Part shown: positions 1-64,000 of the stretch, in pieces | Position numbering within the stretch: the stretch's first letter is position 1 | Layout of the letters: each line of letters begins with the position of its first letter | DNA from: Bacteroides sp. | GTDB lineage: Bacteria > Bacteroidota > Bacteroidia > Bacteroidales > Muribaculaceae | Length of the DNA stretch: 64,000 bases | Direction: 5' to 3' | Assembly: GCA_014801955.1 (NCBI GenBank) | Contig: JAAVDE010000037.1 | Coordinates: 549 to 64,548 of the forward strand | Position numbers and translations under genes: made by a program | Notes under the pieces: model-generated | What the model saw: only the letters and a program-made list of their open reading frames with translations | Databases searched by the model: none | Told to the model about the DNA's origin: nothing

Positions 1-38
1 GATTTCAGTGCTTTGCGGCATCTTGCCTTTTCTTGTTG

Positions 39-111
39 TGACCCCGGAGAGGCTCGAACTCTCGACCCACTGATTAAGAGTCAGTTGCTCTACCAACTGA
101 GCTACGGAGTC
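39..111 (-). tRNA. tRNA-Lys (anticodon CTT)
   Basis: Reverse complement reads GACTCCGTAGCTCAGTTGGTAGAGCAACTGACTCTTAATCAGTGGGTCGAGAGTTCGAGCCTCTCCGGGGTCA. It has a 7-bp acceptor stem, a canonical D loop, anticodon loop CT-CTT-AA and T loop TTCGAGC. Confidence 0.9.
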
Positions 112-256
112 TTGCATGCCCTTGTTTTGGTTTTGCGGTGCAAAGTTCGGTATAATTTTTGGATTGAGCAAATTTTTTAGGAAAAAAATGCAAAAAAATG
201 ATTTTTTTCTTTCGGAAGTAGTTTTTTCGGGGGGATTTGGGTATATTTGCAGTGTT

Positions 257-1813
257 ATGAAGATTATTTTGCCCAGGAAAGTTGACGGCGCTTCGGAGGT
301 TTTGCCGGAGCAGGCTCATCAGGTTTTGGTTATCGGCGCTAATGGCGCGGGTAAGTCGCGTTTCACGTCGAGGCTGGCTGAGTCGGCGGCTGCGCCGGTG
401 TTCAGGTTGTCGCCGTTGCGTGCGCTTTATGGTGCTTTCGTGGCCGATGCACCCGAGGGGTCGATTGATTGGCTTTATGGGCGGGCGCAGGCGCGGATGC
501 CGTTTGCGTCGGTGGCGTCTGGCGCGCCGGCAACTGAGGCCGAGAGGCTGATGGCGTTGATGCTGGCCGACGAGATGCAGTCTTTGCTGGCTTTTAAGGT
601 TGAGGGGCGGCGAGGGGATTTGCCGGTAACGCGTATTGACAGGGTGTTGGCTCTGTGGCGCGAGATTTTTCCTGACAATGAGGTTTTGCGCGCCGATGGG
701 GCGCTGATGTTTATGAGCGCCGGCGATGATGTTGGCCGCCCGCAGGTTAAGTTGTCGGCGGGCGAGAAGCTGGTGCTTTATTATTTCGGCGGGGTTTTGT
801 ATGCTCCGCCGGGGGCGGTGATTCCGATTGAGAGCCCGGAGCTGTTTTTGCATCCGTCGACGTTGCGCCGGGTCTGGGACCGGGTTGAGTCGCTGAGGCC
901 GGACTGCACGTTTGTCTACACGACGCACGACCTGGATTTCGCGGCTACGCGCAGCGGGGCAACGACGATTTGGGTTCGCGGGTGCGACGCTGAGGCCCAG
1001 GTGTTTGACTATGTTGTTTTGCCGCCGGATTCGCCCCTGCGCGAGGATATGTATATGGCGATTTTGGGCGCGCGCCGGCCTGTGTTGTTCATTGAGGGTG
1101 ATAATACTCATTCGATTGATTCGAAGTTGTATCCGCTGATTTTTCCGGAACATACGGTAACGGCGCTGGGGTCGTGTGACCGGGTGATTGAGTCAACGCG
1201 CGTTTTTAATTCGCTCGAGGGTTTTCATCATCTGGATAGCATGGGTATCGTTGACCGCGACCGGCGTTCGGAGCAGGAGGTGGCCTATTTGCGACGCAAG
1301 AAGATTATGGTGCCCGAGGTGGCGGAGATTGAGAATCTGCTGATGGTGGAGGGGGTTGTCAAGGCCGTTGCCGAGGTTCATCGCCGCGACCCGCAGCGGG
1401 TGTTTCAGAAGGTTAAGGAGGCGGTTATTGCAATGTTTCGCGGCGAGATGCGCCAGCAGGCGTTGCAACACACGCGCCACCAGGTCAAGCACATCATGGA
1501 GCATCGTATCGACGGCCGCTTTGCGTCGATAAGCAAGCTGGAAGAGCACATGGCCGACCTGGTCGACGAGATTAATCCGCGGGCAATTTATGAGAGTAAA
1601 TGCCGCGAGTTCAGCGGCTATGTCCATGCGGGAGATTATGCGTCGGTTCTGAGGGTTTATAATCAGAAGTCTATGGTCGGGCAGAGCAATGTTGGGCCGC
1701 TGACCGGCACCGGCGATAAGCGCGGTTACCTGACGGCAGTCCTCAACATCCTGAAAACCAACTCCCCTGCCGCCGATCGGATGCGCGCCGCCCTGCGCGC
1801 GCAAATCCGCTGA
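257..1813 (+). CDS. Fused minimal ABC-type ATPase + DUF4435/TOPRIM domain protein (OLD / PARIS-like architecture)
   Basis: ABC ATPase motifs are present: Walker A GANGAGKSR, signature LSAGEK, Walker B IPIESPELFLHP and H-loop TTHD. These are followed by a DUF4435-type block (VLFIEGDNTHSIDSKLYPLIF ... IVDRDRR). The start is set at ATG 257 (MKIILPRK), 7 nt downstream of a TATATTTG -7 box at 242-249. The tabulated ORF start at 116 lies upstream of that promoter. Confidence 0.7.
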   Translation: MKIILPRKVDGASEVLPEQAHQVLVIGANGAGKSRFTSRLAESAAAPVFRLSPLRALYGAFVADAPEGSIDWLYGRAQARMPFASVASGAPATEAERLMALMLADEMQSLLAFKVEGRRGDLPVTRIDRVLALWREIFPDNEVLRADGALMFMSAGDDVGRPQVKLSAGEKLVLYYFGGVLYAPPGAVIPIESPELFLHPSTLRRVWDRVESLRPDCTFVYTTHDLDFAATRSGATTIWVRGCDAEAQVFDYVVLPPDSPLREDMYMAILGARRPVLFIEGDNTHSIDSKLYPLIFPEHTVTALGSCDRVIESTRVFNSLEGFHHLDSMGIVDRDRRSEQEVAYLRRKKIMVPEVAEIENLLMVEGVVKAVAEVHRRDPQRVFQKVKEAVIAMFRGEMRQQALQHTRHQVKHIMEHRIDGRFASISKLEEHMADLVDEINPRAIYESKCREFSGYVHAGDYASVLRVYNQKSMVGQSNVGPLTGTGDKRGYLTAVLNILKTNSPAADRMRAALRAQIR

Positions 1814-1850
1814 AAAGGCTGTTGCCGCACTTTGAAGCTTTCTCGGACGG

Positions 1851-3179
1851 TTAAGGAATGATGGGCTCGGAGATGATGTCGGCCAAGAGGAATGGAATGA
1901 CGCCGATATACATTACGCCGTCATTGTCTGTCCAGGGTTTCTGACTTCCGCCGAGAACTACGATTTTGCGGAAGAAGTCGCCGGTGTGTCTCAGCGAGAA
2001 TGTTTCTTGTTCTTTTTTCTCGGGAGTGTCTATATTTAGGGCAGACTGGATGTAGATTTTGTTGTTCCCGATGTTTACCACAAAGTCTATTTCATATTGC
2101 GACATTTTTCGGACTCCATTGATGCTCTGATGAACTTCAACAACGCCTACATCAACTGAATATCCTCTGCGGATCAGCTCGTTGTAAATCATGTTTTCCA
2201 TCAGATGCGATCTTTCCTGCTGGCGAAAGTTTAACCGCGCATTCCGTAGCCCGAGGTCTGTTGCGTAGTATTTCTGTATGGTGTCGAAATATTTACGTCC
2301 TTTCACGTTCCACCTTTTTGCGCTCTGAAAAAGATATGCGTCTTCTAAATATTCGAGGTAGTTCTTAATTGTGTTGTTCGATGGCTTGTTGCCCATCCGT
2401 GAGCCGGCGGTGTTGGCGAGTTTATTGGGATTTGTCAGTGAGCCAACCGAGGATGACAGTATGTCAACCAAAATATCCAGCAGGCTGTCTCCTCTTAGTT
2501 TATAGCGTTCAACAATGTCTTTGATATACACATTTGAGAATAATCCCTGCAGGTATTTACGTTTTTCCCTTTCGTCGGGTTCTATGGCGGCGGTCGGCAT
2601 TCCTCCATACATCATGTACTCTTCCAACGCTTCGGTCTTATCTTTATTGGCAATCGTCAGATATTCGGCAAACGACAGCGGGAACACCTTGATTTCCGAG
2701 CCTCGGTCTCGGAAATTGGTCACGATGTCTTTGGATAGCATTTTGGAGTTTGACCCGGTCACATAGATGTCGATATTTGGTCGGGTCATTAGGTCACTCA
2801 GAATGTCATAGAAGGTAGTGTAAAGCAGGTCGCGGTCTTCCTCCGGCACTATTGTTTCGTCAATGTCGGAATTTTTGACTTTATACGATAATTGGATTTC
2901 GTCTATGAAAACGTAGTATCGTTTGTTTGCATCTGCGGTATGCTCACTTATGTAGTCAAAAAGCGCATTGGGATTGCGGAATTGTATGTCTGACTTCTTG
3001 TCGAGAGATATTTCAATAAAGCTGTCGCTTGTAATACCTTTGTTGAGCAGCGCTTGTTTGTAGATTGTTGATAATAAGAATGATTTACCGCATCGGCGTA
3101 TGCCGGTAATGATTTTTACCTTGCCATTCCAGCTTTTCGCAATGAGTTGGTTGAGATATTCGGTTCGTTCGATGATCAT
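1851..3179 (-). CDS. AAA+ ATPase of the DUF4143 family (ATP-binding protein)
   Basis: N-terminus MIIERTEYLNQLI..., Walker A GIRRCGKSFLL and Walker B YVFIDEIQ. The C-terminal half is typical of AAA_14/DUF4143 proteins. GC is clearly lower than in the flanking genes. Confidence 0.75.
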   Translation of the reverse strand: MIIERTEYLNQLIAKSWNGKVKIITGIRRCGKSFLLSTIYKQALLNKGITSDSFIEISLDKKSDIQFRNPNALFDYISEHTADANKRYYVFIDEIQLSYKVKNSDIDETIVPEEDRDLLYTTFYDILSDLMTRPNIDIYVTGSNSKMLSKDIVTNFRDRGSEIKVFPLSFAEYLTIANKDKTEALEEYMMYGGMPTAAIEPDEREKRKYLQGLFSNVYIKDIVERYKLRGDSLLDILVDILSSSVGSLTNPNKLANTAGSRMGNKPSNNTIKNYLEYLEDAYLFQSAKRWNVKGRKYFDTIQKYYATDLGLRNARLNFRQQERSHLMENMIYNELIRRGYSVDVGVVEVHQSINGVRKMSQYEIDFVVNIGNNKIYIQSALNIDTPEKKEQETFSLRHTGDFFRKIVVLGGSQKPWTDNDGVMYIGVIPFLLADIISEPIIP

Positions 3180-3275
3180 AGGTGAAGGGGAAAAATATAG
3201 CCGTACTGCAACTTTGGTTGCATGTGCATACAAAGTTGCAGTACAAAGGTAGCGCTTTTTTTCTAATCCGCAAAA

Positions 3276-5000
3276 TTAGAAGAGGGATTTCAGGGGGCGG
3301 GGCGGGGATTGGGCCAGGGCGTAGGCGGCGATGGCACGGGTCATGAGCATGTCGTCGTGGCAGCCGTGGGCGGCTTCGGTTTTTTCGCCGCGGCGAATGT
3401 AGGTTGCCATTTCGTCGATGGCGGCGGCTGAGCGTTCGATCAGGCGGCCGTCGCGCAGGGCATAGGTTAGTTCGAAGATGGCGGCGGCCTTGGTGGCGGC
3501 GTTGGTGTGGAAGCCGATGCGGGTCGACATGGTGTTGGTAACGGTGTCGAACGCCTGGCGGCGGTAGAGGTTGGGGTAGCCGGAGCGGCCGAGCTTTTCC
3601 AGGGCGTGGGTGCCGCGGGTTTCGAGGGTGTTGCTTTCGAAGATGAGCAGGGCGCGATGGTAGTAGCGGCCCAGCGCGCAGGCCAGTGCGCAGAGGCGGT
3701 CAATGTGGACGTGGCCGCGCCATTGGGCAACGACTTCGAGCTGCCCCGGGGTGCGAACGTCGAAAACGGCGATGACGCTCCAGTCGGCGCCCTCCCAGCA
3801 GCCGCCAACGTCGACGGCTATGACGTAGGCCGGCTTGGTTCGCAGTTGGTCGGCGGGGCAGGGGTGAGCCCAGATTTCGAGGCGCCCGGAGGGAGTGGCG
3901 ACGGGGAGGCCGGTGCGTGGGTCGAGTTCGTAGCGACGCGGGGAGGCTGTGTCGGCGCCTGGGCGCAGGCGGCTGAGGTCGGCGGGGTCAAACACGGCCA
4001 GGGCGGTGTTTGAAAATGCCTCGTCGGGGGTCGTCGGGTGTTCGCGCATCATGGCCTGGCGTCCGCCCTGGGCGCGGGTTTGGTTGTGGTACCAGAAGAT
4101 TTGTTCCAGCGTCAGGTTCAGCGGCGGCTCCCAAAGGGCGCGCTCATAGTCGGTCAGCCGCTCCCAGGTTTCGGCCGGCGGAAGAATCAGGCGCTCGCGG
4201 TTGTATTCAACTTCGTGCCAGGTTGCGAAGAGGGCGGTTTTGTCGCTCTCGCCGGCCAGCGCGCGCTGCCACTCGGAGTGGAAATAGTTGCCGGGGCCGT
4301 TGGCGGTGCTTTCCATGATAACCACGCTTTCGGCAACGCGCGGCACTGAACTACACACCGACCGAACCAGCTCCGACGCCTCGGCCGACCCGCGCGAGGG
4401 CCAGTAGGCAACCTCGCTCAGGTGGGCCATCATGTAGTCGGCGCCACGGGCCGCATCGGGATTGCGGGTGGTGCAAACGGTCAGGCGCGAACCGCCGGGC
4501 AGCAGCTCGCGCACGCTGCGCAGCCCGTTGTAGCTAACAATGCGGGGCGGGTCGAGCTCCGGCGGAAAGTTGCGCACAATGTCGTTGATTTGGCCTGACA
4601 GAACCGTTGCGGCCGATTTCTGGTGGGCGCAAATCAGCGAGTGCCAGTTCTCGTGGCGGCGGGTCTGGAGCCACATCAGATAGTGACACACCAGGGTTGA
4701 ACACCCCCATTGGCGCGATTTCAAAACAATCAGCCGCATCGGCAGGCCGGCGCGACGCTGGCGCTCCAGCTCATTGAGAACCTTGCGCTGGGCATTGTTG
4801 AGAACGAACGGAACTCGCCGTCCGGTCAGCTTATGTTTGATTCGGGCACATCGGGCGGCCCAGTACTCAAAGTCTTCGTTCAGCCGCTCGGCCTCGGAAG
4901 GCCAGCGGTCAGAGGGTGCGAGCGGATTGGCCGATACGGCAGACAGCGCGGCATTGCGGCGCAGATTTTCGGCGGTCATTTCGGGAGTCCATTCTTTCAT
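3276..5000 (-). CDS. Phage terminase large subunit-like protein (solitary)
   Basis: Terminase_6-type Walker A LKSRQWGCST, Walker-B-like MAHLSEVAYW, and C-terminal RNase-H-like nuclease signatures (IAVDVGG ... HDDMLMTRAIA). The start is uncertain: ATG 5000 sits 5 nt downstream of a TAAATTTG box, while the alternative TTG is at 5021. Confidence 0.6.
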   Translation of the reverse strand: MKEWTPEMTAENLRRNAALSAVSANPLAPSDRWPSEAERLNEDFEYWAARCARIKHKLTGRRVPFVLNNAQRKVLNELERQRRAGLPMRLIVLKSRQWGCSTLVCHYLMWLQTRRHENWHSLICAHQKSAATVLSGQINDIVRNFPPELDPPRIVSYNGLRSVRELLPGGSRLTVCTTRNPDAARGADYMMAHLSEVAYWPSRGSAEASELVRSVCSSVPRVAESVVIMESTANGPGNYFHSEWQRALAGESDKTALFATWHEVEYNRERLILPPAETWERLTDYERALWEPPLNLTLEQIFWYHNQTRAQGGRQAMMREHPTTPDEAFSNTALAVFDPADLSRLRPGADTASPRRYELDPRTGLPVATPSGRLEIWAHPCPADQLRTKPAYVIAVDVGGCWEGADWSVIAVFDVRTPGQLEVVAQWRGHVHIDRLCALACALGRYYHRALLIFESNTLETRGTHALEKLGRSGYPNLYRRQAFDTVTNTMSTRIGFHTNAATKAAAIFELTYALRDGRLIERSAAAIDEMATYIRRGEKTEAAHGCHDDMLMTRAIAAYALAQSPPRPLKSLF

Positions 5001-5071
5001 GGCCGCAAATTTAGGCCGCAACCCGCCGCCAACATCGTAGAAATTCAGGAAAATTGCTTAACTTTGCAGTC

Positions 5072-6106
5072 ATGAAATCGAATAGTAGTAAGGACGAGAT
5101 TATTTTGGCGATTGAGTCGTCGTGCGACGACACGTCGGCGGCGGTTCTGCGCAACGGGCTGCTGCTGTCGAACGTGATTGCGTCGCAGAGTGTGCATGAA
5201 GAATATGGCGGCGTGGTGCCGGAGCTGGCGTCGCGCGCGCATCAGCAGAACATCCTGCCGGTGGTTGACGCGGCGCTGCGTCGGGCCGGAGTTGAGCGTT
5301 CGGAGCTGTCGGCCATTGCCTATACGCGCGGCCCAGGGCTGCTGGGCTCGCTGCTGGTCGGCACTTCGTTTGCAAAGGGGCTGGCGCTGGGTCTGGGCAT
5401 TCCGCTGGTCGATGTTAATCATCTCCACGGCCATGTGTTGAGCCATTTCATTCGCGAGAAGGAAGATGACGAAGTTCCGGAATCCCCCTATCTGGCGCTG
5501 TTGATTTCAGGCGGCAATTCGCAGATTGTTCTGGTGCGCTCGGATAGCGACATGGAGATTCTGGGGCGCACTATCGACGATGCGGCCGGCGAGGCTTTCG
5601 ACAAGTGCGCCAAGGTTATGGGGCTGCCATATCCGGGCGGCCCGCATATCGACCGCCTGGCTGCGGAGGGTAACGACAAGGCATTTAAGTTCGCCAAGCC
5701 CCACATCCCCGGGCTGGATTATAGTTTCAGCGGATTGAAAACCTCGTTTCTCTACACCGTTCGCGACGGTCTGAAACAATCGCCGACATTCATTGAAGAT
5801 AATTTGGCCGACCTGGCGGCTTCGATTCAGCGGGCCATTATTGAAACGCTGATGGCCAAGCTGGAGCTGGCCGTTAAGCAAACGGGCGTGAAAGCCGTTG
5901 CCATCGGTGGCGGAGTGAGCGCCAATTCCGGCGTCAGGGAAGCAGTGGCTGACTTCTGCCGCCGCCGCGGGCTGAGAGCCTGGATTCCCGAGCGCCGGTT
6001 CACGACCGATAACGCGGCGATGGTCGGCATTGCCGGGGCGTTTAAGTTCCGCCGCGGCGAGTTCGGCAACATCGACGCGCCCCCCTTTGCGCGCCTCACG
6101 GTATAA
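5072..6106 (+). CDS. tsaD: tRNA N6-adenosine threonylcarbamoyltransferase TsaD
   Basis: ILAIESSCDDTSAAV ... HEEYGGVVPELASRAH ... GGGVSANSG. The protein is full-length Kae1/TsaD-like. A TAACTTTG -7 box lies just upstream. Confidence 0.95.
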   Translation: MKSNSSKDEIILAIESSCDDTSAAVLRNGLLLSNVIASQSVHEEYGGVVPELASRAHQQNILPVVDAALRRAGVERSELSAIAYTRGPGLLGSLLVGTSFAKGLALGLGIPLVDVNHLHGHVLSHFIREKEDDEVPESPYLALLISGGNSQIVLVRSDSDMEILGRTIDDAAGEAFDKCAKVMGLPYPGGPHIDRLAAEGNDKAFKFAKPHIPGLDYSFSGLKTSFLYTVRDGLKQSPTFIEDNLADLAASIQRAIIETLMAKLELAVKQTGVKAVAIGGGVSANSGVREAVADFCRRRGLRAWIPERRFTTDNAAMVGIAGAFKFRRGEFGNIDAPPFARLTV

Positions 6107-6107
6107 A

Positions 6108-6152
6108 ATAAACGCGGCACCCGATTAAGACAAGGGTGCCGCGCTATACTTT
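6108..6152. terminator. Bidirectional rho-independent terminator between convergent tsaD and the S24-like peptidase gene
   Basis: Hairpin GCGGCACCC-N11-GGGTGCCGC (6114-6142), flanked by an A-rich run on the left and a T-rich run on the right. Confidence 0.7.
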
Positions 6153-6159
6153 TGGCGAT

Positions 6160-6783
6160 TTATATTGCGTATTTTACTTGGCCATAGATTGTTGAAATTT
6201 CATGGATCGAGTAGGTCTCACGCTGCTTTTCTTCATCATACGTTTCGGAAAGCACGAAGCGCTCGTTCTTTTTGCGAGGAGAGATTTTAGCTGATTTACG
6301 CATGCAGTCAGAAACAAATAATTCTTTGCTGATACTAATGCGAGGACTATGGTTATCGTAAACAGATGTCCAATATTGCTCAGAGCAATCCAAGTCAGAT
6401 ACATAGGCTACGAACTTCCGTAGCTTATATTTACTTTCCCATTTCGCATTACTGATGGTGAGAGCAAGTACGGGATAGGCGTTGATGGCAGACTTTTGTT
6501 CGTCGGAATATAATTGGACAAAGACTTGTTGGTCGGAGTGAATGCCATATTTTTTCATGGAGTTTCCGCAGACGTATAGTCGCTTGAATCGCGAAACATC
6601 AACGTGCTTTCCATCAACGTTTATTTCTGATATATTCCGCGTAGGTACGGAGTGATATTTCCAGCAAAATTTGTTGACTTTACCGGCTTTGGCCACGGGC
6701 TCTAAATTAAGAACCGCAAGGAGGGTGTAAATCATGCCTGCGGATATGAGTCCGATTATGATGATGAAGCTTATAGTATTCAT
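6160..6783 (-). CDS. Membrane-anchored S24 (LexA/CI-type) serine peptidase-like protein
   Basis: An N-terminal TM helix (ISFIIIIGLISAGMIYTLLAVL) is followed by VCGNSMKKYGIHSDQQVFV. This aligns with the LexA GDSM..GI..GD..VV catalytic Ser block. A candidate general-base Lys lies about 45 aa later (KYKLRKF). The region is low GC. Confidence 0.55.
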   Translation of the reverse strand: MNTISFIIIIGLISAGMIYTLLAVLNLEPVAKAGKVNKFCWKYHSVPTRNISEINVDGKHVDVSRFKRLYVCGNSMKKYGIHSDQQVFVQLYSDEQKSAINAYPVLALTISNAKWESKYKLRKFVAYVSDLDCSEQYWTSVYDNHSPRISISKELFVSDCMRKSAKISPRKKNERFVLSETYDEEKQRETYSIHEISTIYGQVKYAI

Positions 6784-6785
6784 AG

Positions 6786-7232
6786 TTAATTATCGGCTAT
6801 AGGGGTTGCTGTAGGAACCGAAACAGGAGGTGCTGTTATTCGGCTCGTTTTAGTGAGTTTCATTGCGGTCATTGCTCCCCATGACAGGAAGAAGCAGATG
6901 CATGCAACTGTTGAATCTGCCACGCTAATAGATAACAGATAGAAGAACATGAATCCAACAATGGCAATTAATGTGGGTATCATGCCATGCACGTTGCCGG
7001 TCTCAACTTCTTCTTTGGCAGATTCATAAACGACGTCCCAAAGATATAGCATTAAAACGGTTAGAAGAGGGAATGTATATTCATTTCGTAGAGTCGTTGC
7101 ATCTAACGTGCTTAACTCAAAATTATAGCTACAGCTAAATACATCCGGAAACGTTGCCCACAGCAGGCCTGCGGACCATGTTAGGGCGTATGTTAACTTT
7201 ATGCTGATAGATTTGGATTTTGTGAACGTCAT
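6786..7232 (-). CDS. Small multi-pass membrane protein (3-4 predicted TM helices), function unknown
   Basis: Hydrophobic segments are WSAGLLWATF, FPLLTVLMLYLW, MIPTLIAIVGFMFFYLLSI and VACICFFLSWGAMTAM. The stop is 2 nt from the start of the peptidase gene. A TACCTTTG -7 box lies about 45 nt upstream. Confidence 0.5.
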   Translation of the reverse strand: MTFTKSKSISIKLTYALTWSAGLLWATFPDVFSCSYNFELSTLDATTLRNEYTFPLLTVLMLYLWDVVYESAKEEVETGNVHGMIPTLIAIVGFMFFYLLSISVADSTVACICFFLSWGAMTAMKLTKTSRITAPPVSVPTATPIADN

Positions 7233-7413
7233 TACGGTTAGTTCTATGCTCAGGTATTACGGAGCACAAAGGTACAAATATTCACTGAATTATCCAAATC
7301 GCCGAACTCGTGTGGCCGGGATTTTGGCGGTAATATCAATTATATAACACCGCGAAATTAAAATTGTTGGAGAGTCAATCATATATGTGGTTTAGTTGGC
7401 TACGAAACTAATG

Positions 7414-7456
7414 TAAAATAGTCCAATTGGCCGGGTGGCCAATTGGACTATTTTTG
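7414..7456. terminator. Bidirectional rho-independent terminator downstream of groEL
   Basis: Perfect 15-bp stem ATAGTCCAATTGGCC / GGCCAATTGGACTAT with a GGGT loop (7418-7451), flanked by an A run and a T run. Confidence 0.85.
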
Positions 7457-7472
7457 TGGACGGGGGGAGGGA

Positions 7473-9125
<1,653 letters not shown>

Positions 9126-9137
9126 TTATAAACTATG

Positions 9138-9410
9138 TTAATTCAGTATAGCAAGCACGTCGGACTGACGCATGATGAGGAGTTTTTCGCCTTCGATTTC
9201 AACTTCGGTTCCGGCATATTTGCCGAAAAGAACGTTGTCGCCGGCCTTGAGAACCATTTCTTCGTCTTTGGTTCCGGTTCCGACGGCGAGGACTTCGCCC
9301 TTGAGCGGTTTTTCTTTAGCGGAGTCGGGAATAATGATGCCGGCAACGGTAACTTCTTCAGCCGCAGTGGGCTTAATAACGACGCGGTCGGCCAGGGGTT
9401 TGAGATTCAT
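9138..9410 (-). CDS. groES: Co-chaperonin GroES
   Basis: [14 protein letters not shown] ... [18 protein letters not shown], 90 aa, immediately upstream of groEL. Confidence 0.98.
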
Positions 9411-9526
9411 AGGGTATTTTAGGATTAGTTGGTTTATGGATTTTGGTTATGGAATATGCGAAAAGCGTGCCAGCGCTTTCGCGGCTGACATTTTGTCAGT
9501 CTGTTTGTCAAACGCCCGCCGCGGGC

Positions 9527-10039
9527 TTAAAGTTCGAGCAGGCCGCGGGGGAGGTCGAGGTCAACGGTCAGGGCGTCGGAGTCGATTGAGCGGATAAAGT
9601 CGTCGACGGCGGGAATCAGCCGTCCGTCAACGCTGAAATACCATGAGCCGGGAGTCAGTTCAACCAGGTCGTCGACGCGCCCGATGGGGCCGTCGGCAGT
9701 CAGCAGGGTGTAGCCGACCAGGTCGCCGGCGGTCATGTCGCCGCTGACCTCCGAGGGGTCGGCATAGACGTAGATTTGGTGGCCGACCAGGGCTGCGGCG
9801 TCGGAGTCGGAGTCAACGTCGTCGAGGGTCAGCAAAACGGAGTCGGCGCCGCGCGAACGGCAGCCGCCAACGAAGAAGGGCACGTCGAGCCCTTCGATTT
9901 CAAAAATTACGCAGGCGCCGACGGCAAAATCGTCGGCGGGTTCGGCCATGTCGGTGAGCTCAACGTTGAGCTCGCCTTTGATACCGTGGGTTTTCAAAAC
10001 GGTTCCTACGGCCAGTTTTATTTTTCCGGGAGCGAGCAT
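9527..10039 (-). CDS. rimM: 16S rRNA processing protein RimM
   Basis: KLAVGTVLKTHGIKGELNVE (RimM N-terminal beta-barrel) plus a PRC-barrel-like C-terminus. Confidence 0.85.
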   Translation of the reverse strand: MLAPGKIKLAVGTVLKTHGIKGELNVELTDMAEPADDFAVGACVIFEIEGLDVPFFVGGCRSRGADSVLLTLDDVDSDSDAAALVGHQIYVYADPSEVSGDMTAGDLVGYTLLTADGPIGRVDDLVELTPGSWYFSVDGRLIPAVDDFIRSIDSDALTVDLDLPRGLLEL

Positions 10040-10647
10040 CAGCGACGGCGGCGTTTCTTTTTGCGCGGTTGGTTGATTGCCGGAGCTTCGGCGGCGAAGT
10101 CCATCCGGGGCAGGGGCATCGACTCGGAGTCAATCAGAATGTGGCCCTCGGAGAGTTCGGCCAGGTCGTCGTAGACGCGCTTATCCGATGCGGCCTCGGG
10201 GTTTTCGGCAATGAGAAGTTTTTTCATCTGGCAGGCCAGCAGGTAAACGAACTCGTCGCGGTCGGGGTTGGCGGGGTCCATGGCAATGGCCGTGTCGATG
10301 AGCTTGATGATGTTGATGCCGTAGACGCGTTTCGGAATCACGCTCTGCGGCAGAGGCAGCGTGTCGGGGCGGGTGCGCAGGGTTTCGGCTGTGATGACCG
10401 GCACGGGCCAGTCAATGTCGAGCTTGAAGCCGGCCATTATTGCCAGGTGGTCCCAGAGTTTGGCACGCCACTCGGGGTTGGTTCGCTGCTGGGGGTGGAG
10501 GCGGCAGATGGTGTCGATAATCGCGCGAGCGCAAGCGTTGCGCTCGTCGCGATTTTCGAGTGTCAGACAGTAGTCAACCATCTGCTGGACGTTGCGCCCG
10601 TATTCGGGCATGGCCAGCGTTGAGTGATGGGTGTTGTATTGCAGCAT
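10039..10647 (-). CDS. DUF4290 domain-containing protein
   Basis: LAMPEYGRNVQQMVDYCLTLENRDERNACARAII matches the conserved DUF4290 N-terminus as I recall it. There is a 1-nt overlap with the rimM start. Confidence 0.7.
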   Translation of the reverse strand: MLQYNTHHSTLAMPEYGRNVQQMVDYCLTLENRDERNACARAIIDTICRLHPQQRTNPEWRAKLWDHLAIMAGFKLDIDWPVPVITAETLRTRPDTLPLPQSVIPKRVYGINIIKLIDTAIAMDPANPDRDEFVYLLACQMKKLLIAENPEAASDKRVYDDLAELSEGHILIDSESMPLPRMDFAAEAPAINQPRKKKRRRR

Positions 10648-10656
10648 AGTTGGGGA

Positions 10657-11403
10657 TTACATGTTCATGCCGCCGTCGACCTGGATAACCTGGCCGGTAA
10701 CGTAGCTCGACATGTCGGATGCCAGGAAGGTGGCAACGTCGGCGATGTCTTCGGGCTTGCCGCCGCGGCGCAGGGGAATTTTGGTACACCATTCCTGACG
10801 AACGGCTTCGGGCAGGGCGGCAGTCATTGCGGTTTCAATGAAGCCGGGGGCGATTGCGTTGGCGCGGATGCCGCGGCTGCCTACTTCCTGGGCGATAGAC
10901 TTGGCCAGGGCAATGAGGCCGGCCTTCGACGAAGCGTAGTTGCACTGGCCTGCGTTGCCGTGAACGCCAACGACCGATGCCATGTTGATAATCGAGCCGC
11001 CGCGCTGTTTCATCATAACGGGAACTACGGCCTTGCAGAAGTTGAAGGCGCTTTTGAGGTTAACGGTGATAACGGCGTCCCACTGCTGCTCGGTCATGCG
11101 CATCAGCAGGCCGTCCTTGGTAATGCCGGCATTGTTGACCAGAATGTCGATGCGGCCGAAATCCTTAACGACCTGACCAACGACCTGCTGGGTCTGCTCG
11201 TAGTCGGCGGCGTTGGAAGCGTAGGCTTCAACCTTAACGCCGAGGGCAGCGATTTCAGCTTTGGTAGCTTCGCCGTTTTCGTCGATAACGAGGTCGGTGA
11301 AAGCGATATTGGCGCCCTCCTGGGCGAAACGAACGGCCAGAGCCTTGCCGATGCCGCGGGCGGCGCCGGTGATAAGAGCGGTTTTTCCTTCGAGAAGTTT
11401 CAT
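10657..11403 (-). CDS. fabG: 3-oxoacyl-[ACP] reductase FabG
   Basis: The SDR motif TGAARGIGKA, the NNAGI motif and the YASSKAG catalytic motif are present. Length is 248 aa. Confidence 0.9.
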   Translation of the reverse strand: MKLLEGKTALITGAARGIGKALAVRFAQEGANIAFTDLVIDENGEATKAEIAALGVKVEAYASNAADYEQTQQVVGQVVKDFGRIDILVNNAGITKDGLLMRMTEQQWDAVITVNLKSAFNFCKAVVPVMMKQRGGSIINMASVVGVHGNAGQCNYASSKAGLIALAKSIAQEVGSRGIRANAIAPGFIETAMTAALPEAVRQEWCTKIPLRRGGKPEDIADVATFLASDMSSYVTGQVIQVDGGMNM

Positions 11404-11414
11404 GTTTTGGAGAA

Positions 11415-12038
11415 TTATGGGTTTAATGTTGATGAATTAGTTGCTTGGGATGGGTTGGCGGCGCCGGCGCGCAGGCCGTCGATTATGAAGTCGATGCTTT
11501 CGCGGTGCCAGCGGTCAAATTTTTCCTGCTCGGCCTGACACATCATAGTCCAGTCCGTTCCGCGGATCAGCATTGTCAGCGCCGAATTGGTGCGTGCGGC
11601 CTGAACCGGGTTGAACTCGCCGGAGGCAACGCCGCGCCCCAGGATTTCATTGATCAGGCAGTAGAGGCGGCCGGTAACCATCTGGCGGATTGCCAGCGAG
11701 CGCTTAACGTTTGGCGTAAACAGCGATTTATACCAGACCTCATAGTGGCTGGCCTGGGTGCGGGCAATGTTGATTCGGAAATCTATCAGGGCCCGGAGCT
11801 GAGCCGTAGCGTCGGTTTGGGCGGCGATAGCGTTTTCCAGGTCGCTGAGAATCTTTTGGGCCTCGTTGCCGACCACGGCCTCGAAAATCTCGTTTTTCGT
11901 GCGGAAATAGGTGTAGATAGTGCGGCGTCCGCGGTCAGAGGCGGTCGCAATGTCGTTCATCGTTGTCTTTTCAATTCCTTGGCGGAGAAAGAGTTGACGA
12001 GCAACGTCGATTAATCGTTCGCGAGTTCGTGAGGCCAT
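11415..12038 (-). CDS. TetR/AcrR family transcriptional regulator
   Basis: N-terminal HTH RERLIDVARQLFLRQGIEKTTMNDIATASDRGRRTIYTYF. ATG 12038 is chosen because the TTG at 12050 lies inside the TAAATTTG -7 box (12048-12055). Confidence 0.85.
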   Translation of the reverse strand: MASRTRERLIDVARQLFLRQGIEKTTMNDIATASDRGRRTIYTYFRTKNEIFEAVVGNEAQKILSDLENAIAAQTDATAQLRALIDFRINIARTQASHYEVWYKSLFTPNVKRSLAIRQMVTGRLYCLINEILGRGVASGEFNPVQAARTNSALTMLIRGTDWTMMCQAEQEKFDRWHRESIDFIIDGLRAGAANPSQATNSSTLNP

Positions 12039-12091
12039 TTCCAACCGCAAATTTACTAAAATTCTTTCAATCTCGCAACTGCGTGAGTTGA

Positions 12092-12751
12092 CTACGTCAG
12101 GTTAATAACGTTGGTTTCAAACAGTTGGAACCCCATTCGGGCAATGGATTGATTTGCAACGGGAACGGGGTCGGGCAGAATCTGATATGGCATCATGAAG
12201 GCCGCGCCCATGTCCAGGGGTGTTTGGAGTTCGATGCAGCCTTTGGCTGATATGTAGCCCACTCTGTTGGCGAAGCCGGCAATGTATTCCTTAACGGAGG
12301 GGATGGTGAAGAAAAATCGGAGGGTATTGAGGATTTGGGTAACGGCTTTGTGGCGTTTGCTGCCGATGTGGCCAGTCGATAGTTCGTGGACTATGAAATA
12401 GCTATGGTCGCCGGATTCTTCAGGCGTGTAAACAATAAAGTCCGGGCGACTCATGCCTTGCGCCCAATCTCCCTCGGCTATGCGAAATTGATTGAGGTAT
12501 TCTTCGTATCGGATGAAGCGCAGCGTTAGCCCTGACATATTGATACCTGACCTATTGATATACGTTGCATCGCCGTTGCCTGTCGGACGTTTCGCCGAGC
12601 CTCCGATTCCCTTAACGTCAATAATGTCGAAGGTGGTATCGTTAATGTCTTCAAAGGGTACTACGGCCTGATTCGGGAATGCATATTCCAGCTTTCCGGA
12701 ACGTTGGGCGTTGATAGCGTCAACTACGTCGTTTTGCAGCAGTCCGATCAT
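12092..12751 (-). CDS. Hypothetical protein with a possible PD-(D/E)xK nuclease-like core, partner of the upstream ATPase
   Basis: The motif string is E83/E84 ... RPD104FIVY ... YFIVHE123LSTGHIGSK132RHK135AVTQIL. The start overlaps the ATPase stop (TGATG). The region is low GC. Confidence 0.45.
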   Translation of the reverse strand: MIGLLQNDVVDAINAQRSGKLEYAFPNQAVVPFEDINDTTFDIIDVKGIGGSAKRPTGNGDATYINRSGINMSGLTLRFIRYEEYLNQFRIAEGDWAQGMSRPDFIVYTPEESGDHSYFIVHELSTGHIGSKRHKAVTQILNTLRFFFTIPSVKEYIAGFANRVGYISAKGCIELQTPLDMGAAFMMPYQILPDPVPVANQSIARMGFQLFETNVINLT

Positions 12752-13899
12752 CAGTGCTTCAGTGAATTATATTCCCGGTAAATCTGCGCTATCGGATCGG
12801 ACAGAGCGGTGGCATTGATGAGTGCATCGCCGTTGCTGACGATGTTGAGTTGCGTGAGCGTCCCTCCGTCAACCAAATATGCGTCGATATTTTCGGAACT
12901 CAACTGCGTCCGTTCTTCGATGTTGTTGCTGCTGCGTGCGATTAGTAGATTCAGGTAATTGAGAATATATGGACTGTGGGTTGCTATCATAAGCGACATT
13001 TGGTAGGGGTGTTCCATTGCGAAACATCTGTTTACCAAAAAATCCATCAGTCGGGTTTGATTGTCGGGATAGAGGCTTAGTTCCGGCTCCTCGATGAAAA
13101 TGTGGACGCGCCGGTTTGGAAATTCGCCGACGTTCATGCCCGCACGAAAGTTTTTCAGGTCATCGTTGTCGGTAAAATACTTGAAGAGGGCACTGTTGAG
13201 CGAATCTTCCAAATTATAGTGCATTGCATAGTACTGGATAATAACGCTCAGCGGGGTGGCCGTTTGCATGCCTGAAGAGGCATTGCGCAAGTTGATATTG
13301 AAACTACCATCAGTTCCGCGACCAATTATGCGGCATTGAGGTCCGGCATTTTTGCTTTTTTCAACCTTCAGGTCAACGTCGAGAAAGTCAAGCGATAACT
13401 CTGCTACGGACTTCAATGCCGTTCTGAAGTTTTCGAGAGTGTCCTGGAGATAGAAATTGTCGCGGTGGCGGTCAATGCTGCTCGATAGAATATCGGGAAT
13501 AATAGAGCGTTTGTCGCTGATGAAGCAGATTTTTTCGAGGCTAAGGTCGTTGGGCGCAATTTCGCTGACGTTGACGCGCGTTGTTCGCCGCTCAAGTTTG
13601 ATTTCGTATTTTCCGTTGCGGTAAACTATCTTTGAATCATCTTTGAGATACTCAGCCATACCGGAGGTTTTTAGCAGAGGGAGGGTCTTGAAGCCAATGC
13701 GGGTGTTGCGTATGCCTGAGTGCTTGATAAAGGAGCGGAGATTCACGCGCTTATACATCCAGCGAAACAACGATAGAACTTTCATTATCGTGCTCTTACC
13801 GCTGCCTGATTCTCCGATCAATACCGTTAAAGGCCTTATGTCGGCCAGCTCGGCATAGTCTATTGGACCAAAATTTTCGATTTTAAGATATTCTGCCAT
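12751..13899 (-). CDS. ABC-type (AAA_15/AAA_21-like) ATPase
   Basis: Walker A GESGSGKST, signature ASSGMQ, Walker B HIFIEEPELSLYP and H-loop ATHSP. The start is set at ATG 13899 (MAEYLKIENFGP) because the TTG at 13923 lies upstream of the predicted transcription start of the TACCTTTG box (13929-13936). Confidence 0.75.
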   Translation of the reverse strand: MAEYLKIENFGPIDYAELADIRPLTVLIGESGSGKSTIMKVLSLFRWMYKRVNLRSFIKHSGIRNTRIGFKTLPLLKTSGMAEYLKDDSKIVYRNGKYEIKLERRTTRVNVSEIAPNDLSLEKICFISDKRSIIPDILSSSIDRHRDNFYLQDTLENFRTALKSVAELSLDFLDVDLKVEKSKNAGPQCRIIGRGTDGSFNINLRNASSGMQTATPLSVIIQYYAMHYNLEDSLNSALFKYFTDNDDLKNFRAGMNVGEFPNRRVHIFIEEPELSLYPDNQTRLMDFLVNRCFAMEHPYQMSLMIATHSPYILNYLNLLIARSSNNIEERTQLSSENIDAYLVDGGTLTQLNIVSNGDALINATALSDPIAQIYREYNSLKH

Positions 13900-13928
13900 A
13901 AATAAACTTGGATAATTGCTCAATAGCG

Positions 13929-13936
13929 CAAAGGTA
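13929..13936 (-). promoter_or_regulatory. Bacteroidota -7 promoter box (TACCTTTG) for the ATPase/partner pair
   Basis: Exact TAnnTTTG match, about 30 nt upstream of ATG 13899 and immediately downstream of the preceding terminator. Confidence 0.55.
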
Positions 13937-13937
13937 G

Positions 13938-13966
13938 AAAAAAAATCTGAGATTTCGGGAAATCTC
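13938..13966 (-). terminator. Rho-independent terminator of the upstream flippase-like gene
   Basis: On the minus strand: GAGATTT-CCCG-AAATCTC hairpin, then AGA, then T8. Confidence 0.7.
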
Positions 13967-14007
13967 TTGCCGTAAAGAGAAAAAATAGTGGCCGGACTGC
14001 GGGTTGG

Positions 14008-14973
14008 TTAGCGGGAGCTGAGGAGGAGGTGGAGGAAGGTGTAGAGGCCCAGGAGGATGTTTAGCAGGGTGTTGGCGCCGAGGTTGAGGGTGGCGAAGAC
14101 CAGGGCAACGGGCTGGGGAATGTCGTAGAGGCCGCTCAGGGCGAGGATTACGGCGTATTGCCAGGGACCGATGCCGCCGTTGCTGGGAATGGCCATTGCC
14201 AGGGAGCCGAAAACGAAGGTTAGCATAACGGCGCCGGGTCCCAGATGGGCCGTTGGCGGAAAGGCGGCCATCGAGAGGGCCATTGAGGCGATGTAGCCGC
14301 CCCAGATTCCGAGGGTGAGCAGCAGCCACAGGCCTTTGCGGGGCATGCTGAAAATCAGGATGAATCCGCGCCAGGTTTTTAGCAGGAATTGGCGGATTCG
14401 GCGGCTAAAGGGGTCGTTGGCGAGGGCCAGGTAGAGCGCGGCGGCGGCAATCAGGGCCACTCCGACCCAAAGGATAGTGGCGCCGGGCAGCCCGCCGGCG
14501 GGTGCAGCGGCGCCGATAAAGCGGCTCATCGCTCCGGCCGAGAGCGATAGGGCGGTCAGCGAAATGAGGCCGACCATGAGCGTGTCGGCCAGGCGGTCGG
14601 CGACCATAGTGCCGAACACCGACGAGAACTCGGCGCCGGCAGTGCGCGAAATGTAGGCGCAGCGCCAGAACTCGCCCAGGCGGGGAAACACGAGGTTGAC
14701 GGCGTAGGTGCCGAAAATTGAGCGGCTCATCACGCCCAGTCCCGGGTTAACCCCGGCGGCGCGCAGCTGCAGGCGCCAGCGCAGGCCGCGACATATCATT
14801 GCCGCGACGTTGGCCAGCAGGAAGAGCACGACCGGCAGCGGAGAGCATTGGCGGGCGCCGTTGAGAAGGGCGCCCAGGTCGAGGTCGGCATATAAAACGC
14901 GACATAACCCCACGGTGATTACCGGTGGGATTATGTACGACAGGATTTTTTTTAGCGGGAGTTTAGTCTTCAA
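14008..14973 (-). CDS. Flippase-like / lysylphosphatidylglycerol-synthase TM-region (UPF0104) membrane protein
   Basis: Polytopic membrane protein with an MprF-C/UPF0104-like pattern (RGLRWRLQL, FGTMVADRLADT). No ATG is available downstream of the lpxA stop. The proposed start is the TTG at 14973 (MKTKLPLKKILSYII), which overlaps the lpxA stop. Confidence 0.6.
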   Translation of the reverse strand: MKTKLPLKKILSYIIPPVITVGLCRVLYADLDLGALLNGARQCSPLPVVLFLLANVAAMICRGLRWRLQLRAAGVNPGLGVMSRSIFGTYAVNLVFPRLGEFWRCAYISRTAGAEFSSVFGTMVADRLADTLMVGLISLTALSLSAGAMSRFIGAAAPAGGLPGATILWVGVALIAAAALYLALANDPFSRRIRQFLLKTWRGFILIFSMPRKGLWLLLTLGIWGGYIASMALSMAAFPPTAHLGPGAVMLTFVFGSLAMAIPSNGGIGPWQYAVILALSGLYDIPQPVALVFATLNLGANTLLNILLGLYTFLHLLLSSR

Positions 14974-15754
14974 CAACGTCGAGATGGGCGCCAACAACGC
15001 GGAGGTTGTTTTCGCGGATAAAGTTGAGAATGGCGTCGCGGTTCTCGCCGGGGTTAACGTCGGCTTCGATGCGCTTGAGGGCGTTGAAAACCGAGGTGCC
15101 CGATTGGTAGAGGTGGCGGTAGGCCTTGGCGATGTCGTCGATTTCATCGTCGGAGAAGCCGTGTTTCTTCATAATCCAGGCATTGATGCCGAAGAATTCC
15201 GCGGGGTTGTGGGCGATGATAACGAACGGGGGCACGTTTGAGCCGATTCGGCAGCCACCTTTAACGACAGCCCATTTGCCAACGTGGCTGCGTTCGTGGA
15301 GAATCACGTTGGAGGAGAGGATGGAGCAGGTGTCAACGACTACGTCGCCGGCCAGGGTTGCGCCGTTGCCAACAACGACCTTGTCGCCGATAACGGTGTC
15401 GTGGCCGATGTGGCTCTTGGCCATGATGAAGCAGTCGGAGCCGATGCGGGTGCCGTTTTCGGGGGTAATGCCGCGGTTGATGATAACGTTTTCGCGGATA
15501 ACGGTGTTGTCGCCAACGTAGCAGAAGGTTTTTTCGCCTTTCCAGCGGAAGTCCTGGGGGTCGGCGCCGACGATGGCATATTGGTAGACTTTGCAGTTTT
15601 TGCCGATGCGGGTGCCGGCCATTATGCTGGCATAGGGCATAACAACGGTGTTGTCGCCGATTTCAACGTCGGCATCAATGAAGGCAAAGGGGCTGATGGT
15701 AACGTTGTTGCCGATTTTTGCGGCGGGGTCAACGTGGGCTTTGTCGGAAATCAT
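14963..15754 (-). CDS. lpxA: Acyl-ACP--UDP-N-acetylglucosamine O-acyltransferase LpxA
   Basis: Left-handed beta-helix hexapeptide repeats (IGNNVTISPFAFIDADVEIGDNTVV...) and an LpxA C-terminal helical domain. Length is 263 aa. Confidence 0.9.
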   Translation of the reverse strand: MISDKAHVDPAAKIGNNVTISPFAFIDADVEIGDNTVVMPYASIMAGTRIGKNCKVYQYAIVGADPQDFRWKGEKTFCYVGDNTVIRENVIINRGITPENGTRIGSDCFIMAKSHIGHDTVIGDKVVVGNGATLAGDVVVDTCSILSSNVILHERSHVGKWAVVKGGCRIGSNVPPFVIIAHNPAEFFGINAWIMKKHGFSDDEIDDIAKAYRHLYQSGTSVFNALKRIEADVNPGENRDAILNFIRENNLRVVGAHLDVVED

Positions 15755-15758
15755 TTCG

Positions 15759-15865
15759 GTAATTAGTTATGGTTAATTAGTAATTAGTAATTTCTGCAAT
15801 CGATAATCGGTAGCCGGCACTGTAATTGCCGATTACTGATTACCGATTGCCAATTGCTAATTGAT
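15759..15865. repeat. AT-rich heptamer array (TAATTAG and degenerate YYRATTR units) filling the TolC-like/lpxA intergenic gap
   Basis: GTAATTAG at 15759-15766. TTAATTAGTAATTAGTAATTT at 15773-15793. Six degenerate heptads CCGATTA CTGATTA CCGATTG CCAATTG CTAATTG at about 15822-15865. Confidence 0.8.
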
Positions 15866-17266
15866 TCAGCGGCCTCCGCCGAGCGACTGATAGAGGTTGA
15901 TGACTGCGCGCGAGCGGGCGAGCTGGCAGTTGATGAAGTTCATTTGGCTGCCCAGGAGGTTCTGTTGCGCGGTGATGACCTCGAGATAGGTCGTGTTGTA
16001 GTTCGTGGCCGAGTTGAGGAAGAGGGTTTCGGTGATGTCAACGGCGCGGGTCATGTGGTCAATCTGCGCCGACAGGTGTTTTTCCTTTTCCAGAGCGTTG
16101 GTGTAGGTAACGAGCGCGCTGCCGATTTCGCCAGAGGCCTTCATCAGAGTGTACTCAAACGTGTTGAGGCTCTGTTGCTGCTGGGCCTTGGTTGCCTTGA
16201 GTCGGGCAATGTTCTGGCCGCGGGCAAAGAGCGGAGCGGTCAGCTGGGCGCCGAGGTTGAGGAACCATTCGCCGGGGTTGAAAATCATGCCGCCCAGCGA
16301 GTTGGTGAAGCCGCCGGTGGGAGAGATCGACAGCGACGGATAGAAGGCGGCGCGGGCCGAGTTGGTGGCGTAGTAGGCAATGGCCAGCTGGCGTTCCTGG
16401 GCGCGCACGTCGGGGCGGTTGGCCAGGGCAACCATCGGCACTCCGGCATTGAACTCGGCGGGGAGCTCGATGCTCAGGCCGGCGGGAATGGCCCAGGTCT
16501 GGGGCATTTCGCCGAGCAGCAGCGACATGGTCGTGTTCATTTCGTGGAGGTTGGTTTCCAGGTCGGCGATGGAGGCGAGGATGCTTTCATATTGCGCCTG
16601 GCTTTGAACAACGGCGGCTGCCGTTGTGTTGCCGGCTTCCCAAACGGCCTTCATCATGTCGATTGTCTTGGCCCAGTTGGCGGCGGTTTCGCGCTGGAGG
16701 TCGAGCTGGGTTTCCAGGGCGGAGATGGCATAGTAGCTGTTGGCCACGGCGCCGATAATCTGCGATTTAACGGCCTGCTCGTAGTCGAGGCTCATGCGAT
16801 ATGCTTCCTCGGCGGAGCGTTTGTTGTTGAGGATTTTGCCGAACACGTCGATTTCCCAGCTGACGCTCAGCGGAATCTGGTAGGTCCAGCTCATCGAGGC
16901 GTTGGGCAGCGAGGTCGTCGAGCCGGCGCCGTTGGGAGCCAGTGCAACCGAGGGGAGGTAGCTCAGGCGGGCGCCGAGCATGTTGGCGTGGGCAACGTCG
17001 ATGTTGAGCTTGGCGTTCTTCAGGTCGGTGTTGTTCTGCAGCGCCTTGTTAATCATGTCGGCGAGCACCGGGTCGGTGAATACCTGCTGCCAGGGCAGGT
17101 TGCCCAGGGCTGTCGAATCGACCTCCTGGGCCTTGGCCTGAACATAGTCAGCGCCGAGGGCCGATTCGGAGGGCATTTCGAACTTCTTATAGATATGGCA
17201 GCTGGTGGCAGTGGCCGCCAGGGCCACTGTCAGGGTGAATGCTGCGAATTTATTCAGAGTTTTCAT
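15866..17266 (-). CDS. TolC/NodT-family outer-membrane efflux lipoprotein
   Basis: Lipoprotein signal LAATATSC, then two OEP repeats. It is the last gene of the adaptor-RND-OMF operon. Confidence 0.88.
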   Translation of the reverse strand: MKTLNKFAAFTLTVALAATATSCHIYKKFEMPSESALGADYVQAKAQEVDSTALGNLPWQQVFTDPVLADMINKALQNNTDLKNAKLNIDVAHANMLGARLSYLPSVALAPNGAGSTTSLPNASMSWTYQIPLSVSWEIDVFGKILNNKRSAEEAYRMSLDYEQAVKSQIIGAVANSYYAISALETQLDLQRETAANWAKTIDMMKAVWEAGNTTAAAVVQSQAQYESILASIADLETNLHEMNTTMSLLLGEMPQTWAIPAGLSIELPAEFNAGVPMVALANRPDVRAQERQLAIAYYATNSARAAFYPSLSISPTGGFTNSLGGMIFNPGEWFLNLGAQLTAPLFARGQNIARLKATKAQQQQSLNTFEYTLMKASGEIGSALVTYTNALEKEKHLSAQIDHMTRAVDITETLFLNSATNYNTTYLEVITAQQNLLGSQMNFINCQLARSRAVINLYQSLGGGR

Positions 17267-17275
17267 TGTTGGAGA

Positions 17276-20200
17276 TTAGCGTGAATATTGTTCAATTTCA
17301 GCACCGATGCCGGCGTTGTTGGTGTCTTCCCATTTCAGCGGCGAAATCTTTTCCTGAATCTTCTGGAAGATTACGAAGAGCGCCGGAACGAAGATGAGCT
17401 GCAGAATCATGCCGATCAGCATGCCGCCGATGGAGCCGGTGCCGAGGGCGCGGTTACCGTTGGCGCCGACGCCGTGGGAGAACATCAGCGGCAGCAGGCC
17501 GATGATGAGGGCGATGGAGGTCATCAGAATTGCGCGCAGACGGGCCGATGCACCCTGAATGGCGGCGTTGATGATGCTCATGCCGGTGCGGCGGCGTTCG
17601 AGGGCGAACTCAACGATCAGGATTGCGTTCTTGGCGAGCAGACCAATCAGCATGATCAGCGCAATCTGGAAGTAGATGCTGTTCGAGATCGAGAAAATCT
17701 GGGCGAACACGAACGAACCCATCAGGCCGAACGGAATCGAGAGAATAACGGCGAACGGAACGATATAGCTCTCATACTGGGCCGACAGCAGCAGGTAAAC
17801 GAACAGCAGGCAGAGGCCGAAGATGATGGCGGTTGAGTTCGAGCTCTGGGTCGATTCTTCGCGGGTCAGACCCGAGTAATCATAGCCGAAGCCGGGAGGA
17901 AGCGTTTGCTTTGCCACCTGGGCAATGGCTTCCAGAGCCTGGCCGGAGGAGAAGCCTGCGGCGGGAGTACCGGTAACGGAGATTGAGGTGAACATGTTGA
18001 AGCGGTTCAGAAGGTCGGGAGCATAGGTCTTTTCAAGAGTGATGAAGTTGCTGACCGAAGCCATCTGGCCGGTTCGGCTGTTGCGAATCTTAATGAGGTC
18101 GAGCGTTTCGGGGCTAACGCGCGATTCGGCCGGAGCCTGCATCATTACGCGATAGATTTTACCGAAGCGGTTGAAGTTCGAAACATACATGCCGCCATAG
18201 TAGCCCTGCAGGGCGGAGAGAATCTGCGAGGGGCTGAGGCCGGCCTGTTTGACCTTAGCGGCATCGATGTCGATGCGATATTGCGGGAAGGTGGGGTTAA
18301 AGGTCGTGTAGGCCGTTTGGATTTCGGGGCGCTGGTTGAGTTCGGCCAGGAAGTTCTGAACTATGGCATAGAACTCGTTAACGTCGCCGCCGGTTTTATC
18401 CTGCATCTTCAGCTCGAAACCGTTGGTTACGCCGAAGCCGGAAATCATTGGCGGAGCGAAGGCAACGACGCGGCCGTCTTTAACGACCTGGGCGGTGGCG
18501 CCGTAGATCATTCCGAGCACTGCGTCGGAGCTTTCGGCTGCCGAGCGCTGGCTCCAGTTTTTCAGCTTGAGGATGAAGGTGCCGTAGGTCGAGCCCTGGC
18601 CGGCGATGAACGAGTAGCCGACAATCTGCTGCGAGTATTCAACCGCGGGGATTTTGCTGAGAACGGCCTGCACCTGGTTCATGGTTTCGATGGTGCGTTC
18701 CTGGGAGGTGCCCGGAGGCATGTCGACCATGCAGAAGAGCGTGCCGGTGTCTTCGTTCGGAACGAGTTCGTTAGGCGTTGACTTCATCAGCCAAACCAGA
18801 ATAACGACCGCGATAACAACGGCGATGAGCGACGTGATTTTATGGTTCATGAAGAACTGCGACCATTTCTTGTAGTTGCGCTGCAGTTTTTCGAAAGTGC
18901 GCTCGAAGGCGTCCTTGAACTTGCGCGAGAACAGGCCGATGAGGGCCAGAATGGCAACTACGATGGCAACGATGCTGACCGCGGGGTTCTCGAAGTTAAA
19001 CGAGCCCAGAACCATGAACACGATGGTTGCAAGCAGCAGCAGGGAGGTTACCCAGGCGGGGAACACGAAGCGGCTCTTCATTGACTTGGCAGCGCCGGAA
19101 ACGTTCTCCTTGACGCGCGCGCCGAGCGTTGCGTTGGAGTGGTCCTCCTCGCCTTTGTGGGGTTTGAGGAACACGGCGCAGAGTGCCGGCGACAGGGTCA
19201 GAGCGTTGATAGCCGAGAAGGCGATGGCCATTGCCATTGTCAGACCGAACTGGCGGTAGAACACGCCGGCCGTGCCCGACATGAAGCTCACAGGAATGAA
19301 CACCAGCATCATTACGAGGGTAATCGAAATGATTGCGCTGCCGATTTCGCCCATGGCGTCGATGGCGGCCTTGCGGGCGCTCTTGTAGCCAACGTCGAGT
19401 TTGGCGTGGACCGCTTCGACGACAACGATGGCGTCATCGACCACGATGGCGATTGCCAGCACCAGTGCCGACAGAGTGATCAAGTTAACCGAGAAGCCGA
19501 TCATCGACATGCCGAAGAACGTGCCGATAAGGGCAACGGGGATGGCGATGGCGGGAATAATGGTTGAGCGGATGTCTTGCAGGAACAGGTAGGTCACGAG
19601 GAACACCAGGATGAAGGCCTCGATGAGAGTTTGAATAACGTGTTCAATCGAAGCATAGAGGAAGTCATTGTTGTTCATCGGAATTGCGAAGTCGAGGCCC
19701 GGGGGCAGGTCGGACTTCATTTTGTTAACCTCGGCCAAGCAATCGTTGATAATCTGGGTTGCGTTGGAGCCGGGGGTCTGGAACACCATTGCAAACGATG
19801 AACCATAGCCGTTGAGCTTGTTGGCGAAGCCATAGGTCACGCGGCCCATTTCAATGTCGGCAACGTCCTTGAGATAGAGAACGTCGCCGTTGTCGGAGGC
19901 GCGGACAACGATGTTTTCAAACTCTTCGGGGGTTTGCAGGCGGCCTTTGTAGCGCAGGGTGTACTCGAAGCTCTGGTTGCCCTGCTGGCCAAACACGCCC
20001 GGAGCGGCCTCCATGTTCTGCTCGGCGATGGCCGCAGCGATGTTGCTGGGCTCCAGGCCGTATTGCGCCATGACTTCGGGCTTGATCCAGATACGCATCG
20101 AGTAGTCGGCGGCCATACACATTACGTCACCAACGCCCGACACGCGCTGCAGCTGCGGAACGACGTTGATTTTCATGTAGTTGTCGAGGAATTCGGGCGA

Positions 20201-20650
20201 GTAAACGCCGGTGGTGTCATAGAGAGCGACGCCGACCAGCATTGAGCTCTGGCGCTTCTTGGTCGTTACGCCCACCTGAACTACTTCGGCCGGAAGCAGG
20301 TTGGTTGCGGCGCTGACGCGGTTCTGAACGTTAACGGCTGCCATGTCGGCGTTGTAGCCCTGTTCGAAGGCAACGGTGATGGTCGCGGAGCCGTTGGAGG
20401 TAGCGCTGGATTCCATGTAGGTCATGCCTTCAACGCCGTTGATGCTCTCTTCCAGAGGGGCGATGACGGAGTTGAGCACGGCCTGGGCGTTAGCGCCGGG
20501 ATATTGCGTTGATACCTGAATGGTTGGCGGCGCAATGTCGGGGAATTGCGTGATGGGGAGCGACACGAGGCCGATTATACCCAGCAACACAATGAATATT
20601 GAAATTACCGTCGATAGTACCGGGCGGTTAATAAATCTCGAAAGGTTCAT
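17276..20650 (-). CDS. RND efflux transporter permease (AcrB/HAE1-like), 1124 aa
   Basis: [28 protein letters not shown]..., with the characteristic 2x(TM + large periplasmic loop + 5 TM) layout. It also carries an extra hydrophobic insertion in the central cytoplasmic loop. Confidence 0.95.
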
Positions 20651-20674
20651 TATTGAATGACTTTGATGATTGGT

Positions 20675-21850
20675 TTATTTCTGCTGAGCTTGGGCGGCGG
20701 CTGCCTGGGCGGCGTCGACGGGCTGGATGGTCATGCCGGGACGGGCCTTGGTGCCGATGCCTTCGATAACGATGCGGTCGCCGGGCTTGAGGCCGGAGGT
20801 AACAACGTAGTTCTTGCCGTCCTGCTCGGGAGCGATCTGAATGGTCTGCTGGCTGAGAACGTTGTCTTTGTCAACGACCAGAACGTATTTCATGCCCTGG
20901 ATTTCGCCGGTGGCCTTCTGGGGAATGATGATTGCGTCGTTAAAGGTTACGGGAACGATAACCGAGCCGGTCGAGCCGGAGCGCAAAACGCCGTTTTCGT
21001 TGTTGAACAGCGCGCGAACGGAGCTGGCGCCGGTCGAGGCGTCGATAACGCCGCTAACGGTTGCGACCTTGCCCTTCTGGGGATAGATGGAGCCGTTGGC
21101 GAGCTTGAGCTCAACTTCGGGCATCTTGGCGATGGCGGCGTTGAGCGAGGTTGCGCCGCCGTCGGTCAGGTCAAGAATCTGGCGCTCGGTCAGCGAGAAG
21201 TAGGCATAGACCTGCGAATTGTCGCTGACGGTGGTCAGTGCCGACGAAGGAGATGCCAGGGCGCCGACGCGCAGCGGAATCGAACCGACAACGCCGCTCG
21301 ACGGAGCGGTTACCTGGGTGTAGCTCAGGTTTTTCATTGCGTTGGTCAGGCCGGCCTGAGCCTGGGCGAGCTGGGCTTTGGCCTGGGCGAGCTGGTTTTC
21401 GGAAATCTGCATGGCATGTTCCGAAATGATCTGTTTGTTATAAAGCGCGCGATTTGAGTTAACAGAAATCTGGGCGGTTTCAACTGCCGTGGTGGCAACG
21501 TTGACTGCTGCCTTTGCCTGCTCAACGGCGGCCTGATAGGGCACCTGGTCAATGGTGAAGAGCACCTGGCCCTTCTGAACGTGGGCGCCTTCGTCAACGT
21601 GGACGGCGGTGATGTTGCCGCTGATCATGGGGCGGACGTCGATGTCGGTCTTGCCCTTGATGGTTGCGGGATACTGATTCTCAAGAGTAATAGTGCCGGT
21701 TTCGATGGTTTCAACGGCCAGGGCGGGGCTTGCCTGAGCGGCCATCAGCGCAGCGCGGGCATCGTCGTTCTTGCCGCCGCAGCTGCTGAGCACTGAAAGA
21801 GCGGACAGAGCCACTGCGGCCAGCCCGAAGTTTCTGAAATTTCTCTTCAT
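20675..21850 (-). CDS. RND efflux periplasmic adaptor (membrane fusion protein)
   Basis: Lipoprotein signal LSSCGG. The layout is biotinyl-lipoyl, alpha-hairpin, then beta-barrel (GQVLFTIDQVPYQAAVEQAKA...). Confidence 0.9.
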   Translation of the reverse strand: MKRNFRNFGLAAVALSALSVLSSCGGKNDDARAALMAAQASPALAVETIETGTITLENQYPATIKGKTDIDVRPMISGNITAVHVDEGAHVQKGQVLFTIDQVPYQAAVEQAKAAVNVATTAVETAQISVNSNRALYNKQIISEHAMQISENQLAQAKAQLAQAQAGLTNAMKNLSYTQVTAPSSGVVGSIPLRVGALASPSSALTTVSDNSQVYAYFSLTERQILDLTDGGATSLNAAIAKMPEVELKLANGSIYPQKGKVATVSGVIDASTGASSVRALFNNENGVLRSGSTGSVIVPVTFNDAIIIPQKATGEIQGMKYVLVVDKDNVLSQQTIQIAPEQDGKNYVVTSGLKPGDRIVIEGIGTKARPGMTIQPVDAAQAAAAQAQQK

Positions 21851-22017
21851 AGGGTTATAAAATAATGTGTATGAAATTTACTATATGATGAACAATATGC
21901 TGCAAAGTTACGCATTTTAATTGAAAAACGTATGTTATAAAACATCTCCCATATCCCAATTTAACCACCTTTAACGGAGTATTCGACCTTTTGACCAACG
22001 ATAGCGCCATTTGACCC

Positions 22018-22063
22018 TATAAAAAACGTTGGCGAGGAGTGGCTGTCGCAGTCACTCCTCGTC
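22018..22063 (-). terminator. Putative rho-independent terminator about 140 nt downstream of the MATE gene
   Basis: On the minus strand: GACGAGGAGTG-loop-CACTCCTCGCC hairpin, followed by CAACGTTTTTTA. Confidence 0.5.
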
Positions 22064-22201
22064 GAATAATAAACCAATCATTATCACAATCATTCACACA
22101 TGAAAAAGCATCTTTCAGTTGCTTTACATCATTAGAACAACGGCGATGGCGGTTTGGTTCATTCGGGTTGCAATTTTTTTTCAGGGCCCCCGGCGCCGGG
22201 G

Positions 22202-23548
22202 TCAGCGGCGGTCTTTTAGCAGGAACAGACCGACGATTACGATCGAGGTCAGAATCTCGGCGGCGGGAATGGCGAGCCAAAGCCCCGCGTCGCCGATAAT
22301 CGAGGGGAGAATCAAGAAGGAGGGCACCAGGAATATAATACCGCGCAGAAGCGTATAGACCGTTGACCGAACGGCCTTTTCGAGGCTCTGGTAGTAGCCG
22401 ATGAAGGTGATGTTCATGGCAAAAAAGAGCGAGCAGATGCCAAAGAGCGGCAGGCCGCGGGTTGCGATGGCAAAGGCCGGTACGTCGGGCGTCAGGAAGG
22501 CCGAGACAATGGCTGTTCGCCCCAGCGCGATGCCGGTGCTGACGGCGGTTCCGCAAATCAGGGCGGTCAGCAGCGCAACCTTCAGGGTGTGGCTGACGCG
22601 CCGGTGGCTGCGGGCACCGTAGTTATAGCTGATAATCGGCTGGGCCGACTGCGCAATAGCGTTGGCTATCGAAAATACCACCGGAAATAGATAGCATGCA
22701 ATCGAATAGGCGGCAACGCCCTGCTCGCCCAGGCGCAACATGAACATGTAGTTGCCGGTAATCATCATAACGCTCATCGCAATCTCGGTCAGGAAAGTCG
22801 CGAAGCCGATTTTTACCATGTAGCCGGTGTTGCGGAGGGTGAGTTTCAGGCTTTTGACCGACAGTTTCAGCCGATAGAATTTCAGGGTGGTTGAAAAGCC
22901 GAGGAAGTAGACCAGCGCCATCAGGCCGCCGATGACGCAGCTGATAGAAGTTGCAACGGCGGCTCCCTTGACCCCCATGTTCATGGGGAATATCATAACG
23001 TAGTCGAGAATGATATTGATAGCTGCCGGAACGGCCTGACACATCATTGCATATTTCGGCGAGCCGTCGAGGCGAATCAGCATCATGCCGATGCACTGAA
23101 TCATTACGAAAATGAGCGCCGGGGAGATGAACACCATGTAGTCCATGGCGTTGCTGCGCAGCTCATCGCTGCAGCCCAGAGTGGTCAGAGTGCGATGGGG
23201 CGCAAGGAGAATGGTGGCCGTCATCAGCAGCGCAAGGACTGTGCTGGCAATGAATCCTTGCGTCAGGATGATGTTGGCGGCCTTTACGTTGCCCTCGGAG
23301 AGCTTTATGCTGGCAACGACGGACGCGCCGATGCCGAACATCAGGCCGATGCCGGAGGCTATCATATAGGTCGGGGCAACGATGTTGACCGACGCTATGC
23401 CCCCGGCGCCGACGCCGCGGCCAACGAATATGCCGTCGATAACGGTTATCAACGACGTAAAAATCATGCCGACCAGAGTCGGGAAGAACAGGGCGCGAAA
23501 CAATGGCCCGATTTTCATGGTTGCGAAATCCAGACTGTCGCGTTTCAT
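22202..23548 (-). CDS. MATE family efflux transporter
   Basis: 12-TM protein of 448 aa with a MatE-type N-terminus (LFRALFFPTLVGMIFTSLITVIDGIFVGRGVG). Confidence 0.9.
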   Translation of the reverse strand: MKRDSLDFATMKIGPLFRALFFPTLVGMIFTSLITVIDGIFVGRGVGAGGIASVNIVAPTYMIASGIGLMFGIGASVVASIKLSEGNVKAANIILTQGFIASTVLALLMTATILLAPHRTLTTLGCSDELRSNAMDYMVFISPALIFVMIQCIGMMLIRLDGSPKYAMMCQAVPAAINIILDYVMIFPMNMGVKGAAVATSISCVIGGLMALVYFLGFSTTLKFYRLKLSVKSLKLTLRNTGYMVKIGFATFLTEIAMSVMMITGNYMFMLRLGEQGVAAYSIACYLFPVVFSIANAIAQSAQPIISYNYGARSHRRVSHTLKVALLTALICGTAVSTGIALGRTAIVSAFLTPDVPAFAIATRGLPLFGICSLFFAMNITFIGYYQSLEKAVRSTVYTLLRGIIFLVPSFLILPSIIGDAGLWLAIPAAEILTSIVIVGLFLLKDRR

Positions 23549-23556
23549 GTCACATG

Positions 23557-24744
23557 TCAGAGGTTTAGGATTCTGAGGTTTTTGGGCAGGAGGTTGTTGG
23601 CGCGCGAGCCGAGATTGTTGACCCAGCCCAGGGGGTGGCCGCCATAGGTCAGCAGCAGCAGGCCGCGCGGAGCATCGGAGCCGAGGCGCAGGGCGTCGCG
23701 GCGCAGAAAGCTGAGCGCCGTGGGGCGGTCAACTTCGAACCGAGGCCATTCGGATGCATTGAAATCGGCGGCCAGGCAGGCGGCATGGGTTGGAATCTCG
23801 GTGCGTCCTTTCGGCTCCGTCAGCGGCCCCACGCCCTGCTGGAGCAGGCGCCCGGGCAGGCGGAGCGGAGCGGCGGGTTCGTTGCCCGGTTTGCTCAGCA
23901 GGGCCATGTAGAGCCCCTCGCCGCGAACGAGGTGGGGATAGAAGTGGCCGTCAACGACTCCGGGGAGCGCGGGCAGCGGCAGCTGCTCGGCGCCGAGCCG
24001 GTCCACGGCCCAGGCAACGTTGTTTTCGTTCTCCTCGCGCGAAAAGGTGCAGGTCGAGTAAATCATCGTGCCGCCCGGGCGCAGCAGCGGCCAAAGGGCT
24101 TCGATGATTTCGCGCTGAAGAGCCGCGCACGAGCTGACCAGCGCGGGCGTCCATTGCCGGCGCGCGGCCGGGTCCTTGCGCATCATTCCCTCGCCGCTGC
24201 AGGGCACGTCGGCGGCAATAACGTCGAAGCTCCCCGCGGCGAGCGAGCCCAGGCGCTGGGCCGGACCGAGCGAAACGGCGCATTTGCCGTAGCCCCACTT
24301 CATCAGGTTCTGGCAGAGCACGGCGGCACGCGCCGGCTCGAACTCGTTGGCCAGCACGAACGATCCGGGCGGCAGAGCGTCGATGGCGGCGGTGGTTTTG
24401 CCGCCGGGCGCGGCGCAGGCGTCGAGATAGCGAACCGGCCCGGTCAGCCCGAGCGAGCGAATGGCGGCGTCGATGGCCATTGACGAGGGGTCCTGAACGT
24501 AGTAGAGTCCCTGGTGAAACGCCGGGTCGAGCGTAAAGACGGGGCGCTCGGCGAGATATTCGCCGGCGTCGCACCAGGGCACGCGGTCGGCATCGGGGCC
24601 CGGTGCGCACCCTTTCAGGCGGTTATGGCGGATAGCCACAACGGGCTCACCGGCACGCAGCGTGTCGATGAGCCCTTGGGCGTTTGGTATCGCCGGATTG
24701 TCGAGTATCCGTTGCTCGAACTCCGACGGCAGTTCTACTGTCAA
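23557..24744 (-). CDS. RsmB/RsmF (NOL1/NOP2/Sun) family RNA cytosine-C5 methyltransferase
   Basis: SAM motif DACAAPGGKT and the catalytic motifs DVPCSGEG and IYSTCT. The apparent start is a TTG directly abutting the heptamer array. Confidence 0.85.
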   Translation of the reverse strand: MTVELPSEFEQRILDNPAIPNAQGLIDTLRAGEPVVAIRHNRLKGCAPGPDADRVPWCDAGEYLAERPVFTLDPAFHQGLYYVQDPSSMAIDAAIRSLGLTGPVRYLDACAAPGGKTTAAIDALPPGSFVLANEFEPARAAVLCQNLMKWGYGKCAVSLGPAQRLGSLAAGSFDVIAADVPCSGEGMMRKDPAARRQWTPALVSSCAALQREIIEALWPLLRPGGTMIYSTCTFSREENENNVAWAVDRLGAEQLPLPALPGVVDGHFYPHLVRGEGLYMALLSKPGNEPAAPLRLPGRLLQQGVGPLTEPKGRTEIPTHAACLAADFNASEWPRFEVDRPTALSFLRRDALRLGSDAPRGLLLLTYGGHPLGWVNNLGSRANNLLPKNLRILNL

Positions 24745-24775
24745 ATTACTAATTACTAATTACTAATTACTAATT
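24745..24775. repeat. Perfect heptamer microsatellite (TAATTAC)x4.4 on the + strand, which reads (TAATTAG)n in the direction of transcription
   Basis: ATTACTAATTACTAATTACTAATTACTAATT occupies essentially the whole 34-nt gap between the slyD stop (24779) and the methyltransferase start (24744). Confidence 0.95.
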
Positions 24776-24778
24776 GAA

Positions 24779-25351
24779 TCAGTTGCATCCGCAACCCTGG
24801 CAGCCGTCGCCGCAGTTGCAGCCGCCGCCACAGCCGCCGCCACACTGGCCTGCGGCGCTCGCAGCGTTGATTTCGGCCTCGGTCGCGGGGCGAACCTGGT
24901 CGATGTGGCCCTGGATTTTAACCGTGTGGCCGGCCAGCGGATGGTTGAAGTCGACTTTAACAACAACGAACTCGCTGTTGACTTCGAGAACAACGGCGGC
25001 TACCTCCTGGCCAACGTTGGTCTGGAGGAAGATTTTAGCGCCGGGGAAGATTTTTTTCTCGTCGATTTTGCCGTCTTCTTCAAACACGGCGCGGGGCACG
25101 CTCTCGGTGCGCAACATGTCGTCGCGATACTCGCCGAAGCCTTCGGCCGGCGGGAGCACAACGGTGAACTCGGCGCCCTGTTCCAGGCCGTCGATGGCGC
25201 GGGCAAGGGGCTCGAGAACGTAGGGCGTAACGCCGTAGACCATCGTTTCGGGCTCTTCGGGCGTTACCTGGTGGATGAGCTCGTCTTTGCCGTCAACAAC
25301 GTCAAACAGGTCGTAGGAAATAGCAACGTAGGCGTTCTTTTCAACTTTCAT
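24779..25351 (-). CDS. slyD: FKBP-type peptidyl-prolyl isomerase SlyD with a Cys/Gly-rich C-terminal tail
   Basis: MKVEKNAYVAISYDL..., FKBP fold with an IF-domain insert. The tail is GQCGGGCGGGCNCGDGCQGCGCN. Confidence 0.85.
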   Translation of the reverse strand: MKVEKNAYVAISYDLFDVVDGKDELIHQVTPEEPETMVYGVTPYVLEPLARAIDGLEQGAEFTVVLPPAEGFGEYRDDMLRTESVPRAVFEEDGKIDEKKIFPGAKIFLQTNVGQEVAAVVLEVNSEFVVVKVDFNHPLAGHTVKIQGHIDQVRPATEAEINAASAAGQCGGGCGGGCNCGDGCQGCGCN

Positions 25352-25391
25352 AATCTTTTGGACTTTTTTTGAGGGTTAAACTTTTCGGTTT

Positions 25392-27428
25392 TTACCAAAT
25401 GATTACGCGTTCGCTCTCGGGACGGAACATTTTGTCGCCCTCCTTGATGCCGAAGGCTTCGAAGAACGGCTCGAGGTTGCGCAGGCTAACGTTTACGCGC
25501 AGGTTGCCCAGCGAGTGAACGTCGTTGGTGGTCAGCGAGCGGATTTCCTCGTCGCGGATGTTCTGAGCCCAGAGGTTGGCATAGTTCAGGTAAAAAATCT
25601 GAGCGGGGCTGAAGCCCTGAATCTTGGCTTCTTCGCTCTTAATATCAACGCCTTTCTTGTTCTGAGAGTTCACGAAAGCGGTCATCGCAACGCGCAGGCC
25701 GCCCTGGTCGGCAATGTTCTCGCCCAGGGTGTAGGTGCCGTTGGCGTGGAGGCCCGGAAGCACCTCAACCGCGTCGAACTGCGCGGCCAGGCCCTTGGTC
25801 AGCTCCTCGAAGGCGGCAGCGTCGGCGTCGGTCCACCAGTTGGTCAGGTTGCCGTCTTTGTCGAAGTTGCGGCCCTGGTCGTCGAAGCCGTGGGTCATTT
25901 CGTGGCCGATAACAACGCCGATGCCGCCATAGTTCTCGGCGTCGGTTGCTTCGGGGTCGAAGAACGGAGCCTGCAGAATGGCTGCCGGGAACACGATTTC
26001 GTTGGCCATCGGGTTATAGTAGGCGTTAACGGTCTGCGGAGTCATGCCCCACTCGGTTTTGTCGACCGGCTTGCCCCACTTGGCGTAGGTTTCGGCCTGG
26101 TGCCACATGGAGGCGTTGTGCATATTCTCGTAGTAGGAGAGCTTCGGGTCGATGTTCATCGACGAATAGTCCTTCCACTTGTCGGGATAGCCGATCTTAA
26201 CGGTGAACGCGGCCAGCTTCTCGCGGGCGTTGGCCTTGGTCGAATCGCTCATCCAGGTCAGATTGTCGATATGCTGACCCAGCGCTTCGCGCAGGTTCTC
26301 AACCAGACCTACCATATATTCCTTCGACGATGCGGGGAAGTATTTCTCAACGTAAAGCTCGCCGATGGCTTCGCCCAGAGTGCCCTCCGTGGCGGCCAGC
26401 GCACGCTTCCAGCGGGGCTTCTGCTCGGTCACGCCGCTAACAACCTTTGCGAACTCAAAGTTCGAGTTGGTGAAATCGTCGCTCAAGAAGCTCGATGCGC
26501 CGCTGACATAGTTCCAGAGATAATAGTCCTTCAGCTCGCGCTCCGACGATTTTGCCAGCAGCTCCATGCCGCGCTTAACCGGCTCGATTTCCGTTACGAT
26601 AACCTGCTCGGGAGCCTCAATGCCCATAGTTTCAGGGAAGAAACGCTTCCAATCCAGCTCGGGATACATCTTTTCCAGCTCGGCCAGAGTGCGCGGGTTA
26701 TACATTGCCGGAATATTGCGGCTCTGCTCGCGGGTCCAGGCCTTTTCGGCCAGCGAAGTCTCGATTTTCATAACGTTGGCCATGATGCGCTCGGCGTCCT
26801 CCTTGGAGTAACCGGCATTCTGCATCTGGTCAACAATCAGCTTCTTGTAGGCCTCGCGCACCTGAGTGTTGCGCTCGTCGTTTTCCAGATAATAGTCGCG
26901 GTCGCCCAGGCCCATGCCGCCGCCCGAAACATACATTGCATACTCGTTAGAATTGCTCATATCCTCCATCGGGCCGGCGCCGAAGAAAGGCGAAGCGAAA
27001 TTGCCGTGCATCCAAATGAACAGGTCGGTCAGCGAATCCTTCGGCGTGTTCTCGATGCGCTGCAGATCGGCCAGAATCGGCTGCGCGCCCTCGGCGTTGC
27101 GACGCGTGGAATCCATTGCCAGATTATAGATCGTTGCTACCTTGAAGGCCACCGAGCCCTCCTCGGGGTTCGACGACGCAACGTTCGTTACCAGCTGGCG
27201 CACGCGCTCCTCGGCAGTGTCGCGCAGCAGGTCGAAATTCCCGAAGCGCGCATACTCGCCCGTCAGCGGATGTTCCTGCATCCAGGCATTATTAACATAC
27301 AGATAAAAATCTTCACCTGCCGGGATAGAATCCGACAGTTTTGCCAGGTCGAGGCTCTTGGTGGTAGGGGCCTTAGTGCAGGCCGTCAGAGAAATAGCCA
27401 TAGCAAGAGCAAGTTTAATAAACTTCAT
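25392..27428 (-). CDS. M13 family metalloendopeptidase (PepO/neprilysin-like) lipoprotein
   Basis: Zinc motif VIGHEMTHGFD and a downstream ENIAD motif. The lipoprotein signal is MKFIKLALAMAISLTAC, so the start is set at ATG 27428. Confidence 0.9.
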   Translation of the reverse strand: MKFIKLALAMAISLTACTKAPTTKSLDLAKLSDSIPAGEDFYLYVNNAWMQEHPLTGEYARFGNFDLLRDTAEERVRQLVTNVASSNPEEGSVAFKVATIYNLAMDSTRRNAEGAQPILADLQRIENTPKDSLTDLFIWMHGNFASPFFGAGPMEDMSNSNEYAMYVSGGGMGLGDRDYYLENDERNTQVREAYKKLIVDQMQNAGYSKEDAERIMANVMKIETSLAEKAWTREQSRNIPAMYNPRTLAELEKMYPELDWKRFFPETMGIEAPEQVIVTEIEPVKRGMELLAKSSERELKDYYLWNYVSGASSFLSDDFTNSNFEFAKVVSGVTEQKPRWKRALAATEGTLGEAIGELYVEKYFPASSKEYMVGLVENLREALGQHIDNLTWMSDSTKANAREKLAAFTVKIGYPDKWKDYSSMNIDPKLSYYENMHNASMWHQAETYAKWGKPVDKTEWGMTPQTVNAYYNPMANEIVFPAAILQAPFFDPEATDAENYGGIGVVIGHEMTHGFDDQGRNFDKDGNLTNWWTDADAAAFEELTKGLAAQFDAVEVLPGLHANGTYTLGENIADQGGLRVAMTAFVNSQNKKGVDIKSEEAKIQGFSPAQIFYLNYANLWAQNIRDEEIRSLTTNDVHSLGNLRVNVSLRNLEPFFEAFGIKEGDKMFRPESERVIIW

Positions 27429-27539
27429 GTTATGAATAGAAAAAATAAATTTGCCTGCAAAGTTACGAAAAAATCCCCCTCTCTCCAAAATATGCAATTG
27501 TTCTGCATCCGGACTTGACTAATAATTGTCATTCAAAAT

Positions 27540-27571
27540 TTTGCATAATATAAATAAATGGCGTAACTTTG
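27540..27571 (+). promoter_or_regulatory. Strong consensus Bacteroidota promoter (TTTG-N20-TAACTTTG) with no adjacent ORF
   Basis: TTTG at 27540-27543 and TAACTTTG at 27564-27571. The next credible ATG is 27935, about 360 nt downstream. Confidence 0.6.
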
Positions 27572-27934
27572 CAGCACAAACCGCAACGCAGAAGCCCGGT
27601 AAGGGGTAAGCGGGCGGGTTGTAGACATATCGAAAAGCGTATACTTGCGCTCTTTCTTGACAAACGGAAATCTGGTAAATTTCAATCTTCGTCGAGAATG
27701 TGGCAAACAGTAGATGCAATGTGGATTTGTATACCTAACTGAGCGTGAACGCTGGTGCGTTGACGGTTAGTTACTGTATATATTTCGCGTGAGGCTTCTG
27801 CATGTTTGCTCGTTCAACGAAGATGGGCAATACCAGAGCCTCCGTTTGTGGAACGAGCAAAGGTAAAGGTCCTCGCGCCTTTCATTTATAATGAATAAAT
27901 ATCTTCGAAGGGGATCCGAAGATTCATCTCAATT

Positions 27935-28318
27935 ATGCGTAAAACTTTTTGCAAACTACTTGTTAAAGTATTTCTCGTTTCCTCTTTGTTTAGTATTACC
28001 GGCTGTAGCTTCAGTCGCGAAGCGGCATCGAATAATAATTTGGTTCAAACCGAAGTTGTTCTGCAGCGAGCAAACTATAAGGTTATCGGTACGGTGTCAG
28101 CAGAATCAAGGCAGGTTTATATCTTGGGAATTGGTGGCTTATCTAAAAAATCCTTAGCTCAATCAGCATTGTCTGATATGTATAAGCAGGCTGATTTATT
28201 GGGTAAGTCGCGCGCAGTGATAAATGTAAGCGTATGTTATAAGAATTCATTTTATACTCCTCTGGTTATAGAGTCTACGGCAATTGCTCGAGGTACAGTT
28301 ATTGAGTTTACTGATTAG
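27935..28318 (+). CDS. Small lipoprotein, function unknown
   Basis: Lipobox LFSITGC and 127 aa. The region is low GC. Confidence 0.6.
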   Translation: MRKTFCKLLVKVFLVSSLFSITGCSFSREAASNNNLVQTEVVLQRANYKVIGTVSAESRQVYILGIGGLSKKSLAQSALSDMYKQADLLGKSRAVINVSVCYKNSFYTPLVIESTAIARGTVIEFTD

Positions 28319-28325
28319 TAAGTAT

Positions 28326-29198
28326 ATGAGAAAGTTTGCCGTATTAGTTTCGCTTATTGTGAGTGGCGCGTTATTCGCCAATGACGTTATCACTCTTAAA
28401 AATGGTACAGTTATTGAGGGCGAAGTTTATAAGATACTTGAAAATGGTGATCTGTGTGTGCATAAAACAGATGGCAATGATATACTAATTCAACTATCTG
28501 ATATTGCATCGCGAGCGTCTAAGAATAATGAGGAAGCACCTAAGGTTCAACCTAAGGTTCAAAAGTATGAGTGGCGGAAAGACCCGGATTGGTTTGGCGA
28601 CAGCCTGACCTCATTATCCTCGACCGGTATCATGCTTAATGTGAGTTTCATTCACGGATTTAATTCTTCGGCGTTAAATTTCTCCGGAAACTTAGACTAT
28701 GATTGGTACGTCTATGATGCCGTAAGCATGAAAGACGGAAACGGAGCCATGATTGGAGTGTCGTACTCGATTGGTTTGAATAAGTCCTTCTCTCTTGAAC
28801 CCGGAGTGAGCGCTGCATTGTTGCACTATAAGCTGTATAGCAGTAGATATTATTGGGATGCAGAATCGTTGAGTTATATTGTAACAGATAAATATGATTG
28901 GTCGGCAAATTATCTTGGCTTAGAAATTCCGGTTTTAGTGACGTATCAAGTAGGCGTAAGTAAATCTTGTGATTTAGTATTCAAACTCGGACCATCGTTT
29001 CAGGTCTATAGGGAACTGCGTGGTAGCAACCCGAGCAATTCGAGTGTCGGGATTCAGATTGATACGGGCGTAAAATTCAGCAAGAGCTACGTTGGACTTG
29101 GGGTTAATCTATGCTGTTGGTCACATACTAACCAAACTTCTTTTTGGCTATCTGAAAAACGCCATCGGTTGAATATCTCATATTCATATATATTCTAA
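28326..29198 (+). CDS. Outer-membrane beta-barrel-like protein, function unknown
   Basis: Signal peptide MRKFAVLVSLIVSGALFA. The C-terminal half shows alternating aromatic/hydrophobic beta-strand patterning and ends in an aromatic residue (YSYIF). Confidence 0.55.
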   Translation: MRKFAVLVSLIVSGALFANDVITLKNGTVIEGEVYKILENGDLCVHKTDGNDILIQLSDIASRASKNNEEAPKVQPKVQKYEWRKDPDWFGDSLTSLSSTGIMLNVSFIHGFNSSALNFSGNLDYDWYVYDAVSMKDGNGAMIGVSYSIGLNKSFSLEPGVSAALLHYKLYSSRYYWDAESLSYIVTDKYDWSANYLGLEIPVLVTYQVGVSKSCDLVFKLGPSFQVYRELRGSNPSNSSVGIQIDTGVKFSKSYVGLGVNLCCWSHTNQTSFWLSEKRHRLNISYSYIF

Positions 29199-29214
29199 TA
29201 TATTCTAAGAATCT

Positions 29215-29265
29215 CACTCTCGAGAGCTACCTAACCTGATTAGAGCTTTCGAGAGTGTATTTTTT
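29215..29265 (+). terminator. Rho-independent terminator
   Basis: 13-bp stem CACTCTCGAGAGC / GCTTTCGAGAGTG (1 mismatch), 15-nt loop, then a T-rich tail (TATTTTTTG). Confidence 0.8.
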
Positions 29266-29440
29266 GTAATTTATGCTCTAAAGATTGGCTGGTTTCTTAT
29301 GGTTGAATGAAGGTACTTCACTCGATACGGAATTTGTGCAACCAATTGAGCTTTGGCTGCATTTGGGTCTTAACTCAATATTACATATTGTACTAATTTT
29401 TAAGTCGTGTAAGAAAATTTGAAAACTTTTGCCAAAAAAT

Positions 29441-29471
29441 TTTGTTAGTGATACTAAAATTAGTATCTTTG
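29441..29471 (+). promoter_or_regulatory. hicAB promoter (TTTG-N19-TATCTTTG)
   Basis: Both boxes match the Bacteroidota consensus. ATG 29494 lies 22 nt downstream. Confidence 0.6.
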
Positions 29472-29493
29472 CATAAATTTAGAATTTATATTT

Positions 29494-29745
29494 ATGTCAA
29501 AATTTCAAAAACTTGTTGAGAGGCTATTAAAGAAGCCAACGGATTTTGAATATAGTGAAGCCAGGACAATTTTACTACATCTGGGATTTGAAGAACTTTC
29601 CAAGGGTAGGACATCCGGCTCCAGAGTTGAGTTTGTCAAGGATGATAAATCAATTTTAATGCATAAACCACACCCGAGTGGAATTCTAAAGCAGTATCAA
29701 ATCGCTCAACTTATCGACGTCTTGACGGAGTTAGAGTTAATTTAA
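29494..29745 (+). CDS. hicA: HicA-family toxin (type II toxin-antitoxin mRNA interferase)
   Basis: 83 aa with a YcfA/HicA pattern (LLHLGFEE...GSRVEF...ILMHKPHP...ILKQYQI). Confidence 0.8.
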   Translation: MSKFQKLVERLLKKPTDFEYSEARTILLHLGFEELSKGRTSGSRVEFVKDDKSILMHKPHPSGILKQYQIAQLIDVLTELELI

Positions 29746-29766
29746 TTATAATAATTTTATTAAGAT

Positions 29767-30105
29767 ATGGGACTTTTGAAATATAAGGGTTATCAAGGCT
29801 CAGTAGAGTTCAGCCCGGCAGATAATTGTTTTTATGGTAAGGTTCTCGGACTTAAAGGTACTCTCATTTCCTATGAAGGTACAACGGTCGATGGTATAAG
29901 ACAGGACTTTGAAGAAGCTGTTGATTATTATATCGAAAGTTGTAGAAGGCGTGGCATTGAACCGGCTAAACCTTATAGTGGGCGTTTTTTGTTGCGAATG
30001 TCTTCAGAACTCCATAGTGATTTAGCGGCTGCTGCGGCGAGCAATGGTACTACAATAAATGATTTTGTGAATATAACATTGTATCGTGCGCTTCATCAGG
30101 CGTAA
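29767..30105 (+). CDS. hicB: HicB-family antitoxin with a C-terminal ribbon-helix-helix
   Basis: YKGYQGSVEFSPADNCFYGKVLG...GTTVDGIRQDFEEAVDYYIE is a HicB N-domain. LRMSSELHSDLAAAAASNGTTINDFV is RHH-like. Confidence 0.8.
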   Translation: MGLLKYKGYQGSVEFSPADNCFYGKVLGLKGTLISYEGTTVDGIRQDFEEAVDYYIESCRRRGIEPAKPYSGRFLLRMSSELHSDLAAAAASNGTTINDFVNITLYRALHQA

Positions 30106-30146
30106 AGACAAATGTGGAGGTTTGTCAGAAAAAAAGTACGAAAAAA

Positions 30147-30178
30147 TTTGCGGAGTTCAGAAAAACTCGCTAACTTTG
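30147..30178 (+). promoter_or_regulatory. tRNA-Glu promoter (TTTG-N20-TAACTTTG)
   Basis: Consensus -33 and -7 boxes, 19 nt upstream of the mature tRNA 5' end. Confidence 0.65.
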
Positions 30179-30197
30179 CAGCGCAAAAGCGAAACAA

Positions 30198-30270
30198 GGC
30201 GATTTAGTGTAGTGGCCTAGCACGCCGCCCTCTCACGGCGGAAACCCGGGTTCGAGTCCCGGATTCGCTA
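30198..30270 (+). tRNA. tRNA-Glu (anticodon CTC)
   Basis: GGCGATT TA GTGT AGTGGCCTA GCAC G CCGCC CTCTCAC GGCGG AAAC CCGGG TTCGAGT CCCGG ATTCGCT A. It closely parallels the E. coli tRNA-Glu layout. There is one T-T mismatch in the acceptor stem. Confidence 0.85.
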
Positions 30271-30278
30271 CAGCAAAA

Positions 30279-30304
30279 GCGACCCTCCCGGGCCGCTTTT
30301 TTTT
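30279..30304 (+). terminator. Rho-independent terminator after tRNA-Glu
   Basis: GCGACCC-TCCC-GGGCCGC followed by T8. Confidence 0.75.
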
Positions 30305-30360
30305 GTTCTTAGTGGGGGAAAATGAGGCGAGCCGCCCGGGGTGGGCGGCTCGCGGCGGGT

Positions 30361-32505
30361 TTATTTGGCGGCGGGTTTGAGCCAGCGGTCAAGCCAGCGG
30401 AAGAAGACGCGCTGCCAGAGAACTGCGTTCTGGGGTTTGAGAATCCAGTGGTTTTCGTCGGGGAAGATTACCATTTCGGCGGGAATGCCGCGGAGTTTGG
30501 CTGCGTTGAAGGCCATTTCGCCTTGCGACGAGAGGATGCGGTAGTCGAATTCGCCGTGGGTGATGAGGATGGGGGTATCCCATTTGTCAACGAAGCGGTG
30601 GGGCGACATGGCAAAGGTGCGCTGGGCGGTTGCGTTGTCTTTGTTCCAGTATGCGCCGTAGGTGGGGTTCATGGCTGCGTCGGCGGGAGCGTTTTGTGCG
30701 CCGCCACCCATGTCCCAGTTGGCGAACCACATTTCTTCGGTTTCGAGATATTGGCTTTCGATGTTGAAGATGCCTGCGTGGGCAATGAGGCAGGCGAAGC
30801 GGTGGTCGTGGTTGCCGGCGAGCCAGTAAACGGAGAAGCCGCCGTAGCTGGCGCCGGTGGCGCCGATGCGGGCTTCGTCGATCCAGGGTTCGGTTTTAAC
30901 GTTGTCGACGGCGGCGAGGTAGTCGCGCATGTTCTGGCCGGGGTAGTCGCCTGAGATCTGGGCGTTCCATTCGGTGCCGAAGCCGGGGAGGCCGCGGCGG
31001 TTGGGGGCTATGATGACGTAGCCGTTGGCGGCCATGAGGGCGAGGTTCCAGCGGAAGCTCCAGAATTGGCTGACGGCCTGCTGCGGGCCGCCCTGGCAGT
31101 AGAGCAGCGCGGGATATTTTGCGTTGGGGTCGAAGTTCTGGGGTTTAACGACCCAGGTCAGCATTTCTTTGCCGTCGGTTGTGGGAACCATGCGGCGTTC
31201 AACCGTGGGCATCTGGATTTGGGCGAGGATTTCGTCGTTGACGCCGGTGATTTTGCGTGCGCTGCCGTTTTGGGCGTGGTAGATTTCGTTGGGGAAGAGC
31301 ATGGAGTGGGCCATGGTGATGACTTCGGTGTCGCTCATGGGCTGGAGGCTCTGGTAGTCTACTTCGCCGGCGGAGATGACGGAAATGGTTCCGTCGAGCA
31401 GGATGGAGAACACGGGTTTCACGCCGTCGCGGTAGGCCAGGAAGAAGAGGCCGCGGGAGTTGGGCTGCCAGGCGATTTCGTCAACGGTGTAGTCCCAGTT
31501 GGCGGTCAGGTCGCGTTTTTCGCCGGTTGCGAGGTCCATTACCATGATGCGGTTTTTGTCGCTTTCATAGCCGTCGCGTTCCATCGAGAGCCATGCCAGC
31601 GAGGTTCCGTCGGGCGAGAAGGTAGGGTTGGTGTCGTAGCCCATCATGCCTTCGGTCAGGTTGCGGGTCGATTTGTCGGCGAGGTCGTAGAGGAAAAGGT
31701 CGGAGTTGGTCGAGATGGCGTAGGCCATGCCGGTTTTTTTGCGCGAGGTGTAGACCAGGCTCTTGCTGTCGGGACTCCAGGCGAAGCTTTCAATGCCGCC
31801 GAAGGGTTTGACGGGCGATTCATAGGGTTCGTCGCCGAGAATGTCAACGGGGTCGGAAATGGTTTTGCCGTCGAAGTCGGCCAGGAAGGGGTGGGGGATT
31901 TCGGTTACCCATTCGTCCCAGTGCTTATACATCATGTCGTCGATGATGCGGGCATTGGCCTTGGGCAGGTCGGGATATACTTCCTGGGCGGTTTGGGCAT
32001 ATTTAACCTGCTGGATGAGAACGATTTTCTTTTCGTCGGGCGAGATAACGAAGCCGTCGATCGCTTTTTCGAGCTTTGAAACCTGGCGGCGGTCGGAGCC
32101 GTCGGCGTTCATGGTCCAGAGCTGGTTATGGCCTTCGGAGTCGGGATAGAGGAAGGCGATTTTCTTGCCGCCGTCGATCCAGGCCGCGTTGCTTTCGCTC
32201 TTGGGGGTTGAGGTCAGGCGCGAGAACTTGATGTTGTCCATGTCGGCGAGGTCGGCCAGGTAGAGGTCGGCGTTGGAGCGGTTGTGTTCAACGCTTTCGT
32301 AGCTGACGGTGTAGATGAGTTTCTTGGCGTCGGGGCTGAGCAGCGGGGCGCTTACGCGTCCCATGGCTTCGAGGGCGTCGATGGAGAAAACGCCGTCGGC
32401 CGACGTGAACTCGGGTTTGTCGACCATCGGGGTGTCGTCGTCTTTGGCTCCGCCACAGGCAGTGAGCGAGAGAGCCGCAATTGTTGTCATCAGGATTTTT
32501 TTCAT
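30361..32505 (-). CDS. S9 family serine peptidase (prolyl oligopeptidase / dipeptidyl-peptidase-like) lipoprotein
   Basis: Lipobox LSLTAC, beta-propeller N-terminal half, and a catalytic GASYGGF nucleophile elbow in the C-terminal alpha/beta hydrolase domain. Confidence 0.88.
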   Translation of the reverse strand: MKKILMTTIAALSLTACGGAKDDDTPMVDKPEFTSADGVFSIDALEAMGRVSAPLLSPDAKKLIYTVSYESVEHNRSNADLYLADLADMDNIKFSRLTSTPKSESNAAWIDGGKKIAFLYPDSEGHNQLWTMNADGSDRRQVSKLEKAIDGFVISPDEKKIVLIQQVKYAQTAQEVYPDLPKANARIIDDMMYKHWDEWVTEIPHPFLADFDGKTISDPVDILGDEPYESPVKPFGGIESFAWSPDSKSLVYTSRKKTGMAYAISTNSDLFLYDLADKSTRNLTEGMMGYDTNPTFSPDGTSLAWLSMERDGYESDKNRIMVMDLATGEKRDLTANWDYTVDEIAWQPNSRGLFFLAYRDGVKPVFSILLDGTISVISAGEVDYQSLQPMSDTEVITMAHSMLFPNEIYHAQNGSARKITGVNDEILAQIQMPTVERRMVPTTDGKEMLTWVVKPQNFDPNAKYPALLYCQGGPQQAVSQFWSFRWNLALMAANGYVIIAPNRRGLPGFGTEWNAQISGDYPGQNMRDYLAAVDNVKTEPWIDEARIGATGASYGGFSVYWLAGNHDHRFACLIAHAGIFNIESQYLETEEMWFANWDMGGGAQNAPADAAMNPTYGAYWNKDNATAQRTFAMSPHRFVDKWDTPILITHGEFDYRILSSQGEMAFNAAKLRGIPAEMVIFPDENHWILKPQNAVLWQRVFFRWLDRWLKPAAK

Positions 32506-32550
32506 TTGTGATGGATTATAATTGGTTGATTAGATTTGTGTTCGTTTGAC

Positions 32551-34695
32551 TTAGCGCGGAAGAACTATGCGTTCGCCCAGGTAGCGGGCCAGTTCGGCGA
32601 TGATGGCGCGGATTCCCTGAAGCTCCTCGAGCGTTTGGCGGGCCGACGAGGGGTCGGCGGCCAGGGCGGCGCGCAGTTCCTTTTCGCGCCATTGGAGAAT
32701 GGCGATTTTCAGGCCGCAGGTTGCCCGGGGCACGCGGTTGCCTATCAGGTCGCGCTCGGGGGGGATGTGGGTGCCCTTGGTGTGGATTTTGCTCAGAACG
32801 TATTTTTCGGAGCCGAAAGCGGTTGCCAGGCGGCGAACGTCGTTGTCGGGGTCGGCGCCGAGAATCGTCGTGAGGAATCGCTCGGCCTCGTTGGCCAGGG
32901 TCATCTTGGCGGCTTCCTCGGCGGCCATTTCGGCCTCCTGCTCTTTGCGGCGGATTGAGTCAACGCTGCCTGCCGAGGCTATTTCCTCGGCGGCATCGGC
33001 CATGAAGCGCCGGCGCTCGGCCTCGGCGCGTTCGAGGGCGGCGGGAAGTTCGGCGCGCCAGGCTTCGGCGGCGTTTTGAACGGCAATGAACACCCGCTCC
33101 AGGTCGGGGTTGGTCAGGCGGATTTCGTCGTTGGCAAGGTCGCCGGCAACGTAGTCGATAACGCTCAGGTCGGTCATGTCGCCTTCGGCATCGACGACCT
33201 GACCCATTGTCAGCAGCCCATAGCGCGCGCAGAGCCTCACGACCTCCAGCTCCGGCGCCCGCAGGTAGGCGGCAATGTCGCCGGAGGTGCGGGTTGCGTT
33301 GCGCTTCGGTGCCGTCGGCTCAATGATTTCCGGGGTTTGGTCGGCCGGAGCCGAGGGGGGAGTGGCGGTGCGCTTGTCGGCGGCCTCGTTGGCGAACTTG
33401 GCAACCTGGAGGCGAACAATGTCCTCGTCCGTTTCCAGCAGGCGGGCACACTCTTTGATGTATTCGCTGCGGATAACCCGGTCGGGGATAACCGAGATGC
33501 TCCGCGCAATGCTGTTGATGACTCCGGCGCGTCCCACCGGGTCGTTGCTCTCGAGCGAGTCGAGCAGAATCCGCGTTTTGAAGCGGATGAAGTCAGTTTC
33601 GTTTTCCTTGAAATATTGCTCGATTTCCTCCAGGGTGTGGGTCTTGGAAAAAGAGTCGGGGTCGTCGCCGTCGGGCAGGAGCATGACCTTGATGTTCATG
33701 CCGTGGGCCAGGAGCATGTCGATTCCTCGCAGCGACGCTTTGATGCCGGCGGCGTCGGAGTCGTAGATAACGGTGACGTTCGGCGTGAAGCGATGAATCA
33801 GGGCAATCTGCCCTTCGGTCAGCGAGGTGCCCGACGAAGCCACTACGTTTTCCACCCCGCGCTGGCTCATTGAAATAACATCCATGTAGCCCTCGACCAG
33901 AATGCACTTGTCTTTCTTAACGATTTCGCGCTTGGCCTGGTAGAGGCCATAGAGCTCGTTGCTCTTATGGTAGATAAGGCTCTCCGGGGAGTTGACATAT
34001 TTGGCAACCTCTTTTGAGGTTTTCAGCGTTCGGCCGCCAAAGGCAATCACCTTGCCGCTGACCGAAAAGACCGGAAACATTACGCGTCCGCGGAAGCGGT
34101 CAACCAGCTCGCCGTGGTTGCGCTCGGCGCAGAGGCCGGTCGCCGTCAGCATTTCGCGGCCATAGCCCTTTGCCAGGGCTTCGGTGCTGAGCGCATTGTA
34201 GCGCTCCGGCGCGAAACCCAGGCGGAATCGCTTGATGGCCGCATCGCTCAGGCCGCGGTTGCGGAAATAGCTCAGGCCAATGCTGCGTCCCTCCTCGGAA
34301 TCGGTCAGCGTGCGCTCAAAAAACTGCAGGGCGAAATCATTGAGCGCCAACATGCTTTCGCGCTCCGTTGCGGCGGCACGCTCTTCGGGTGTCAGCTCGC
34401 GCTCCTTGATTTCGATGTTATATTTGTTTGCCAGCCACTTGAGAGCCTCAACGTAGCTCAGCTGCTCGTGTTCCATGATGAAGCCAACTGGCGTGCCGCC
34501 CTTGCCACACGAAAAACACTTGCAGATGCCACGCGCCTTGCTGACCGAAAACGACGGCGTGCGCTCATTATGGAACGGACATAGCCCCATATAGTTCGCG
34601 CCGCTGCGTTTCAGCTTCACGAAGTCACTGACAACGTCGACAATATCGGCGGTGTCAAGAATCTTTCTAACTGTTTCCTGGTCAATCAGAGCCAT
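32551..34695 (-). CDS. dnaG: DNA primase DnaG
   Basis: Zinc ribbon CPFHNERTPSFSVS...CFSCGKGG and a TOPRIM core (ILVEGYMDVI ... DSDAAG). Confidence 0.95.
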   Translation of the reverse strand: MALIDQETVRKILDTADIVDVVSDFVKLKRSGANYMGLCPFHNERTPSFSVSKARGICKCFSCGKGGTPVGFIMEHEQLSYVEALKWLANKYNIEIKERELTPEERAAATERESMLALNDFALQFFERTLTDSEEGRSIGLSYFRNRGLSDAAIKRFRLGFAPERYNALSTEALAKGYGREMLTATGLCAERNHGELVDRFRGRVMFPVFSVSGKVIAFGGRTLKTSKEVAKYVNSPESLIYHKSNELYGLYQAKREIVKKDKCILVEGYMDVISMSQRGVENVVASSGTSLTEGQIALIHRFTPNVTVIYDSDAAGIKASLRGIDMLLAHGMNIKVMLLPDGDDPDSFSKTHTLEEIEQYFKENETDFIRFKTRILLDSLESNDPVGRAGVINSIARSISVIPDRVIRSEYIKECARLLETDEDIVRLQVAKFANEAADKRTATPPSAPADQTPEIIEPTAPKRNATRTSGDIAAYLRAPELEVVRLCARYGLLTMGQVVDAEGDMTDLSVIDYVAGDLANDEIRLTNPDLERVFIAVQNAAEAWRAELPAALERAEAERRRFMADAAEEIASAGSVDSIRRKEQEAEMAAEEAAKMTLANEAERFLTTILGADPDNDVRRLATAFGSEKYVLSKIHTKGTHIPPERDLIGNRVPRATCGLKIAILQWREKELRAALAADPSSARQTLEELQGIRAIIAELARYLGERIVLPR

Positions 34696-34731
34696 CAGCC
34701 TAAACTCTCCCGGATATTTATTTTCGGATGT

Positions 34732-35241
34732 TTATTTTCTTCTTCGAGGTTGAGGTCCTTTGGGCGCCGCCGGCTCGTAGGCCTTCAGTCCCATATCACC
34801 GGTGAAGATTTCAACGGTGATATTATATGCTGCATAATATTTTGCCACTGCAACGATAAGTGCATCTCCAAACGATTGTCCGGCCAAGGCGGTTTCTTTC
34901 CATGCTGACAGCGTTTTCTTCAGAGCTTCAGAGTCTATTAAGCCTGATTGCTCAGTAAATGCCGCCCACGGAACGTTGCCGTCAATCGCATTTTCAATGT
35001 GTTCCACAAATGAGTTGACAACATCGTGTTTGTCTCCATGAGCCTGGGCAATGTGATTGCCGGTTTCGATGATAGATGTCAACGGCATAATAAGGGTAGA
35101 GCCGGCTTTGATTTCGGAGTCAATTTTTTGTTTGACTGAATCGAATGTCCATCTGTTGCCGTCGGGGCCGCATGTTTCTTTGCCGGGTACTCGTAGCCAG
35201 ACACACAGTATGCTCGTGTCGAGGATGATAGCCTTTCTCAT
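34732..35241 (-). CDS. PIN-like domain protein (putative nuclease), partner of the upstream ATPase
   Basis: Four acidic residues lie in canonical PIN order and spacing: D8 (AIILDTSIL), E59 (IIETGNH), D126 (FGDALIVAVA) and D149 (IFTGDMG). The ATG overlaps the ATPase TGA (ATGA). The region is low GC. Confidence 0.55.
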   Translation of the reverse strand: MRKAIILDTSILCVWLRVPGKETCGPDGNRWTFDSVKQKIDSEIKAGSTLIMPLTSIIETGNHIAQAHGDKHDVVNSFVEHIENAIDGNVPWAAFTEQSGLIDSEALKKTLSAWKETALAGQSFGDALIVAVAKYYAAYNITVEIFTGDMGLKAYEPAAPKGPQPRRRK

Positions 35242-36431
35242 TTTGTGTTATTTAAGAGCAGTCCTTTGGTCATCATGGCGCCGGGCGAGTAATTTGCCAG
35301 CAGTTTGAGAAGATCGGGAGCATCTTCCAGCAAATCTATTTCGCTGCTCCCTGTGAGTTCTGATCGCGACACATAGCTTATGAACGGAAGCATTTCCGGC
35401 CCAAGCGCATCAATAAGCACAGGATTGTGGGTCGTGCAGATGATGTCGATATTCTTTCTCGCACCCAAATCTTTTAATGCTATCGCTAATTCTCCGGCGC
35501 GTGATGGATGAAGCCCATTGTCAACTTCTTCAATAACCATGGTGGCTCCTTCCTTTGCTGATAACAGGGCTGCTACTATAGCGATAAACCGAAGAGTTCC
35601 GTCTGACATTGAGCGGGCGTCGAATTCGGAGATTTCTCCATCTATCCACTCCTCCGCGCAGTAGAGCATAGCGTCTGTCTTAAAGCGACCGACCGGTTCT
35701 GCCCATATTTTAATCAAATCTTTTTCCGGCAAGGGCTTGACGTAGTTGGTCAGCGTCTCTTCAAAGTTTTTTTTCTGTTCTTCGGGTAGTCCGGCAATCA
35801 TGCCGGCTATGTTTGAGCCATCGGAAGCAAGGTTATCTGCCAATGGACTGTAGGTGCGCATTTTCTCGGGTTTGGGGTCTAATACAAAAATAGACTTCAA
35901 CGAAGATGCAACAAGCTCTGCCTTATCTTTTATCTCTTTAATTACGTTCAGATTCGGAATCTGGGACAATATCGCTGTTTCGCGTTTCAGCGGCAGGCCC
36001 TTGCGCGGCCCCGCTTTGTCTTTAAGGAAACGGGCGATGATTTGGTTGTTGCCGGGAATGGCTTCGTCGGTTGAGTATAGAATCTTCTCTTTTCCGTTGG
36101 AGAACTTGACCGATAATCGTTCGTGGGTTAGCAGGAGCTCTTTATCGTCAAGAGTAAAAGAAAATTCGAAGGTAAATTCTTCTTTTCCGATAATGAGTTC
36201 AGCAGTTATACTTGCGTGGTCTGTCTGCCGCCTGATTATGCCCTCCGAGCCTCCTCTAATCGAAGACTCCGAGATGCGACAGCCACCGGCAATATCTGAT
36301 AAAAAAGAGAGTGCGTCAACGATATTCGACTTGCCGGCCGAATTTGCTCCGATAATAAAAGTCAACGAATCAACCCATAGTTGAGCCGATTCAAAGCTTT
36401 TCCAGTTTTTAAGAGTGAGGCATTTAATCAT
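35238..36431 (-). CDS. ABC-type (AAA_15/AAA_21-like) ATPase
   Basis: Walker A GANSAGKSN, signature MSDGTLR, Walker B MVIEEVDNGLHP and H-loop TTHNP. Length is 397 aa. Confidence 0.75.
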   Translation of the reverse strand: MIKCLTLKNWKSFESAQLWVDSLTFIIGANSAGKSNIVDALSFLSDIAGGCRISESSIRGGSEGIIRRQTDHASITAELIIGKEEFTFEFSFTLDDKELLLTHERLSVKFSNGKEKILYSTDEAIPGNNQIIARFLKDKAGPRKGLPLKRETAILSQIPNLNVIKEIKDKAELVASSLKSIFVLDPKPEKMRTYSPLADNLASDGSNIAGMIAGLPEEQKKNFEETLTNYVKPLPEKDLIKIWAEPVGRFKTDAMLYCAEEWIDGEISEFDARSMSDGTLRFIAIVAALLSAKEGATMVIEEVDNGLHPSRAGELAIALKDLGARKNIDIICTTHNPVLIDALGPEMLPFISYVSRSELTGSSEIDLLEDAPDLLKLLANYSPGAMMTKGLLLNNTK

Positions 36432-36450
36432 AAGTATGAAATTCGATACG

Positions 36451-36458
36451 CAAAGTTA
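36451..36458 (-). promoter_or_regulatory. -7 promoter box (TAACTTTG) for the ATPase/PIN pair
   Basis: Exact TAnnTTTG match, 19 nt upstream of ATG 36431. Confidence 0.55.
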
Positions 36459-36491
36459 CGACTTTTTCGGCAACTCTGCAAGTTGGGGGAG

Positions 36492-36851
36492 TCAGAGGTT
36501 GCGCAGGAGGGTGTAGAGGAGGGTGAGGAGCAGCAGGGTGTAGGCGGCAGCGGGCGAAAGGAGCAGGCGGCGAAGTCGGTGCAGGCGGGGGTGCTCGGCG
36601 GCGAAGGCGAGGAGTATCAGGGGAATGGCAACGAACAGGGCGGGATTGAAGGCCCAGGCTTCGGCGAGGTGGCCGTGGAGCAGGCTGTGGAGCGCACGCG
36701 CCGAGCCGCACCCCGGGCAGTCATAGCCGGTCAGCAGCTTAATCCAGCAGCGCGGATAGGGAAAGGGGCCGTTGACCGGGTCGAAGGCGTAGGTCGTTGC
36801 CGCAATGGCTGCCAGTATGGCTGCGGCGGCTATGAGCCTGAGCGTTTTCAT
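36492..36851 (-). CDS. DUF2752 domain-containing membrane protein
   Basis: CPGCGSARALHSLLHG motif plus TM helices. Length is 119 aa. Confidence 0.7.
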   Translation of the reverse strand: MKTLRLIAAAAILAAIAATTYAFDPVNGPFPYPRCWIKLLTGYDCPGCGSARALHSLLHGHLAEAWAFNPALFVAIPLILLAFAAEHPRLHRLRRLLLSPAAAYTLLLLTLLYTLLRNL

Positions 36852-37756
36852 TGCTGAAGGCCGGGTGTCAGCTCCTCGGGGAGTAGGGGCATGGCTCCGT
36901 TGCGGGTGCAGACGTAGGCGCTGACAAGGGTTGCGCGTTCGTGGGCCTGCTCGATGCTGTCGCCGCGCAGCAGCGAGGCGATGAAAGCGGCGGTAAACGA
37001 GTCGCCGGCTCCGACGGTGTCGGCCACCTCCACTACCGGAGTGGGGCGGAAAAAGTAGCCGTCGGGCGTAAAGACATAGCTGCCGTTTGTTCCGCAGGTG
37101 AGAATCAGAATGTGCAGGCCGTAGGCCTTGACCAGAAATTTGCAGCGGTCGCTGACGCTCTCGCCCGGCAGGTTGAGCAGGTCACTGATGATTTCCAACT
37201 CTTCATCGTTAATCTTCAGGATGTTGCACCGTTGCAGCGAGTCAATGATGAGTTCGCGCGAATAGTAGTGTTGACGCAGGTTGATGTCAAAAACTATCAG
37301 CGGGTCATTGGTCGGGTCGATCGAGTCGAGAAACTCGGCAATCGTTTCGCGCGAAACCGGGCAGCGCCTTGCCAGCGAGCCGAAGCAAACGGCTTTCGTC
37401 CGGCGGGCCATGTCGCGCAGGGTTGCGGTGAAAGGAATGTTGTCCCAGGCAACGTTTTCGGTAATGTCGTAGGCGGGAATCCCGTCGGCGTTGAGCTCGA
37501 CTTTAACCGTTCCGGTCGGATAGTCAACGCGTTGCAACTCGCTGTTGAGACTCTTGGCGGCGAAGTCGCTGATGATTTCATCGCCGAGCGCGTCGAAGCC
37601 GATGGCGCTCACGACGCAGCCACGCAGGCCGAACTGCGAAACGTGGTAGGCGAAGTTGGCCGGCGCACCGCCGATTTTTTTGCCGTCGGGCAGGAGGTCC
37701 CAAAGGACTTCGCCGATGCCGACGACGAGGAGGTTAGTCTTGGAGGATGGAGTCAT
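36848..37756 (-). CDS. PfkB-family carbohydrate kinase (fructokinase-like)
   Basis: VGIGEVLWDLLPDGKKIGGAPANFA N-terminus and the C-terminal DTVGAGDSF ATP-binding motif. Confidence 0.85.
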   Translation of the reverse strand: MTPSSKTNLLVVGIGEVLWDLLPDGKKIGGAPANFAYHVSQFGLRGCVVSAIGFDALGDEIISDFAAKSLNSELQRVDYPTGTVKVELNADGIPAYDITENVAWDNIPFTATLRDMARRTKAVCFGSLARRCPVSRETIAEFLDSIDPTNDPLIVFDINLRQHYYSRELIIDSLQRCNILKINDEELEIISDLLNLPGESVSDRCKFLVKAYGLHILILTCGTNGSYVFTPDGYFFRPTPVVEVADTVGAGDSFTAAFIASLLRGDSIEQAHERATLVSAYVCTRNGAMPLLPEELTPGLQQ

Positions 37757-37774
37757 GGCTGAAAAGATGGTAGG

Positions 37775-39160
37775 TTACTGAAGATAGAACAAGCGGGTGG
37801 TGGCGCGGGTCGTGGCCGTGTAGAGCCAGCGGTAAAAGTCGATGGTCTGCATTGCGTCGGCCGGCACTCCGGCCAGGTCGGCGATAACGTTAATCCACTG
37901 GCCGCCCTGGGCTTTATGGCAGGTCACGGCGTAGGCATACTTTACCTGCAGCGCCTGATAATAGGGGTTAGTGCGCAAGGCGCGCATACGGGTCGAGTGG
38001 GGAGTGTAGTCGCTAAAGAGCTCCGGGTCGTTATAAACGCTGTCGAACAGCCGCTGCTGGTCCTCGGCCGTGAGCGCCGGCGAGTTGGAGGTCAAACATT
38101 CCAAAACGATTTTGCAGTCGAGCTCCACCGACCGATAGGGAAACGCCAGCCTGACGTCGGCAAAGCGAAAGCCATAGCGCTCCTCCGTTGCATAGAGGCG
38201 AACAACGCGCGCCGTGTCGCCGTTGGCAATGAAATCCAGGTCGGGAACCTTGGCGCTCCAGTGATAGTTGTTTTTCGCAACGAGCAGAAGCTCGTCGCGC
38301 GTCAGCTCCTCCTCGCGGCCCAGAATGGTTGAGCGTATGGCCAGGTTGAACTGCGTAGCGCGCCAGTTGGCGCGGGTAACGATGATGGTTTCGTCGATGC
38401 CGTCGGCGCCATAGAGGTCCGACAGCAGGTCGGGCATCTCCTGGCCGTCGAGCGGCATAACGTCGTCGAACCCGAAGTTCAGCTCCGGCAACGGCAGCGG
38501 ATCGATGCGCATCTGGCGCCGCAGGCTGGTTGCGTTGAACAATATGCCCGACGACCGGGCCTGGCGCACGGTGTCGGTCAGCAGCGCGCGGGTTACGCGC
38601 AACCCGTAGGAGCGCAGCGTGTCGGCGTTGAGCGCCGGCGATTCCGTGCAACCCACCGGGGGTAGCTGCGCCGTGTCGCCCAGCAGAATGAGTCGGCAGG
38701 CGTGGCCGGTGTAAACGTAGTGGATGAGGTCCGACAGCAGGTCGGTGCCGGAGCCGTCGGCTACCGAGCCGATCATCGACGCCTCGTCAACGATAAAAAC
38801 CGTTCGCGAGTGATTGTTGTCAACAACTGCCGAAAACGACTGTCCCTGGGCCGGCGGCCGATATATTTTGCGGTGAATAGTGTAGGCCGGATAGCCCGAA
38901 TAGGCCGCAAACACCTTTGCGGCCCGACCCGTCGGAGCCAGCAGAACCGAGGCTACCCCCGCCGAGTGGAGCGCGCGCACCAGGGCGCTGACCAGGGTCG
39001 TTTTGCCCGTGCCGGCATAGCCGCAGAGCATAAACACCGAGTCGCTCGGCGCTCCCGAGCGGCAGAAACGCGCCAAAGCTGCCATACACTTGACCTGCTG
39101 TTCGGTCGGAGTGTATGGCAGCTCATTGAGAATCGTTTCGGCAAATTCCCCGACTGTCAT
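37775..39160 (-). CDS. RecD/PIF1-like SF1 DNA helicase
   Basis: Walker A GYAGTGKTT, Walker B FIVDEASM, and C-terminal YAVTCHKAQGGQW (SF1 motif VI-like). Confidence 0.8.
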   Translation of the reverse strand: MTVGEFAETILNELPYTPTEQQVKCMAALARFCRSGAPSDSVFMLCGYAGTGKTTLVSALVRALHSAGVASVLLAPTGRAAKVFAAYSGYPAYTIHRKIYRPPAQGQSFSAVVDNNHSRTVFIVDEASMIGSVADGSGTDLLSDLIHYVYTGHACRLILLGDTAQLPPVGCTESPALNADTLRSYGLRVTRALLTDTVRQARSSGILFNATSLRRQMRIDPLPLPELNFGFDDVMPLDGQEMPDLLSDLYGADGIDETIIVTRANWRATQFNLAIRSTILGREEELTRDELLLVAKNNYHWSAKVPDLDFIANGDTARVVRLYATEERYGFRFADVRLAFPYRSVELDCKIVLECLTSNSPALTAEDQQRLFDSVYNDPELFSDYTPHSTRMRALRTNPYYQALQVKYAYAVTCHKAQGGQWINVIADLAGVPADAMQTIDFYRWLYTATTRATTRLFYLQ

Positions 39161-39188
39161 TTAACGGGCTGCTATTTGCTGGCGGCGG

Positions 39189-40670
39189 TTAGCGGAGCTT
39201 CCACTCAACGCCATCTTTCGTGTCTTTGACGTCGAAGCCCATCGCGGCCATGCGGTCGCGGATGAGATCGGAGGTCGCCCAATCTTTCTTGGCCTTCGAT
39301 TCGGCGCGGATTTGCAGCAGCAGGTCAACCGCCTCCTCATAGGGGCGCAGGTTGGCGCTGCCGGCGGCGGCTTCGGGGGGCAGAACGCCGAGGATGTCGA
39401 ACAGGAACGTCTGAAACAGCTGCTTCATCTTGTCGAGGTCGGCGGCGGTAGCCTTTGCGGTTCCGTCGTTGACCTGGTTAACGATGCGGCAGAGGTCAAA
39501 CAGGTGGCCGATAACCACCGGCGTGTTCAAGTCGTCGTCCATCGCCTCATACATCTTTGCCTCCAGCTCGTCCAGGCCGGTAACCGTGCCGGTCTCCGAC
39601 GGCTTCAGGTCCAGCAGGCGGCGCCAGCCGTCGGCCATGCGCTTATATGCCTTTTCGGCGGCCTGCAGGGCTTCGTTGCCGAAGTCGAGAGTTGAGCGAT
39701 ATTGAGCCATGAGGATGAAGAACCTGATTGTCATCGGCGAATAGGCCTGGGTCAGCAGCGGGTGCGAACCCTCGAAGAACTGGTCGAGCGTAATGAAGTT
39801 TCCATAGCTCTTGCCCATCTTCTTGCCGTCGATGGTAATCATGTTGTTGTGCATCCAGTAGTGAACGGCGTCGTGGCCGTTATGGGCAACGCTCTGGGCG
39901 ATTTCACACTCGTGGTGGGGGAACATCAGGTCCATGCCGCCGCCATGAATGTCGAACGTTTCGCCCAGATACTTCTCGCCCATGCACGAACACTCCAGGT
40001 GCCAGCCCGGAAAGCCTTCGCTCCAGGGCGAGGGCCAGTGCATTATGTGTTCCGGCGCGGCCTTTTTCCACAGGGCGAAGTCGGCGGGATTGCGCTTTTC
40101 GCTCTGGCCGTCGAGCTCGCGGGTGTTGGCCTGGAGCTCGTCGATGTTGCGGCCCGAGAGCTTGCCGTAGTGGTGGTCGGCGTTATATTTCGGCACGTCG
40201 AAATAGACCGAACCCTCGCTTTCGTAGGCATAGCCGGCGTCGAGAATCGACTGAACGTAGCCGATTTGCTCAACAATGTGGCCCGACGCGTGAGGCTCGA
40301 TGCTCGGCGGCAAAACGTTCAGCTTTTCCATTGCCTTGTGGTAGCGGTTCAGATAGTGCTGAACGACCTCCATCGGCTCCAGCTGCTCCAGGCGCGCCTT
40401 GACTGCGATTTTGTCCTCGCCGTCGTCGGCGTCGTTGACCAGGTGGCCAACGTCGGTGATGTTCCTGACGTAGCGAACCTTGTAGCCCAGATGCTGAAGA
40501 TAGCGGAAAAGGATGTCGAAGGTAATTGCCGGACGGGCGTGACCCAGGTGGCCGTCGCCATAGACCGTCGGGCCGCAAACATACATTCCGACCCGCTCCG
40601 GATGGATGGGCTTGAACAGCTCCTTGCGGCGCGACAGTGAGTTATAAATCGTCAGATTGTTTGCTTTCAT
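39189..40670 (-). CDS. cysS: Cysteine--tRNA ligase
   Basis: Class I HIGH motif (GHLGHAR), KMSKS variant (KMGKS) and a Zn-binding [16 protein letters not shown] block. Confidence 0.97.
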
Positions 40671-40676
40671 AGCTCC

Positions 40677-40997
40677 TTATGCGCCCATGAAGGGGTTGGG
40701 GATGCCGCCGTTGCCGGGCTGCTGCTGTTTGGGCTGGCGAGGCTTGATTTCGCCAAAGGTCTGTTCGTAGCGCTGAACGTTTTCGGCCAGGGCGTGGAGC
40801 AGCTGCTTGGCGTTTTCGGGGGTCATGATAACGCGGGTCTGCACGCGGGCGGGGTTCATGTTCGGCGCAACGGTGATGAAGTCCATGAAGAACTCATTGG
40901 GGCCGTGGGCGATCATTGCGAGGTTGCAGTAGTTACCTTTAGCCACTTCGGGCGACAGTTCTATTTTGATTTCTTGCTGTTGGTTCTGGTTTGCCAT
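40677..40997 (-). CDS. DUF3467 domain-containing protein
   Basis: GNYCNLAMIAHGPNEFFMDFITVAP...RVIMTPENAKQLLHALAENVQRYEQTFGEI matches the conserved DUF3467 pattern as I recall it. Confidence 0.7.
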   Translation of the reverse strand: MANQNQQQEIKIELSPEVAKGNYCNLAMIAHGPNEFFMDFITVAPNMNPARVQTRVIMTPENAKQLLHALAENVQRYEQTFGEIKPRQPKQQQPGNGGIPNPFMGA

Positions 40998-41070
40998 AGT
41001 CGTGTAGTTTTTATTAGTTGGTTAATTATATGATTTATGCGATTTATAAATTTTATAAGATTTATATGAG

Positions 41071-41703
41071 TTATTTTCTGATAAGAACGGCTTGCGAGCC
41101 GGGGAGGTTAACGTTGATTGCACGCAGCTCAGGTATCTTTAGGATAGAATCCGCATTCCAGCTGGCATAGAGCTGCCTGTCGGCCGACGCGACCGCATCG
41201 GTTGCCGGCAACACGACAACGTAGGCCTGCGCAATGGAATCACTCAGCGTTGCACTGTCGACTATCATGCTCAGCTCGCGCAAATTGCCGCTAAACGTTA
41301 TGACGGCGCCGAAGTTAATCCATTCGCCCGAACGCCAGGCGCGGGCCTGGCTCACGTCGGCGCTCGCTGGTATCTCCGACCGGGAGGCGACTTCGACCTT
41401 TCCGCTCGGAATCCGCGCAACGCTCAGCAGCGCAATCTCGGCGCTGACGCCATATTGCTCGGCCCGATAGTAGATGAGCACCCGCGCGCCGACGGGCAGC
41501 TCTTCGGGCGCATTCCATGCTGCCGTCAGCTCAACCGTCGAGCCGTCGGCTTCGGTGTAGCTGAACGTCGACAGGCCGTTGGCCGACCCGTTGAAGGTAG
41601 CGATAGAGGCCACAAGAGGCGCCGATGCCGGCTCCTCCGAGGCGCTGCAGCCGGCGATAACCACTGCAGCCGCGATTGCGATAAACAAGAGCAGTTTCTT
41701 CAT
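41071..41703 (-). CDS. Lipoprotein, function unknown (possibly NigD-like)
   Basis: Lipobox VIAGCS, 210 aa. A TAAATTTG -7 box lies 8 nt upstream of the ATG. Confidence 0.5.
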   Translation of the reverse strand: MKKLLLFIAIAAAVVIAGCSASEEPASAPLVASIATFNGSANGLSTFSYTEADGSTVELTAAWNAPEELPVGARVLIYYRAEQYGVSAEIALLSVARIPSGKVEVASRSEIPASADVSQARAWRSGEWINFGAVITFSGNLRELSMIVDSATLSDSIAQAYVVVLPATDAVASADRQLYASWNADSILKIPELRAINVNLPGSQAVLIRK

Positions 41704-41725
41704 ATCAACCGCAAATTTACAACAT

Positions 41726-41760
41726 TAATTACTAATTACCAAGCCGCAATTATTAATTTT
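41726..41760. repeat. Short TAATTAC heptamer array (2 perfect + 2 degenerate units) just upstream of the lipoprotein gene promoter
   Basis: TAATTAC TAATTAC at 41726-41739. CAATTAT TAATTTT at 41747-41760. Confidence 0.7.
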
Positions 41761-41868
41761 TCTAAAGGGCATGGTAAAATCCTTGCGAAAAGTGGAAAAT
41801 AAATTGCGCCCGCTTTCTCGTCAGAAAGGGGGCGCATACATTGCTCTAAAAGAGTCTGGCTCCGATGC

Positions 41869-42024
41869 TTACTTGGAAGCGATTTCTTCGGAAACGGTCA
41901 GACACTTGCGGCCTTTGGCGCGGCGGCGGGCCAGAACTTTGCGGCCGTTCTTGGTTGCCATGCGTTCGCGGAAACCGTGTTTGTTAACTCTCTTGCGGTT
42001 TGAGGGTTGGAATGTTCTTTTCAT
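41869..42024 (-). CDS. rpmH: 50S ribosomal protein L34
   Basis: My own translation of the minus strand gives [51 protein letters not shown] (51 aa). It is below the ORF-table length cutoff. Confidence 0.93.
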
Positions 42025-42162
42025 CGCGATTTTATGATTTGATTATTTACGTAAATTCAGTCTTAGTGACTCTTACCGAGGCGCAAAGTTAGGTAAAAAT
42101 TTTCAAACCACCAAAATAATCTTGCATAATTCCAAAAATGTGCGTAACTTTGCACCCGAAAA

Positions 42163-42236
42163 CGGAGTGTAGCGCAGCCCGGTAGCGCGCCTGGTTTGGG
42201 ACCAGGTGGTCGCAGGTTCGAATCCTATCACTCCGA
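42163..42236 (+). tRNA. tRNA-Pro (anticodon TGG)
   Basis: CGGAGTG TA GCGC AGCCCGGTA GCGC G CCTGG TTTGGGA CCAGG TGGTC GCAGG TTCGAAT CCTAT CACTCCG A. The acceptor stem is perfect and the T stem has one mismatch. A TAACTTTG box lies at 42145-42152. Confidence 0.85.
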
Positions 42237-42342
42237 CCGATTTTTTGTTAAAAATTTGCACGGTTAAAGGTTTTTTTGTAATTTTGCCGCGCAAATTGCA
42301 ATAACATAAACCTGATTTAATTAACAACTAACTAAATAGCAA

Positions 42343-42534
42343 ATGATTATCGTACAAGTAAAAGAAGGCGACAATATTGAAAAGGCCCTCAAAAAGTTCA
42401 AACGCAAATTCGAAAAAACCGGCATCGTTCGCGAGCTCCGTTCACGTCAGGCCTTTGAAAAGCCCAGCGTTGCAAACCGCAAGAAGATGATGAAAGCGGT
42501 TTACGTTCAGCAGCTGCGTTCGGTTGAAGAATAA
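42343..42534 (+). CDS. rpsU: 30S ribosomal protein S21
   Basis: MIIVQVKEGDNIEKALKKFKRKFEKTGIVRELRSRQAFEKPS..., 63 aa. Confidence 0.95.
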   Translation: MIIVQVKEGDNIEKALKKFKRKFEKTGIVRELRSRQAFEKPSVANRKKMMKAVYVQQLRSVEE

Positions 42535-42641
42535 TCGATAGCGCACTTTTTGCAAACTTTTCGCCCGATTTATTTGGCGAAACGAAAAGATTGACGTAAC
42601 TTCGTGGGCAGAGCGGCGGTCATTTCCCCGCAATTGTAAAT

Positions 42642-43541
42642 ATGCCTCAGACTATTCAATCTTTTCTCGAATATATACGGTGTGAGCTGAATCTTTCGGC
42701 TTGCACCGTTTCGGCATATTCCGACGACTTGGCGCAGTGGGCCGACTTTGCAACCGGCGGCAACCCGCAAGCGCTGGAGCCGATGAGCGTAACGACGTCG
42801 GACCTGCGCCTGTGGGTCGCGCATTTGAGCGCTTCGGGCCTTTCGCCCCGCTCGATTCGCCGAAAGGTGTCGGCGCTCCGCTCATATTTCCGCTACCTCT
42901 GCGCGCGCTGCGGCGCCCGCAGCAATCCGGCCGCCGAGCTGCGGACCGCCCGTCCGCCAAAGGAGCTGCCGGTCTATATCCGCCCCGACGAACTCAACGA
43001 GCGCATCGATTCCGGCCTCGGCGCCGATGAGTTCGAGGAGCTGCGCAACGAGCTGATTATAACGATGTTCTACTCGACCGGCATTCGTTGCTCAGAACTG
43101 ATGAATCTGCGCGATTGCGACATTGATTTGAGTCGCGGCGAACTAAAAGTGCTTGGTAAACGTAATAAAGAAAGAATAGTGCCTTTCGGCGCTGAACTTT
43201 CGGAAATGATCAAGCGATATAAATCCACACGACCCTCCGGCCCCGGCCCCCAAGGCGAGCTCTTTACCCGCAGCAACGGCCTGGCCCTCTACCGCAAGGC
43301 GATATATAATATCGTTCACAACGGCCTGGAGGGTGTTCATGCCCGCAGGGTGTCGCCCCACGTTTTGCGCCACTCCTTTGCAACCGACATGCTCAACGGG
43401 GGCGCCGACCTCAACGCCGTTGGCAAACTGCTGGGCCACGCCTCGCTCGAAACCACGCAGATTTATACGCATGTGACCCTTCGTGACCTTAAAAATAATT
43501 ATCAACTCGCACACCCCCGTGCACAAAGAAAAAACCAATAG
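42642..43541 (+). CDS. Tyrosine site-specific recombinase, XerC/XerD-like
   Basis: N-terminal SAM-like domain (FLEYIRCELNLSACTVSAYSDDL) and catalytic residues R...HVLRHSFAT...LGHASLETTQIYTHV. It sits between rpsU and hpf. Confidence 0.85.
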   Translation: MPQTIQSFLEYIRCELNLSACTVSAYSDDLAQWADFATGGNPQALEPMSVTTSDLRLWVAHLSASGLSPRSIRRKVSALRSYFRYLCARCGARSNPAAELRTARPPKELPVYIRPDELNERIDSGLGADEFEELRNELIITMFYSTGIRCSELMNLRDCDIDLSRGELKVLGKRNKERIVPFGAELSEMIKRYKSTRPSGPGPQGELFTRSNGLALYRKAIYNIVHNGLEGVHARRVSPHVLRHSFATDMLNGGADLNAVGKLLGHASLETTQIYTHVTLRDLKNNYQLAHPRAQRKNQ

Positions 43542-43545
43542 CTCT

Positions 43546-43839
43546 ATGGAAACTAAAATTCAAGCCATCCATTTCGAAGCAACCACCCAACTCGTTGACT
43601 TCATTAACAAGAAAGTTGAAAAACTCGTTCGCAAGAATCCTGCGATTGCCGACGCCGCCGTTAACCTGCGCGTTGTTAAGCCCGAAACGCAGCTGAACAA
43701 GGAGGCCGTTGTTCGCATCGCCGTGCCCCATGCCGACGACTTCGTTGCAACCAAGGTGGCCAACACCTTTGAAGAAGCCATCGACCTGGCTATCGCCGCC
43801 ATTGAGCCGCAACTCGAAAAGCTCAAAGACAAACACTGA
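43546..43839 (+). CDS. hpf: Ribosome hibernation factor HPF/RaiA (short form)
   Basis: METKIQAIHFEATTQLVDFINKKVEKL... has the sigma-54 modulation protein/S30EA fold pattern. Length is 97 aa. Confidence 0.85.
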   Translation: METKIQAIHFEATTQLVDFINKKVEKLVRKNPAIADAAVNLRVVKPETQLNKEAVVRIAVPHADDFVATKVANTFEEAIDLAIAAIEPQLEKLKDKH

Positions 43840-43864
43840 AAACTCTTTTGACTCAACCAACTCG

Positions 43865-43905
43865 GTCAGATTCGGCGCCAAACGCGCCGGGTCTGACTTT
43901 TTTTT
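43865..43905 (+). terminator. Rho-independent terminator after hpf
   Basis: 14-bp stem GTCAGATTCGGCGC / GCGCCGGGTCTGAC (2 G-U pairs), followed by T8. Confidence 0.85.
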
Positions 43906-43951
43906 GCGCGTTGTCGGTTTTTTTTGTAACTTTGCGGAAAAATTTTTGCAT

Positions 43952-44980
43952 ATGCTCAACAATATCGAATCATTGAAAAACGAGATTCTCGCCCTGCAGG
44001 CATCGACCGAAGCGCAGGTTGAGGAACTCCGCATTAAATATCTCAGCAAAAAAGGCGCTATTTCGCAGCTGATGAACGATTTCCGCAACGTTCCCGCCGA
44101 CCAGAAGCGCGAGCTGGGCGTTAAGCTCAACGAGCTGAAAACCCTGGCAACCGAAACCATCAATAACCTCAAGGCCGCCGCGCAGGCCAAGGAAGCCTCC
44201 GATTCGGCTGCCGCCCTGGATTTGACGCGCACTGCGGCTCCGCTGCCGATGGGCTCGCGCCATCCGCTGAATATTGTTCGCAACGAGATTGTCGACATTT
44301 TTTCGCGTCTCGGATTCTCGCTGGCTGAAGGCCCGGAGATTGAAGACGACTGGCACGTTTTCGGTTCGATGAACTTCCCCGCCGACCATCCCGCGCGCGA
44401 CATGCAGGACACCTTCTTCATTCAGCGCAATCCGGCCGACGTTTTGCTGCGCACGCACACTTCGTCGGTTCAGGCCCGCGTTATGGAGCACACTAAGCCG
44501 CCGATTCGCGTTGTGTGTCCCGGTCGCGTTTACCGCAACGAGGCCATTTCGGCCCGTGCCCACTGCTTCTTCCACCAGGTTGAGGCGCTCTACGTTGACC
44601 GCAACGTCAGCTTCGCCGACCTGAAGCAGGCCCTGCTCTTCTTTGCCCGCGAAATGTTTGGCCCCGAAACTCAGATTCGCCTGCGCCCCAGCTACTTCCC
44701 CTTCACCGAGCCGAGCGCCGAAATGGATATCAGCTGCAACATCTGCGGCGGAAAGGGCTGCGCGTTCTGCAAACACACCGGCTGGGTTGAAATCCTCGGC
44801 TGCGGCATGGTTGACCCCGCCGTTCTCGAGGCTTGCGGCATTGATTCAACGGTCTATACCGGCTATGCCCTCGGCATGGGTATCGAGCGCATCACTAACC
44901 TGAAATATCGCGTCAACGACCTGCGCCTCTTCTCGGAAAACGACGTTCGTTTCCTCGACGAATTTGTTTCGGCCCGATGA
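43952..44980 (+). CDS. pheS: Phenylalanine--tRNA ligase alpha subunit
   Basis: Start MLNNIESLKNEI, downstream of a TAACTTTG box. Class II motifs are present (HPLN...FPADHPARDMQDTF...FRPSYFPFTEPS...GMGIERI). Confidence 0.96.
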   Translation: MLNNIESLKNEILALQASTEAQVEELRIKYLSKKGAISQLMNDFRNVPADQKRELGVKLNELKTLATETINNLKAAAQAKEASDSAAALDLTRTAAPLPMGSRHPLNIVRNEIVDIFSRLGFSLAEGPEIEDDWHVFGSMNFPADHPARDMQDTFFIQRNPADVLLRTHTSSVQARVMEHTKPPIRVVCPGRVYRNEAISARAHCFFHQVEALYVDRNVSFADLKQALLFFAREMFGPETQIRLRPSYFPFTEPSAEMDISCNICGGKGCAFCKHTGWVEILGCGMVDPAVLEACGIDSTVYTGYALGMGIERITNLKYRVNDLRLFSENDVRFLDEFVSAR

Positions 44981-45609
44981 CGCGCCGCGAGCGTTTCGAC
45001 CGGGTCATGGAGCGTTTCCGCCAGGCGATGCCCGACCCCAAGACTGAACTGAACTATTCTAACCCGTTTGAGTTGCTCTGCGCCGTTATTTTGTCGGCGC
45101 AGTGTACCGACAAACGGGTTAATCTCATAACTCCCGGCCTCTTTCGCGCCTTTCCTACGCCGCAGGCTCTTGCGGCCGCGAGCGTAGAGGAGATTTTTGA
45201 GTGCATCTGCTCCTGTTCCTATCCTAATAATAAGGCGCGCCTGCTGCAGGGCATGGCGCGCACTTTGGTCAGCGATTTCGGCGGCGAGGTTCCGCGCAAC
45301 ATGGATTCTCTGCTGTCGCTGCCCGGCGTCGGGCGCAAAACGGCCAACGTTATCCTGTCGGTCGTTTGGGGCGATGCGGCGATGGCCGTCGATACCCACG
45401 TTTTTCGCGTCAGCGAGCGTATTGGTCTGACAACAGGGTCGAAGACCCCGTTGCAGACCGAAAAGATTCTGACGGCCAATATTCCGGCTGCCGACCTGCC
45501 GCGCGCCCACCACTGGCTGATTCTCCACGGACGCTACGTTTGCAAGGCGCGGCGGCCCGACTGCGCGAACTGCATAATCGCCGACCTTTGTCGCCACGCC
45601 GGCCACTGA
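44977..45609 (+). CDS. nth: Endonuclease III
   Basis: HhH-GPD motif LPGVGRKTANVIL and a C-terminal 4Fe-4S cluster loop C-X6-C-X2-C-X5-C (CKARRPDCANCIIADLC). Confidence 0.95.
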   Translation: MTRRERFDRVMERFRQAMPDPKTELNYSNPFELLCAVILSAQCTDKRVNLITPGLFRAFPTPQALAAASVEEIFECICSCSYPNNKARLLQGMARTLVSDFGGEVPRNMDSLLSLPGVGRKTANVILSVVWGDAAMAVDTHVFRVSERIGLTTGSKTPLQTEKILTANIPAADLPRAHHWLILHGRYVCKARRPDCANCIIADLCRHAGH

Positions 45610-45620
45610 CCCACCGGGAA

Positions 45621-46904
45621 TCAGTGGGTCAGGAAGTGGCGGAAGGATTTGATGGTCAGTTCGATGTCGGTCAGCGAAGCGGTTTCGCGCGCCGAGTGCA
45701 TGGCCCAGAGGGCAATGCCCATGTCAACGCCGTCGATGTCGAGCGTCGAAGTCAGAATGTTGCCCAGGGTTGAGCCGCCGGGCGAGTCGGAGTGGTTAAC
45801 GAACTCCTGGACGGGCACTCCGGCCTCGGCGCAGATGAGCTTATAGCGCGCAGCCGAAAGGGCGTCGGTCATGTATTTGCAGTTGGCATTTACCTTGATA
45901 ACCGGGCCGCCGCCGAGGCGCGGCAGGTTGACCGGGTCCATCTTTTCGAGATAATTGGGGTGGGCACCGTGGGCGCAGTCGGCCGAAATGAAGAATGAGC
46001 GGCCGAGGGCTGCCAGGAACTGCTCCTCCGAGGCGCTGTGGGCGCTGATTGAAATGCGGCGCAAAATGTTGCGCAGAACCGGCGAGTGGGCGCCCTGGCG
46101 GGTGGCCGAGCCGGTCTCCTCGTTGTCGAAAAGCGCCAGAACGCGCGTGGCGGCTGCGGGGGTGTCGGCGTCGTCGATCAGCGCGCGCAGCCCGCACCAG
46201 GCCATTGCCAGGTCGTCGAGTCGCCCGCAGTTGACCCATGATCCGTCGGCGCCGACGGTCATCGGCTCCTGCAGGTCATAGAGCGTAACGTCGAAATCAA
46301 CGATTTCCTTTTCGTCGACTCCGAGGTGGTCGGCCAGCAGGCGGCGGATAGCTCCGGCGCCGCCGAGAGTCTTGCTGACATAGCCCAGAACCGGCAGCAT
46401 ATCCTTTTGGGCCGACAGCGGCTGGCCCTGGTTCACCTGGCGGTTGAAGTGGATTGCCAGGCGCGGAATGATCAGGCGCGGTTCGCTGAGACTCACAATG
46501 CGCACCGACAGGTCGCTGAGCACTATGCGGCCCGTCAGCCCCAGCGGGCGGTCGAACCACGAAGCCCAGATGGCGCCGCCATAGACCTCGGTGTTGAGCT
46601 TGACCATCAGATCGTCGCCGCCGCTGCAGCCACCAACGGCGATTTCCGGGTTCGGCTTCAGGCGGAAGCCGGGCGAGTCGGTGTGGGCGGCGATTATCGA
46701 GAACTTGCGTTCCGAGCCGACGATGAAGGCAAAAATCGCCGAGTCGTTCTTAATGACATAGGCGCGCGAGCCGGGAGCGAGGTTCCAGGCGTCGGATGAT
46801 TCATAGAGGCGGGTGAAGCCGGCGGCGTCGAGCAGCTTGGCCGTGGCGCGCACGGCGGTGAAATTGCTGACGGAGCGGCTCATGAAGTCAAAAAATGGTG
46901 TCAT
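45621..46904 (-). CDS. M18 family aminopeptidase (aspartyl aminopeptidase-like)
   Basis: FIVGSERKFSIIAAHTDSPGFRLKP ... FDNEETGS ... SADCAHGAHPNY ... MHSARE are typical M18 metal-ligand blocks. Confidence 0.88.
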   Translation of the reverse strand: MTPFFDFMSRSVSNFTAVRATAKLLDAAGFTRLYESSDAWNLAPGSRAYVIKNDSAIFAFIVGSERKFSIIAAHTDSPGFRLKPNPEIAVGGCSGGDDLMVKLNTEVYGGAIWASWFDRPLGLTGRIVLSDLSVRIVSLSEPRLIIPRLAIHFNRQVNQGQPLSAQKDMLPVLGYVSKTLGGAGAIRRLLADHLGVDEKEIVDFDVTLYDLQEPMTVGADGSWVNCGRLDDLAMAWCGLRALIDDADTPAAATRVLALFDNEETGSATRQGAHSPVLRNILRRISISAHSASEEQFLAALGRSFFISADCAHGAHPNYLEKMDPVNLPRLGGGPVIKVNANCKYMTDALSAARYKLICAEAGVPVQEFVNHSDSPGGSTLGNILTSTLDIDGVDMGIALWAMHSARETASLTDIELTIKSFRHFLTH

Positions 46905-46961
46905 GGCTGATTCTTTGGATGGATAGAAATTATTATTAGCGCAAAGTTACGAAAAAGTTTT

Positions 46962-47008
46962 GAAAAAAAATTGACCCTGGGCGGGGACGTCGCGTCCGTG
47001 TGCCCGGG
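46962..47008 (-). terminator. Putative terminator downstream of the 100-aa ORF
   Basis: On the minus strand: GC-rich hairpin (GGACG-CGA-CGTCC within GGGC...GCCC), followed by AGGGTCAATTTTTTTT. Confidence 0.5.
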
Positions 47009-47087
47009 TCTCTCTACTACTATTATGAATGATTGTAAAAGTGATTGTGTGTTTCGTGATTGTGATATTATGGAATGGATTGGGATC

Positions 47088-47390
47088 TTATTCGGCGAGG
47101 GCGACTCTAACTTCACCGTTGCGTTTGTTGACGAACACAACCGACGACGGCATCACGATTGCCCAGTGCGAACCGAGGTCTTCGGCGCCGGCGATACGTT
47201 CGATTTCAAGGGCCTGCAGGGGGCCTTCGCCGTGGGTGAGAGTCAGCTTGTCGCCGTCGAAGCCGAGGTAGTTGCTGTCGAAGGCATACATCATCAGCGC
47301 GTTCAGGTTGCGGTCGGTGCAGATGTCGGCGTCGGCGGCGAGGTTGTTGTATTTATTGTAGATATTGTTGATGTTATCGAGAGTGATCAT
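47088..47390 (-). CDS. Hypothetical protein (100 aa)
   Basis: The ORF has host-like codon usage and sits between a terminator-like hairpin and an AT-rich upstream region. I recognise no motif. Confidence 0.45.
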   Translation of the reverse strand: MITLDNINNIYNKYNNLAADADICTDRNLNALMMYAFDSNYLGFDGDKLTLTHGEGPLQALEIERIAGAEDLGSHWAIVMPSSVVFVNKRNGEVRVALAE

Positions 47391-47602
47391 ATCGTTATTT
47401 TTGAGTTTTAAGTTTGTTCGTTTCGTTTGTTCGAAAGCAGAACACGGAAAGTTTGCGGAAAGTTGATACTGTAATCATTTTGTAACTTTCTTTTAACTTT
47501 TATGTAATTTAACCCCGATTCCCGCCCGAAAATACACAAAATTTAATCTTTTTTTTCGATGAACGGAGGCCGGCGGAAGGTTTTGCGGGGGTGGGGCAAT
47601 AA

Positions 47603-48346
47603 TTGGGGCGGGCGGTGCGTTTGTTAGGTGTGAGAAAGCGTATCCTGATATTGATGCTGGCGGTTCTGGCGGTTTTCTGCGCCGGAGCCAAGCAGTTTAA
47701 CGATAAGTTGATGAACCGACCCTATGCCGACCTGAAGGCGTGGCATCTGGGGTTCAGTATCGGCATGCACATGCAGGATCTGCAGTTCACGAACAATGCC
47801 GCCGTTGCCGACAACGGCGAGCAATGGTTTGCCGAGCAGCCGTCGTTTTCGCCCGGCTTCTGCGTTAACGGGCTGATTGATTTCAGATTATCGACCTACT
47901 TTAACGTTCGCCTCAGCCCGGGCATTTGGTTCGGCAACAAGATTGTTAATTTCCGCGAAGCCGGCTCGGACGCCATTGAGCGGCAAAACATAAAGTCAAC
48001 CCTGCTGGTGCTTCCGGTTGATTTGAAATTTTCGAGCCTACGCTATCGCAACGTGCGCCCCTATCTGGTTGCGGGCGTGATGCCTACGTTCGACGTTGGC
48101 AAGCGGCGCAGCTCCGAGTTGCTCCACCTGAAAAAGTTCGACACCTTTCTGACCATCGGACTGGGACTCGACACCTATTTCCCCTACTTTAAGTTCATTC
48201 CGGAGGTTAAGTTCTGTTTCGGCCTGGCCGACGTTATTGAACACAAGCGCCCCGACCTCGACGATGACCCCGGGCAGATGCGCTTCACTAATTCCCTGGA
48301 CCGCGCGGTTTCGCGCATGTTTGTTCTGACCTTTTATTTTGAATAA
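47603..48346 (+). CDS. porT: PorT-family T9SS-associated outer-membrane beta-barrel protein
   Basis: ...NRPYADLKAWHLGFSIGMHMQDLQFTN... is PorT/SprT-like, directly upstream of porP-porK-porL-porM-porN. The start is uncertain: TTG 47603 or GTG 47630, the latter giving MRKRILILMLAVLAVFCAGA. Confidence 0.75.
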   Translation: MGRAVRLLGVRKRILILMLAVLAVFCAGAKQFNDKLMNRPYADLKAWHLGFSIGMHMQDLQFTNNAAVADNGEQWFAEQPSFSPGFCVNGLIDFRLSTYFNVRLSPGIWFGNKIVNFREAGSDAIERQNIKSTLLVLPVDLKFSSLRYRNVRPYLVAGVMPTFDVGKRRSSELLHLKKFDTFLTIGLGLDTYFPYFKFIPEVKFCFGLADVIEHKRPDLDDDPGQMRFTNSLDRAVSRMFVLTFYFE

Positions 48347-49334
48347 ATTTGCAAGACATATAATAATGGTGTTGTTCGCGGCCCTGGTGGCCGCGTTGCC
48401 CGTTAGTGCGCAAACCGACCCGAATCTGACCCAGTATTTTCAGGCACCGAGCTTTCTGAATCCCGCCGAGGCCGGCGCAACGGACCTGCTGCGCCTGCGA
48501 GGCGGCAGCCGCATGCAGTGGCTGGGCATCGAGGGCGCTCCGCGCGACTTCATGGCGGCGGCGGATATTCCGTTTGCCGTTTTCGGTCGCCGCTGGGGCG
48601 GCGGCGCAACGATGTTTCAGGAGTCGATAGGTCTCTATAAAACCCTGAGCATCAACGGCCAGCTGTCGGCCCGCCAGAAATTGGGCAAGGGCTATCTGAC
48701 CGTTGGCGTTCAGTTCGGCTACCTCGAGCAGAAGTTCAAAGGCTCGGAAGTTGAGATTCCGACCGACGATGATTTCCACGACGCCAACGACGAGGCCATT
48801 CCGACCTACGACGTCGAAGGCAACCACTTCGACCTGGGAGTCGGCGTTGGCTACGTTCACCGCCTGTTCACCCTCGGACTGAGCTGCACCCACCTGATGC
48901 AGCCGTCGATTAAAATGCAGCGCGAGGGCAGCCAGGGCTCCGGGTCGTCGGACGAGCAGTATTTCGAATTTATTTTCCGGCGCAACCTTTATTTTATCGC
49001 TTCGAGCAATATTCCGCTAAAAAACACGTTATTTGAAGTGTTGCCCTCCGTGATGGTTCGTTCGGACCTGCGCGGCGTTCAAGCCGACATAACCGCCCGC
49101 CTGCGATGGAAAAAGTTCCTGACGGCGGGTTTGGGCTATCGGACCAACGACGCCGTTTCGATTCTTCTCGAGGGTGAGTACAAGGGCATTCGCCTGGGCT
49201 ATAGCTACGACTATGCGACCTCGGCGATTATGCGGGCCAGCTCCGGCAGCCATGAGCTCTGGGTCGGCTACTCCCTGAAACTCAACTTCGGCGAAAAGAA
49301 CCGCAACCGCCACAAGAGCATCCGCGTAATGTAA
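48339..49334 (+). CDS. porP: PorP/SprF family T9SS membrane protein
   Basis: Signal peptide, then QTDPNLTQYFQAPSFLNPAEAG (PorP/SprF N-terminal signature). Position is upstream of porK. Confidence 0.88.
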   Translation: MNKFARHIIMVLFAALVAALPVSAQTDPNLTQYFQAPSFLNPAEAGATDLLRLRGGSRMQWLGIEGAPRDFMAAADIPFAVFGRRWGGGATMFQESIGLYKTLSINGQLSARQKLGKGYLTVGVQFGYLEQKFKGSEVEIPTDDDFHDANDEAIPTYDVEGNHFDLGVGVGYVHRLFTLGLSCTHLMQPSIKMQREGSQGSGSSDEQYFEFIFRRNLYFIASSNIPLKNTLFEVLPSVMVRSDLRGVQADITARLRWKKFLTAGLGYRTNDAVSILLEGEYKGIRLGYSYDYATSAIMRASSGSHELWVGYSLKLNFGEKNRNRHKSIRVM

Positions 49335-49387
49335 GAAAAAACCAAGTAAACCAAAAACCAATCGAAATAAACCAGATAATCTTTCAG

Positions 49388-50839
49388 ATGAAAAAGTTAG
49401 TCTCCCTGATATTCGTTCTAACGCTTGCGGCCCTGATTGCGGGCGGCATGACGTCGTGTGCGGGCAGCGCCTCGGGCAATTCCGGCGGCGAAGTTACCGG
49501 CATTGGCATCGGCGCCTGGAACGAGCCGGCGCCCTATGGCATGGTGTTGGTTGAGCGCGGCGCAATCCGTTCGGGCGTGAGCAAGCCCGACTCTCTGCGT
49601 GGCATCAAAGCCGACTCGAAGCCCATCAGTGTTGAATCCTTCTGGATGGACGAAACCGAAATCACGAACGCCAAGTATAAGCAGTTCGTGTTTTGGGTGC
49701 GCGACTCCATTATCCGCGAGCGCCTGGCCGACCCCGCCTATGGCGGCAACGAAGATTTCCGCATCGAGGAAGACAAGGAAGGCAACCCCATCGGTCCTTA
49801 TCTGAACTGGGCAAAGGCTATTCCCTGGCGTAACCCCAACGAAGATGAAAAGCGCGCGATCGAGAGCGTTTATCGCATCAACCCGATAACCGGCGTTAAG
49901 GAACTGGACCCCGAGCAGCTGAACTATCGCTACGAAACGTATAACCACACCGAGGCTGCCAAGCGCCGCAACCGCATGGACCCGCGACGCCGCGAGTATA
50001 ACACCGACCTGCCCGTGCCGACCGACGTTCCGCAGATTTCGAAAGACACCGCCTATATCAACGACGAAGGCGAGATTATCCGCGAAACCATCAACCGCGG
50101 GCTGACCGGCGACTATGATTTCGTCAACACCTATATCGTCAACGTTTATCCCGACACTACGGCGTGGATCAACGATTTCGAGAACGCCTACAATGAACCC
50201 TACACCCGCCTGTATTTCTCCAACGGCCTCTATAACGACTATCCCGTCGTTGGCGTCAGCTGGGAGCAGGCAACGGCTTTCGCAAACTGGCGCACCGACT
50301 TTTTGCGTCGCTCGCTGGGCAAGGAGGGCGTTTATGTTGAGCCCTATCGCCTGCCGACCGAGCTGGAATGGGAATACGCCGCCCGCGCCGGCGAGGATGA
50401 AAACGTGTTCCCCTGGGAGGGCGACCTGCCGATTATGGAAGACAAAGGGTGCTTCTATGCGAACTTCAAGCCGGCCGACGGCAACTATATGCGCGACGGC
50501 CACCTGATTACCTCGAAAGTAGGCACCTACAACGCCAATGATTTCGGCCTCTACGACATGGCGGGCAACGTTAGCGAATGGACGTCGACCGCCTACACCG
50601 AGAGCGTTGGAAAGCTCCAGGCCGACATTAACCCGCAGTATCGCTACGACGCTGCAAAAGAAGATCCCTATAAGTTGAAGCGAAAGATAGTTCGCGGCGG
50701 TTCGTGGAAAGATGTTGTTTCCGACATCCGTTCCGACATTCGCATGTGGGAATACCAGAATGAGCAGCGTTCCTACATCGGCTTCCGCTGCGTACGCACC
50801 CAAATCGGCACCGCCAAAGGCCAAAAATCCCGCAAATAA
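49388..50839 (+). CDS. porK: T9SS ring lipoprotein PorK/GldK (FGE-sulfatase/SUMF1 fold)
   Basis: Lipobox GGMTSC, with FGE-fold motifs (WEYAARAG, GNVSEWT, RGGSW, GFRCV). Confidence 0.92.
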   Translation: MKKLVSLIFVLTLAALIAGGMTSCAGSASGNSGGEVTGIGIGAWNEPAPYGMVLVERGAIRSGVSKPDSLRGIKADSKPISVESFWMDETEITNAKYKQFVFWVRDSIIRERLADPAYGGNEDFRIEEDKEGNPIGPYLNWAKAIPWRNPNEDEKRAIESVYRINPITGVKELDPEQLNYRYETYNHTEAAKRRNRMDPRRREYNTDLPVPTDVPQISKDTAYINDEGEIIRETINRGLTGDYDFVNTYIVNVYPDTTAWINDFENAYNEPYTRLYFSNGLYNDYPVVGVSWEQATAFANWRTDFLRRSLGKEGVYVEPYRLPTELEWEYAARAGEDENVFPWEGDLPIMEDKGCFYANFKPADGNYMRDGHLITSKVGTYNANDFGLYDMAGNVSEWTSTAYTESVGKLQADINPQYRYDAAKEDPYKLKRKIVRGGSWKDVVSDIRSDIRMWEYQNEQRSYIGFRCVRTQIGTAKGQKSRK

Positions 50840-50845
50840 TTCCAA

Positions 50846-50880
50846 TAATTAGTAATTAGCAATTAGTAATTAGTAATTGA
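50846..50880. repeat. Heptamer microsatellite TAATTAG TAATTAG CAATTAG TAATTAG TAATTGA ending 1 nt before the porL ATG
   Basis: Five phased heptads at 50846-50880. A sixth related unit, TAATTCC (50837-50843), overlaps the porK stop codon. Confidence 0.95.
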
Positions 50881-50881
50881 G

Positions 50882-51745
50882 ATGACAAAGATTAAAAAGT
50901 ATAAGAACGCGGTTGAGCGGTTTCTTTCGGGCGAAAGCGGCCAGCGTTTCTTCAACTTCGCATACTCCATCGGTGCCGCAATCGTTATCTGGGGCGCACT
51001 GTTCAAACTGCTCCACCTCCCCGGCGGTAACCTGCTGCTCATGATCGGTATGGGAACCGAGGTGTTCATGTTCATTATCTCGGCCTTTGACCGCCCCGCC
51101 AAACAATATCACTGGGAAGAGGTCTTTCCGGTGCTTGATACCCACGACGCTCAAGACCGCCCCGACCTTCAGGGCGGAAACGCCCCGGGCGGCGTTGTCA
51201 TTACCGGCGGTATGCCCGCCGGAGCTGCCGTTGCCTCCGGAGCCGTGAGCCACGCCGCAGCCGTTGCCGACCAGCCGCTGGCACTCAACGCCTCGGCCAA
51301 GGAAGCCACCGAACACTACGTTGCGCAAATCGCCGCCCTCTCCGAGCAGATGGCCGACCTGCGCAAAAGCACCGAAGCGCTCAACAAGGTGACCGCCGTT
51401 TTGCTCGAAAGCTATAACGCTATCACTGAGAACTCCGATAAAATCACGGCGTCGTCGCAGGGCTACGTCGAAGAAATGACCGCCCTGAACCGCCACGTTG
51501 CCGGCCTGAACACGATTTATGAAATCCAGCTCAAGAGCGTTAGCTCGCAGCTCGACTCAATTGACCGCGTCAACAACGGCATCAAGGACATCCGCGACAT
51601 GTATGAACGCTCGGCCGACACTTCGCGCCAGTATTGCGAGGAAACCGAACGCATGGCCCGCTACATGCAGCAGCTCAACGCCATCTACGCGCAGATGATT
51701 CAGGCAATGACCCAAAACATGCCCGGCGGCGCCCCCAAGGCATAA
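50882..51745 (+). CDS. porL: T9SS motor component PorL/GldL
   Basis: N-terminal two TM helices (FFNFAYSIGAAIVIWGALFKLLHLPGGNLLLMIGMGTEVFMFIISAF) and a coiled cytoplasmic tail. Gene order is K-L-M-N. Confidence 0.9.
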   Translation: MTKIKKYKNAVERFLSGESGQRFFNFAYSIGAAIVIWGALFKLLHLPGGNLLLMIGMGTEVFMFIISAFDRPAKQYHWEEVFPVLDTHDAQDRPDLQGGNAPGGVVITGGMPAGAAVASGAVSHAAAVADQPLALNASAKEATEHYVAQIAALSEQMADLRKSTEALNKVTAVLLESYNAITENSDKITASSQGYVEEMTALNRHVAGLNTIYEIQLKSVSSQLDSIDRVNNGIKDIRDMYERSADTSRQYCEETERMARYMQQLNAIYAQMIQAMTQNMPGGAPKA

Positions 51746-51807
51746 CGCCGCCGCTCTCTCCCCCCAATAACAGTAAAAAAACTTAACCCCCAACACAGAC
51801 AATATAA

Positions 51808-53370
51808 ATGGCTCAAAGTTCCGGCCTCACGCCTCGCCAGAAGATGATCAACCTGATGTATATCGTGCTGACCGCGATGCTCGCGCTCAACGTCAGCTCC
51901 GATGTGCTCGACGGTTTCACTCAGGTCGACGAAGGCCTAAACCGCTCAAATACCAATGTTGCCGGCCGCAACCGCGCACTCTATGAGCGCCTGGAGCAGT
52001 TTGCCGAGCAGAATCCCGAAAAGGGCAAACCGTGGCTCGAGCGCGCGTCGGAGGTCGTTGACTTCACCGAAGCGCTGACCGCCCACGTTGACTCGCTCAA
52101 GCTGGCGGTCGTTAAGAAAGCCGACGGCAGCAAGGGTGACCCCACCAATATTCTGCACCGCGACGACCTGGAGGCCTCGTCGGCCGTGTTGCTCAATCCC
52201 GCAACCCTCGAAGGGCAGCGCCTGCGCCGCCAAATCGACGCCTACCGCTCGTTTATCGTCGAGCTGATTGCCGACACCCTGAAGCAGAAAACCATTGCCG
52301 AAGCGCTGTCGACCGAAAACCTCGACGCCAACGGTCGCCCGCGCCTGCAAACCTGGGAAGAAGCCAACTTCGAGGCCAAACCCGTGGTTGCCGCCGTTAC
52401 CCTCCTGTCAAAACTCGAAAACGACATACGCTATGCCGAGGGCGAGGCGCTGACCGCCCTGCTCGGCGCCGTTGACGCCGGCGACGTTCGCGTTAACGAG
52501 CTCAACGCCTTTGTTATTCCGCGTTCGCGCTCGGTTATGCGCGGTTCGAAATACTCGGCCAACATTGTTCTGGCCGCGGTCGACACCACCCAGCGCCCCG
52601 CAATCTTCATCGGCGGCAAGCAGCTGCCCGAAGGCTCCGACCTCTATGAGTTCCCGACCGGCGCTACCGGCACGTTTGACTACTCCGGCTACCTGGAGGT
52701 GGCCCACGGCGACGGCACGACGACGCAACATCCCTTCACGTCGTCCTACACCGTTTTCGAACCCACCGCAACCGTTTCGGCAACGATGATGAACGTTCTC
52801 TATGCCGGCATCGACAATCCGCTGTCGATTTCCGCCCCCGGCGTTCACTCCAACCAGATTTCGGCAACCATGACCAACGGCACTCTGACTCGCCGCGGCG
52901 ACCTGTGGATCGCCCGTCCCTCGGCAGTTGGCAAAGACGCGGTAATCACCGTTACGGCCAACGTTGACGGCGCAAACCAAACGATGGGCACCACCACATT
53001 CCGCACGCGCAAGCTCCCCGACCCGACGCCGTTCATTACCTACACCGACGCCCAGGGCAACGCCGACCGCTATCGCGGCGGCAAACCGCTGTCGAAAGCC
53101 CTCTTGCTCTCCTCGCCCGGCATCGAAGCCGCAATCGACGATGAGCTGCTCAACATTAAGTTCAACGTTGTCAGCTTCCAGACCGTGTTTTTCGACCAGA
53201 CCGGCGCCAACATCATTGAAAACTCAAACGGCGCCCAGTTCTCGGAGCGCCAAAAGGCGCAATTCCGCCAACTCAAACGCGGCAAACGCTTCATAATCAC
53301 CAACGTCAAGGCCTCCGGCCCCGACGGCATTACCCGCTCAATTTCTCCCCTCGACGTTCTCGTTAACTAA
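51808..53370 (+). CDS. porM: T9SS motor/periplasmic shaft PorM/GldM
   Basis: RQKMINLMYIVLTAMLALNVSSDVL is the GldM N-terminal TM signature. Length is 520 aa. Confidence 0.92.
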   Translation: MAQSSGLTPRQKMINLMYIVLTAMLALNVSSDVLDGFTQVDEGLNRSNTNVAGRNRALYERLEQFAEQNPEKGKPWLERASEVVDFTEALTAHVDSLKLAVVKKADGSKGDPTNILHRDDLEASSAVLLNPATLEGQRLRRQIDAYRSFIVELIADTLKQKTIAEALSTENLDANGRPRLQTWEEANFEAKPVVAAVTLLSKLENDIRYAEGEALTALLGAVDAGDVRVNELNAFVIPRSRSVMRGSKYSANIVLAAVDTTQRPAIFIGGKQLPEGSDLYEFPTGATGTFDYSGYLEVAHGDGTTTQHPFTSSYTVFEPTATVSATMMNVLYAGIDNPLSISAPGVHSNQISATMTNGTLTRRGDLWIARPSAVGKDAVITVTANVDGANQTMGTTTFRTRKLPDPTPFITYTDAQGNADRYRGGKPLSKALLLSSPGIEAAIDDELLNIKFNVVSFQTVFFDQTGANIIENSNGAQFSERQKAQFRQLKRGKRFIITNVKASGPDGITRSISPLDVLVN

Positions 53371-53379
53371 CTCCGCCCT

Positions 53380-54510
53380 ATGAAAAAAACTATCATATCG
53401 GCCCTTATGGCCATCGCCGCTCTCGGCGCAGCAGCCCAGGAGCAGACTTCGTCGACCGCCACCCTGTCGCGCGGCCCGCGCACGCGTCCCGGCCAGCAAA
53501 CCGAGGCGTCGGCGCCCGGAGTGTCGCTGCGCATGCAGTCGCAGTCCGAAGCCTCGCGCCCCGATGCGTCGCTGAAATACATGCGCGTCATCTACCGCGA
53601 GCTCGACCTGGCCGAGGAAGATGCCAACGCTCCGCTCTATTTCCCCGAAGACCTCGTTGACGGCAACGAGAACCTTTTCCGCATAATGTTCCGCCTGCTG
53701 GCGCAGAACAAGGTGCCGGCCTATGAGTATCTCGATGGCCGCGAGGACTTTTCGGAAGCCAACCGCGCCAAGATGGCCGACATTATCAACCGATTCGACA
53801 TTCTGGCAACTCCCGCAAAGGGTTTCTCCGAAAAAAATCCGGTCTACGACATTGAGCCGGTCGACGTGCCGACCAACGAGGTGCTCGCCTACTTCATCAT
53901 TGAGCGCTGGGAGTTCGACAACCGAACCAACAAGATGCGCACTACTGTCGAGGCCATTGCCCCGGTAATCGTTCGCGACGATGCTTCGGCCATTGCCGGC
54001 AAAACGCCGATGTTCTGGATGAAGATGTCGGACCTCAAGCCCTACCTTCAGGCGCAGTATATCTTCACCGACGACGACAATAACCTCGCCTCCCACACCT
54101 ACGACGACTTCTTTACGCTGAATCTCTACAAAGGCAATATCTACAAAACCCGCAACCTGCGCAACCGAACCCTGGCCCAGATGGCCAAGGAGGACCCCGA
54201 CACGCTCAAGGCTCTGCAGGACTCGATTCAGCATCGCCTCGACCACTATGCCGACAACCTTTGGGTTCCCTCGCGCGAGGAGCTGCAAAAGGCCCGCGAG
54301 GCAGCCGAAGCAAACCCCGGTGACTCAACCAACATTCCCGTTGAGGTGCTCCCCGTTCGCTCCACCCGCAGCCGCTCCGAGCGCGCCTCGACCCGCTCGC
54401 GCGAAACCAAGAAGCCCAAAGCTCGCGCCGCAAAGAAGCCGAAGTCAACCCCTTCGCCCTCGACGCCCAGCTCGTCGGCCTCGCGCTCGGTTCGCAACCG
54501 CCGCAAGTAA
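53380..54510 (+). CDS. porN: T9SS ring component PorN/GldN with a basic, S/P/R-rich disordered C-terminal tail
   Basis: Signal peptide and a GldN core (VIYRELDL...NLFRIMFRLL...VPAYEY...). It is the last gene of the por operon. Confidence 0.88.
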   Translation: MKKTIISALMAIAALGAAAQEQTSSTATLSRGPRTRPGQQTEASAPGVSLRMQSQSEASRPDASLKYMRVIYRELDLAEEDANAPLYFPEDLVDGNENLFRIMFRLLAQNKVPAYEYLDGREDFSEANRAKMADIINRFDILATPAKGFSEKNPVYDIEPVDVPTNEVLAYFIIERWEFDNRTNKMRTTVEAIAPVIVRDDASAIAGKTPMFWMKMSDLKPYLQAQYIFTDDDNNLASHTYDDFFTLNLYKGNIYKTRNLRNRTLAQMAKEDPDTLKALQDSIQHRLDHYADNLWVPSREELQKAREAAEANPGDSTNIPVEVLPVRSTRSRSERASTRSRETKKPKARAAKKPKSTPSPSTPSSSASRSVRNRRK

Positions 54511-54536
54511 CCTCCCCTGACGCAATATTTTCGCAG

Positions 54537-54580
54537 CGCCCTCCGCCGAACCTTTTTCGGGCGGGGGGCGTTGGATTTTT
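54537..54580 (+). terminator. Rho-independent terminator of the por operon
   Basis: About 14-bp GC-rich stem CGCCCTCCGCCGAA / TTCGGGCGGGGGGCG (one bulge), followed by TTGGATTTTT. Confidence 0.75.
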
Positions 54581-55288
54581 ATGAGAGTAACAAAGGGAAT
54601 ACAATGGTCGTTAGACGCGATGCGAACCGTGGTGTTCGTGTTGTCGGCTCTGCTGATTGCCTATATCAGCTACGACACTTTCACAGGGCGCGACTTTCTA
54701 CACAATGTCGCCTACATGCGCTTCCAGTTCTGGATGTGCGTTTTCTTCATCGTTGACTTTTTCTATGAGCTGGTGTTCGCGCCCGACCGGCGCCACTATC
54801 TGCGAACGCGCTGGCTGTTCCTGTTGCTGTCGATTCCGTATCTGAACATCATAACCTACATGCAGCTGCCGGTAACGGCCGACGAAATCTATTGGGTGCG
54901 CTTCATTCCGCTGGGGCGCGCGACTATGGCGCTGGCAATCGTTGTTGGCTACCTGTCGAAAAACAAGGTCAGCTCGATTCTTGCCAGCTACATAATGATT
55001 CTCGTTGCGTTCGTTTATTTCGGCTCGATAATCTTTTTCAACGCCGAACACGGGCCGAACCCCGACGTCCACAGCTACTGGAACGCCCTCTGGTGGGCAT
55101 GCATGGACACGACGACCATCGGCTGCGACATTCAGCCGGTAACGGTTGTCGGCAAGGTGGTTTCCGTCGTTTTGGCAATCATGGGGATTCTGATGTTCCC
55201 GCTCTTTACCGTCTACGTTACCTCGATGGTTACTCGCGTTGCTCAAGCGCATCGTTCAGCTCCCGGCGAGCCGACGGACGGTCAATGA
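54581..55288 (+). CDS. Ion-transport (K+-channel-like) membrane protein with a non-canonical pore signature
   Basis: It has the 6-TM-like voltage-sensor/pore layout. The P-loop reads WWACMDTTTIGCDIQP instead of TxGYGD. Confidence 0.7.
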   Translation: MRVTKGIQWSLDAMRTVVFVLSALLIAYISYDTFTGRDFLHNVAYMRFQFWMCVFFIVDFFYELVFAPDRRHYLRTRWLFLLLSIPYLNIITYMQLPVTADEIYWVRFIPLGRATMALAIVVGYLSKNKVSSILASYIMILVAFVYFGSIIFFNAEHGPNPDVHSYWNALWWACMDTTTIGCDIQPVTVVGKVVSVVLAIMGILMFPLFTVYVTSMVTRVAQAHRSAPGEPTDGQ

Positions 55289-56348
55289 CGTAGCGCTCGT
55301 AGTAGCTGATGAGCAGGGCGGTCATCGGCAGGGCTATAATCATTCCGAGCACTCCGAGCAGCGACCCCCAGACCGAGAGCGACAGCAGAATCAGCGCCGG
55401 GTTCAGCCCCATTGCCGAGCCCATGATTTTGGGCGTCAGAAACAGGTCCTGGATGCACTGAACAACGATGTAGACCACCATCGCCTCGCCAAACGTTATC
55501 CAAAAGCCGGAGGCGTTTTCAACGCTATAGATCAGGCAGAGCAGGGCGGTTATGGGAATCGACATCAGTTGCAGGTAGGGCACCATGTTGAGCAGGCCGA
55601 TGAACAGGCCGAGAACTATTGCCAGCGGAAGCCCAACGATCAGGAAGCCTATGGAAAAGAGAATGCCAACGATGAAGGCTATCAGCGACTGGCCGCGGAA
55701 ATAATGGTTCATTGCGCGCTGCAGGTCGCGGCCGAGGGTGTTGGCCTGCTTGCGGAAGGCCGGCGGAACGATGGCCTTGAAGCCGCGGTCAATGCGGTCG
55801 TAGTCGAGCATGATGAATATAACGTAGAGCACGACCAGCGCCCAGTTGAAAATGCTGATGATAAAGGTGATGCTATGGTTCAGCAGCTTAACGGCGCCGT
55901 TGCCGATGCTGACCCAGTCGGTGTCGGACATAACAGCCGACAGGCTGCCGAAGTCGATGTTTTCCTTCAAAAAGCGGTGAACGCTCTCGGGAATGAAGGG
56001 CACCGCCTGGTTCGAGGAAACGTATTCGTTAATCAGCGCGCTGACCTGGTGCGTTTCGGCGATAATCGACGGAATGAACAGCCAGCCGAGAATCATCATT
56101 GCGAAAAACACGCCGAAAAAGGTTACGAACACGGCAACGACCCTCCCCTTCAGGTTTAGCAGCCGGCGGTTGAACTGAACCATCGGCTCCAGAATGTAGG
56201 CGATAACGACGGCCACTCCGAACGGGAGCAGAACGTCGCGCAGATAGTAGACCAGCCAGAGTGCTATTCCGAAAATAAGCGCTCCGAGCATCATGCGCAC
56301 AACGCGGTCAAACGTGAACGGCCGTTGGCCAAAGGCTTTGTCTTTCAT
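55230..56348 (-). CDS. AI-2E family transporter (PerM/YhhT-like)
   Basis: 8-TM protein with a conserved C-terminal LLGVLGMIIALPMTA block. The start is set at MKDKAFGQ (ATG 56348), downstream of a TAACTTTG box. The 3' end overlaps the convergent channel gene by 59 nt. Confidence 0.85.
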   Translation of the reverse strand: MKDKAFGQRPFTFDRVVRMMLGALIFGIALWLVYYLRDVLLPFGVAVVIAYILEPMVQFNRRLLNLKGRVVAVFVTFFGVFFAMMILGWLFIPSIIAETHQVSALINEYVSSNQAVPFIPESVHRFLKENIDFGSLSAVMSDTDWVSIGNGAVKLLNHSITFIISIFNWALVVLYVIFIMLDYDRIDRGFKAIVPPAFRKQANTLGRDLQRAMNHYFRGQSLIAFIVGILFSIGFLIVGLPLAIVLGLFIGLLNMVPYLQLMSIPITALLCLIYSVENASGFWITFGEAMVVYIVVQCIQDLFLTPKIMGSAMGLNPALILLSLSVWGSLLGVLGMIIALPMTALLISYYERYVIDRPSARRELNDALEQRE

Positions 56349-56462
56349 ATCGGCTTCTTCTGATAATGTGTTGGCAGTTGAGTGAATTTGTGCGTGCAAA
56401 ATTAAGAAATTTCCATTGATTTTGCGTAACTTTGCAAGCAAATAAACCAATTTATCATTGCA

Positions 56463-58166
56463 ATGACTACAAAATCACAAAAAACCGTTCTTTCCGACCA
56501 GGCCTGGGCCCGCTGGACCGCCCTGCTGCTGCTGGCGCTCGGAATGTTTTGCGCCTACATCTTCATGGATGTTATGTCGCCTATCAAATCGCTCGTCCAG
56601 AGTCAGTTGGGCTGGGACAATACTGCGTTCGGAACGATGCAGGGTTCCGAAACCTTCCTCAACGTGTTTATCTTCTTCCTGATTTTCGCAGGTATTATTC
56701 TCGACAAAATGGGCGTGCGCTTCACCGCGCTGCTCTCGGGCGTCGTAATGGTTGTCGGAGCAACCATCAACTGGTATGCCGTTACCGACATGTTTGCCGG
56801 CTCGAGCCTGGAGGTTTGGTTCACCGAGCATCTTAACTACATTCCCGGCTTCGACGAGCTGGGCGTTTCGCCGTTCTACGAGGGCATGCCCGCTTCGGCC
56901 AAGTTCTCGGCCATCGGTTTCATGATTTTCGGCTGCGGCGTTGAAATGGCCGGCATCATGGTCAGCCGCGGCATCGTCAAGTGGTTCAAGGGCCGCGAAA
57001 TGGCCCTGGCAATGGGCTCGGAAATGGCTCTGGCTCGCCTGGGCGTTGCGACCTGCATGATTTTCTCGCCGCTGTTTGCGTCGATTACCGGCACTCCGAA
57101 GGTGTCGTCGGCAGTGGCTTTCGGCGTTGTTATGCTGATGATTGCGCTGATAATGTTTATCGTTTACTTCTTCATGGACGCCAAACTCGACTCACAGACC
57201 CATGAGGCCGAAGAAAAAGACGACCCCTTCCGTATTTCCGACCTCGGTCAGATTCTGACCTCGAGCGGCTTCTGGCTGGTTGCGCTCCTGTGCGTTCTCT
57301 ATTATTCCGCGATTTTCCCCTTCCAGAAATATGCCGTCAACATGCTTCAGTGCAACCTGACGCTGACCCCCAACCCCGCCGAATCGTTCTGGGGTTCGCA
57401 GGCCCAGACGGTTCTCCAATATGTTGTCATGCTGCTTTGCGCCGCTTCGGCCTTCGTTTCGAACTTTTCGAAGAATAAGGCTATGAAGGGCGGCATGTTG
57501 ACCCTGTCGGTTGTTCTGCTGGTGCTTTACTGCTGGATGGGCTATATGTGTCAGTCGGCAGCCGCGATTTTCGCCGTGTTCCCGCTGCTGGCAGTCGGCA
57601 TCACCCCGATTCTCGGCAAATTCGTTGACCATAAGGGCAAGGCCGCCTCGATGCTCGTTTTCGGCTCGCTGCTGCTGATTGCCTGCCACCTGACGTTTGC
57701 CTTCGTCCTGCCCGCGGTTAAGAGCAGCCCGGTCGGCGGCGTTGTTGTTGCCTATCTGACCATTCTGGTGCTGGGCGCTTCGTTCTCGCTGGTGCCTGCG
57801 TCGCTCTGGCCTTCGGTGCCCAAGCTCGTCGATGCCAAAATCATCGGCTCGGCCTACGCGCTGATTTTCTGGATTCAAAACATCGGCCTCTGGCTCTTCC
57901 CGCTGCTGATCGGCAAGGTGCTCGACGCAACCAACCCCGAAATCGTCAAGGCCGTTGCCGACGGAACCATGACCGAGGCGCAGGCGTCGGTCAGCTACGA
58001 CTATACCTGGGCGCTCGTAATGCTCGCCGCGCTCGGCGTTGCCGCGCTGCTCATCGGCCTTTGGCTCAAGGTGATTGACCGCAAGCACCACCTCGGCCTC
58101 GAAGAACCGAACATCAAGCCCTCGATGCAGGCCGAAGAGGCTGAAGTTGCCGATGCCGAACTCTAA
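56463..58166 (+). CDS. MFS transporter
   Basis: 12+ TM helices, 567 aa, with a typical MFS N-terminus (WTALLLLALGMFCAYIFMDVMSP). Confidence 0.85.
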   Translation: MTTKSQKTVLSDQAWARWTALLLLALGMFCAYIFMDVMSPIKSLVQSQLGWDNTAFGTMQGSETFLNVFIFFLIFAGIILDKMGVRFTALLSGVVMVVGATINWYAVTDMFAGSSLEVWFTEHLNYIPGFDELGVSPFYEGMPASAKFSAIGFMIFGCGVEMAGIMVSRGIVKWFKGREMALAMGSEMALARLGVATCMIFSPLFASITGTPKVSSAVAFGVVMLMIALIMFIVYFFMDAKLDSQTHEAEEKDDPFRISDLGQILTSSGFWLVALLCVLYYSAIFPFQKYAVNMLQCNLTLTPNPAESFWGSQAQTVLQYVVMLLCAASAFVSNFSKNKAMKGGMLTLSVVLLVLYCWMGYMCQSAAAIFAVFPLLAVGITPILGKFVDHKGKAASMLVFGSLLLIACHLTFAFVLPAVKSSPVGGVVVAYLTILVLGASFSLVPASLWPSVPKLVDAKIIGSAYALIFWIQNIGLWLFPLLIGKVLDATNPEIVKAVADGTMTEAQASVSYDYTWALVMLAALGVAALLIGLWLKVIDRKHHLGLEEPNIKPSMQAEEAEVADAEL

Positions 58167-58908
58167 CGGAATCGCCTATAATTTCACGCCCGGCAAGGGC
58201 GCTCCGGTCGTTATTATGCACGGCTGGGGCTGCTCGCGCCAAACCGTGGCCTCCATCGAGGCCGCGGTTCGCTCGCTCGGGCGCCCGGTGCTGAACGTGG
58301 ACTTTCCCGGCTTTGGCGAGTCGCCCGAGCCGGCAGCCGTTTGGGGAACCGACGATTATGCGCGCGCCATCGAAACGCTGCTCGACCGCCTGGCCATCGG
58401 CGGCGACGCCGTTCTGCTGGGCCATTCGTTCGGCGGCCGCGTTGCCATAACGATTGCCTCGCGCCGCCCGGTGGGCAAGGTCGTTTTGGTCGATGCGGCC
58501 GGCGTCAAGCCCCGTCGCTCGCTGAAGTATTACGCAAAGGTCTATTCGTTCAAGGCGAAGAAAAACTTGCTGAAGCTCGTTTGCGGCAAGGAGCGCGCCG
58601 AAAAGATTCTTGACCGCCTCAGGGCTAAGGCCGGGTCGAGCGACTATCGCAACTCGTCGCCGAAGATGCGCGCCATAATGAGCCGCGTCGTCAACGAGGA
58701 CCTCTGTCACCTGATGCCGCAGATAAAGGCTCCGACGCTGCTGGTCTGGGGCGAGGCCGACACGGCCACTCCCCTGGCCGACGCCAAAATCATGGAGCGA
58801 CTCATCCCCGACGCCGGGCTGGTCAGCTTTCCCGGTGCCGGCCACTATAGCTTCCTTGACCGCCCCGGGCAGTTCGTGGCGGTGCTCACTTCATTTTTGA
58901 ACTCATGA
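58153..58908 (+). CDS. Alpha/beta hydrolase
   Basis: VVIMHGWG oxyanion region, GHSFGG nucleophile elbow, and a C-terminal GAGHYSF His motif. ATG 58153 overlaps the MFS gene 3' end. Confidence 0.85.
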   Translation: MPNSNGIAYNFTPGKGAPVVIMHGWGCSRQTVASIEAAVRSLGRPVLNVDFPGFGESPEPAAVWGTDDYARAIETLLDRLAIGGDAVLLGHSFGGRVAITIASRRPVGKVVLVDAAGVKPRRSLKYYAKVYSFKAKKNLLKLVCGKERAEKILDRLRAKAGSSDYRNSSPKMRAIMSRVVNEDLCHLMPQIKAPTLLVWGEADTATPLADAKIMERLIPDAGLVSFPGAGHYSFLDRPGQFVAVLTSFLNS

Positions 58909-60488
58909 TTCTATCCATTGTTGCGCTGACTCTTTGCGCCCTGGCCCTGGTGGCCGAATTTAGCCGCACCCTGATGCTGGTGCAGCAGAACTCATATCGT
59001 ATTGACCGTTTCCGCCGCTCGCTGGCAGCGATGGGCGATTCGACTTCGTTTGCCAAACTGTTTGGCATCGTCTTTGCCCTGGCCGCAACGATTCGCGGTG
59101 TTCCCGAAGTTATGGCGCTCGCCGGCCTTGGTCTCTTCTCCCTGATAATGGTGATTCTTCGGCTCAGCGCCCGCCGCAAGTATAAGCACCCGCTGGTATG
59201 GACCCCGCGTGTCCGCCGCATTTTCGGTGTTATGCTGCTGTTGGTAGCTCTGATTGCCGTCGGGGTTTCATTCATGCCCCAGGGCCGCTGGGGCTGGGCC
59301 CGCGTCTATGCGATTCTGGCAATGTTTTTGTGGGTCAAGGCCGACTGGGTCGCCATCGCCGCCCTTTGGCTGCTCAAGCCGGTTGAAAAGAGCATCAATC
59401 AGCGCTATATCAACGACGCCAAGCGTATTCTCGCCTCCATGCCCGACCTGACGGTTATCGGCATCACCGGCTCCTATGGCAAAACCTCGACCAAACACTA
59501 TCTGCACCGCATCCTGTCGGAGCAGTTTGCCGTTTGCATGACTCCCGGGTCGTTTAACACCACCCTCGGCGTTGTGCGAACGATCCGCGAATATCTCAAG
59601 CCGTTCGACCGCGTGTTTATCTGCGAAATGGGCGCCAAGCAGCCCGGCGACATCAAGGAAATCTGCGACCTGGTTCATCCCTCGGTCGGCATCATAACTG
59701 CCGTTGGCCCGCAACACCTCGAATCGTTCAAGACCATCGAAAACGTTCAGGCCACCAAATTCGAGCTCATCGACTCGCTGCCGGCCAACGGCCTGGCGGT
59801 GCTTAACAATGATTTCGAATATGTTGCCAACCGCCCCGTAGGCAACGTTGAGGCCGTTCGCTATGCCATCGAGCCGTCGGCCGACACGCTCTTCTCCGTT
59901 GCCGACATCCGCTATTCCGCCACCGGGACTGACTTCACCGTCCTTACGCCCGACGGCGAGTTGAAGCTCCACACTCGCCTGGTTGGCGAATGTAACGTTT
60001 CGAATCTCGTTGCCGCCGTTATCGTTGCGCTGCGTCTGGGCGTCGACAGCCGCCGCATAGCCTATGCCGTTGAGCAGATCGAGCAGGTCGAACACCGCCT
60101 GTCGGTCAAACGCACCGCCGGCGGCATTACGATTCTCGACGACGCCTTCAACTCCAACCCCGCCGGCTCGGCAATGGCGCTCGACGTTCTGGCCTCCCTG
60201 CCTGGTCGTCGGTTCGTGATTACGCCCGGCATGATTGAACTCGGTGACCGACAGGAAGAACTCAACGCCGACTTTGGCCGCAAAATCGCCGCCTCGGCCG
60301 ACGTTGCCATCATCGTTGGCCGCTACAACCGCGACGCCATTGTCGCCGGCATCGAATCCGCCAAAAACGCCGCCCTCGAGCTCCACACCGTCGACACCTT
60401 CGCCCAGGCTCAGGCCCTCATGCTCTCCCAAGCCCGCCCCGGCGACGCCGTCCTCTACGAAAACGACCTCCCCGACACCTTCAAATAA
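58905..60488 (+). CDS. Mur ligase family protein (MurF-like) with an N-terminal multi-TM domain
   Basis: P-loop GITGSYGKTSTK and Mur ligase central and C-terminal domains (ITPGMIELG, GDAVLYENDLPDTF). The first ~170 aa consist of 4-5 hydrophobic helices instead of the usual MurF N-domain. Confidence 0.75.
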   Translation: MILSIVALTLCALALVAEFSRTLMLVQQNSYRIDRFRRSLAAMGDSTSFAKLFGIVFALAATIRGVPEVMALAGLGLFSLIMVILRLSARRKYKHPLVWTPRVRRIFGVMLLLVALIAVGVSFMPQGRWGWARVYAILAMFLWVKADWVAIAALWLLKPVEKSINQRYINDAKRILASMPDLTVIGITGSYGKTSTKHYLHRILSEQFAVCMTPGSFNTTLGVVRTIREYLKPFDRVFICEMGAKQPGDIKEICDLVHPSVGIITAVGPQHLESFKTIENVQATKFELIDSLPANGLAVLNNDFEYVANRPVGNVEAVRYAIEPSADTLFSVADIRYSATGTDFTVLTPDGELKLHTRLVGECNVSNLVAAVIVALRLGVDSRRIAYAVEQIEQVEHRLSVKRTAGGITILDDAFNSNPAGSAMALDVLASLPGRRFVITPGMIELGDRQEELNADFGRKIAASADVAIIVGRYNRDAIVAGIESAKNAALELHTVDTFAQAQALMLSQARPGDAVLYENDLPDTFK

Positions 60489-60555
60489 CCCCCCATAAAT
60501 CAGGTGTTCATAAACTTGCTAATATCCTGCGGCTTGTTGTGACGTCGCAATTGCT

Positions 60556-61314
60556 ATGATAATGAAAAGTCGCGATACATCAAAATATTATCTCTATATA
60601 GACGAGTGTGGAGATCATCAGTTGGATAAATTCAATCCGAATTTTCCGATTTTTACTTTATGTGGCTTTTTGGTGCCTGGTAATAAACTTGAATTATTAG
60701 AGGCTGCGGTTAAAAGTTTTAAGCGTGAGTTTTTCAATGATGAAAATGTAATCATTCATTCACGCGACATACGTAAACAAGAAAAGGATTACTCCATTTT
60801 ACAATACCCTGATGTCCGCAAGAGGTTCTATGAGGGTATCAATAACATTCTTGGCCAACCGGGAGTGTATGTAATCGTTTGCTGTTCAATATTGAAAGAA
60901 CCATTTGTTGAACGGTTCAGTCGGGGAGAGGATGTATATGGTCTTTCACTTAAATATCTTATTGAGCGAGCAATCTTTTGTATGGATGATAATATAGAAG
61001 GAGGAACGCTTGATGTTTATATTGAACGTAGAGGCATAAAGCAAGACCGGGCATTACTGAATTATTATAACCGACTGAGGGCAAAAGGTACAAAATGGGT
61101 AACGGCCGATCGGTTAGTTTCCCGATTAGGCCGATTTGTTTTTAGCTATAAGAAGGATAATATAATAGGTTTGCAACTCGCTGACTTAATAGCATACCCG
61201 ATAACTCGATACGTACTTGACCCTAAAGCCTTGAATCCGGCGTATGAAATAATCCGAGATAAAATATACACGTACAAAGGGGCTATATTGGGTATGAAAG
61301 TTATACCACACTGA
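60556..61314 (+). CDS. DUF3800 domain-containing protein
   Basis: YYLYIDECGDH N-terminal acidic motif, IIGLQLADLIAYPI C-terminal motif, 252 aa, strongly low GC. Confidence 0.7.
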   Translation: MIMKSRDTSKYYLYIDECGDHQLDKFNPNFPIFTLCGFLVPGNKLELLEAAVKSFKREFFNDENVIIHSRDIRKQEKDYSILQYPDVRKRFYEGINNILGQPGVYVIVCCSILKEPFVERFSRGEDVYGLSLKYLIERAIFCMDDNIEGGTLDVYIERRGIKQDRALLNYYNRLRAKGTKWVTADRLVSRLGRFVFSYKKDNIIGLQLADLIAYPITRYVLDPKALNPAYEIIRDKIYTYKGAILGMKVIPH

Positions 61315-61425
61315 AAAGAAAAAGGGAGGTCTCTAAACCTCCCTTCCAATCGGTATACCCCGATTTCTAAAATCGTTGCTTATGCCCCGAAGTATTTCTT
61401 TTATAGGGGGAAACTCAGACCCCGA
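61314..61425 (-). ncRNA. Candidate small RNA (~110 nt) convergent with the DUF3800 gene
   Basis: On the minus strand, TTTG (61462-61459), N19 and TAACTTTG (61439-61432) form a promoter. About 80 nt with no ATG follows, containing three UCGGGG motifs and the hairpin AATCGG-GGTATA-CCGATT. The unit ends in a terminator GGGAGGTTTAGAGACCTCCC + TTTTTCTTTT (61343-61314). Confidence 0.45.
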
Positions 61426-61545
61426 GTATTGCAAAGTTAGCAATAATTTCGGAATCTACAAAATTATAACAAAAAATTACGTTTAAGTTTTTTACAAGAG
61501 TTTGTTGTGGATGAGGCGAGGCCGCCTCCTTTCCCGGTTCTATGG

Positions 61546-61572
61546 CAAAAAAAGGGAGGCCGAAGCCTCCCC
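61546..61572 (-). terminator. Rho-independent terminator of the T9SS cargo gene
   Basis: On the minus strand: GGGAGGC-TTCG-GCCTCCC followed by T7. Confidence 0.85.
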
Positions 61573-61599
61573 CGATCGTGTGTTTTAGTAATAGATCGG

Positions 61600-64000
61600 T
61601 TATTTCACAAGAACTTTTGCAACCGTCGAGGGCGAAACCTTGACGATATAAATGCCTGTGGCAAGATTCAGACGGGTTTCGTCGCTCTCAACAACGGCGC
61701 CGTTAACTGCTTTGCCATCTACGGCATAAACCGCAATCATTTCGCCCACAGGTGCGTTGCGAACAATGATGCCGCCCTCAACGATGTCGATAACAACGCC
61801 GCTCGAAGCCATCTCGGTCAGGCCAACTGTGTCGTCGACAGTAACCGCGCACATTGCGGTATGGTTGCCGCTGCGGGCAGTGATTTTTGCGGAGCCGAGC
61901 GATGCTAGCGAAACGCGGCCATCTTCGCTGACGGTAGCCACTTCGGGGTCAGACGATTCCCAGGTAACCGACTTGTCGGTAGTATTCTCAGGCTCATGCA
62001 GCGCCAGCAGGCTGAACTCATGGCCAACACCGCCAACGGCCTCCACAGGGAACACATTCAGCGCACGGGCTATTACCTCGCGAACCACAAACGGCAGCGA
62101 CAGCTCATGGTCCCGATACTCAGCGGTTACGGTAGCGGTGCCGGGAGCATTGAACCAAACGACACCGTCGGCATCAACAGCCGCAACCTCAGGGTTGGTA
62201 CTGCTCCAATTGAGAACCTTGTCGGTAGCATTTTCCGGCTCAACAACAGCACTCACTTCAACGCTATCGCCAACCTTGCAAACAATTCCCTGCAACTTAA
62301 CGGCCTCAACCGAGTTGACGCGATTTTCAGTTCCAGGAGTAACGAGAGCGAAGATTGAGCCGGCGTCGTTGGCGTAATAGGTGTGGAAGATTGTGCTGTT
62401 ATTATTAGTGTTGAGAGCGGTGGTATCCTCGGAGGGATCGGCTGCGAGAGCGAGGGCAACACCATAGTAAGTGCCGCCTTTGCGGAGGAATGGATAAACA
62501 ACCTGCGCGGCAGCTTCTTCGGTAGCAACGGTTACGTCGGTTTGGCCGAAGTTGTCGGTAACGGCTTCACCAACGTAGATGTTGGCAGCTGCGTTGTATA
62601 GGATGTAGCCACCGTCGGCCTGAGTCTTGAAGGTGAATACGGTTTCCTTGGCTTCGTTGTATTCGTCGTAAACCCAAGAAGAGCCGTTAATGCTGATAAA
62701 CTTGTTCTGGCGGAGATTTTTCAGAGTCAGCTCCATGTCGTTCATTCCGGTAGCGAGCAGCTCGTTAGCGGTTGCAATAGCGGTGGTGGCGATTTCGTCA
62801 ACTGCTTCAGCGGTGGTAGCGGAGGGATTGAGAGCCTTGATTTCTGCGATAGCAGTTTTCAGGATGTTGGCAACCATCGAGGGAACAGCATCTACATAAA
62901 CTTCGAGAGAGGCAACGCTGGCAGCGATAGCGTCGTTAACCATATCTTCGTCGCTTGCACCCATGATGCTCCAGATGGAGCCGCCGTCGGCGCCGTTCCA
63001 AAGAACTACCTTGGTATCAGCGTTCTGGTCAGCGTTGAGGGCGTTGTGGCCTTCAACATCGGGGAGAAGCATGTTAACACCGGTGAAACCGCTGTTGCTC
63101 TGAAGCATAAATTTGATTTCCTGAGCGCTTTCCTTCTCGGTGGTGGTGGCGATAGCGCCGTCGGTCAGAGCGAAATAGGTTGATGTTGCAGCATTGTAAA
63201 GGTAGTAGCCTGTTTCAGCAGCTTCGAGAGTGAACACTGCGGCAGCATTGGTGATATAGTCGGCAACCATAGGATAAGTGTCGGCGCTGGCACTCATATA
63301 AGCGGTTTTGCCACCGTTTGCGCGACGGAGGTTCTTCAGCGCGATCGGCTTGCCAACAAACATGGTGTTCAGTGTGGTGTTAGCATTGGAGATGATGTTT
63401 TCGTAGATTTCGGTGATTTTTTCTTCGAAGTTTTCGTCAATTTCAAAATTATTGAGGGCTTCGATGCCTGCGTTGAGGTCGTCGGCTACCCAGGGTACGT
63501 TGGCAATATAGGTGTTGAGAGTATCAATATGTTCTTGTATTGTTTCTTTGGCCATAAGGTTATACGCAAATCTGAGCGACCAGATCGAGCCACCGTCGCC
63601 TGCGCGATAGGTATGGAAGATTGTGCTCTTATTGTTGGTGTTTAGAGCGGTGGTAGCTTCAGTGGGTTCAGCTTCGAGAGCGAGAGCAACACCATAGTAA
63701 GTGTCGCCTTTACAGAGGAAGGGATAAACAACTTGTGCGGTAGCTTCTTCGGTAGCAACGGTAACGTTGGTCTGAACGCTCTCGTCGGTTTCAGCTTCAC
63801 CAACGTAGATGTTGGCAGCTTCGTTGTAGATGATGTAGCCACCGTCGGCCTGAGCCTTGAAGGTGAATATGGTTTCTTTGGCTTCGTTATATTCGTCGTA
63901 AACCCATTCGCCGTCAGCGATACTGATGAACTTATTCTGACGGAGGTTCATGAGGCTCAGTTTCATGTCGTTCATGCCGCCGGCAAGGAGTTCGTTGGCG
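61600..64000 (-). CDS. Large secreted repeat protein with two Big_2 (Ig-like) domains and a T9SS C-terminal sorting domain; 5' end lies outside the window
   Basis: C-terminus ...GEMIAVYAVDGKAVNGAVVESDETRLNLATGIYIVKVSPSTVAKVLVK is a type A T9SS CTD pattern. Two Big_2-like modules are present (VEPENATDKVLNWSSTNPEVAAVDADG.. and HEPENTTDKSVTWESSDPEVATVSEDG..). Upstream modules repeat with a 1230-nt period. The reading frame stays open to position 64000. Confidence 0.8.
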   Translation of the reverse strand, partial: ANELLAGGMNDMKLSLMNLRQNKFISIADGEWVYDEYNEAKETIFTFKAQADGGYIIYNEAANIYVGEAETDESVQTNVTVATEEATAQVVYPFLCKGDTYYGVALALEAEPTEATTALNTNNKSTIFHTYRAGDGGSIWSLRFAYNLMAKETIQEHIDTLNTYIANVPWVADDLNAGIEALNNFEIDENFEEKITEIYENIISNANTTLNTMFVGKPIALKNLRRANGGKTAYMSASADTYPMVADYITNAAAVFTLEAAETGYYLYNAATSTYFALTDGAIATTTEKESAQEIKFMLQSNSGFTGVNMLLPDVEGHNALNADQNADTKVVLWNGADGGSIWSIMGASDEDMVNDAIAASVASLEVYVDAVPSMVANILKTAIAEIKALNPSATTAEAVDEIATTAIATANELLATGMNDMELTLKNLRQNKFISINGSSWVYDEYNEAKETVFTFKTQADGGYILYNAAANIYVGEAVTDNFGQTDVTVATEEAAAQVVYPFLRKGGTYYGVALALAADPSEDTTALNTNNNSTIFHTYYANDAGSIFALVTPGTENRVNSVEAVKLQGIVCKVGDSVEVSAVVEPENATDKVLNWSSTNPEVAAVDADGVVWFNAPGTATVTAEYRDHELSLPFVVREVIARALNVFPVEAVGGVGHEFSLLALHEPENTTDKSVTWESSDPEVATVSEDGRVSLASLGSAKITARSGNHTAMCAVTVDDTVGLTEMASSGVVIDIVEGGIIVRNAPVGEMIAVYAVDGKAVNGAVVESDETRLNLATGIYIVKVSPSTVAKVLVK

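What the first reader, a model, noticed from the sequence alone, without database searches (positions are those of the whole stretch)
12092..13936. Second ABC-type ATPase coupled to a 219-aa protein with a PD-(D/E)xK-like core, inserted between the TetR gene and a lipid flippase-like gene
Seen in sequence:
- The 382-aa ATPase (GESGSGKST, ASSGMQ, HIFIEEPELSLYP, ATHSP) ends in a TGA whose A is the first base of the partner ATG (TGATG at 12749-12753).
- The unit is bracketed by its own promoter (TACCTTTG at 13929-13936, right after the upstream terminator) and the downstream TetR promoter.
- It is AT-richer than its surroundings.
- The partner shows E83/E84 ... PD104-FIVY ... VHE123-LS ... K132/K135 ... 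Q139. This resembles the strand-strand-helix catalytic arrangement of restriction-endonuclease-fold enzymes, but the Lys is displaced from the ExK position.

Inference: this is a sensor-ATPase plus nuclease effector pair, paralogous in logic to the 34.7-36.4 kb module but not in effector. Two such modules plus an ATPase-DUF4435 fusion in 36 kb is a notable density.
Basis: partly seen in the sequence, partly recalled or inferred. Interest (0 to 1): 0.7.

Follow-up and report, generated by a model that had tools for sequence, protein, structure and literature searches.

The report
ABC ATPase plus nuclease defence pair
This is a real, horizontally acquired two-gene cassette: an ABC-type ATPase coupled to a small restriction-endonuclease-fold nuclease. 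It is a divergent member of PDC-M29, a candidate anti-phage system that is catalogued but has never been tested, so it is a sound finding but not a new kind of system.

Summary
Window 12751-13899(-) encodes a 382-aa ABC-type ATPase (AAA_15/AAA_21) with intact Walker A, signature, Walker B and H-loop motifs. Its TGA stop shares one base with the ATG of a 219-aa gene at 12092-12751(-). The cassette has about 10 points lower GC than its flanks and sits behind a Bacteroidota TAnnTTTG promoter motif.

The 219-aa protein matches no library directly. A profile search found about 150 relatives of roughly 200 aa, all unnamed. With 113 of them, AlphaFold2 gave a confident model (pLDDT 93.6) whose element order fits the restriction-endonuclease core. 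An acidic residue at 83, D104, E123 and Q139 are 98-100% conserved.

In 31 relatives the motif is the canonical E-x-K. In the other 82, including this one, that Lys is Ser/Thr and a helix Lys (K132) appears instead, and the two lysines never occur together.

In all ten lineages examined the ATPase lies directly upstream, and the flanks differ in all but two, which share an identical gene on each side. One pair lies between McrBC and a type I RM system.

The ATPase best matches PADLOC PDC-M29A (5e-39), and 48 and 10 of the 113 relatives match the two PDC-M29B models. PDC-M29 is an untested candidate, so the defence role and nuclease activity are inferred.

The parts
13929..13936 (-). TACCTTTG, a Bacteroidota -7 type promoter motif (TAnnTTTG), 30 nt upstream of the ATPase ATG
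   Evidence: Read from the sequence. The motif occurs 49 times in the window against 23.5 expected. Promoter function is inferred.
13938..13966 (-). Weak terminator-like element after the LPG_synthase_TM gene: a 7-bp AU-rich hairpin (13949-13966) followed by U8 (13938-13945)
   Evidence: Fold (centroid -5.9 kcal/mol; z -0.31, not better than shuffles). Not reported by the terminator scan.
12751..13899 (-). Gene A: 382-aa ABC-type ATPase (AAA_15/AAA_21), a relative of PDC-M29A
   Evidence: Pfam AAA_15 2.5e-17 and AAA_21 3.8e-15, both above their cut-offs. PADLOC PDC-M29A 5.2e-39 over residues 4-332; the next best is AriA at 1e-19. The start codon is fixed by the alignment with orthologues.
13789..13815 (-). 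Walker A motif GESGSGKST (residues 29-37)
   Evidence: Invariant in 7 orthologues.
13264..13281 (-). ABC signature-like motif ASSGMQ (residues 207-212)
   Evidence: S208, S209, G210 and Q212 are invariant.
13066..13104 (-). Walker B / D-loop region HIFIEEPELSLYP (residues 266-278)
   Evidence: I269-E270-E271-P272-E273-L274-S275-L276 are invariant.
12970..12984 (-). H-loop ATHSP (residues 306-310)
   Evidence: T307, H308, S309 and P310 are invariant.
12749..12753 (-). TGATG: the stop of A and the start of B share base 12751, which suggests translational coupling
   Evidence: In orthologues the genes overlap by 4 bp (L001, L003, L006, L008, L044/L045) or by 1 bp in the same-species strain contigs; the rest have gaps of 1-16 bp (L043, L010, L030, L005).
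12092..12751 (-). Gene B: 219-aa predicted PD-(D/E)xK-fold nuclease, a divergent relative of PDC-M29B
   Evidence: No direct hit in Pfam, PADLOC, NCBIfam, PHROGs or PDB. Profile search found 152 relatives. 48 and 10 of 113 match the two PDC-M29B models. hhalign to the canonical ExK clade gives 99.7% probability. AlphaFold2 pLDDT is 93.6.
12335..12505 (-). Predicted catalytic core of B: E83 (12503-12505), D104 (12440-12442), E123 (12383-12385), S125 (12377-12379), K132 (12356-12358), Q139 (12335-12337)
   Evidence: Conservation in 113 sequences: acidic at 83 100%, D104 98%, E123 98%, Q139 99%. K125 and K132 are mutually exclusive. The residues sit on helix 82-87, strand 105-108, strand 118-128 and helix 129-148 of the model.
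12048..12055 (-). TAAATTTG, a TAnnTTTG motif in the 50-bp spacer before the TetR gene; the downstream boundary of the cassette
   Evidence: The TetR_N domain is confirmed.

Best explanation
A horizontally acquired two-gene anti-phage/anti-mobile-element cassette of the 'ABC-ATPase sensor plus nuclease effector' type. It is a divergent member of the PADLOC candidate family PDC-M29.

Gene A is a small ABC-type (AAA_15/AAA_21, OLD/AriA/PtuA-like) ATPase. Gene B is translationally coupled to it and is a stand-alone metal-dependent nuclease of the PD-(D/E)xK fold. Its predicted active site is E83 (helix), D104 (strand), E123 (strand) and a lysine. In this lineage the lysine has moved from the canonical E-x-K position (here S125) to K132 on the following helix, next to the invariant Q139.

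Inferred mechanism, by analogy with PARIS, Septu and HEC-02:
- The two proteins form a complex in which the ATPase holds the nuclease inactive.
- Sensing of an infection cue by the ATPase (a phage protein, a DNA structure or a change in nucleotide state) releases or activates the nuclease.
- The nuclease then cuts invader or host nucleic acid.

What is shown:
- gene architecture, intact ATPase motifs and the family relationships;
- the confident fold model and the conserved catalytic constellation;
- co-inheritance of the two genes in varied contexts, including a defence island.

What is inferred:
- complex formation, nuclease activity and substrate;
- the trigger, and the defence phenotype.
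For: 1. Architecture and motifs.
2. ATPase family:
   - The window ATPase best matches PDC-M29A at 5e-39, and three orthologous ATPases do so at 4e-37 to 3e-50.
   - All four have a margin of about 20 orders of magnitude or more over AriA, NsnB, HEC-01A and PtuA.
3. Relationship of B to PDC-M29B:
   - The A1 profile finds 152 proteins of about 200 aa.
   - 48 and 10 of 113 match the two PDC-M29B models.
   - hhalign of the window clade against the clade with canonical ExK gives 99.7% probability, E 2.5e-26, over 190 columns.
4. Nuclease fold:
   - The AlphaFold2 model has pLDDT 93.6 and pTM 0.89. Its element order is helix(E83), hairpin, strand(D104), strand(E123), long helix(K132, Q139), strand.
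   - Conservation is 98-100% for acidic 83, D104, E123 and Q139 at 20% mean column identity.
   - 31 of 113 have E-x-K and none of these has K132. Of the 82 with S/T/C/A at 125, 73 have K132.
   - 13 of 31 ExK-type members give sub-threshold hits to Pfam HSDR_N_2, a PD-(D/E)xK domain. In the one member shown in detail the match covers the D..ExK..Q stretch. No other family recurs in more than 2 members.
   - Foldseek lists are not significant but are dominated by PD-(D/E)xK enzymes.
5. Co-inheritance:
   - The ATPase lies directly upstream in 10 of 10 lineages. The flanks differ in all but two (L005, L030-L034), whose immediate flanking genes are identical.
   - Pairwise identities of A and B correlate (r = 0.83).
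6. Defence association:
   - In Flavobacterium crassostreae the pair lies between McrBC and a type I RM system.
   - In Bacteroides it rides at the edge of an integrative element that also carries ThiF/E2/Ub and NYN genes.
   - In L003 nSTAND1 and TIR_2 genes lie 3-6 kb away.
   - PDC-M29 was defined from cassettes embedded in BREX, DISARM or type I RM loci (bioRxiv 10.1101/2024.01.29.577857).
7. Horizontal origin: GC is about 10 points below the flanks, and the cassette sits at a synteny breakpoint.
8. A precedent shows that this architecture defends. HEC-02 (ABC ATPase plus NERD PD-(D/E)xK nuclease) protected against phages and needed both genes.
Against: - No member of PDC-M29 has been tested, and no paper in the library mentions it.
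- The window's B protein does not itself match any PADLOC model, even at E <= 1.
- Foldseek gave no significant match to any solved or predicted nuclease (best E 0.6 against PDB and 0.1 against BFVD, TM <= 0.27).
- Profile searches of PDB sequences gave only chance hits.
- I could not inspect model coordinates, so the 3D clustering of E83, D104, E123, K132 and Q139 is not verified.
- In this genome the cassette lies among housekeeping genes, not in a defence island. It is present in all 8 strain contigs sampled, so it does not show the strain variability typical of defence genes.
- No relatives were found in phage, plasmid or viral-contig collections.
Confidence: 0.7

Rival explanations
1. The cassette is a selfish addiction or inter-element competition module: a toxin-like nuclease restrained by its ATPase. 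On this view it mainly stabilises or defends the mobile element that carries it rather than the host, and in this genome it is a stranded remnant.
For: - In Bacteroides the homologous pair sits at the very edge of an integrative element found at different chromosomal sites.
- In F. crassostreae, HTH_17 and D5-type primase genes are nearby.
- GC is low relative to the host.
- The Pfam AAA_21 family is named after a type IV TA toxin.
Against: - In the window, in Capnocytophaga and in several metagenomic contexts no mobility genes are adjacent.
- Both genes stay intact with all motifs in 7 of the 8 strain contigs; the eighth (L039) has truncated gene calls.
- This rival is mechanistically almost the same as the best explanation and differs only in who benefits.
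Confidence: 0.15
2. The pair is a housekeeping DNA repair or recombination couple: an ABC/SMC-like ATPase working with a structure-specific nuclease, in the manner of SbcCD or RecF/RecN-type systems.
For: - There are weak hits of the ATPase N-terminus to RecN and SMC_N.
- PD-(D/E)xK nucleases are common in repair (general knowledge).
- The cassette is fixed in the species and sits next to housekeeping genes.
Against: - The hits to RecN and SMC cover only the Walker A region (residues 2-45).
- There is no coiled-coil insertion or Mre11-type partner.
- The family is small (152 representative clusters at E <= 1e-3 among 1.84 billion). Named members are all Bacteroidota, and the pair sits at a different locus in most lineages examined.
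- Composition is atypical for the host.
- Closest family matches are all defence ATPases.
Confidence: 0.06
3. Protein B is not a nuclease. The conserved acidic residues, Lys and Gln would then serve another function, such as ligand or nucleotide sensing or an unrelated hydrolase, and the resemblance to the restriction-endonuclease core is superficial.
For: - There are no significant structural or sequence matches to any characterised nuclease.
- Additional invariant residues outside the classic core (F41, D45, G60, N66, F185, F208) are unexplained.
Against: - The order and spacing of the motifs fit the fold. There are 13-19 residues between D104 and E123.
- The motifs sit on the expected secondary-structure elements.
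- The ExK lysine is swapped for a helix lysine in strict alternation.
- The repeated HSDR_N_2 hits and the PD-(D/E)xK-rich Foldseek lists are hard to obtain by chance.
Confidence: 0.07

Closest known systems
PADLOC candidate system PDC-M29 (CAS_00123, FAM_00005>>FAM_02872; Payne et al., bioRxiv 10.1101/2024.01.29.577857)
   Same: - It has the same two-gene order and sizes: an ABC ATPase followed by a protein of about 200 aa.
- The window ATPase matches the PDC-M29A model at 5e-39 over almost its full length.
- The B family is the same superfamily: 48 and 10 of 113 relatives hit the two PDC-M29B models, and hhalign gives 99.7% probability.
   Different: - The window's B protein and its nearest relatives (P0011, P0012, P0019) do not hit either PDC-M29B model, so I expect PADLOC would not call the system here.
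- This branch has Ser at the ExK lysine position and a helix lysine instead.
- The window copy is not embedded in an RM, BREX or DISARM locus.
- PDC-M29 itself is untested and has no assigned mechanism.
HEC-02 (ABC ATPase HEC-02A plus NERD-type PD-(D/E)xK nuclease HEC-02B)
   Same: - It is a two-gene ABC-ATPase plus stand-alone PD-(D/E)xK nuclease system.
- It is experimentally protective, and both genes are required.
- The window ATPase hits HEC-02A weakly (1.7e-12), and three B-family members hit HEC-02B weakly.
   Different: - The nuclease family is different: NERD, against this unnamed family.
- The window B protein has no HEC-02B hit.
- The ATPase is much closer to PDC-M29A.
PARIS (AriA ABC ATPase plus AriB Toprim nuclease)
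   Same: - It follows the same sensor ATPase plus separate nuclease logic.
- AriA models are the second-best PADLOC match (1e-19).
- It provides the mechanistic template: the ATPase forms a scaffold that holds the nuclease until a phage trigger is sensed (PMC11464382, listed).
   Different: - The effector fold is Toprim/DUF4435 in PARIS, not PD-(D/E)xK.
- No AriB-like protein is present here.
- The ATPase is about 100 residues shorter than the 53-55 kDa AriA, assuming about 110 Da per residue.
Septu (PtuA/PtuB) and OLD/Gabija-type ATPase-nucleases
   Same: They belong to the same AAA_15/AAA_21 ABC-ATPase clade (PtuA, GajA and Old hits at 1e-8 to 1e-9; PDB OLD 6p74 at E 0.008).
   Different: The nuclease is HNH in Septu, and a fused Toprim domain in OLD and GajA. 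Neither is present here.
Type I restriction HsdR N-terminal nuclease domain (Pfam HSDR_N_2) and RecB-family PD-(D/E)xK nucleases
   Same: - They share the D...E-x-K core followed by a helix carrying a conserved Gln.
- 13 of 31 canonical members give weak HSDR_N_2 hits; in the one member shown in detail the match covers this stretch.
- From my own knowledge, a QxxxY helix motif follows ExK in these enzymes. The family here has Q139-x3-[ST]143.
   Different: - All hits are below the Pfam threshold.
- There is no helicase/translocase domain.
- Tyr is replaced by Ser/Thr.
- About 75 N-terminal and 50 C-terminal residues have their own conserved positions.

Membership tests
PADLOC PDC-M29 | Protein A matches the PDC-M29A HMM | tested here: met
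   PDLC04562 at E 5.2e-39, residues 4-332 against profile positions 3-335 of 410. Three orthologues score 4e-37 to 3e-50.
PADLOC PDC-M29 | Protein B matches a PDC-M29B HMM | tested here: not met
   The window B protein has no PADLOC hit at E <= 1, and neither do its nearest relatives P0011, P0012 and P0019.
PADLOC PDC-M29 | Protein B is homologous to PDC-M29B proteins (superfamily level) | tested here: met
   48 of 113 family members hit PDLC04563 (best 4e-13) and 10 hit PDLC04564. hhalign of the window clade against the clade containing such hits gives 99.7% probability and E 2.5e-26.
PADLOC PDC-M29 | Genes are adjacent, on the same strand, in the order A then B | tested here: met
   The window genes overlap by 1 base. 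The same order is seen in 10 of 10 lineages.
PADLOC PDC-M29 | Demonstrated anti-phage activity | not testable with these tools
   The source lists PDC systems as untested candidates. No paper mentions PDC-M29.
PD-(D/E)xK nuclease superfamily | Alpha-beta-beta-beta-alpha-beta core | tested here: inconclusive
   The DSSP order of the confident model fits: H82-87, a short hairpin near 90-95, E105-108, E118-128, H129-148 and E162-170. Coordinates could not be inspected, and Foldseek found no significant match.
PD-(D/E)xK nuclease superfamily | Conserved Asp at the start of the second core strand and (D/E)-x-K on the third | tested here: met
   D104 is 98% and E123 98% conserved. K is at +2 in 31 of 113. 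In the other 82 it is replaced by K132 on the next helix in 73 cases, and the two lysines never occur together. The window copy itself has E-L-S plus K132.
PD-(D/E)xK nuclease superfamily | Significant sequence-profile or structural match to a characterised member | tested here: inconclusive
   - Pfam HSDR_N_2 hits occur in 13 of 31 members, but all are below threshold (best 0.0012).
- SduA_C and BsuBI_PstI_RE give single weak hits.
- Foldseek's best values are E 0.6 against PDB and 0.1 against BFVD.
ABC-type ATPase, AAA_15/AAA_21 (OLD/AriA/PtuA clade) | Pfam domain above the gathering score, plus Walker A, signature, Walker B and H-loop motifs | tested here: met
   AAA_15 scores 64 bits (cut-off 32.1) and AAA_21 57.2 bits (cut-off 27). 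The motifs are invariant in the orthologues.
PARIS | AriB-type Toprim/DUF4435 effector next to the ATPase | tested here: not met
   B has no Toprim, DUF4435 or AriB hit. The AriA match is about 20 orders of magnitude weaker than the PDC-M29A match.
Septu | PtuB HNH nuclease partner | tested here: not met
   B has no HNH or PtuB hit. PtuA hits are only 1e-8 to 1e-9 and partial.
HEC-02 | NERD-domain partner matching HEC-02B | tested here: not met
   The window B protein has no hit. Only 3 of 113 relatives hit HEC-02B weakly (best 3.6e-4).

The most novel reading that the evidence does not exclude
The Bacteroidota-wide family to which this pair belongs is a genuine, mechanistically distinct defence system. 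Its nuclease would use a relocated catalytic lysine (K132 on the helix, with Ser/Thr at the ExK position) and an extra N-terminal subdomain with invariant D45 and N66. That subdomain could form a second site, for ligand binding or for contact with the ATPase. Substrate choice or activation would then differ from PARIS, Septu and HEC-02, for example by targeting tRNA/RNA or by activation through a nucleotide signal.

One close branch (WP_120470786.1) is seen on 849 contigs of human-gut Bacteroides. If the reading is right, the family would therefore be a common, so far unrecognised immune module of the gut microbiota.
Probability: 0.15. Interest if true: 0.55.

Novelty: new member of a known kind. 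Interest (0 to 1): 0.35.

Why it matters
ABC-ATPase plus nuclease pairs are a major theme of bacterial immunity, as in OLD, Gabija, PARIS, Septu and HEC-02. This cassette extends one untested catalogue entry (PDC-M29) in three ways:
- It adds a branch that current PADLOC models miss.
- It assigns the partner protein to the restriction-endonuclease fold and names catalytic residues that can be mutated, including a clean natural case of catalytic-lysine relocation.
- It shows that the family spans several Bacteroidota lineages, including abundant human-gut Bacteroides.

This is useful for annotating gut Bacteroidales genomes and for choosing constructs to test. It does not change how such systems are thought to work.

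Tried and rejected
Searches that led nowhere:
- Direct library searches with the 219-aa protein (Pfam, PADLOC, NCBIfam, PHROGs, PDB sequences) gave nothing.
- A first AlphaFold2 model built from only 10 sequences was poor (pLDDT 62). I replaced it with the 113-sequence model.
- Foldseek against PDB and BFVD gave no significant hits with either model. I use only the make-up of the hit lists, as weak support.
- Profile searches of PDB sequences with A2 and A4 gave only chance hits: a periplasmic binding protein and kinesin KIF1A.
- tblastn against plasmids and phages, and scans of viral contigs, found no relatives. Two scans could not run because the alignment was too diverse.
- A literature search for PDC-M29 found nothing.

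The empty-site test failed:
- Relatives of the TetR gene (L012-L014) and of the LPG_synthase_TM gene (L027-L029) have other neighbours.
- An exact look-up of the TetR product found nothing.
- All 8 same-species contigs carry the cassette.

Ideas rejected:
- No flanking direct or inverted repeats suggest a transposon.
- P0070, a 1004-aa repetitive protein, was discarded as a false positive.
- Membership of PARIS, Septu, Gabija/OLD or HEC-02 was rejected because the partner lacks their effector domains.
- A repair function (RecN/SMC) was rejected because only the P-loop region matches.
Full report
**1. What is in the sequence**

On the minus strand, an ORF at 12751-13899 encodes a 382-aa protein starting MAEYLKIENFGP. 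A longer TTG-initiated version runs to 13923, but seven orthologues all start at the equivalent Met.

Its TGA stop (12753-12751) shares base 12751 with the ATG (12751-12749) of a 219-aa ORF that ends at 12092.

Their cores (GESGSGKST, SSGxQ, IEEPELSL, THSP) are invariant in orthologues that are only 39-72% identical overall.

TACCTTTG lies at 13929-13936(-), 30 nt before the ATG. TAAATTTG lies at 12048-12055(-), in the 50-bp spacer before the next gene. The Bacteroidota promoter motif TAnnTTTG occurs 49 times in the window against 23.5 expected.

GC is 0.47-0.50 across the cassette, against 0.56-0.66 on both sides.

The neighbours are a TetR_N regulator and an LPG_synthase_TM membrane protein.

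It is a 7-bp AU-rich hairpin followed by U8, no more stable than shuffled sequence, and the generic scan does not report it.

**2. The ATPase**

- Pfam places it in AAA_15 and AAA_21, both above their curated cut-offs.
- In PADLOC the best model by far is PDC-M29A (5.2e-39, nearly full length). AriA follows at 1e-19, NsnB at 2e-17, and HEC-01A, PtuA, GajA and Old are weaker.
- Three orthologous ATPases from other contexts also best-match PDC-M29A, at 4e-37 to 3e-50.
- NCBIfam offers only P-loop-level matches.
- The only PDB sequence hit is the N-terminus of an OLD nuclease (E 0.008).

**3. The partner protein**

It has no hit in Pfam, PADLOC, NCBIfam, PHROGs or PDB sequences. A word-indexed search found only ten clusters at 46-100% identity.

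A profile of these, searched against 1.84 billion representatives, found 152 proteins at E <= 1e-3. Almost all are stand-alone proteins of about 200 aa. One repetitive 1004-aa hit was discarded.

Every source that names these proteins calls them 'hypothetical protein'. The named organisms are Bacteroidota: Muribaculaceae and Bacteroides MAGs, Bacteroides fragilis, Flavobacterium, Myroides, Capnocytophaga and Chitinophagaceae.

I scanned 113 full-length members individually:
- 48 match PADLOC model PDC-M29B PDLC04563 (best 4e-13), and 10 match PDLC04564.
- A few give weak hits to PDC-M47B, HEC-02B and PD-T4-4_B.
- The window protein and its nearest relatives stay below detection.
- hhalign of the window clade against a distant clade that contains PDC-M29B hits (P0091 at 1.4e-7, P0107 at 5e-5) gives 99.7% probability and E 2.5e-26 over 190 columns.

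The pair is therefore a divergent branch of the PDC-M29 family. I expect PADLOC 2.0 would miss it, because the window's B protein matches neither B model.

**4. Is the partner a PD-(D/E)xK nuclease?**

With ten sequences AlphaFold2 gave a poor model (pLDDT 62). With the 113-sequence alignment it gave pLDDT 93.6 and pTM 0.89, and all five models scored above 91.

The order of elements around the conserved residues is:
- helix 82-87, carrying E83;
- a short hairpin;
- strand 105-108, preceded by D104;
- long strand 118-128, carrying E123-L-S125;
- long helix 129-148, carrying K132, K135 and Q139;
- helix 151-158, then strand 162-170.

This is the helix, three strands, helix, strand order of the restriction-endonuclease core, with the catalytic residues where that fold places them.

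Across 113 sequences with 20% mean column identity:
- position 83 is always acidic (E in 74, D in 39);
- D104 is 98% conserved, E123 98% and Q139 99%;
- position 143 is Ser/Thr in 89%;

The most telling result is at the lysine. Position 125, the K of E-x-K, is Lys in 31 sequences, and none of these has Lys at 132. It is Ser, Thr, Cys or Ala in 82 sequences, and 73 of these have Lys at 132. In the hhalign alignment, 'HELS' of the window clade pairs with 'ELK' of the other clade. The catalytic lysine is therefore supplied either from the strand or from the following helix.

Independent sequence support is weak but consistent. Thirteen of the 31 E-x-K-type members hit Pfam HSDR_N_2, the nuclease domain of type I restriction enzymes, at E <= 1 (best 0.0012). 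In the one member shown in detail the match covers the D..ExK..Q stretch, and no other family recurs in more than two members. SduA_C and BsuBI_PstI_RE, which I know as PD-(D/E)xK nuclease families, appear once each.

Foldseek gave no significant match (best E 0.6 against PDB and 0.1 against BFVD; TM <= 0.27). Its lists are nevertheless dominated by PD-(D/E)xK enzymes:
- from the high-confidence model: BstEII, BamHI, BsoBI, Nt.BspD6I, arenavirus cap-snatching endonucleases, Mus81, XPF, the McrBC complex, Can2, T7-endonuclease-I-like proteins and UL24;
- from the earlier low-confidence model only: FokI and FAN1.

I rate the fold assignment at about 0.9. It still lacks a significant structural match, and I could not inspect the coordinates.

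**5. Are the two genes a unit?**

In ten separate lineages of the B family the gene directly upstream on the same strand is a 381-394-aa AAA_15 ATPase. Six lineages overlap: by 1 bp in the window and by 4 bp in five others. The remaining four have gaps of 1-16 bp.

The lineages are the window, P0002, P0008, P0009, P0010, P0027, P0082, P0175, P0215 and P0102. The flanking genes differ among them, except that the P0010 contig (L005) and the P0175 loci (L030-L034) share an identical gene on each side.

Pairwise identities of the A and B proteins over eight pairs correlate (Pearson 0.83). The ATPase is the more conserved partner.

**6. Context and origin**

I found no empty site:
- Relatives of the TetR gene keep the downstream block. 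FabG follows TetR in L012 and L014. L014 continues with ORFs of the sizes of the window's DUF4290 (PF14123), RimM and GroEL genes, but these were not scanned. All have other genes upstream of TetR.
- A relative of the LPG_synthase_TM gene (L028) keeps the upstream block (TolC-like, LpxA-like). Both relatives examined (L028, L029) have other genes downstream of it.

The cassette therefore sits exactly at a synteny breakpoint. All eight contigs carrying an identical FabG product, which I take to be strains of the same species, have the cassette at the same place. Partner alleles of 219 or 214 aa are called in seven of them; the eighth (L039) has truncated gene calls.

Together with the GC drop, this indicates an old horizontal acquisition that is fixed in the species, not a strain-variable island. 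There are no flanking repeats.

Elsewhere the family has more telling neighbours:
- In Flavobacterium crassostreae CP017688.1 the pair lies between McrBC and a complete type I RM system.
- In Bacteroides the pair (WP_120470786.1, seen on 849 contigs) sits at the edge of an integrative element found at different chromosomal sites. That element also carries Toprim primase, HTH_17, NYN and ThiF/E2/ubiquitin-like genes.
- In L003, nSTAND1 and TIR_2 genes lie 3-6 kb away.
- In Capnocytophaga the pair is solitary, as it is here.

No relatives were found in the phage, plasmid or viral-contig collections.

**7. Mechanism**

Shown:
- a translationally coupled pair made of an ABC ATPase with intact motifs and a protein with a conserved PD-(D/E)xK-type constellation;
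- inheritance of the two genes together;
- mobility between genomes, sometimes into defence islands.

Inferred, from the established behaviour of related architectures:
- HEC-02 (ABC ATPase plus NERD nuclease) protects against phages and needs both genes (bioRxiv 10.1101/2024.01.29.577857).
- In PARIS the AriA ATPase assembles with its nuclease AriB (PMC11464382). From my own knowledge, AriB is released when a phage trigger is sensed.
- An 'ABC ATPase sensor plus nuclease effector' core is shared by OLD, Gabija, PARIS, Septu and Lamassu (bioRxiv 10.64898/2026.07.10.737580).

My best explanation is that A restrains and regulates B, and that an infection cue sensed by A unleashes B on nucleic acid. 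Substrate and trigger are unknown. My confidence in the defence-cassette reading as a whole is about 0.7.

**8. Comparison with what is known, and novelty**

PDC-M29 is one of 145 untested 'phage defence candidates' derived by guilt-by-embedding. It is recorded as cassette CAS_00123 (FAM_00005>>FAM_02872) with a count of 110 in the paper's supplementary table. No paper in the library mentions it, and NCBIfam (June 2026) has no model for either protein.

The window pair meets the A-protein, gene-order and superfamily criteria, but fails the direct B-model match. It is not PARIS, Septu, Gabija/OLD or HEC-02, because it lacks their effector domains.

I therefore file it as a new, divergent member of a known kind. 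The new elements here are the fold and active-site assignment for the B family, the lysine relocation, and the extension of the family beyond what PADLOC detects.

**9.

- The module at 34732-36431(-) is PADLOC PDC-M07 (A 5.6e-130, B 5.4e-44).
- Its ATPase shares only Walker-level similarity with the one studied here, and the partners are unrelated.
- I did not find an ATPase-DUF4435 fusion. The AAA_14-DUF4143 protein at 1851-3233 matches PDC-S01 (2e-108).
- A RecD-like helicase at 37775-39160 matches PDC-M16A (2e-95).

The window is thus rich in PADLOC candidate matches, but all of them are to untested candidate families.

Noticed in passing
window 34732-36431 (-): A second ABC-ATPase pair (397 aa plus 169 aa) next to the DnaG primase gene matches PADLOC candidate PDC-M07 (A 5.6e-130, B 5.4e-44). 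The 169-aa partner has no Pfam hit, and the stretch ILDTSIL near its N-terminus looks PIN-like. That resemblance comes from my own reading and was not tested.
   Followed up: partly
window 1851-3233 (-): An AAA_14 plus DUF4143 ATPase (460 aa) matches PADLOC single-gene candidate PDC-S01 at 2.3e-108. No DUF4435 was seen in the ORFs I scanned.
   Followed up: partly
window 37775-39160 (-): A RecD/PIF1-like helicase (AAA_30, UvrD_C_2) matches PADLOC PDC-M16A at 2e-95. I did not check whether the partner genes of that candidate system are present.
   Followed up: no
window 6160-6783 (-), between the GroEL and TsaD genes: A 207-aa ORF with no Pfam or PADLOC hit is variable between strains. The same-species contigs L035, L036, L039 and L041 have it, while L037, L038, L040 and L042 lack it and have GroEL next to TsaD.
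   Followed up: no
window 3276-5021 (-): A 581-aa ORF has no Pfam hit at E <= 1e-5 and no PADLOC hit. It lies between TsaD and the PDC-S01-like ATPase.
   Followed up: no
window 12257-12259 (G165) and 12443-12445 (P103) of the 219-aa protein: The family consensus has Cys at 165 (90%) and Cys at 103 (70%, giving 'RCD'). The window protein has G165 and P103, while its close relatives have P103 and C165. The role of these cysteines is unknown.
   Followed up: no
residues 41-66 of the 219-aa protein (window about 12554-12631): F41, D45, G60 and N66 are 93-98% conserved across 113 homologues. They lie in an N-terminal beta subdomain outside the classical nuclease core, and their function is unexplained.
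   Followed up: no
L030-L034 (human-gut Bacteroides contigs), locus positions about 8300-20600: The homologous pair sits at the left edge of an element inserted at different chromosomal sites. The element carries Toprim primase, Hc1, HTH_17, Pribosyltran, NYN and a ThiF / Prok-E2 / Prok_Ub gene set, which resembles ubiquitin-like defence systems.
   Followed up: no
L035-L042 (same-species contigs): Two alleles of the partner protein, 219 aa and 214 aa, occur at the same locus in different samples. In the NCBI assembly GCA_014800205.1 (L039) the gene calls for both cassette genes and for GroEL are truncated, which suggests frameshifts or assembly errors.
   Followed up: no
window 14008-15147 (-): The mechanical ORF for the LPG_synthase_TM protein is 379 aa and overlaps the LpxA-like gene. 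Gene callers in related contigs start it later (301-327 aa), and the Pfam match begins at residue 73. The low-complexity N-terminal 50-75 residues are therefore probably not translated.
   Followed up: partly

Follow-up and report, generated by a model that had tools for sequence, protein, structure and literature searches.

The window, by which we mean the whole 64,000-nucleotide stretch of Bacteroides sp. DNA analysed here, carries a two-gene cassette on its minus strand between a DUF2752 gene and dnaG. The upstream gene, designated A, encodes an ABC/SMC-type ATPase and the downstream gene, designated B, a small protein predicted to adopt a VapC-like PIN fold (Table 1). The flanking genes named in the preliminary description of this DNA were confirmed by a Pfam match for DUF2752 and by synteny for dnaG, and the ATGA overlap through which it had considered the two genes to be translationally coupled can be read directly in the sequence.

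Table 1. Features of the A-B insert and its surroundings; positions are those of the window.
Feature	Position	Strand	Details
Allele-specific insert with A and B	34711..36479	minus	1,769 bp, 46.5% GC; delimited by BLASTN against L089
DUF2752 gene, upstream flank	36492..36851	minus	Pfam PF10825, 2.6e-20
dnaG (primase)	32551..34695	minus	36 nt 3' of B; synteny
Promoter-like 17-mer AAAAGTCGTAACTTTGC	36450..36466	minus	Identical to L089 5651-5667
Bacteroidota -7 box TAACTTTG	36451-36458	minus	Inside the 17-mer; 20 nt 5' of the ATG of A
Gene A, ABC/SMC-type ATPase, AAA_15/AAA_21 group	35238..36431	minus	397 aa; PADLOC PDC-M07A
A, Walker A / P-loop GANSAGKSN	36324..36350	minus	Residues 28-36; G28, N30, G33, K34, S35, N36 invariant, 46 homologs
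A, ABC signature-like MSDGTLR	35589..35609	minus	Residues 275-281; M275, S276, G278, T279, L280, R281 invariant, 46 homologs
A, Walker B / D-loop MVIEEVDNGLHP	35505..35540	minus	Residues 298-309; E301, E302, D304, G306, H308, P309 invariant, 46 homologs
A, H-loop TTHNP	35421..35435	minus	Residues 333-337; T334, H335, P337 invariant, 46 homologs
ATGA shared by stop of A and start of B (translational coupling)	35238-35241	minus	B ATG 35241-35239 over A TGA 35240-35238
Gene B, VapC-like PIN-fold protein (predicted)	34732..35241	minus	169 aa; PADLOC PDC-M07B; presumed RNase effector
B, acidic tetrad	D8 35218-35220; E59 35065-35067; D126 34864-34866; D149 34795-34797	minus	
B, basic C-terminal tail P-R-R-R-K	34735..34749	minus	Residues 165-169; conserved

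The limits of the insert are given by a related strain, L089, in which both flanks are retained at 98-99% identity while the pair is missing. BLASTN aligns L089 2352-5372 with window 39500-36480 (98.2% identity) and L089 5690-8399 with window 34710-32001 (98.9% identity); between these blocks L089 carries an unrelated 317 bp, in which no Rfam family was detected and no homology to the window was found by BLASTN other than a single 17-mer. The insert is also distinguished by composition, its 46.5% GC comparing with 57.7% and 59.7% in the two 5-kb flanks, in agreement with the earlier remark that the pair is AT-richer than its neighbours. In two more distant relatives, L094 and L097, DUF2752 and dnaG directly adjoin one another with spacings of -13 and +15 nt. 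The pair is absent from all three strains and is thus not a universal core locus, and a conserved core locus was rejected on the grounds of the empty-site allele and these direct junctions. The evidence supports a two-gene module of the 'ABC ATPase + nuclease' class that was acquired horizontally and varies between strains.

The genes around the insert are housekeeping genes. No integrase is present among the neighbouring genes called, no terminal direct or inverted repeats were found around 34711 and 36479, and the nearest tRNA gene, a tRNA-Glu at 30198-30271, lies 4.4 kb away. A search of 50,697 phage records returned nothing for B, and only one plasmid record matches it, a non-mobilizable Segatella replicon of 167 kb. 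Together these results led us to reject the insert as phage, prophage or plasmid cargo. Equivalents of this neighbourhood in related strains carry toxin-antitoxin (TA) pairs, namely HicAB in L085, HigB/HTH in L097 and AbiEi/AbiEii in L094.

Gene A matches Pfam AAA_21 (3.7e-32) and AAA_15 (8.3e-19), and Foldseek places its AF2 model (pLDDT 91.2, pTM 0.90) with PtuA, Rad50/SMC heads and OLD at E-values of 1e-13 to 1e-11. The protein has no coiled-coil, and its first insert forms a beta-rich domain at approximately residues 72-149. The full ABC motif set initially read in the 397-aa protein is borne out, as every motif is present with its key residues invariant in 46 homologs (Table 1), as is Q157 of the Q-loop.

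The identity of B was obtained by structure prediction followed by Foldseek alone, sequence-level annotation having failed. The Pfam PIN model (PF01850) scores 14.0 bits (E 0.079) against B, under its 23.6-bit gathering cutoff, NCBIfam returns no match, and neither phmmer nor a 41-sequence profile recovers a PDB sequence at E<=10. The AF2 model of B (pLDDT 88.8, pTM 0.83) has VapC/FitB PIN toxins as its best 14 Foldseek matches in the PDB, with probabilities of 0.94-1.0 and target TM-scores of 0.55-0.74; the best E-value is a modest 4e-3, yet every entry in this ranking is a PIN protein. The weaker fold matches include HARP and PRORP RNase P. The four acidic residues previously proposed as a PIN active site follow the canonical D-E-D-D order along the sequence and are conserved, all four being invariant in 46 close homologs; in a more diverse set of 41 representatives, at 27-50% identity, the first three (D8, E59, D126) still show no variation and at least 90% keep D149. 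Combined, the predicted structure and the conserved D-E-D-D set support a PIN/VapC-like, Rossmann-like alpha/beta/alpha fold for B. The protein has in addition an extra conserved loop at residues 16-32 and a basic tail whose residues P165, R166 and R167 do not vary among close homologs, R166 also being present in at least 90% of the diverse representatives.

Both proteins are matched over their full length by PADLOC HMMs of a single family. A aligns through residues 1-394 with positions 1-403 of the 412 in the PDC-M07A profile PDLC04391 (5.6e-130) and is matched by four further PDC-M07A models at 1e-76 to 1e-41, while B aligns through residues 1-158 with positions 1-151 of the 154 in the PDC-M07B profile PDLC04394 (5.4e-44), six PDC-M07B models being the only PADLOC families that match it. 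The gene order of the family, A then B, adjacent and on the same strand, is found in the window with its ATGA junction. By profile match and gene order, the pair is a member of PDC-M07, a catalogued candidate defence family. The passages of Payne, Hughes, Fineran and Jackson (bioRxiv 10.1101/2024.01.29.577857) that deal with PDC-M07 describe it as a PADLOC-DB v2 candidate, cassette CAS_00050 (FAM_00005>>FAM_01367; number 406 in the supplementary table), chosen since its members turn up within BREX, DISARM or type I restriction-modification (R-M) loci and counted as one of 145 candidates without experiment. Those passages of text and supplement assign neither a fold nor a function to the B protein, and no mention of the name 'PDC-M07' was found in the further literature searched. 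Candidates of this kind do not uniformly prove active: PDC-M63 and PDC-S04 showed no activity when tested (PMC12409345), and elsewhere only four of eight candidates were active on testing (PMC12881386). What we add to the existing description of PDC-M07 is the assignment of B to PIN with its conserved D-E-D-D residues, its PRRR tail at the C-terminus and the evidence from the empty site.

The suggestion that the pair is an undescribed system is therefore withdrawn, the named match being only to a candidate family. The accompanying view that ATPase and PIN are not combined in any named system was also incorrect. HEC-03, as presented in the parts of the PADLOC-DB v2 report that concern it (bioRxiv 10.1101/2024.01.29.577857), consists of an ABC ATPase and a VapC-like PIN protein and is validated against phages, both genes being required, and modules of an OLD-type ABC ATPase with a PIN endoRNase are known in BREX loci (PMC12839542). 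The two-gene architecture of HEC-03 is shared with the present pair. However, B matches no HEC-03B model at E<=1, and the best 25 PADLOC matches of A, which all lie at E<=2.2e-12, include none to HEC-03A. HEC-03 is consequently a separate sequence family, and the precedent it offers is one of architecture and not of homology. No follow-up paper on the mechanism of HEC-03 was found in the literature searched. The ATPase family of A, FAM_00005, is also that of HEC-01, according to the portion of the same report that lists it.

Resemblance to other conflict systems is likewise partial. In PARIS, AriA sequesters AriB until the anti-restriction protein Ocr triggers the system, and AriB, once released, cleaves tRNA-Lys (PMC11464382). 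PARIS shares with the pair an AAA_15/21 ATPase and the two-gene, sensor-plus-RNA-nuclease architecture proposed for it, whereas its effector is of the DUF4435/TOPRIM type, no AriB model matching B. AriA is about 55 kDa in comparison with the 397 aa of A, and PARIS is often phage- or satellite-borne in contrast to the lack of phage matches for B. AriA models do match A (2.3e-33 and 1.1e-20), with scores that fall far short of those of PDC-M07A and HEC-01A. The structural search ranks PtuA chains of Septu and retron type I-A first for A (E 1e-13), and PtuA-PtuB is an ATPase-nuclease complex; however, the PtuB nuclease is HNH and not PIN, the PtuA chains matched extend to 550 residues with TM-scores of only about 0.5, and A scores 33 bits with the PtuA model of NCBIfam, whose cutoff is 500. 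Menshen (NsnABC) also associates an ABC ATPase with a PIN-like domain protein (PMC12065111), its NsnB model matching A weakly (2.4e-18), but it comprises three genes, NsnA-NsnB-NsnC, whereas the pair has two and no NsnA, and its PIN-like domain lacks D-E-D-D and is fused to a BECR RNase (PMC12065111) while the tetrad of B is intact.

Association of the two genes is maintained across a wide and patchy phyletic range. A search of 5.8 billion proteins recovered 1,596 B-type proteins, and of 80 loci, which span at least seven phyla, 79 have A directly 5' of B in the same orientation. The A-B junctions of 71 scoreable homologous loci overlap by 1-23 nt in 42 cases and are gapped by 1-12 nt in 26, such that 68 of the 71 overlap or are no more than 12 nt apart, and divergence of A tracks that of B (Pearson 0.90, n=48). 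Cassette GC is lower than flank GC in 41 of 44 loci.

Defence neighbours, which the preliminary description proposed to count, are found at some loci but not at most. In L059 the pair is embedded in the order PglX, MkoC-like helicase, A-B, PglZ, HEC-01A, HEC-01B; in L029 it lies between a SNF2/HKD helicase and a type IIG enzyme; and in L032 it adjoins a type I HsdR. In the window and in most of 64 non-redundant loci this association is absent, defence genes being a minority of neighbours and most copies being solitary among housekeeping genes. A classic defence island was rejected for the window on account of its housekeeping flanks, and likewise for most loci elsewhere. These neighbourhoods bear on the idea that the pair is an auxiliary or back-up effector that needs a DNA-modification system such as BREX or type I/IIG R-M, firing for example when a phage inhibits it, the window copy then being orphaned or cooperating with a distant system. 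The embedding through which PDC-M07 was selected, as reported in the passages cited above, and the arrangement at L059, L029 and L032 would fit such a role, as would the reading of OLD-ABC + nuclease modules as a BREX back-up layer (PMC12839542) and the anti-restriction nature of the PARIS trigger (PMC11464382). Dependence of this type is nevertheless very doubtful, as most of the 64 loci have no R-M or BREX gene within the two nearest neighbours per side, none occurs in the window flanks, and HEC-03 and PARIS act stand-alone as two genes in heterologous hosts, in so far as the source passages describe them.

The promoter of the cassette appears to be of local origin. The -7 box ascribed to the pair as its own promoter is present, but it probably belongs to dnaG, since the 17-mer that contains it also occurs in L089, without the pair, 38 nt upstream of dnaG. 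The exact 17-mer has one copy in the window, the nearest other sites differing by two mismatches. In other Bacteroidota cassettes a TAnnTTTG box is mostly present upstream of A, while the 17-mer of the window is present in none. A cassette-borne promoter is disfavoured by the recurrence of the 17-mer before dnaG in the empty allele and by its absence from the other Bacteroidota cassettes. From these sequence comparisons, the 17-mer is probably the resident promoter of dnaG, from which A-B and, after them, dnaG would now be transcribed. Convergence could still account for the shared 17-mer, as 11 of its 17 bases are covered by CGTAACTTTGC, the general promoter consensus of the genome; TANNTTTG occurs 49 times in the window compared with 23.5 expected. 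On the minus strand, no TAnnTTTG box was found in B or the B-dnaG spacer and no terminator-like site was found 3' of B. With the cassette separating dnaG from its probable promoter, the primase gene would be read through the insert, and dnaG is probably co-transcribed with the cassette in the carrier strain.

This arrangement could suggest a housekeeping or replication function tied to dnaG, for example processing of RNA primers or transcripts, the pair being no conflict system at all. It is directly 5' of dnaG, probably within one transcript, and PIN domains also process RNA, HARP and PRORP RNase P being among the fold matches noted for B. The existence of the empty-site allele largely refutes this function: a near-identical strain does without the pair, and in more distant relatives DUF2752 adjoins dnaG. 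Furthermore, the pair occupies unrelated sites elsewhere, in cyanobacteria for example between NUDIX and MutS genes, and its patchy distribution among phyla and GC content below that of host flanks also argue against a housekeeping role, which we regard as scarcely credible.

We consider it probable, although by no means assured, that the pair is a horizontally acquired PDC-M07 cassette functioning as an ATPase-gated PIN defence, modelled on PARIS, Septu and HEC-03; from these analogies we infer complex formation, sensing, an RNA target and the anti-phage function itself. Translational coupling would cause A and B to be made in fixed proportion, allowing them to form a complex in which the ATPase holds the PIN nuclease inactive. 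Detection of a phage-derived protein or nucleic-acid cue by the ATPase, in an ATP-dependent manner, would then release or activate the PIN domain. VapC toxins cut tRNA or rRNA, and the freed PIN domain of B would similarly cleave a tRNA or rRNA, an essential RNA of either host or phage, such that translation stops and infection aborts.

The same likeness to VapC could instead indicate a TA or addiction module with no dedicated anti-phage role, in which the ATPase is a type II/IV-like neutraliser of a VapC-like toxin B and the cassette persists selfishly or through post-segregational effects, helped here by the fact that the essential dnaG gene would be transcribed through it. The fold and acidic tetrad of B resemble those of VapC/FitB toxins, A and B are tightly coupled, the pair is mostly alone among housekeeping genes, classic TA pairs occupy the equivalent neighbourhoods in L085, L097 and L094, and the insert separates dnaG from its probable promoter. 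Both gene order and partner type, however, are unlike VapBC: no VapB-like small, DNA-binding antitoxin precedes B, its place being taken by a 397-aa ABC ATPase, and B itself is longer (169 aa compared with about 130-140), carries the extra loop and the basic tail, and scores below the Pfam PIN cutoff. Full conservation of the catalytic motifs of A suggests energy-dependent sensing or regulation and not simple stoichiometric neutralisation, and ATPases of the same class are the sensors in PARIS, Septu and HEC systems. The lack of phage matches and the single non-mobilizable plasmid match further suggest that plasmid addiction is not the usual niche of B. On balance we consider a purely TA function unlikely. 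TA and abortive-infection roles can coexist.

A more elaborate form of ATPase-gated defence can be envisaged, in which PDC-M07 would represent a mechanistically distinct ATPase-gated RNase immunity. In VapBC, the VapB C-terminus provides a model of a plug or tether; the PRRR tail of B might be a built-in counterpart, removed on infection by the compact, coiled-coil-less ABC ATPase. Insertion of the cassette might in turn couple primase expression to a defence operon, which would make the cassette more stable or tie replication to immunity. This proposal is speculative and, in our estimation, quite unlikely to hold in full.

The analysis reveals no new kind of system, and its main value lies in correcting the claim of novelty. 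It supplies for testing the fold assignment of B, residues to mutate, and natural presence and absence of the pair in near-identical strains. PDC-M07 is widespread and is abundant in gut Bacteroidales, in which few defence systems have been tested. If active, PDC-M07 would constitute a second, sequence-unrelated ATPase+PIN lineage among the defence systems that employ ABC-ATPase sensors.

Both genes of the cassette, A for the 397-aa ABC-type ATPase and B for the 169-aa protein, belong to a catalogued candidate defence family, PDC-M07, with a validated architectural precedent in HEC-03. A and B match PDC-M07A (PDLC04391, 5.6e-130) and PDC-M07B (PDLC04394, 5.4e-44) of PADLOC-DB v2 over their full lengths, the latter being the only match of B in that database, and the pair is thus already described, contrary to the possibility raised in the preliminary description. 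In the supplementary entries of Payne, Hughes, Fineran and Jackson, PDC-M07 is cassette CAS_00050 (FAM_00005>>FAM_01367), with the number 406 beside the entry; it belongs to a set of 145 untested candidates, chosen because members lie inside BREX, DISARM or type I R-M systems, and its ATPase family, FAM_00005, is common to HEC-01 (bioRxiv 10.1101/2024.01.29.577857). HEC-03, validated in the same preprint, is a system of an ABC ATPase and a VapC-like PIN protein in which defence needs both genes. PDC-M07 has the same architecture but no HEC-03B model gives a match to B at E<=1; at the sequence level PDC-M07 is therefore a family separate from HEC-03. The ATPase-PIN combination, previously not recognised among named systems, is not new, since it occurs in HEC-03, in OLD-type ABC ATPases of BREX loci that carry HNH, PD-(D/E)xK or PIN endoRNases instead of TOPRIM (a 2026 study of BREX diversity, PMC12839542) and in Menshen, where an ABC ATPase is coupled to an inactive PIN-like domain (PMC12065111). 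Our literature search found no paper naming or testing PDC-M07.

Coordinates of the cassette and associated features (window positions unless stated)
Feature	Position	Strand	Remark
Gene A	35238..36431	minus	397 aa ORF
Gene B	34732..35241	minus	169 aa ORF
ATGA	35238-35241		ATG of B overlapping TGA of A
P-R-R-R tail of B	34735-34749		residues 165-169
TAACTTTG box	36451-36458	minus	20 nt 5' of ATG of A
17-mer AAAAGTCGTAACTTTGC	36466-36450; L089 5651-5667		includes TAACTTTG box
Variable segment	34711-36479; L089 5373-5689		1,769 bp; 317 bp
14-nt tandem duplication	34711-34738	plus	CGGATATTTATTTT / CGGATGTTTATTTT
CGTAACTTTGC(A/G) boxes, examples	21902-21918, 27556-27572, 42145-42152, 46942-46949, 56427-56434		

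The motif set originally reported for A (GANSAGKSN, MSDGTLR, MVIEEVDNGLHP and TTHNP) was recovered in full, accompanied by Pfam matches to AAA_21 (3.7e-32) and AAA_15 (8.3e-19), and its key residues show no variation among 46 homologs (46-79% identity). The model of A is an ABC/SMC-type ATPase head (pLDDT 91.2, pTM 0.90) in which a predicted beta-rich first insert replaces the coiled coil; the closest PDB matches are PtuA (Septu and retron I-A complexes), Rad50/SMC heads and an OLD nuclease, with E-values of 1e-13 to 1e-11 and TM of about 0.5. For B, no Pfam family is assigned (PIN, at 14 bits, falls short of its 23.6-bit cutoff), NCBIfam gives no match and PDB sequence searches with the single sequence or a profile detect no relative. 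The family of B is large: a search of 5.8 billion proteins recovers 1,596 members at E<=1e-3, with 404 representatives when clustered at 50%. For a confident AlphaFold2 model computed from 46 homologs (pLDDT 88.8, pTM 0.83), the best 14 Foldseek matches in the PDB are exclusively VapC/FitB-type PIN toxins, among them the M. tuberculosis VapBC complex (5x3t), VapC20, VapBC15, VapBC11, PAE0151 and FitB, with probabilities of 0.94-1.0, target-normalised TM-scores of 0.55-0.74 and modest E-values, 4e-3 at best. The acidic residues D8, E59, D126 and D149 are all invariant in close homologs, and across 41 representatives of 27-50% identity the first three remain invariant and D149 is retained in at least 90%. 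Fold and residue conservation thus support the initial assignment of B as a PIN protein. The loop at residues 16-32 is also conserved (C13 and C24 do not vary within the closer homolog set), and a basic P-R-R-R tail persists throughout the family, down to members of 27-50% identity; the PIN fold explains neither. As general background, VapC toxins cut tRNA or rRNA, and the Arg-containing C-terminus of VapB, which the tail of B recalls, occupies the VapC active site.

Searching 185,579 species genomes yielded 80 loci, distributed among Bacteroidota, Cyanobacteriota, Alpha-, Beta- and Gammaproteobacteria, Acidobacteriota, Firmicutes, Myxococcota and Verrucomicrobiota. An A homolog immediately precedes B on the same strand in 79, the remaining locus being interrupted by a contig end. 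The overlap of A and B that had been read as translational coupling is confirmed in the window and, because scoreable junctions overlap by 1-23 nt in 42/71 and are separated by 1-12 nt in a further 26/71, coupling is a family trait. Across loci, the identity of A to the window ATPase rises and falls with that of B to the window PIN protein (Pearson 0.90, Spearman 0.63, n=48). The AT-richness noted earlier also holds, the cassette having 46.5% GC versus 57.7% and 59.7% in the adjacent 5-kb flanks, and cassette GC is below that of the flanks in 41 of 44 loci (mean difference 6.6 points). Both trends are consistent with a unit that is inherited together and spreads horizontally. None of 50,697 phage records contains a match to B, and plasmid records give a single one, on a non-mobilizable 167-kb Segatella copri replicon. 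In several cyanobacterial loci (L019, L022, L042, L055, L064) the pair apparently occupies the same site, with ~368-aa and ~156-aa genes upstream and a ~860-884-aa gene downstream; by pooled neighbour Pfam counts (NUDIX 6, AI-2E transporter 4, MutS 6), the surroundings may be NUDIX/AI-2E and mutS. Such an arrangement suggests that the lineage has either kept the pair by vertical descent or offers a preferred site for insertion. That the pair is a selfish toxin-antitoxin module with no dedicated immune role is a reading we consider rather unlikely.

The exact B protein is present on at least 24 contigs, which appear to represent one uncultured Bacteroidales/Muribaculaceae-like species and share a constant gene order of DUF3467, cysS, helicase, pfkB, DUF2752 (Pfam 2.6e-20), A, B, dnaG and S9 peptidase. 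The DUF2752-dnaG interval, singled out in the preliminary description for comparison among related genomes, lacks the pair in L089, a 108-kb contig whose DUF2752 protein is 99% and flanks 98.2% and 98.9% identical, the variable segment being replaced by unrelated sequence. In more distant relatives DUF2752 adjoins dnaG (spacing -13 and +15 nt), also without the pair. These comparisons make the pair an accessory insertion and not a core locus, and a housekeeping role tied to dnaG, which its position might recall, is largely refuted by this empty-site allele and highly improbable. No terminal repeats bracket the insert, no integrase is found among the called genes neighbouring it and the closest tRNA gene lies 4.4 kb from it. 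The tandem duplication lies exactly at the dnaG-proximal boundary, covers the stop codon of B and may be a recombination footprint. The 317-bp L089 allele is itself not empty: a strong hairpin and T7 run come after a TATATTTGCAG promoter-like box (L089 5438-5530 folded as RNA, -33.4 kcal/mol, z = -5.3). The allele looks like the carrier of a small-RNA gene, and matches no Rfam family. In a relative with a 57% identical DUF2752 protein (L094:1-4882 and L095), an MmeI/Eco57I-type restriction-modification gene and AbiEi/AbiEii lie directly upstream of DUF2752-dnaG, and just past the S9 peptidase gene related strains carry HicAB (L085) or HigB/HTH (L097). The dnaG neighbourhood seems to be a repeated collector of accessory TA and defence genes.

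The promoter box assigned to the pair is present, but its designation as the pair's own probably does not hold, as the 17-mer containing it recurs in L089, 38 nt upstream of dnaG. This 17-mer, with one exact copy in the window, is the only sequence that the two alleles share inside the variable segment, with the caveat that 11 of its 17 bases (CGTAACTTTGC) correspond to the promoter consensus found generally in this genome. TANNTTTG occurs at 49 sites in the window versus 23.5 expected from shuffles, about twofold; window-wide, promoter-like boxes follow an extended CGTAACTTTGC(A/G) consensus, in most cases with A/T-rich sequence ahead of it. Closely related cassettes located elsewhere in genomes mostly carry a TAnnTTTG box, and none carries the 17-mer. 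On the minus strand, B and the 36-nt B-dnaG spacer contain no TAnnTTTG box, and no terminator-like site was found after B. Read most simply, the cassette separates dnaG from its resident promoter, and transcription of dnaG would pass through the cassette.

Association with defence genes, also anticipated previously, holds for a few loci in which the pair is embedded but not for the window, where the flanks are housekeeping genes, or for most other loci. Among 64 non-redundant loci (two nearest genes >=100 aa per side), Pfam identifies mainly unrelated housekeeping neighbours (NUDIX 6, MutS 6, transporters, biosynthetic enzymes); PADLOC detects 2 PglX/type IIG, 4 PDC-S07 and 2 MkoA-like among 115 upstream neighbours and 5 HEC-01A and 4 HEC-01B among 113 downstream. 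Defence genes are thus a minority of neighbours. In L059 (Desulfosporosinus) the order is PglX, MkoC-like helicase, A-B, PglZ, HEC-01A, HEC-01B; in L029 the pair is flanked by an SNF2/HKD helicase and a type IIG enzyme, and in L032 a type I HsdR follows it. Such loci would suit a back-up effector dependent on a restriction or BREX system, a role made improbable by the prevailing non-defence settings. The pattern matches the discovery route of Payne et al. and their remark that such candidates are less associated with other systems than island-derived ones (bioRxiv 10.1101/2024.01.29.577857). HEC-01A ATPases and HEC-01B (TOPRIM/DUF4276) lie downstream of the pair at L059:13153-15023 and in L053, L060, L069 and L072, a few loci therefore holding a tandem of two ATPase-nuclease modules with related ATPases.

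Beyond the family membership and anatomy established here, we infer a mechanism by analogy with PARIS, and likewise with Septu and HEC-03. In PARIS, AriB is sequestered by an AriA hexamer and, upon ATP-dependent detection of a phage protein, is released and cleaves tRNA-Lys (PMC11464382). We consider it reasonably probable that A, in complex with B, keeps the PIN nuclease inactive, that a phage cue sensed by the ATPase would free or activate B, and that B would then cut tRNA or rRNA in a VapC-like manner, aborting infection. For the family, the useful and possibly new elements are the fold assignment and predicted catalytic residues of PDC-M07B, its conserved basic tail, a natural pair of carrier and non-carrier strains, and the location of the cassette within a probable dnaG transcription unit.
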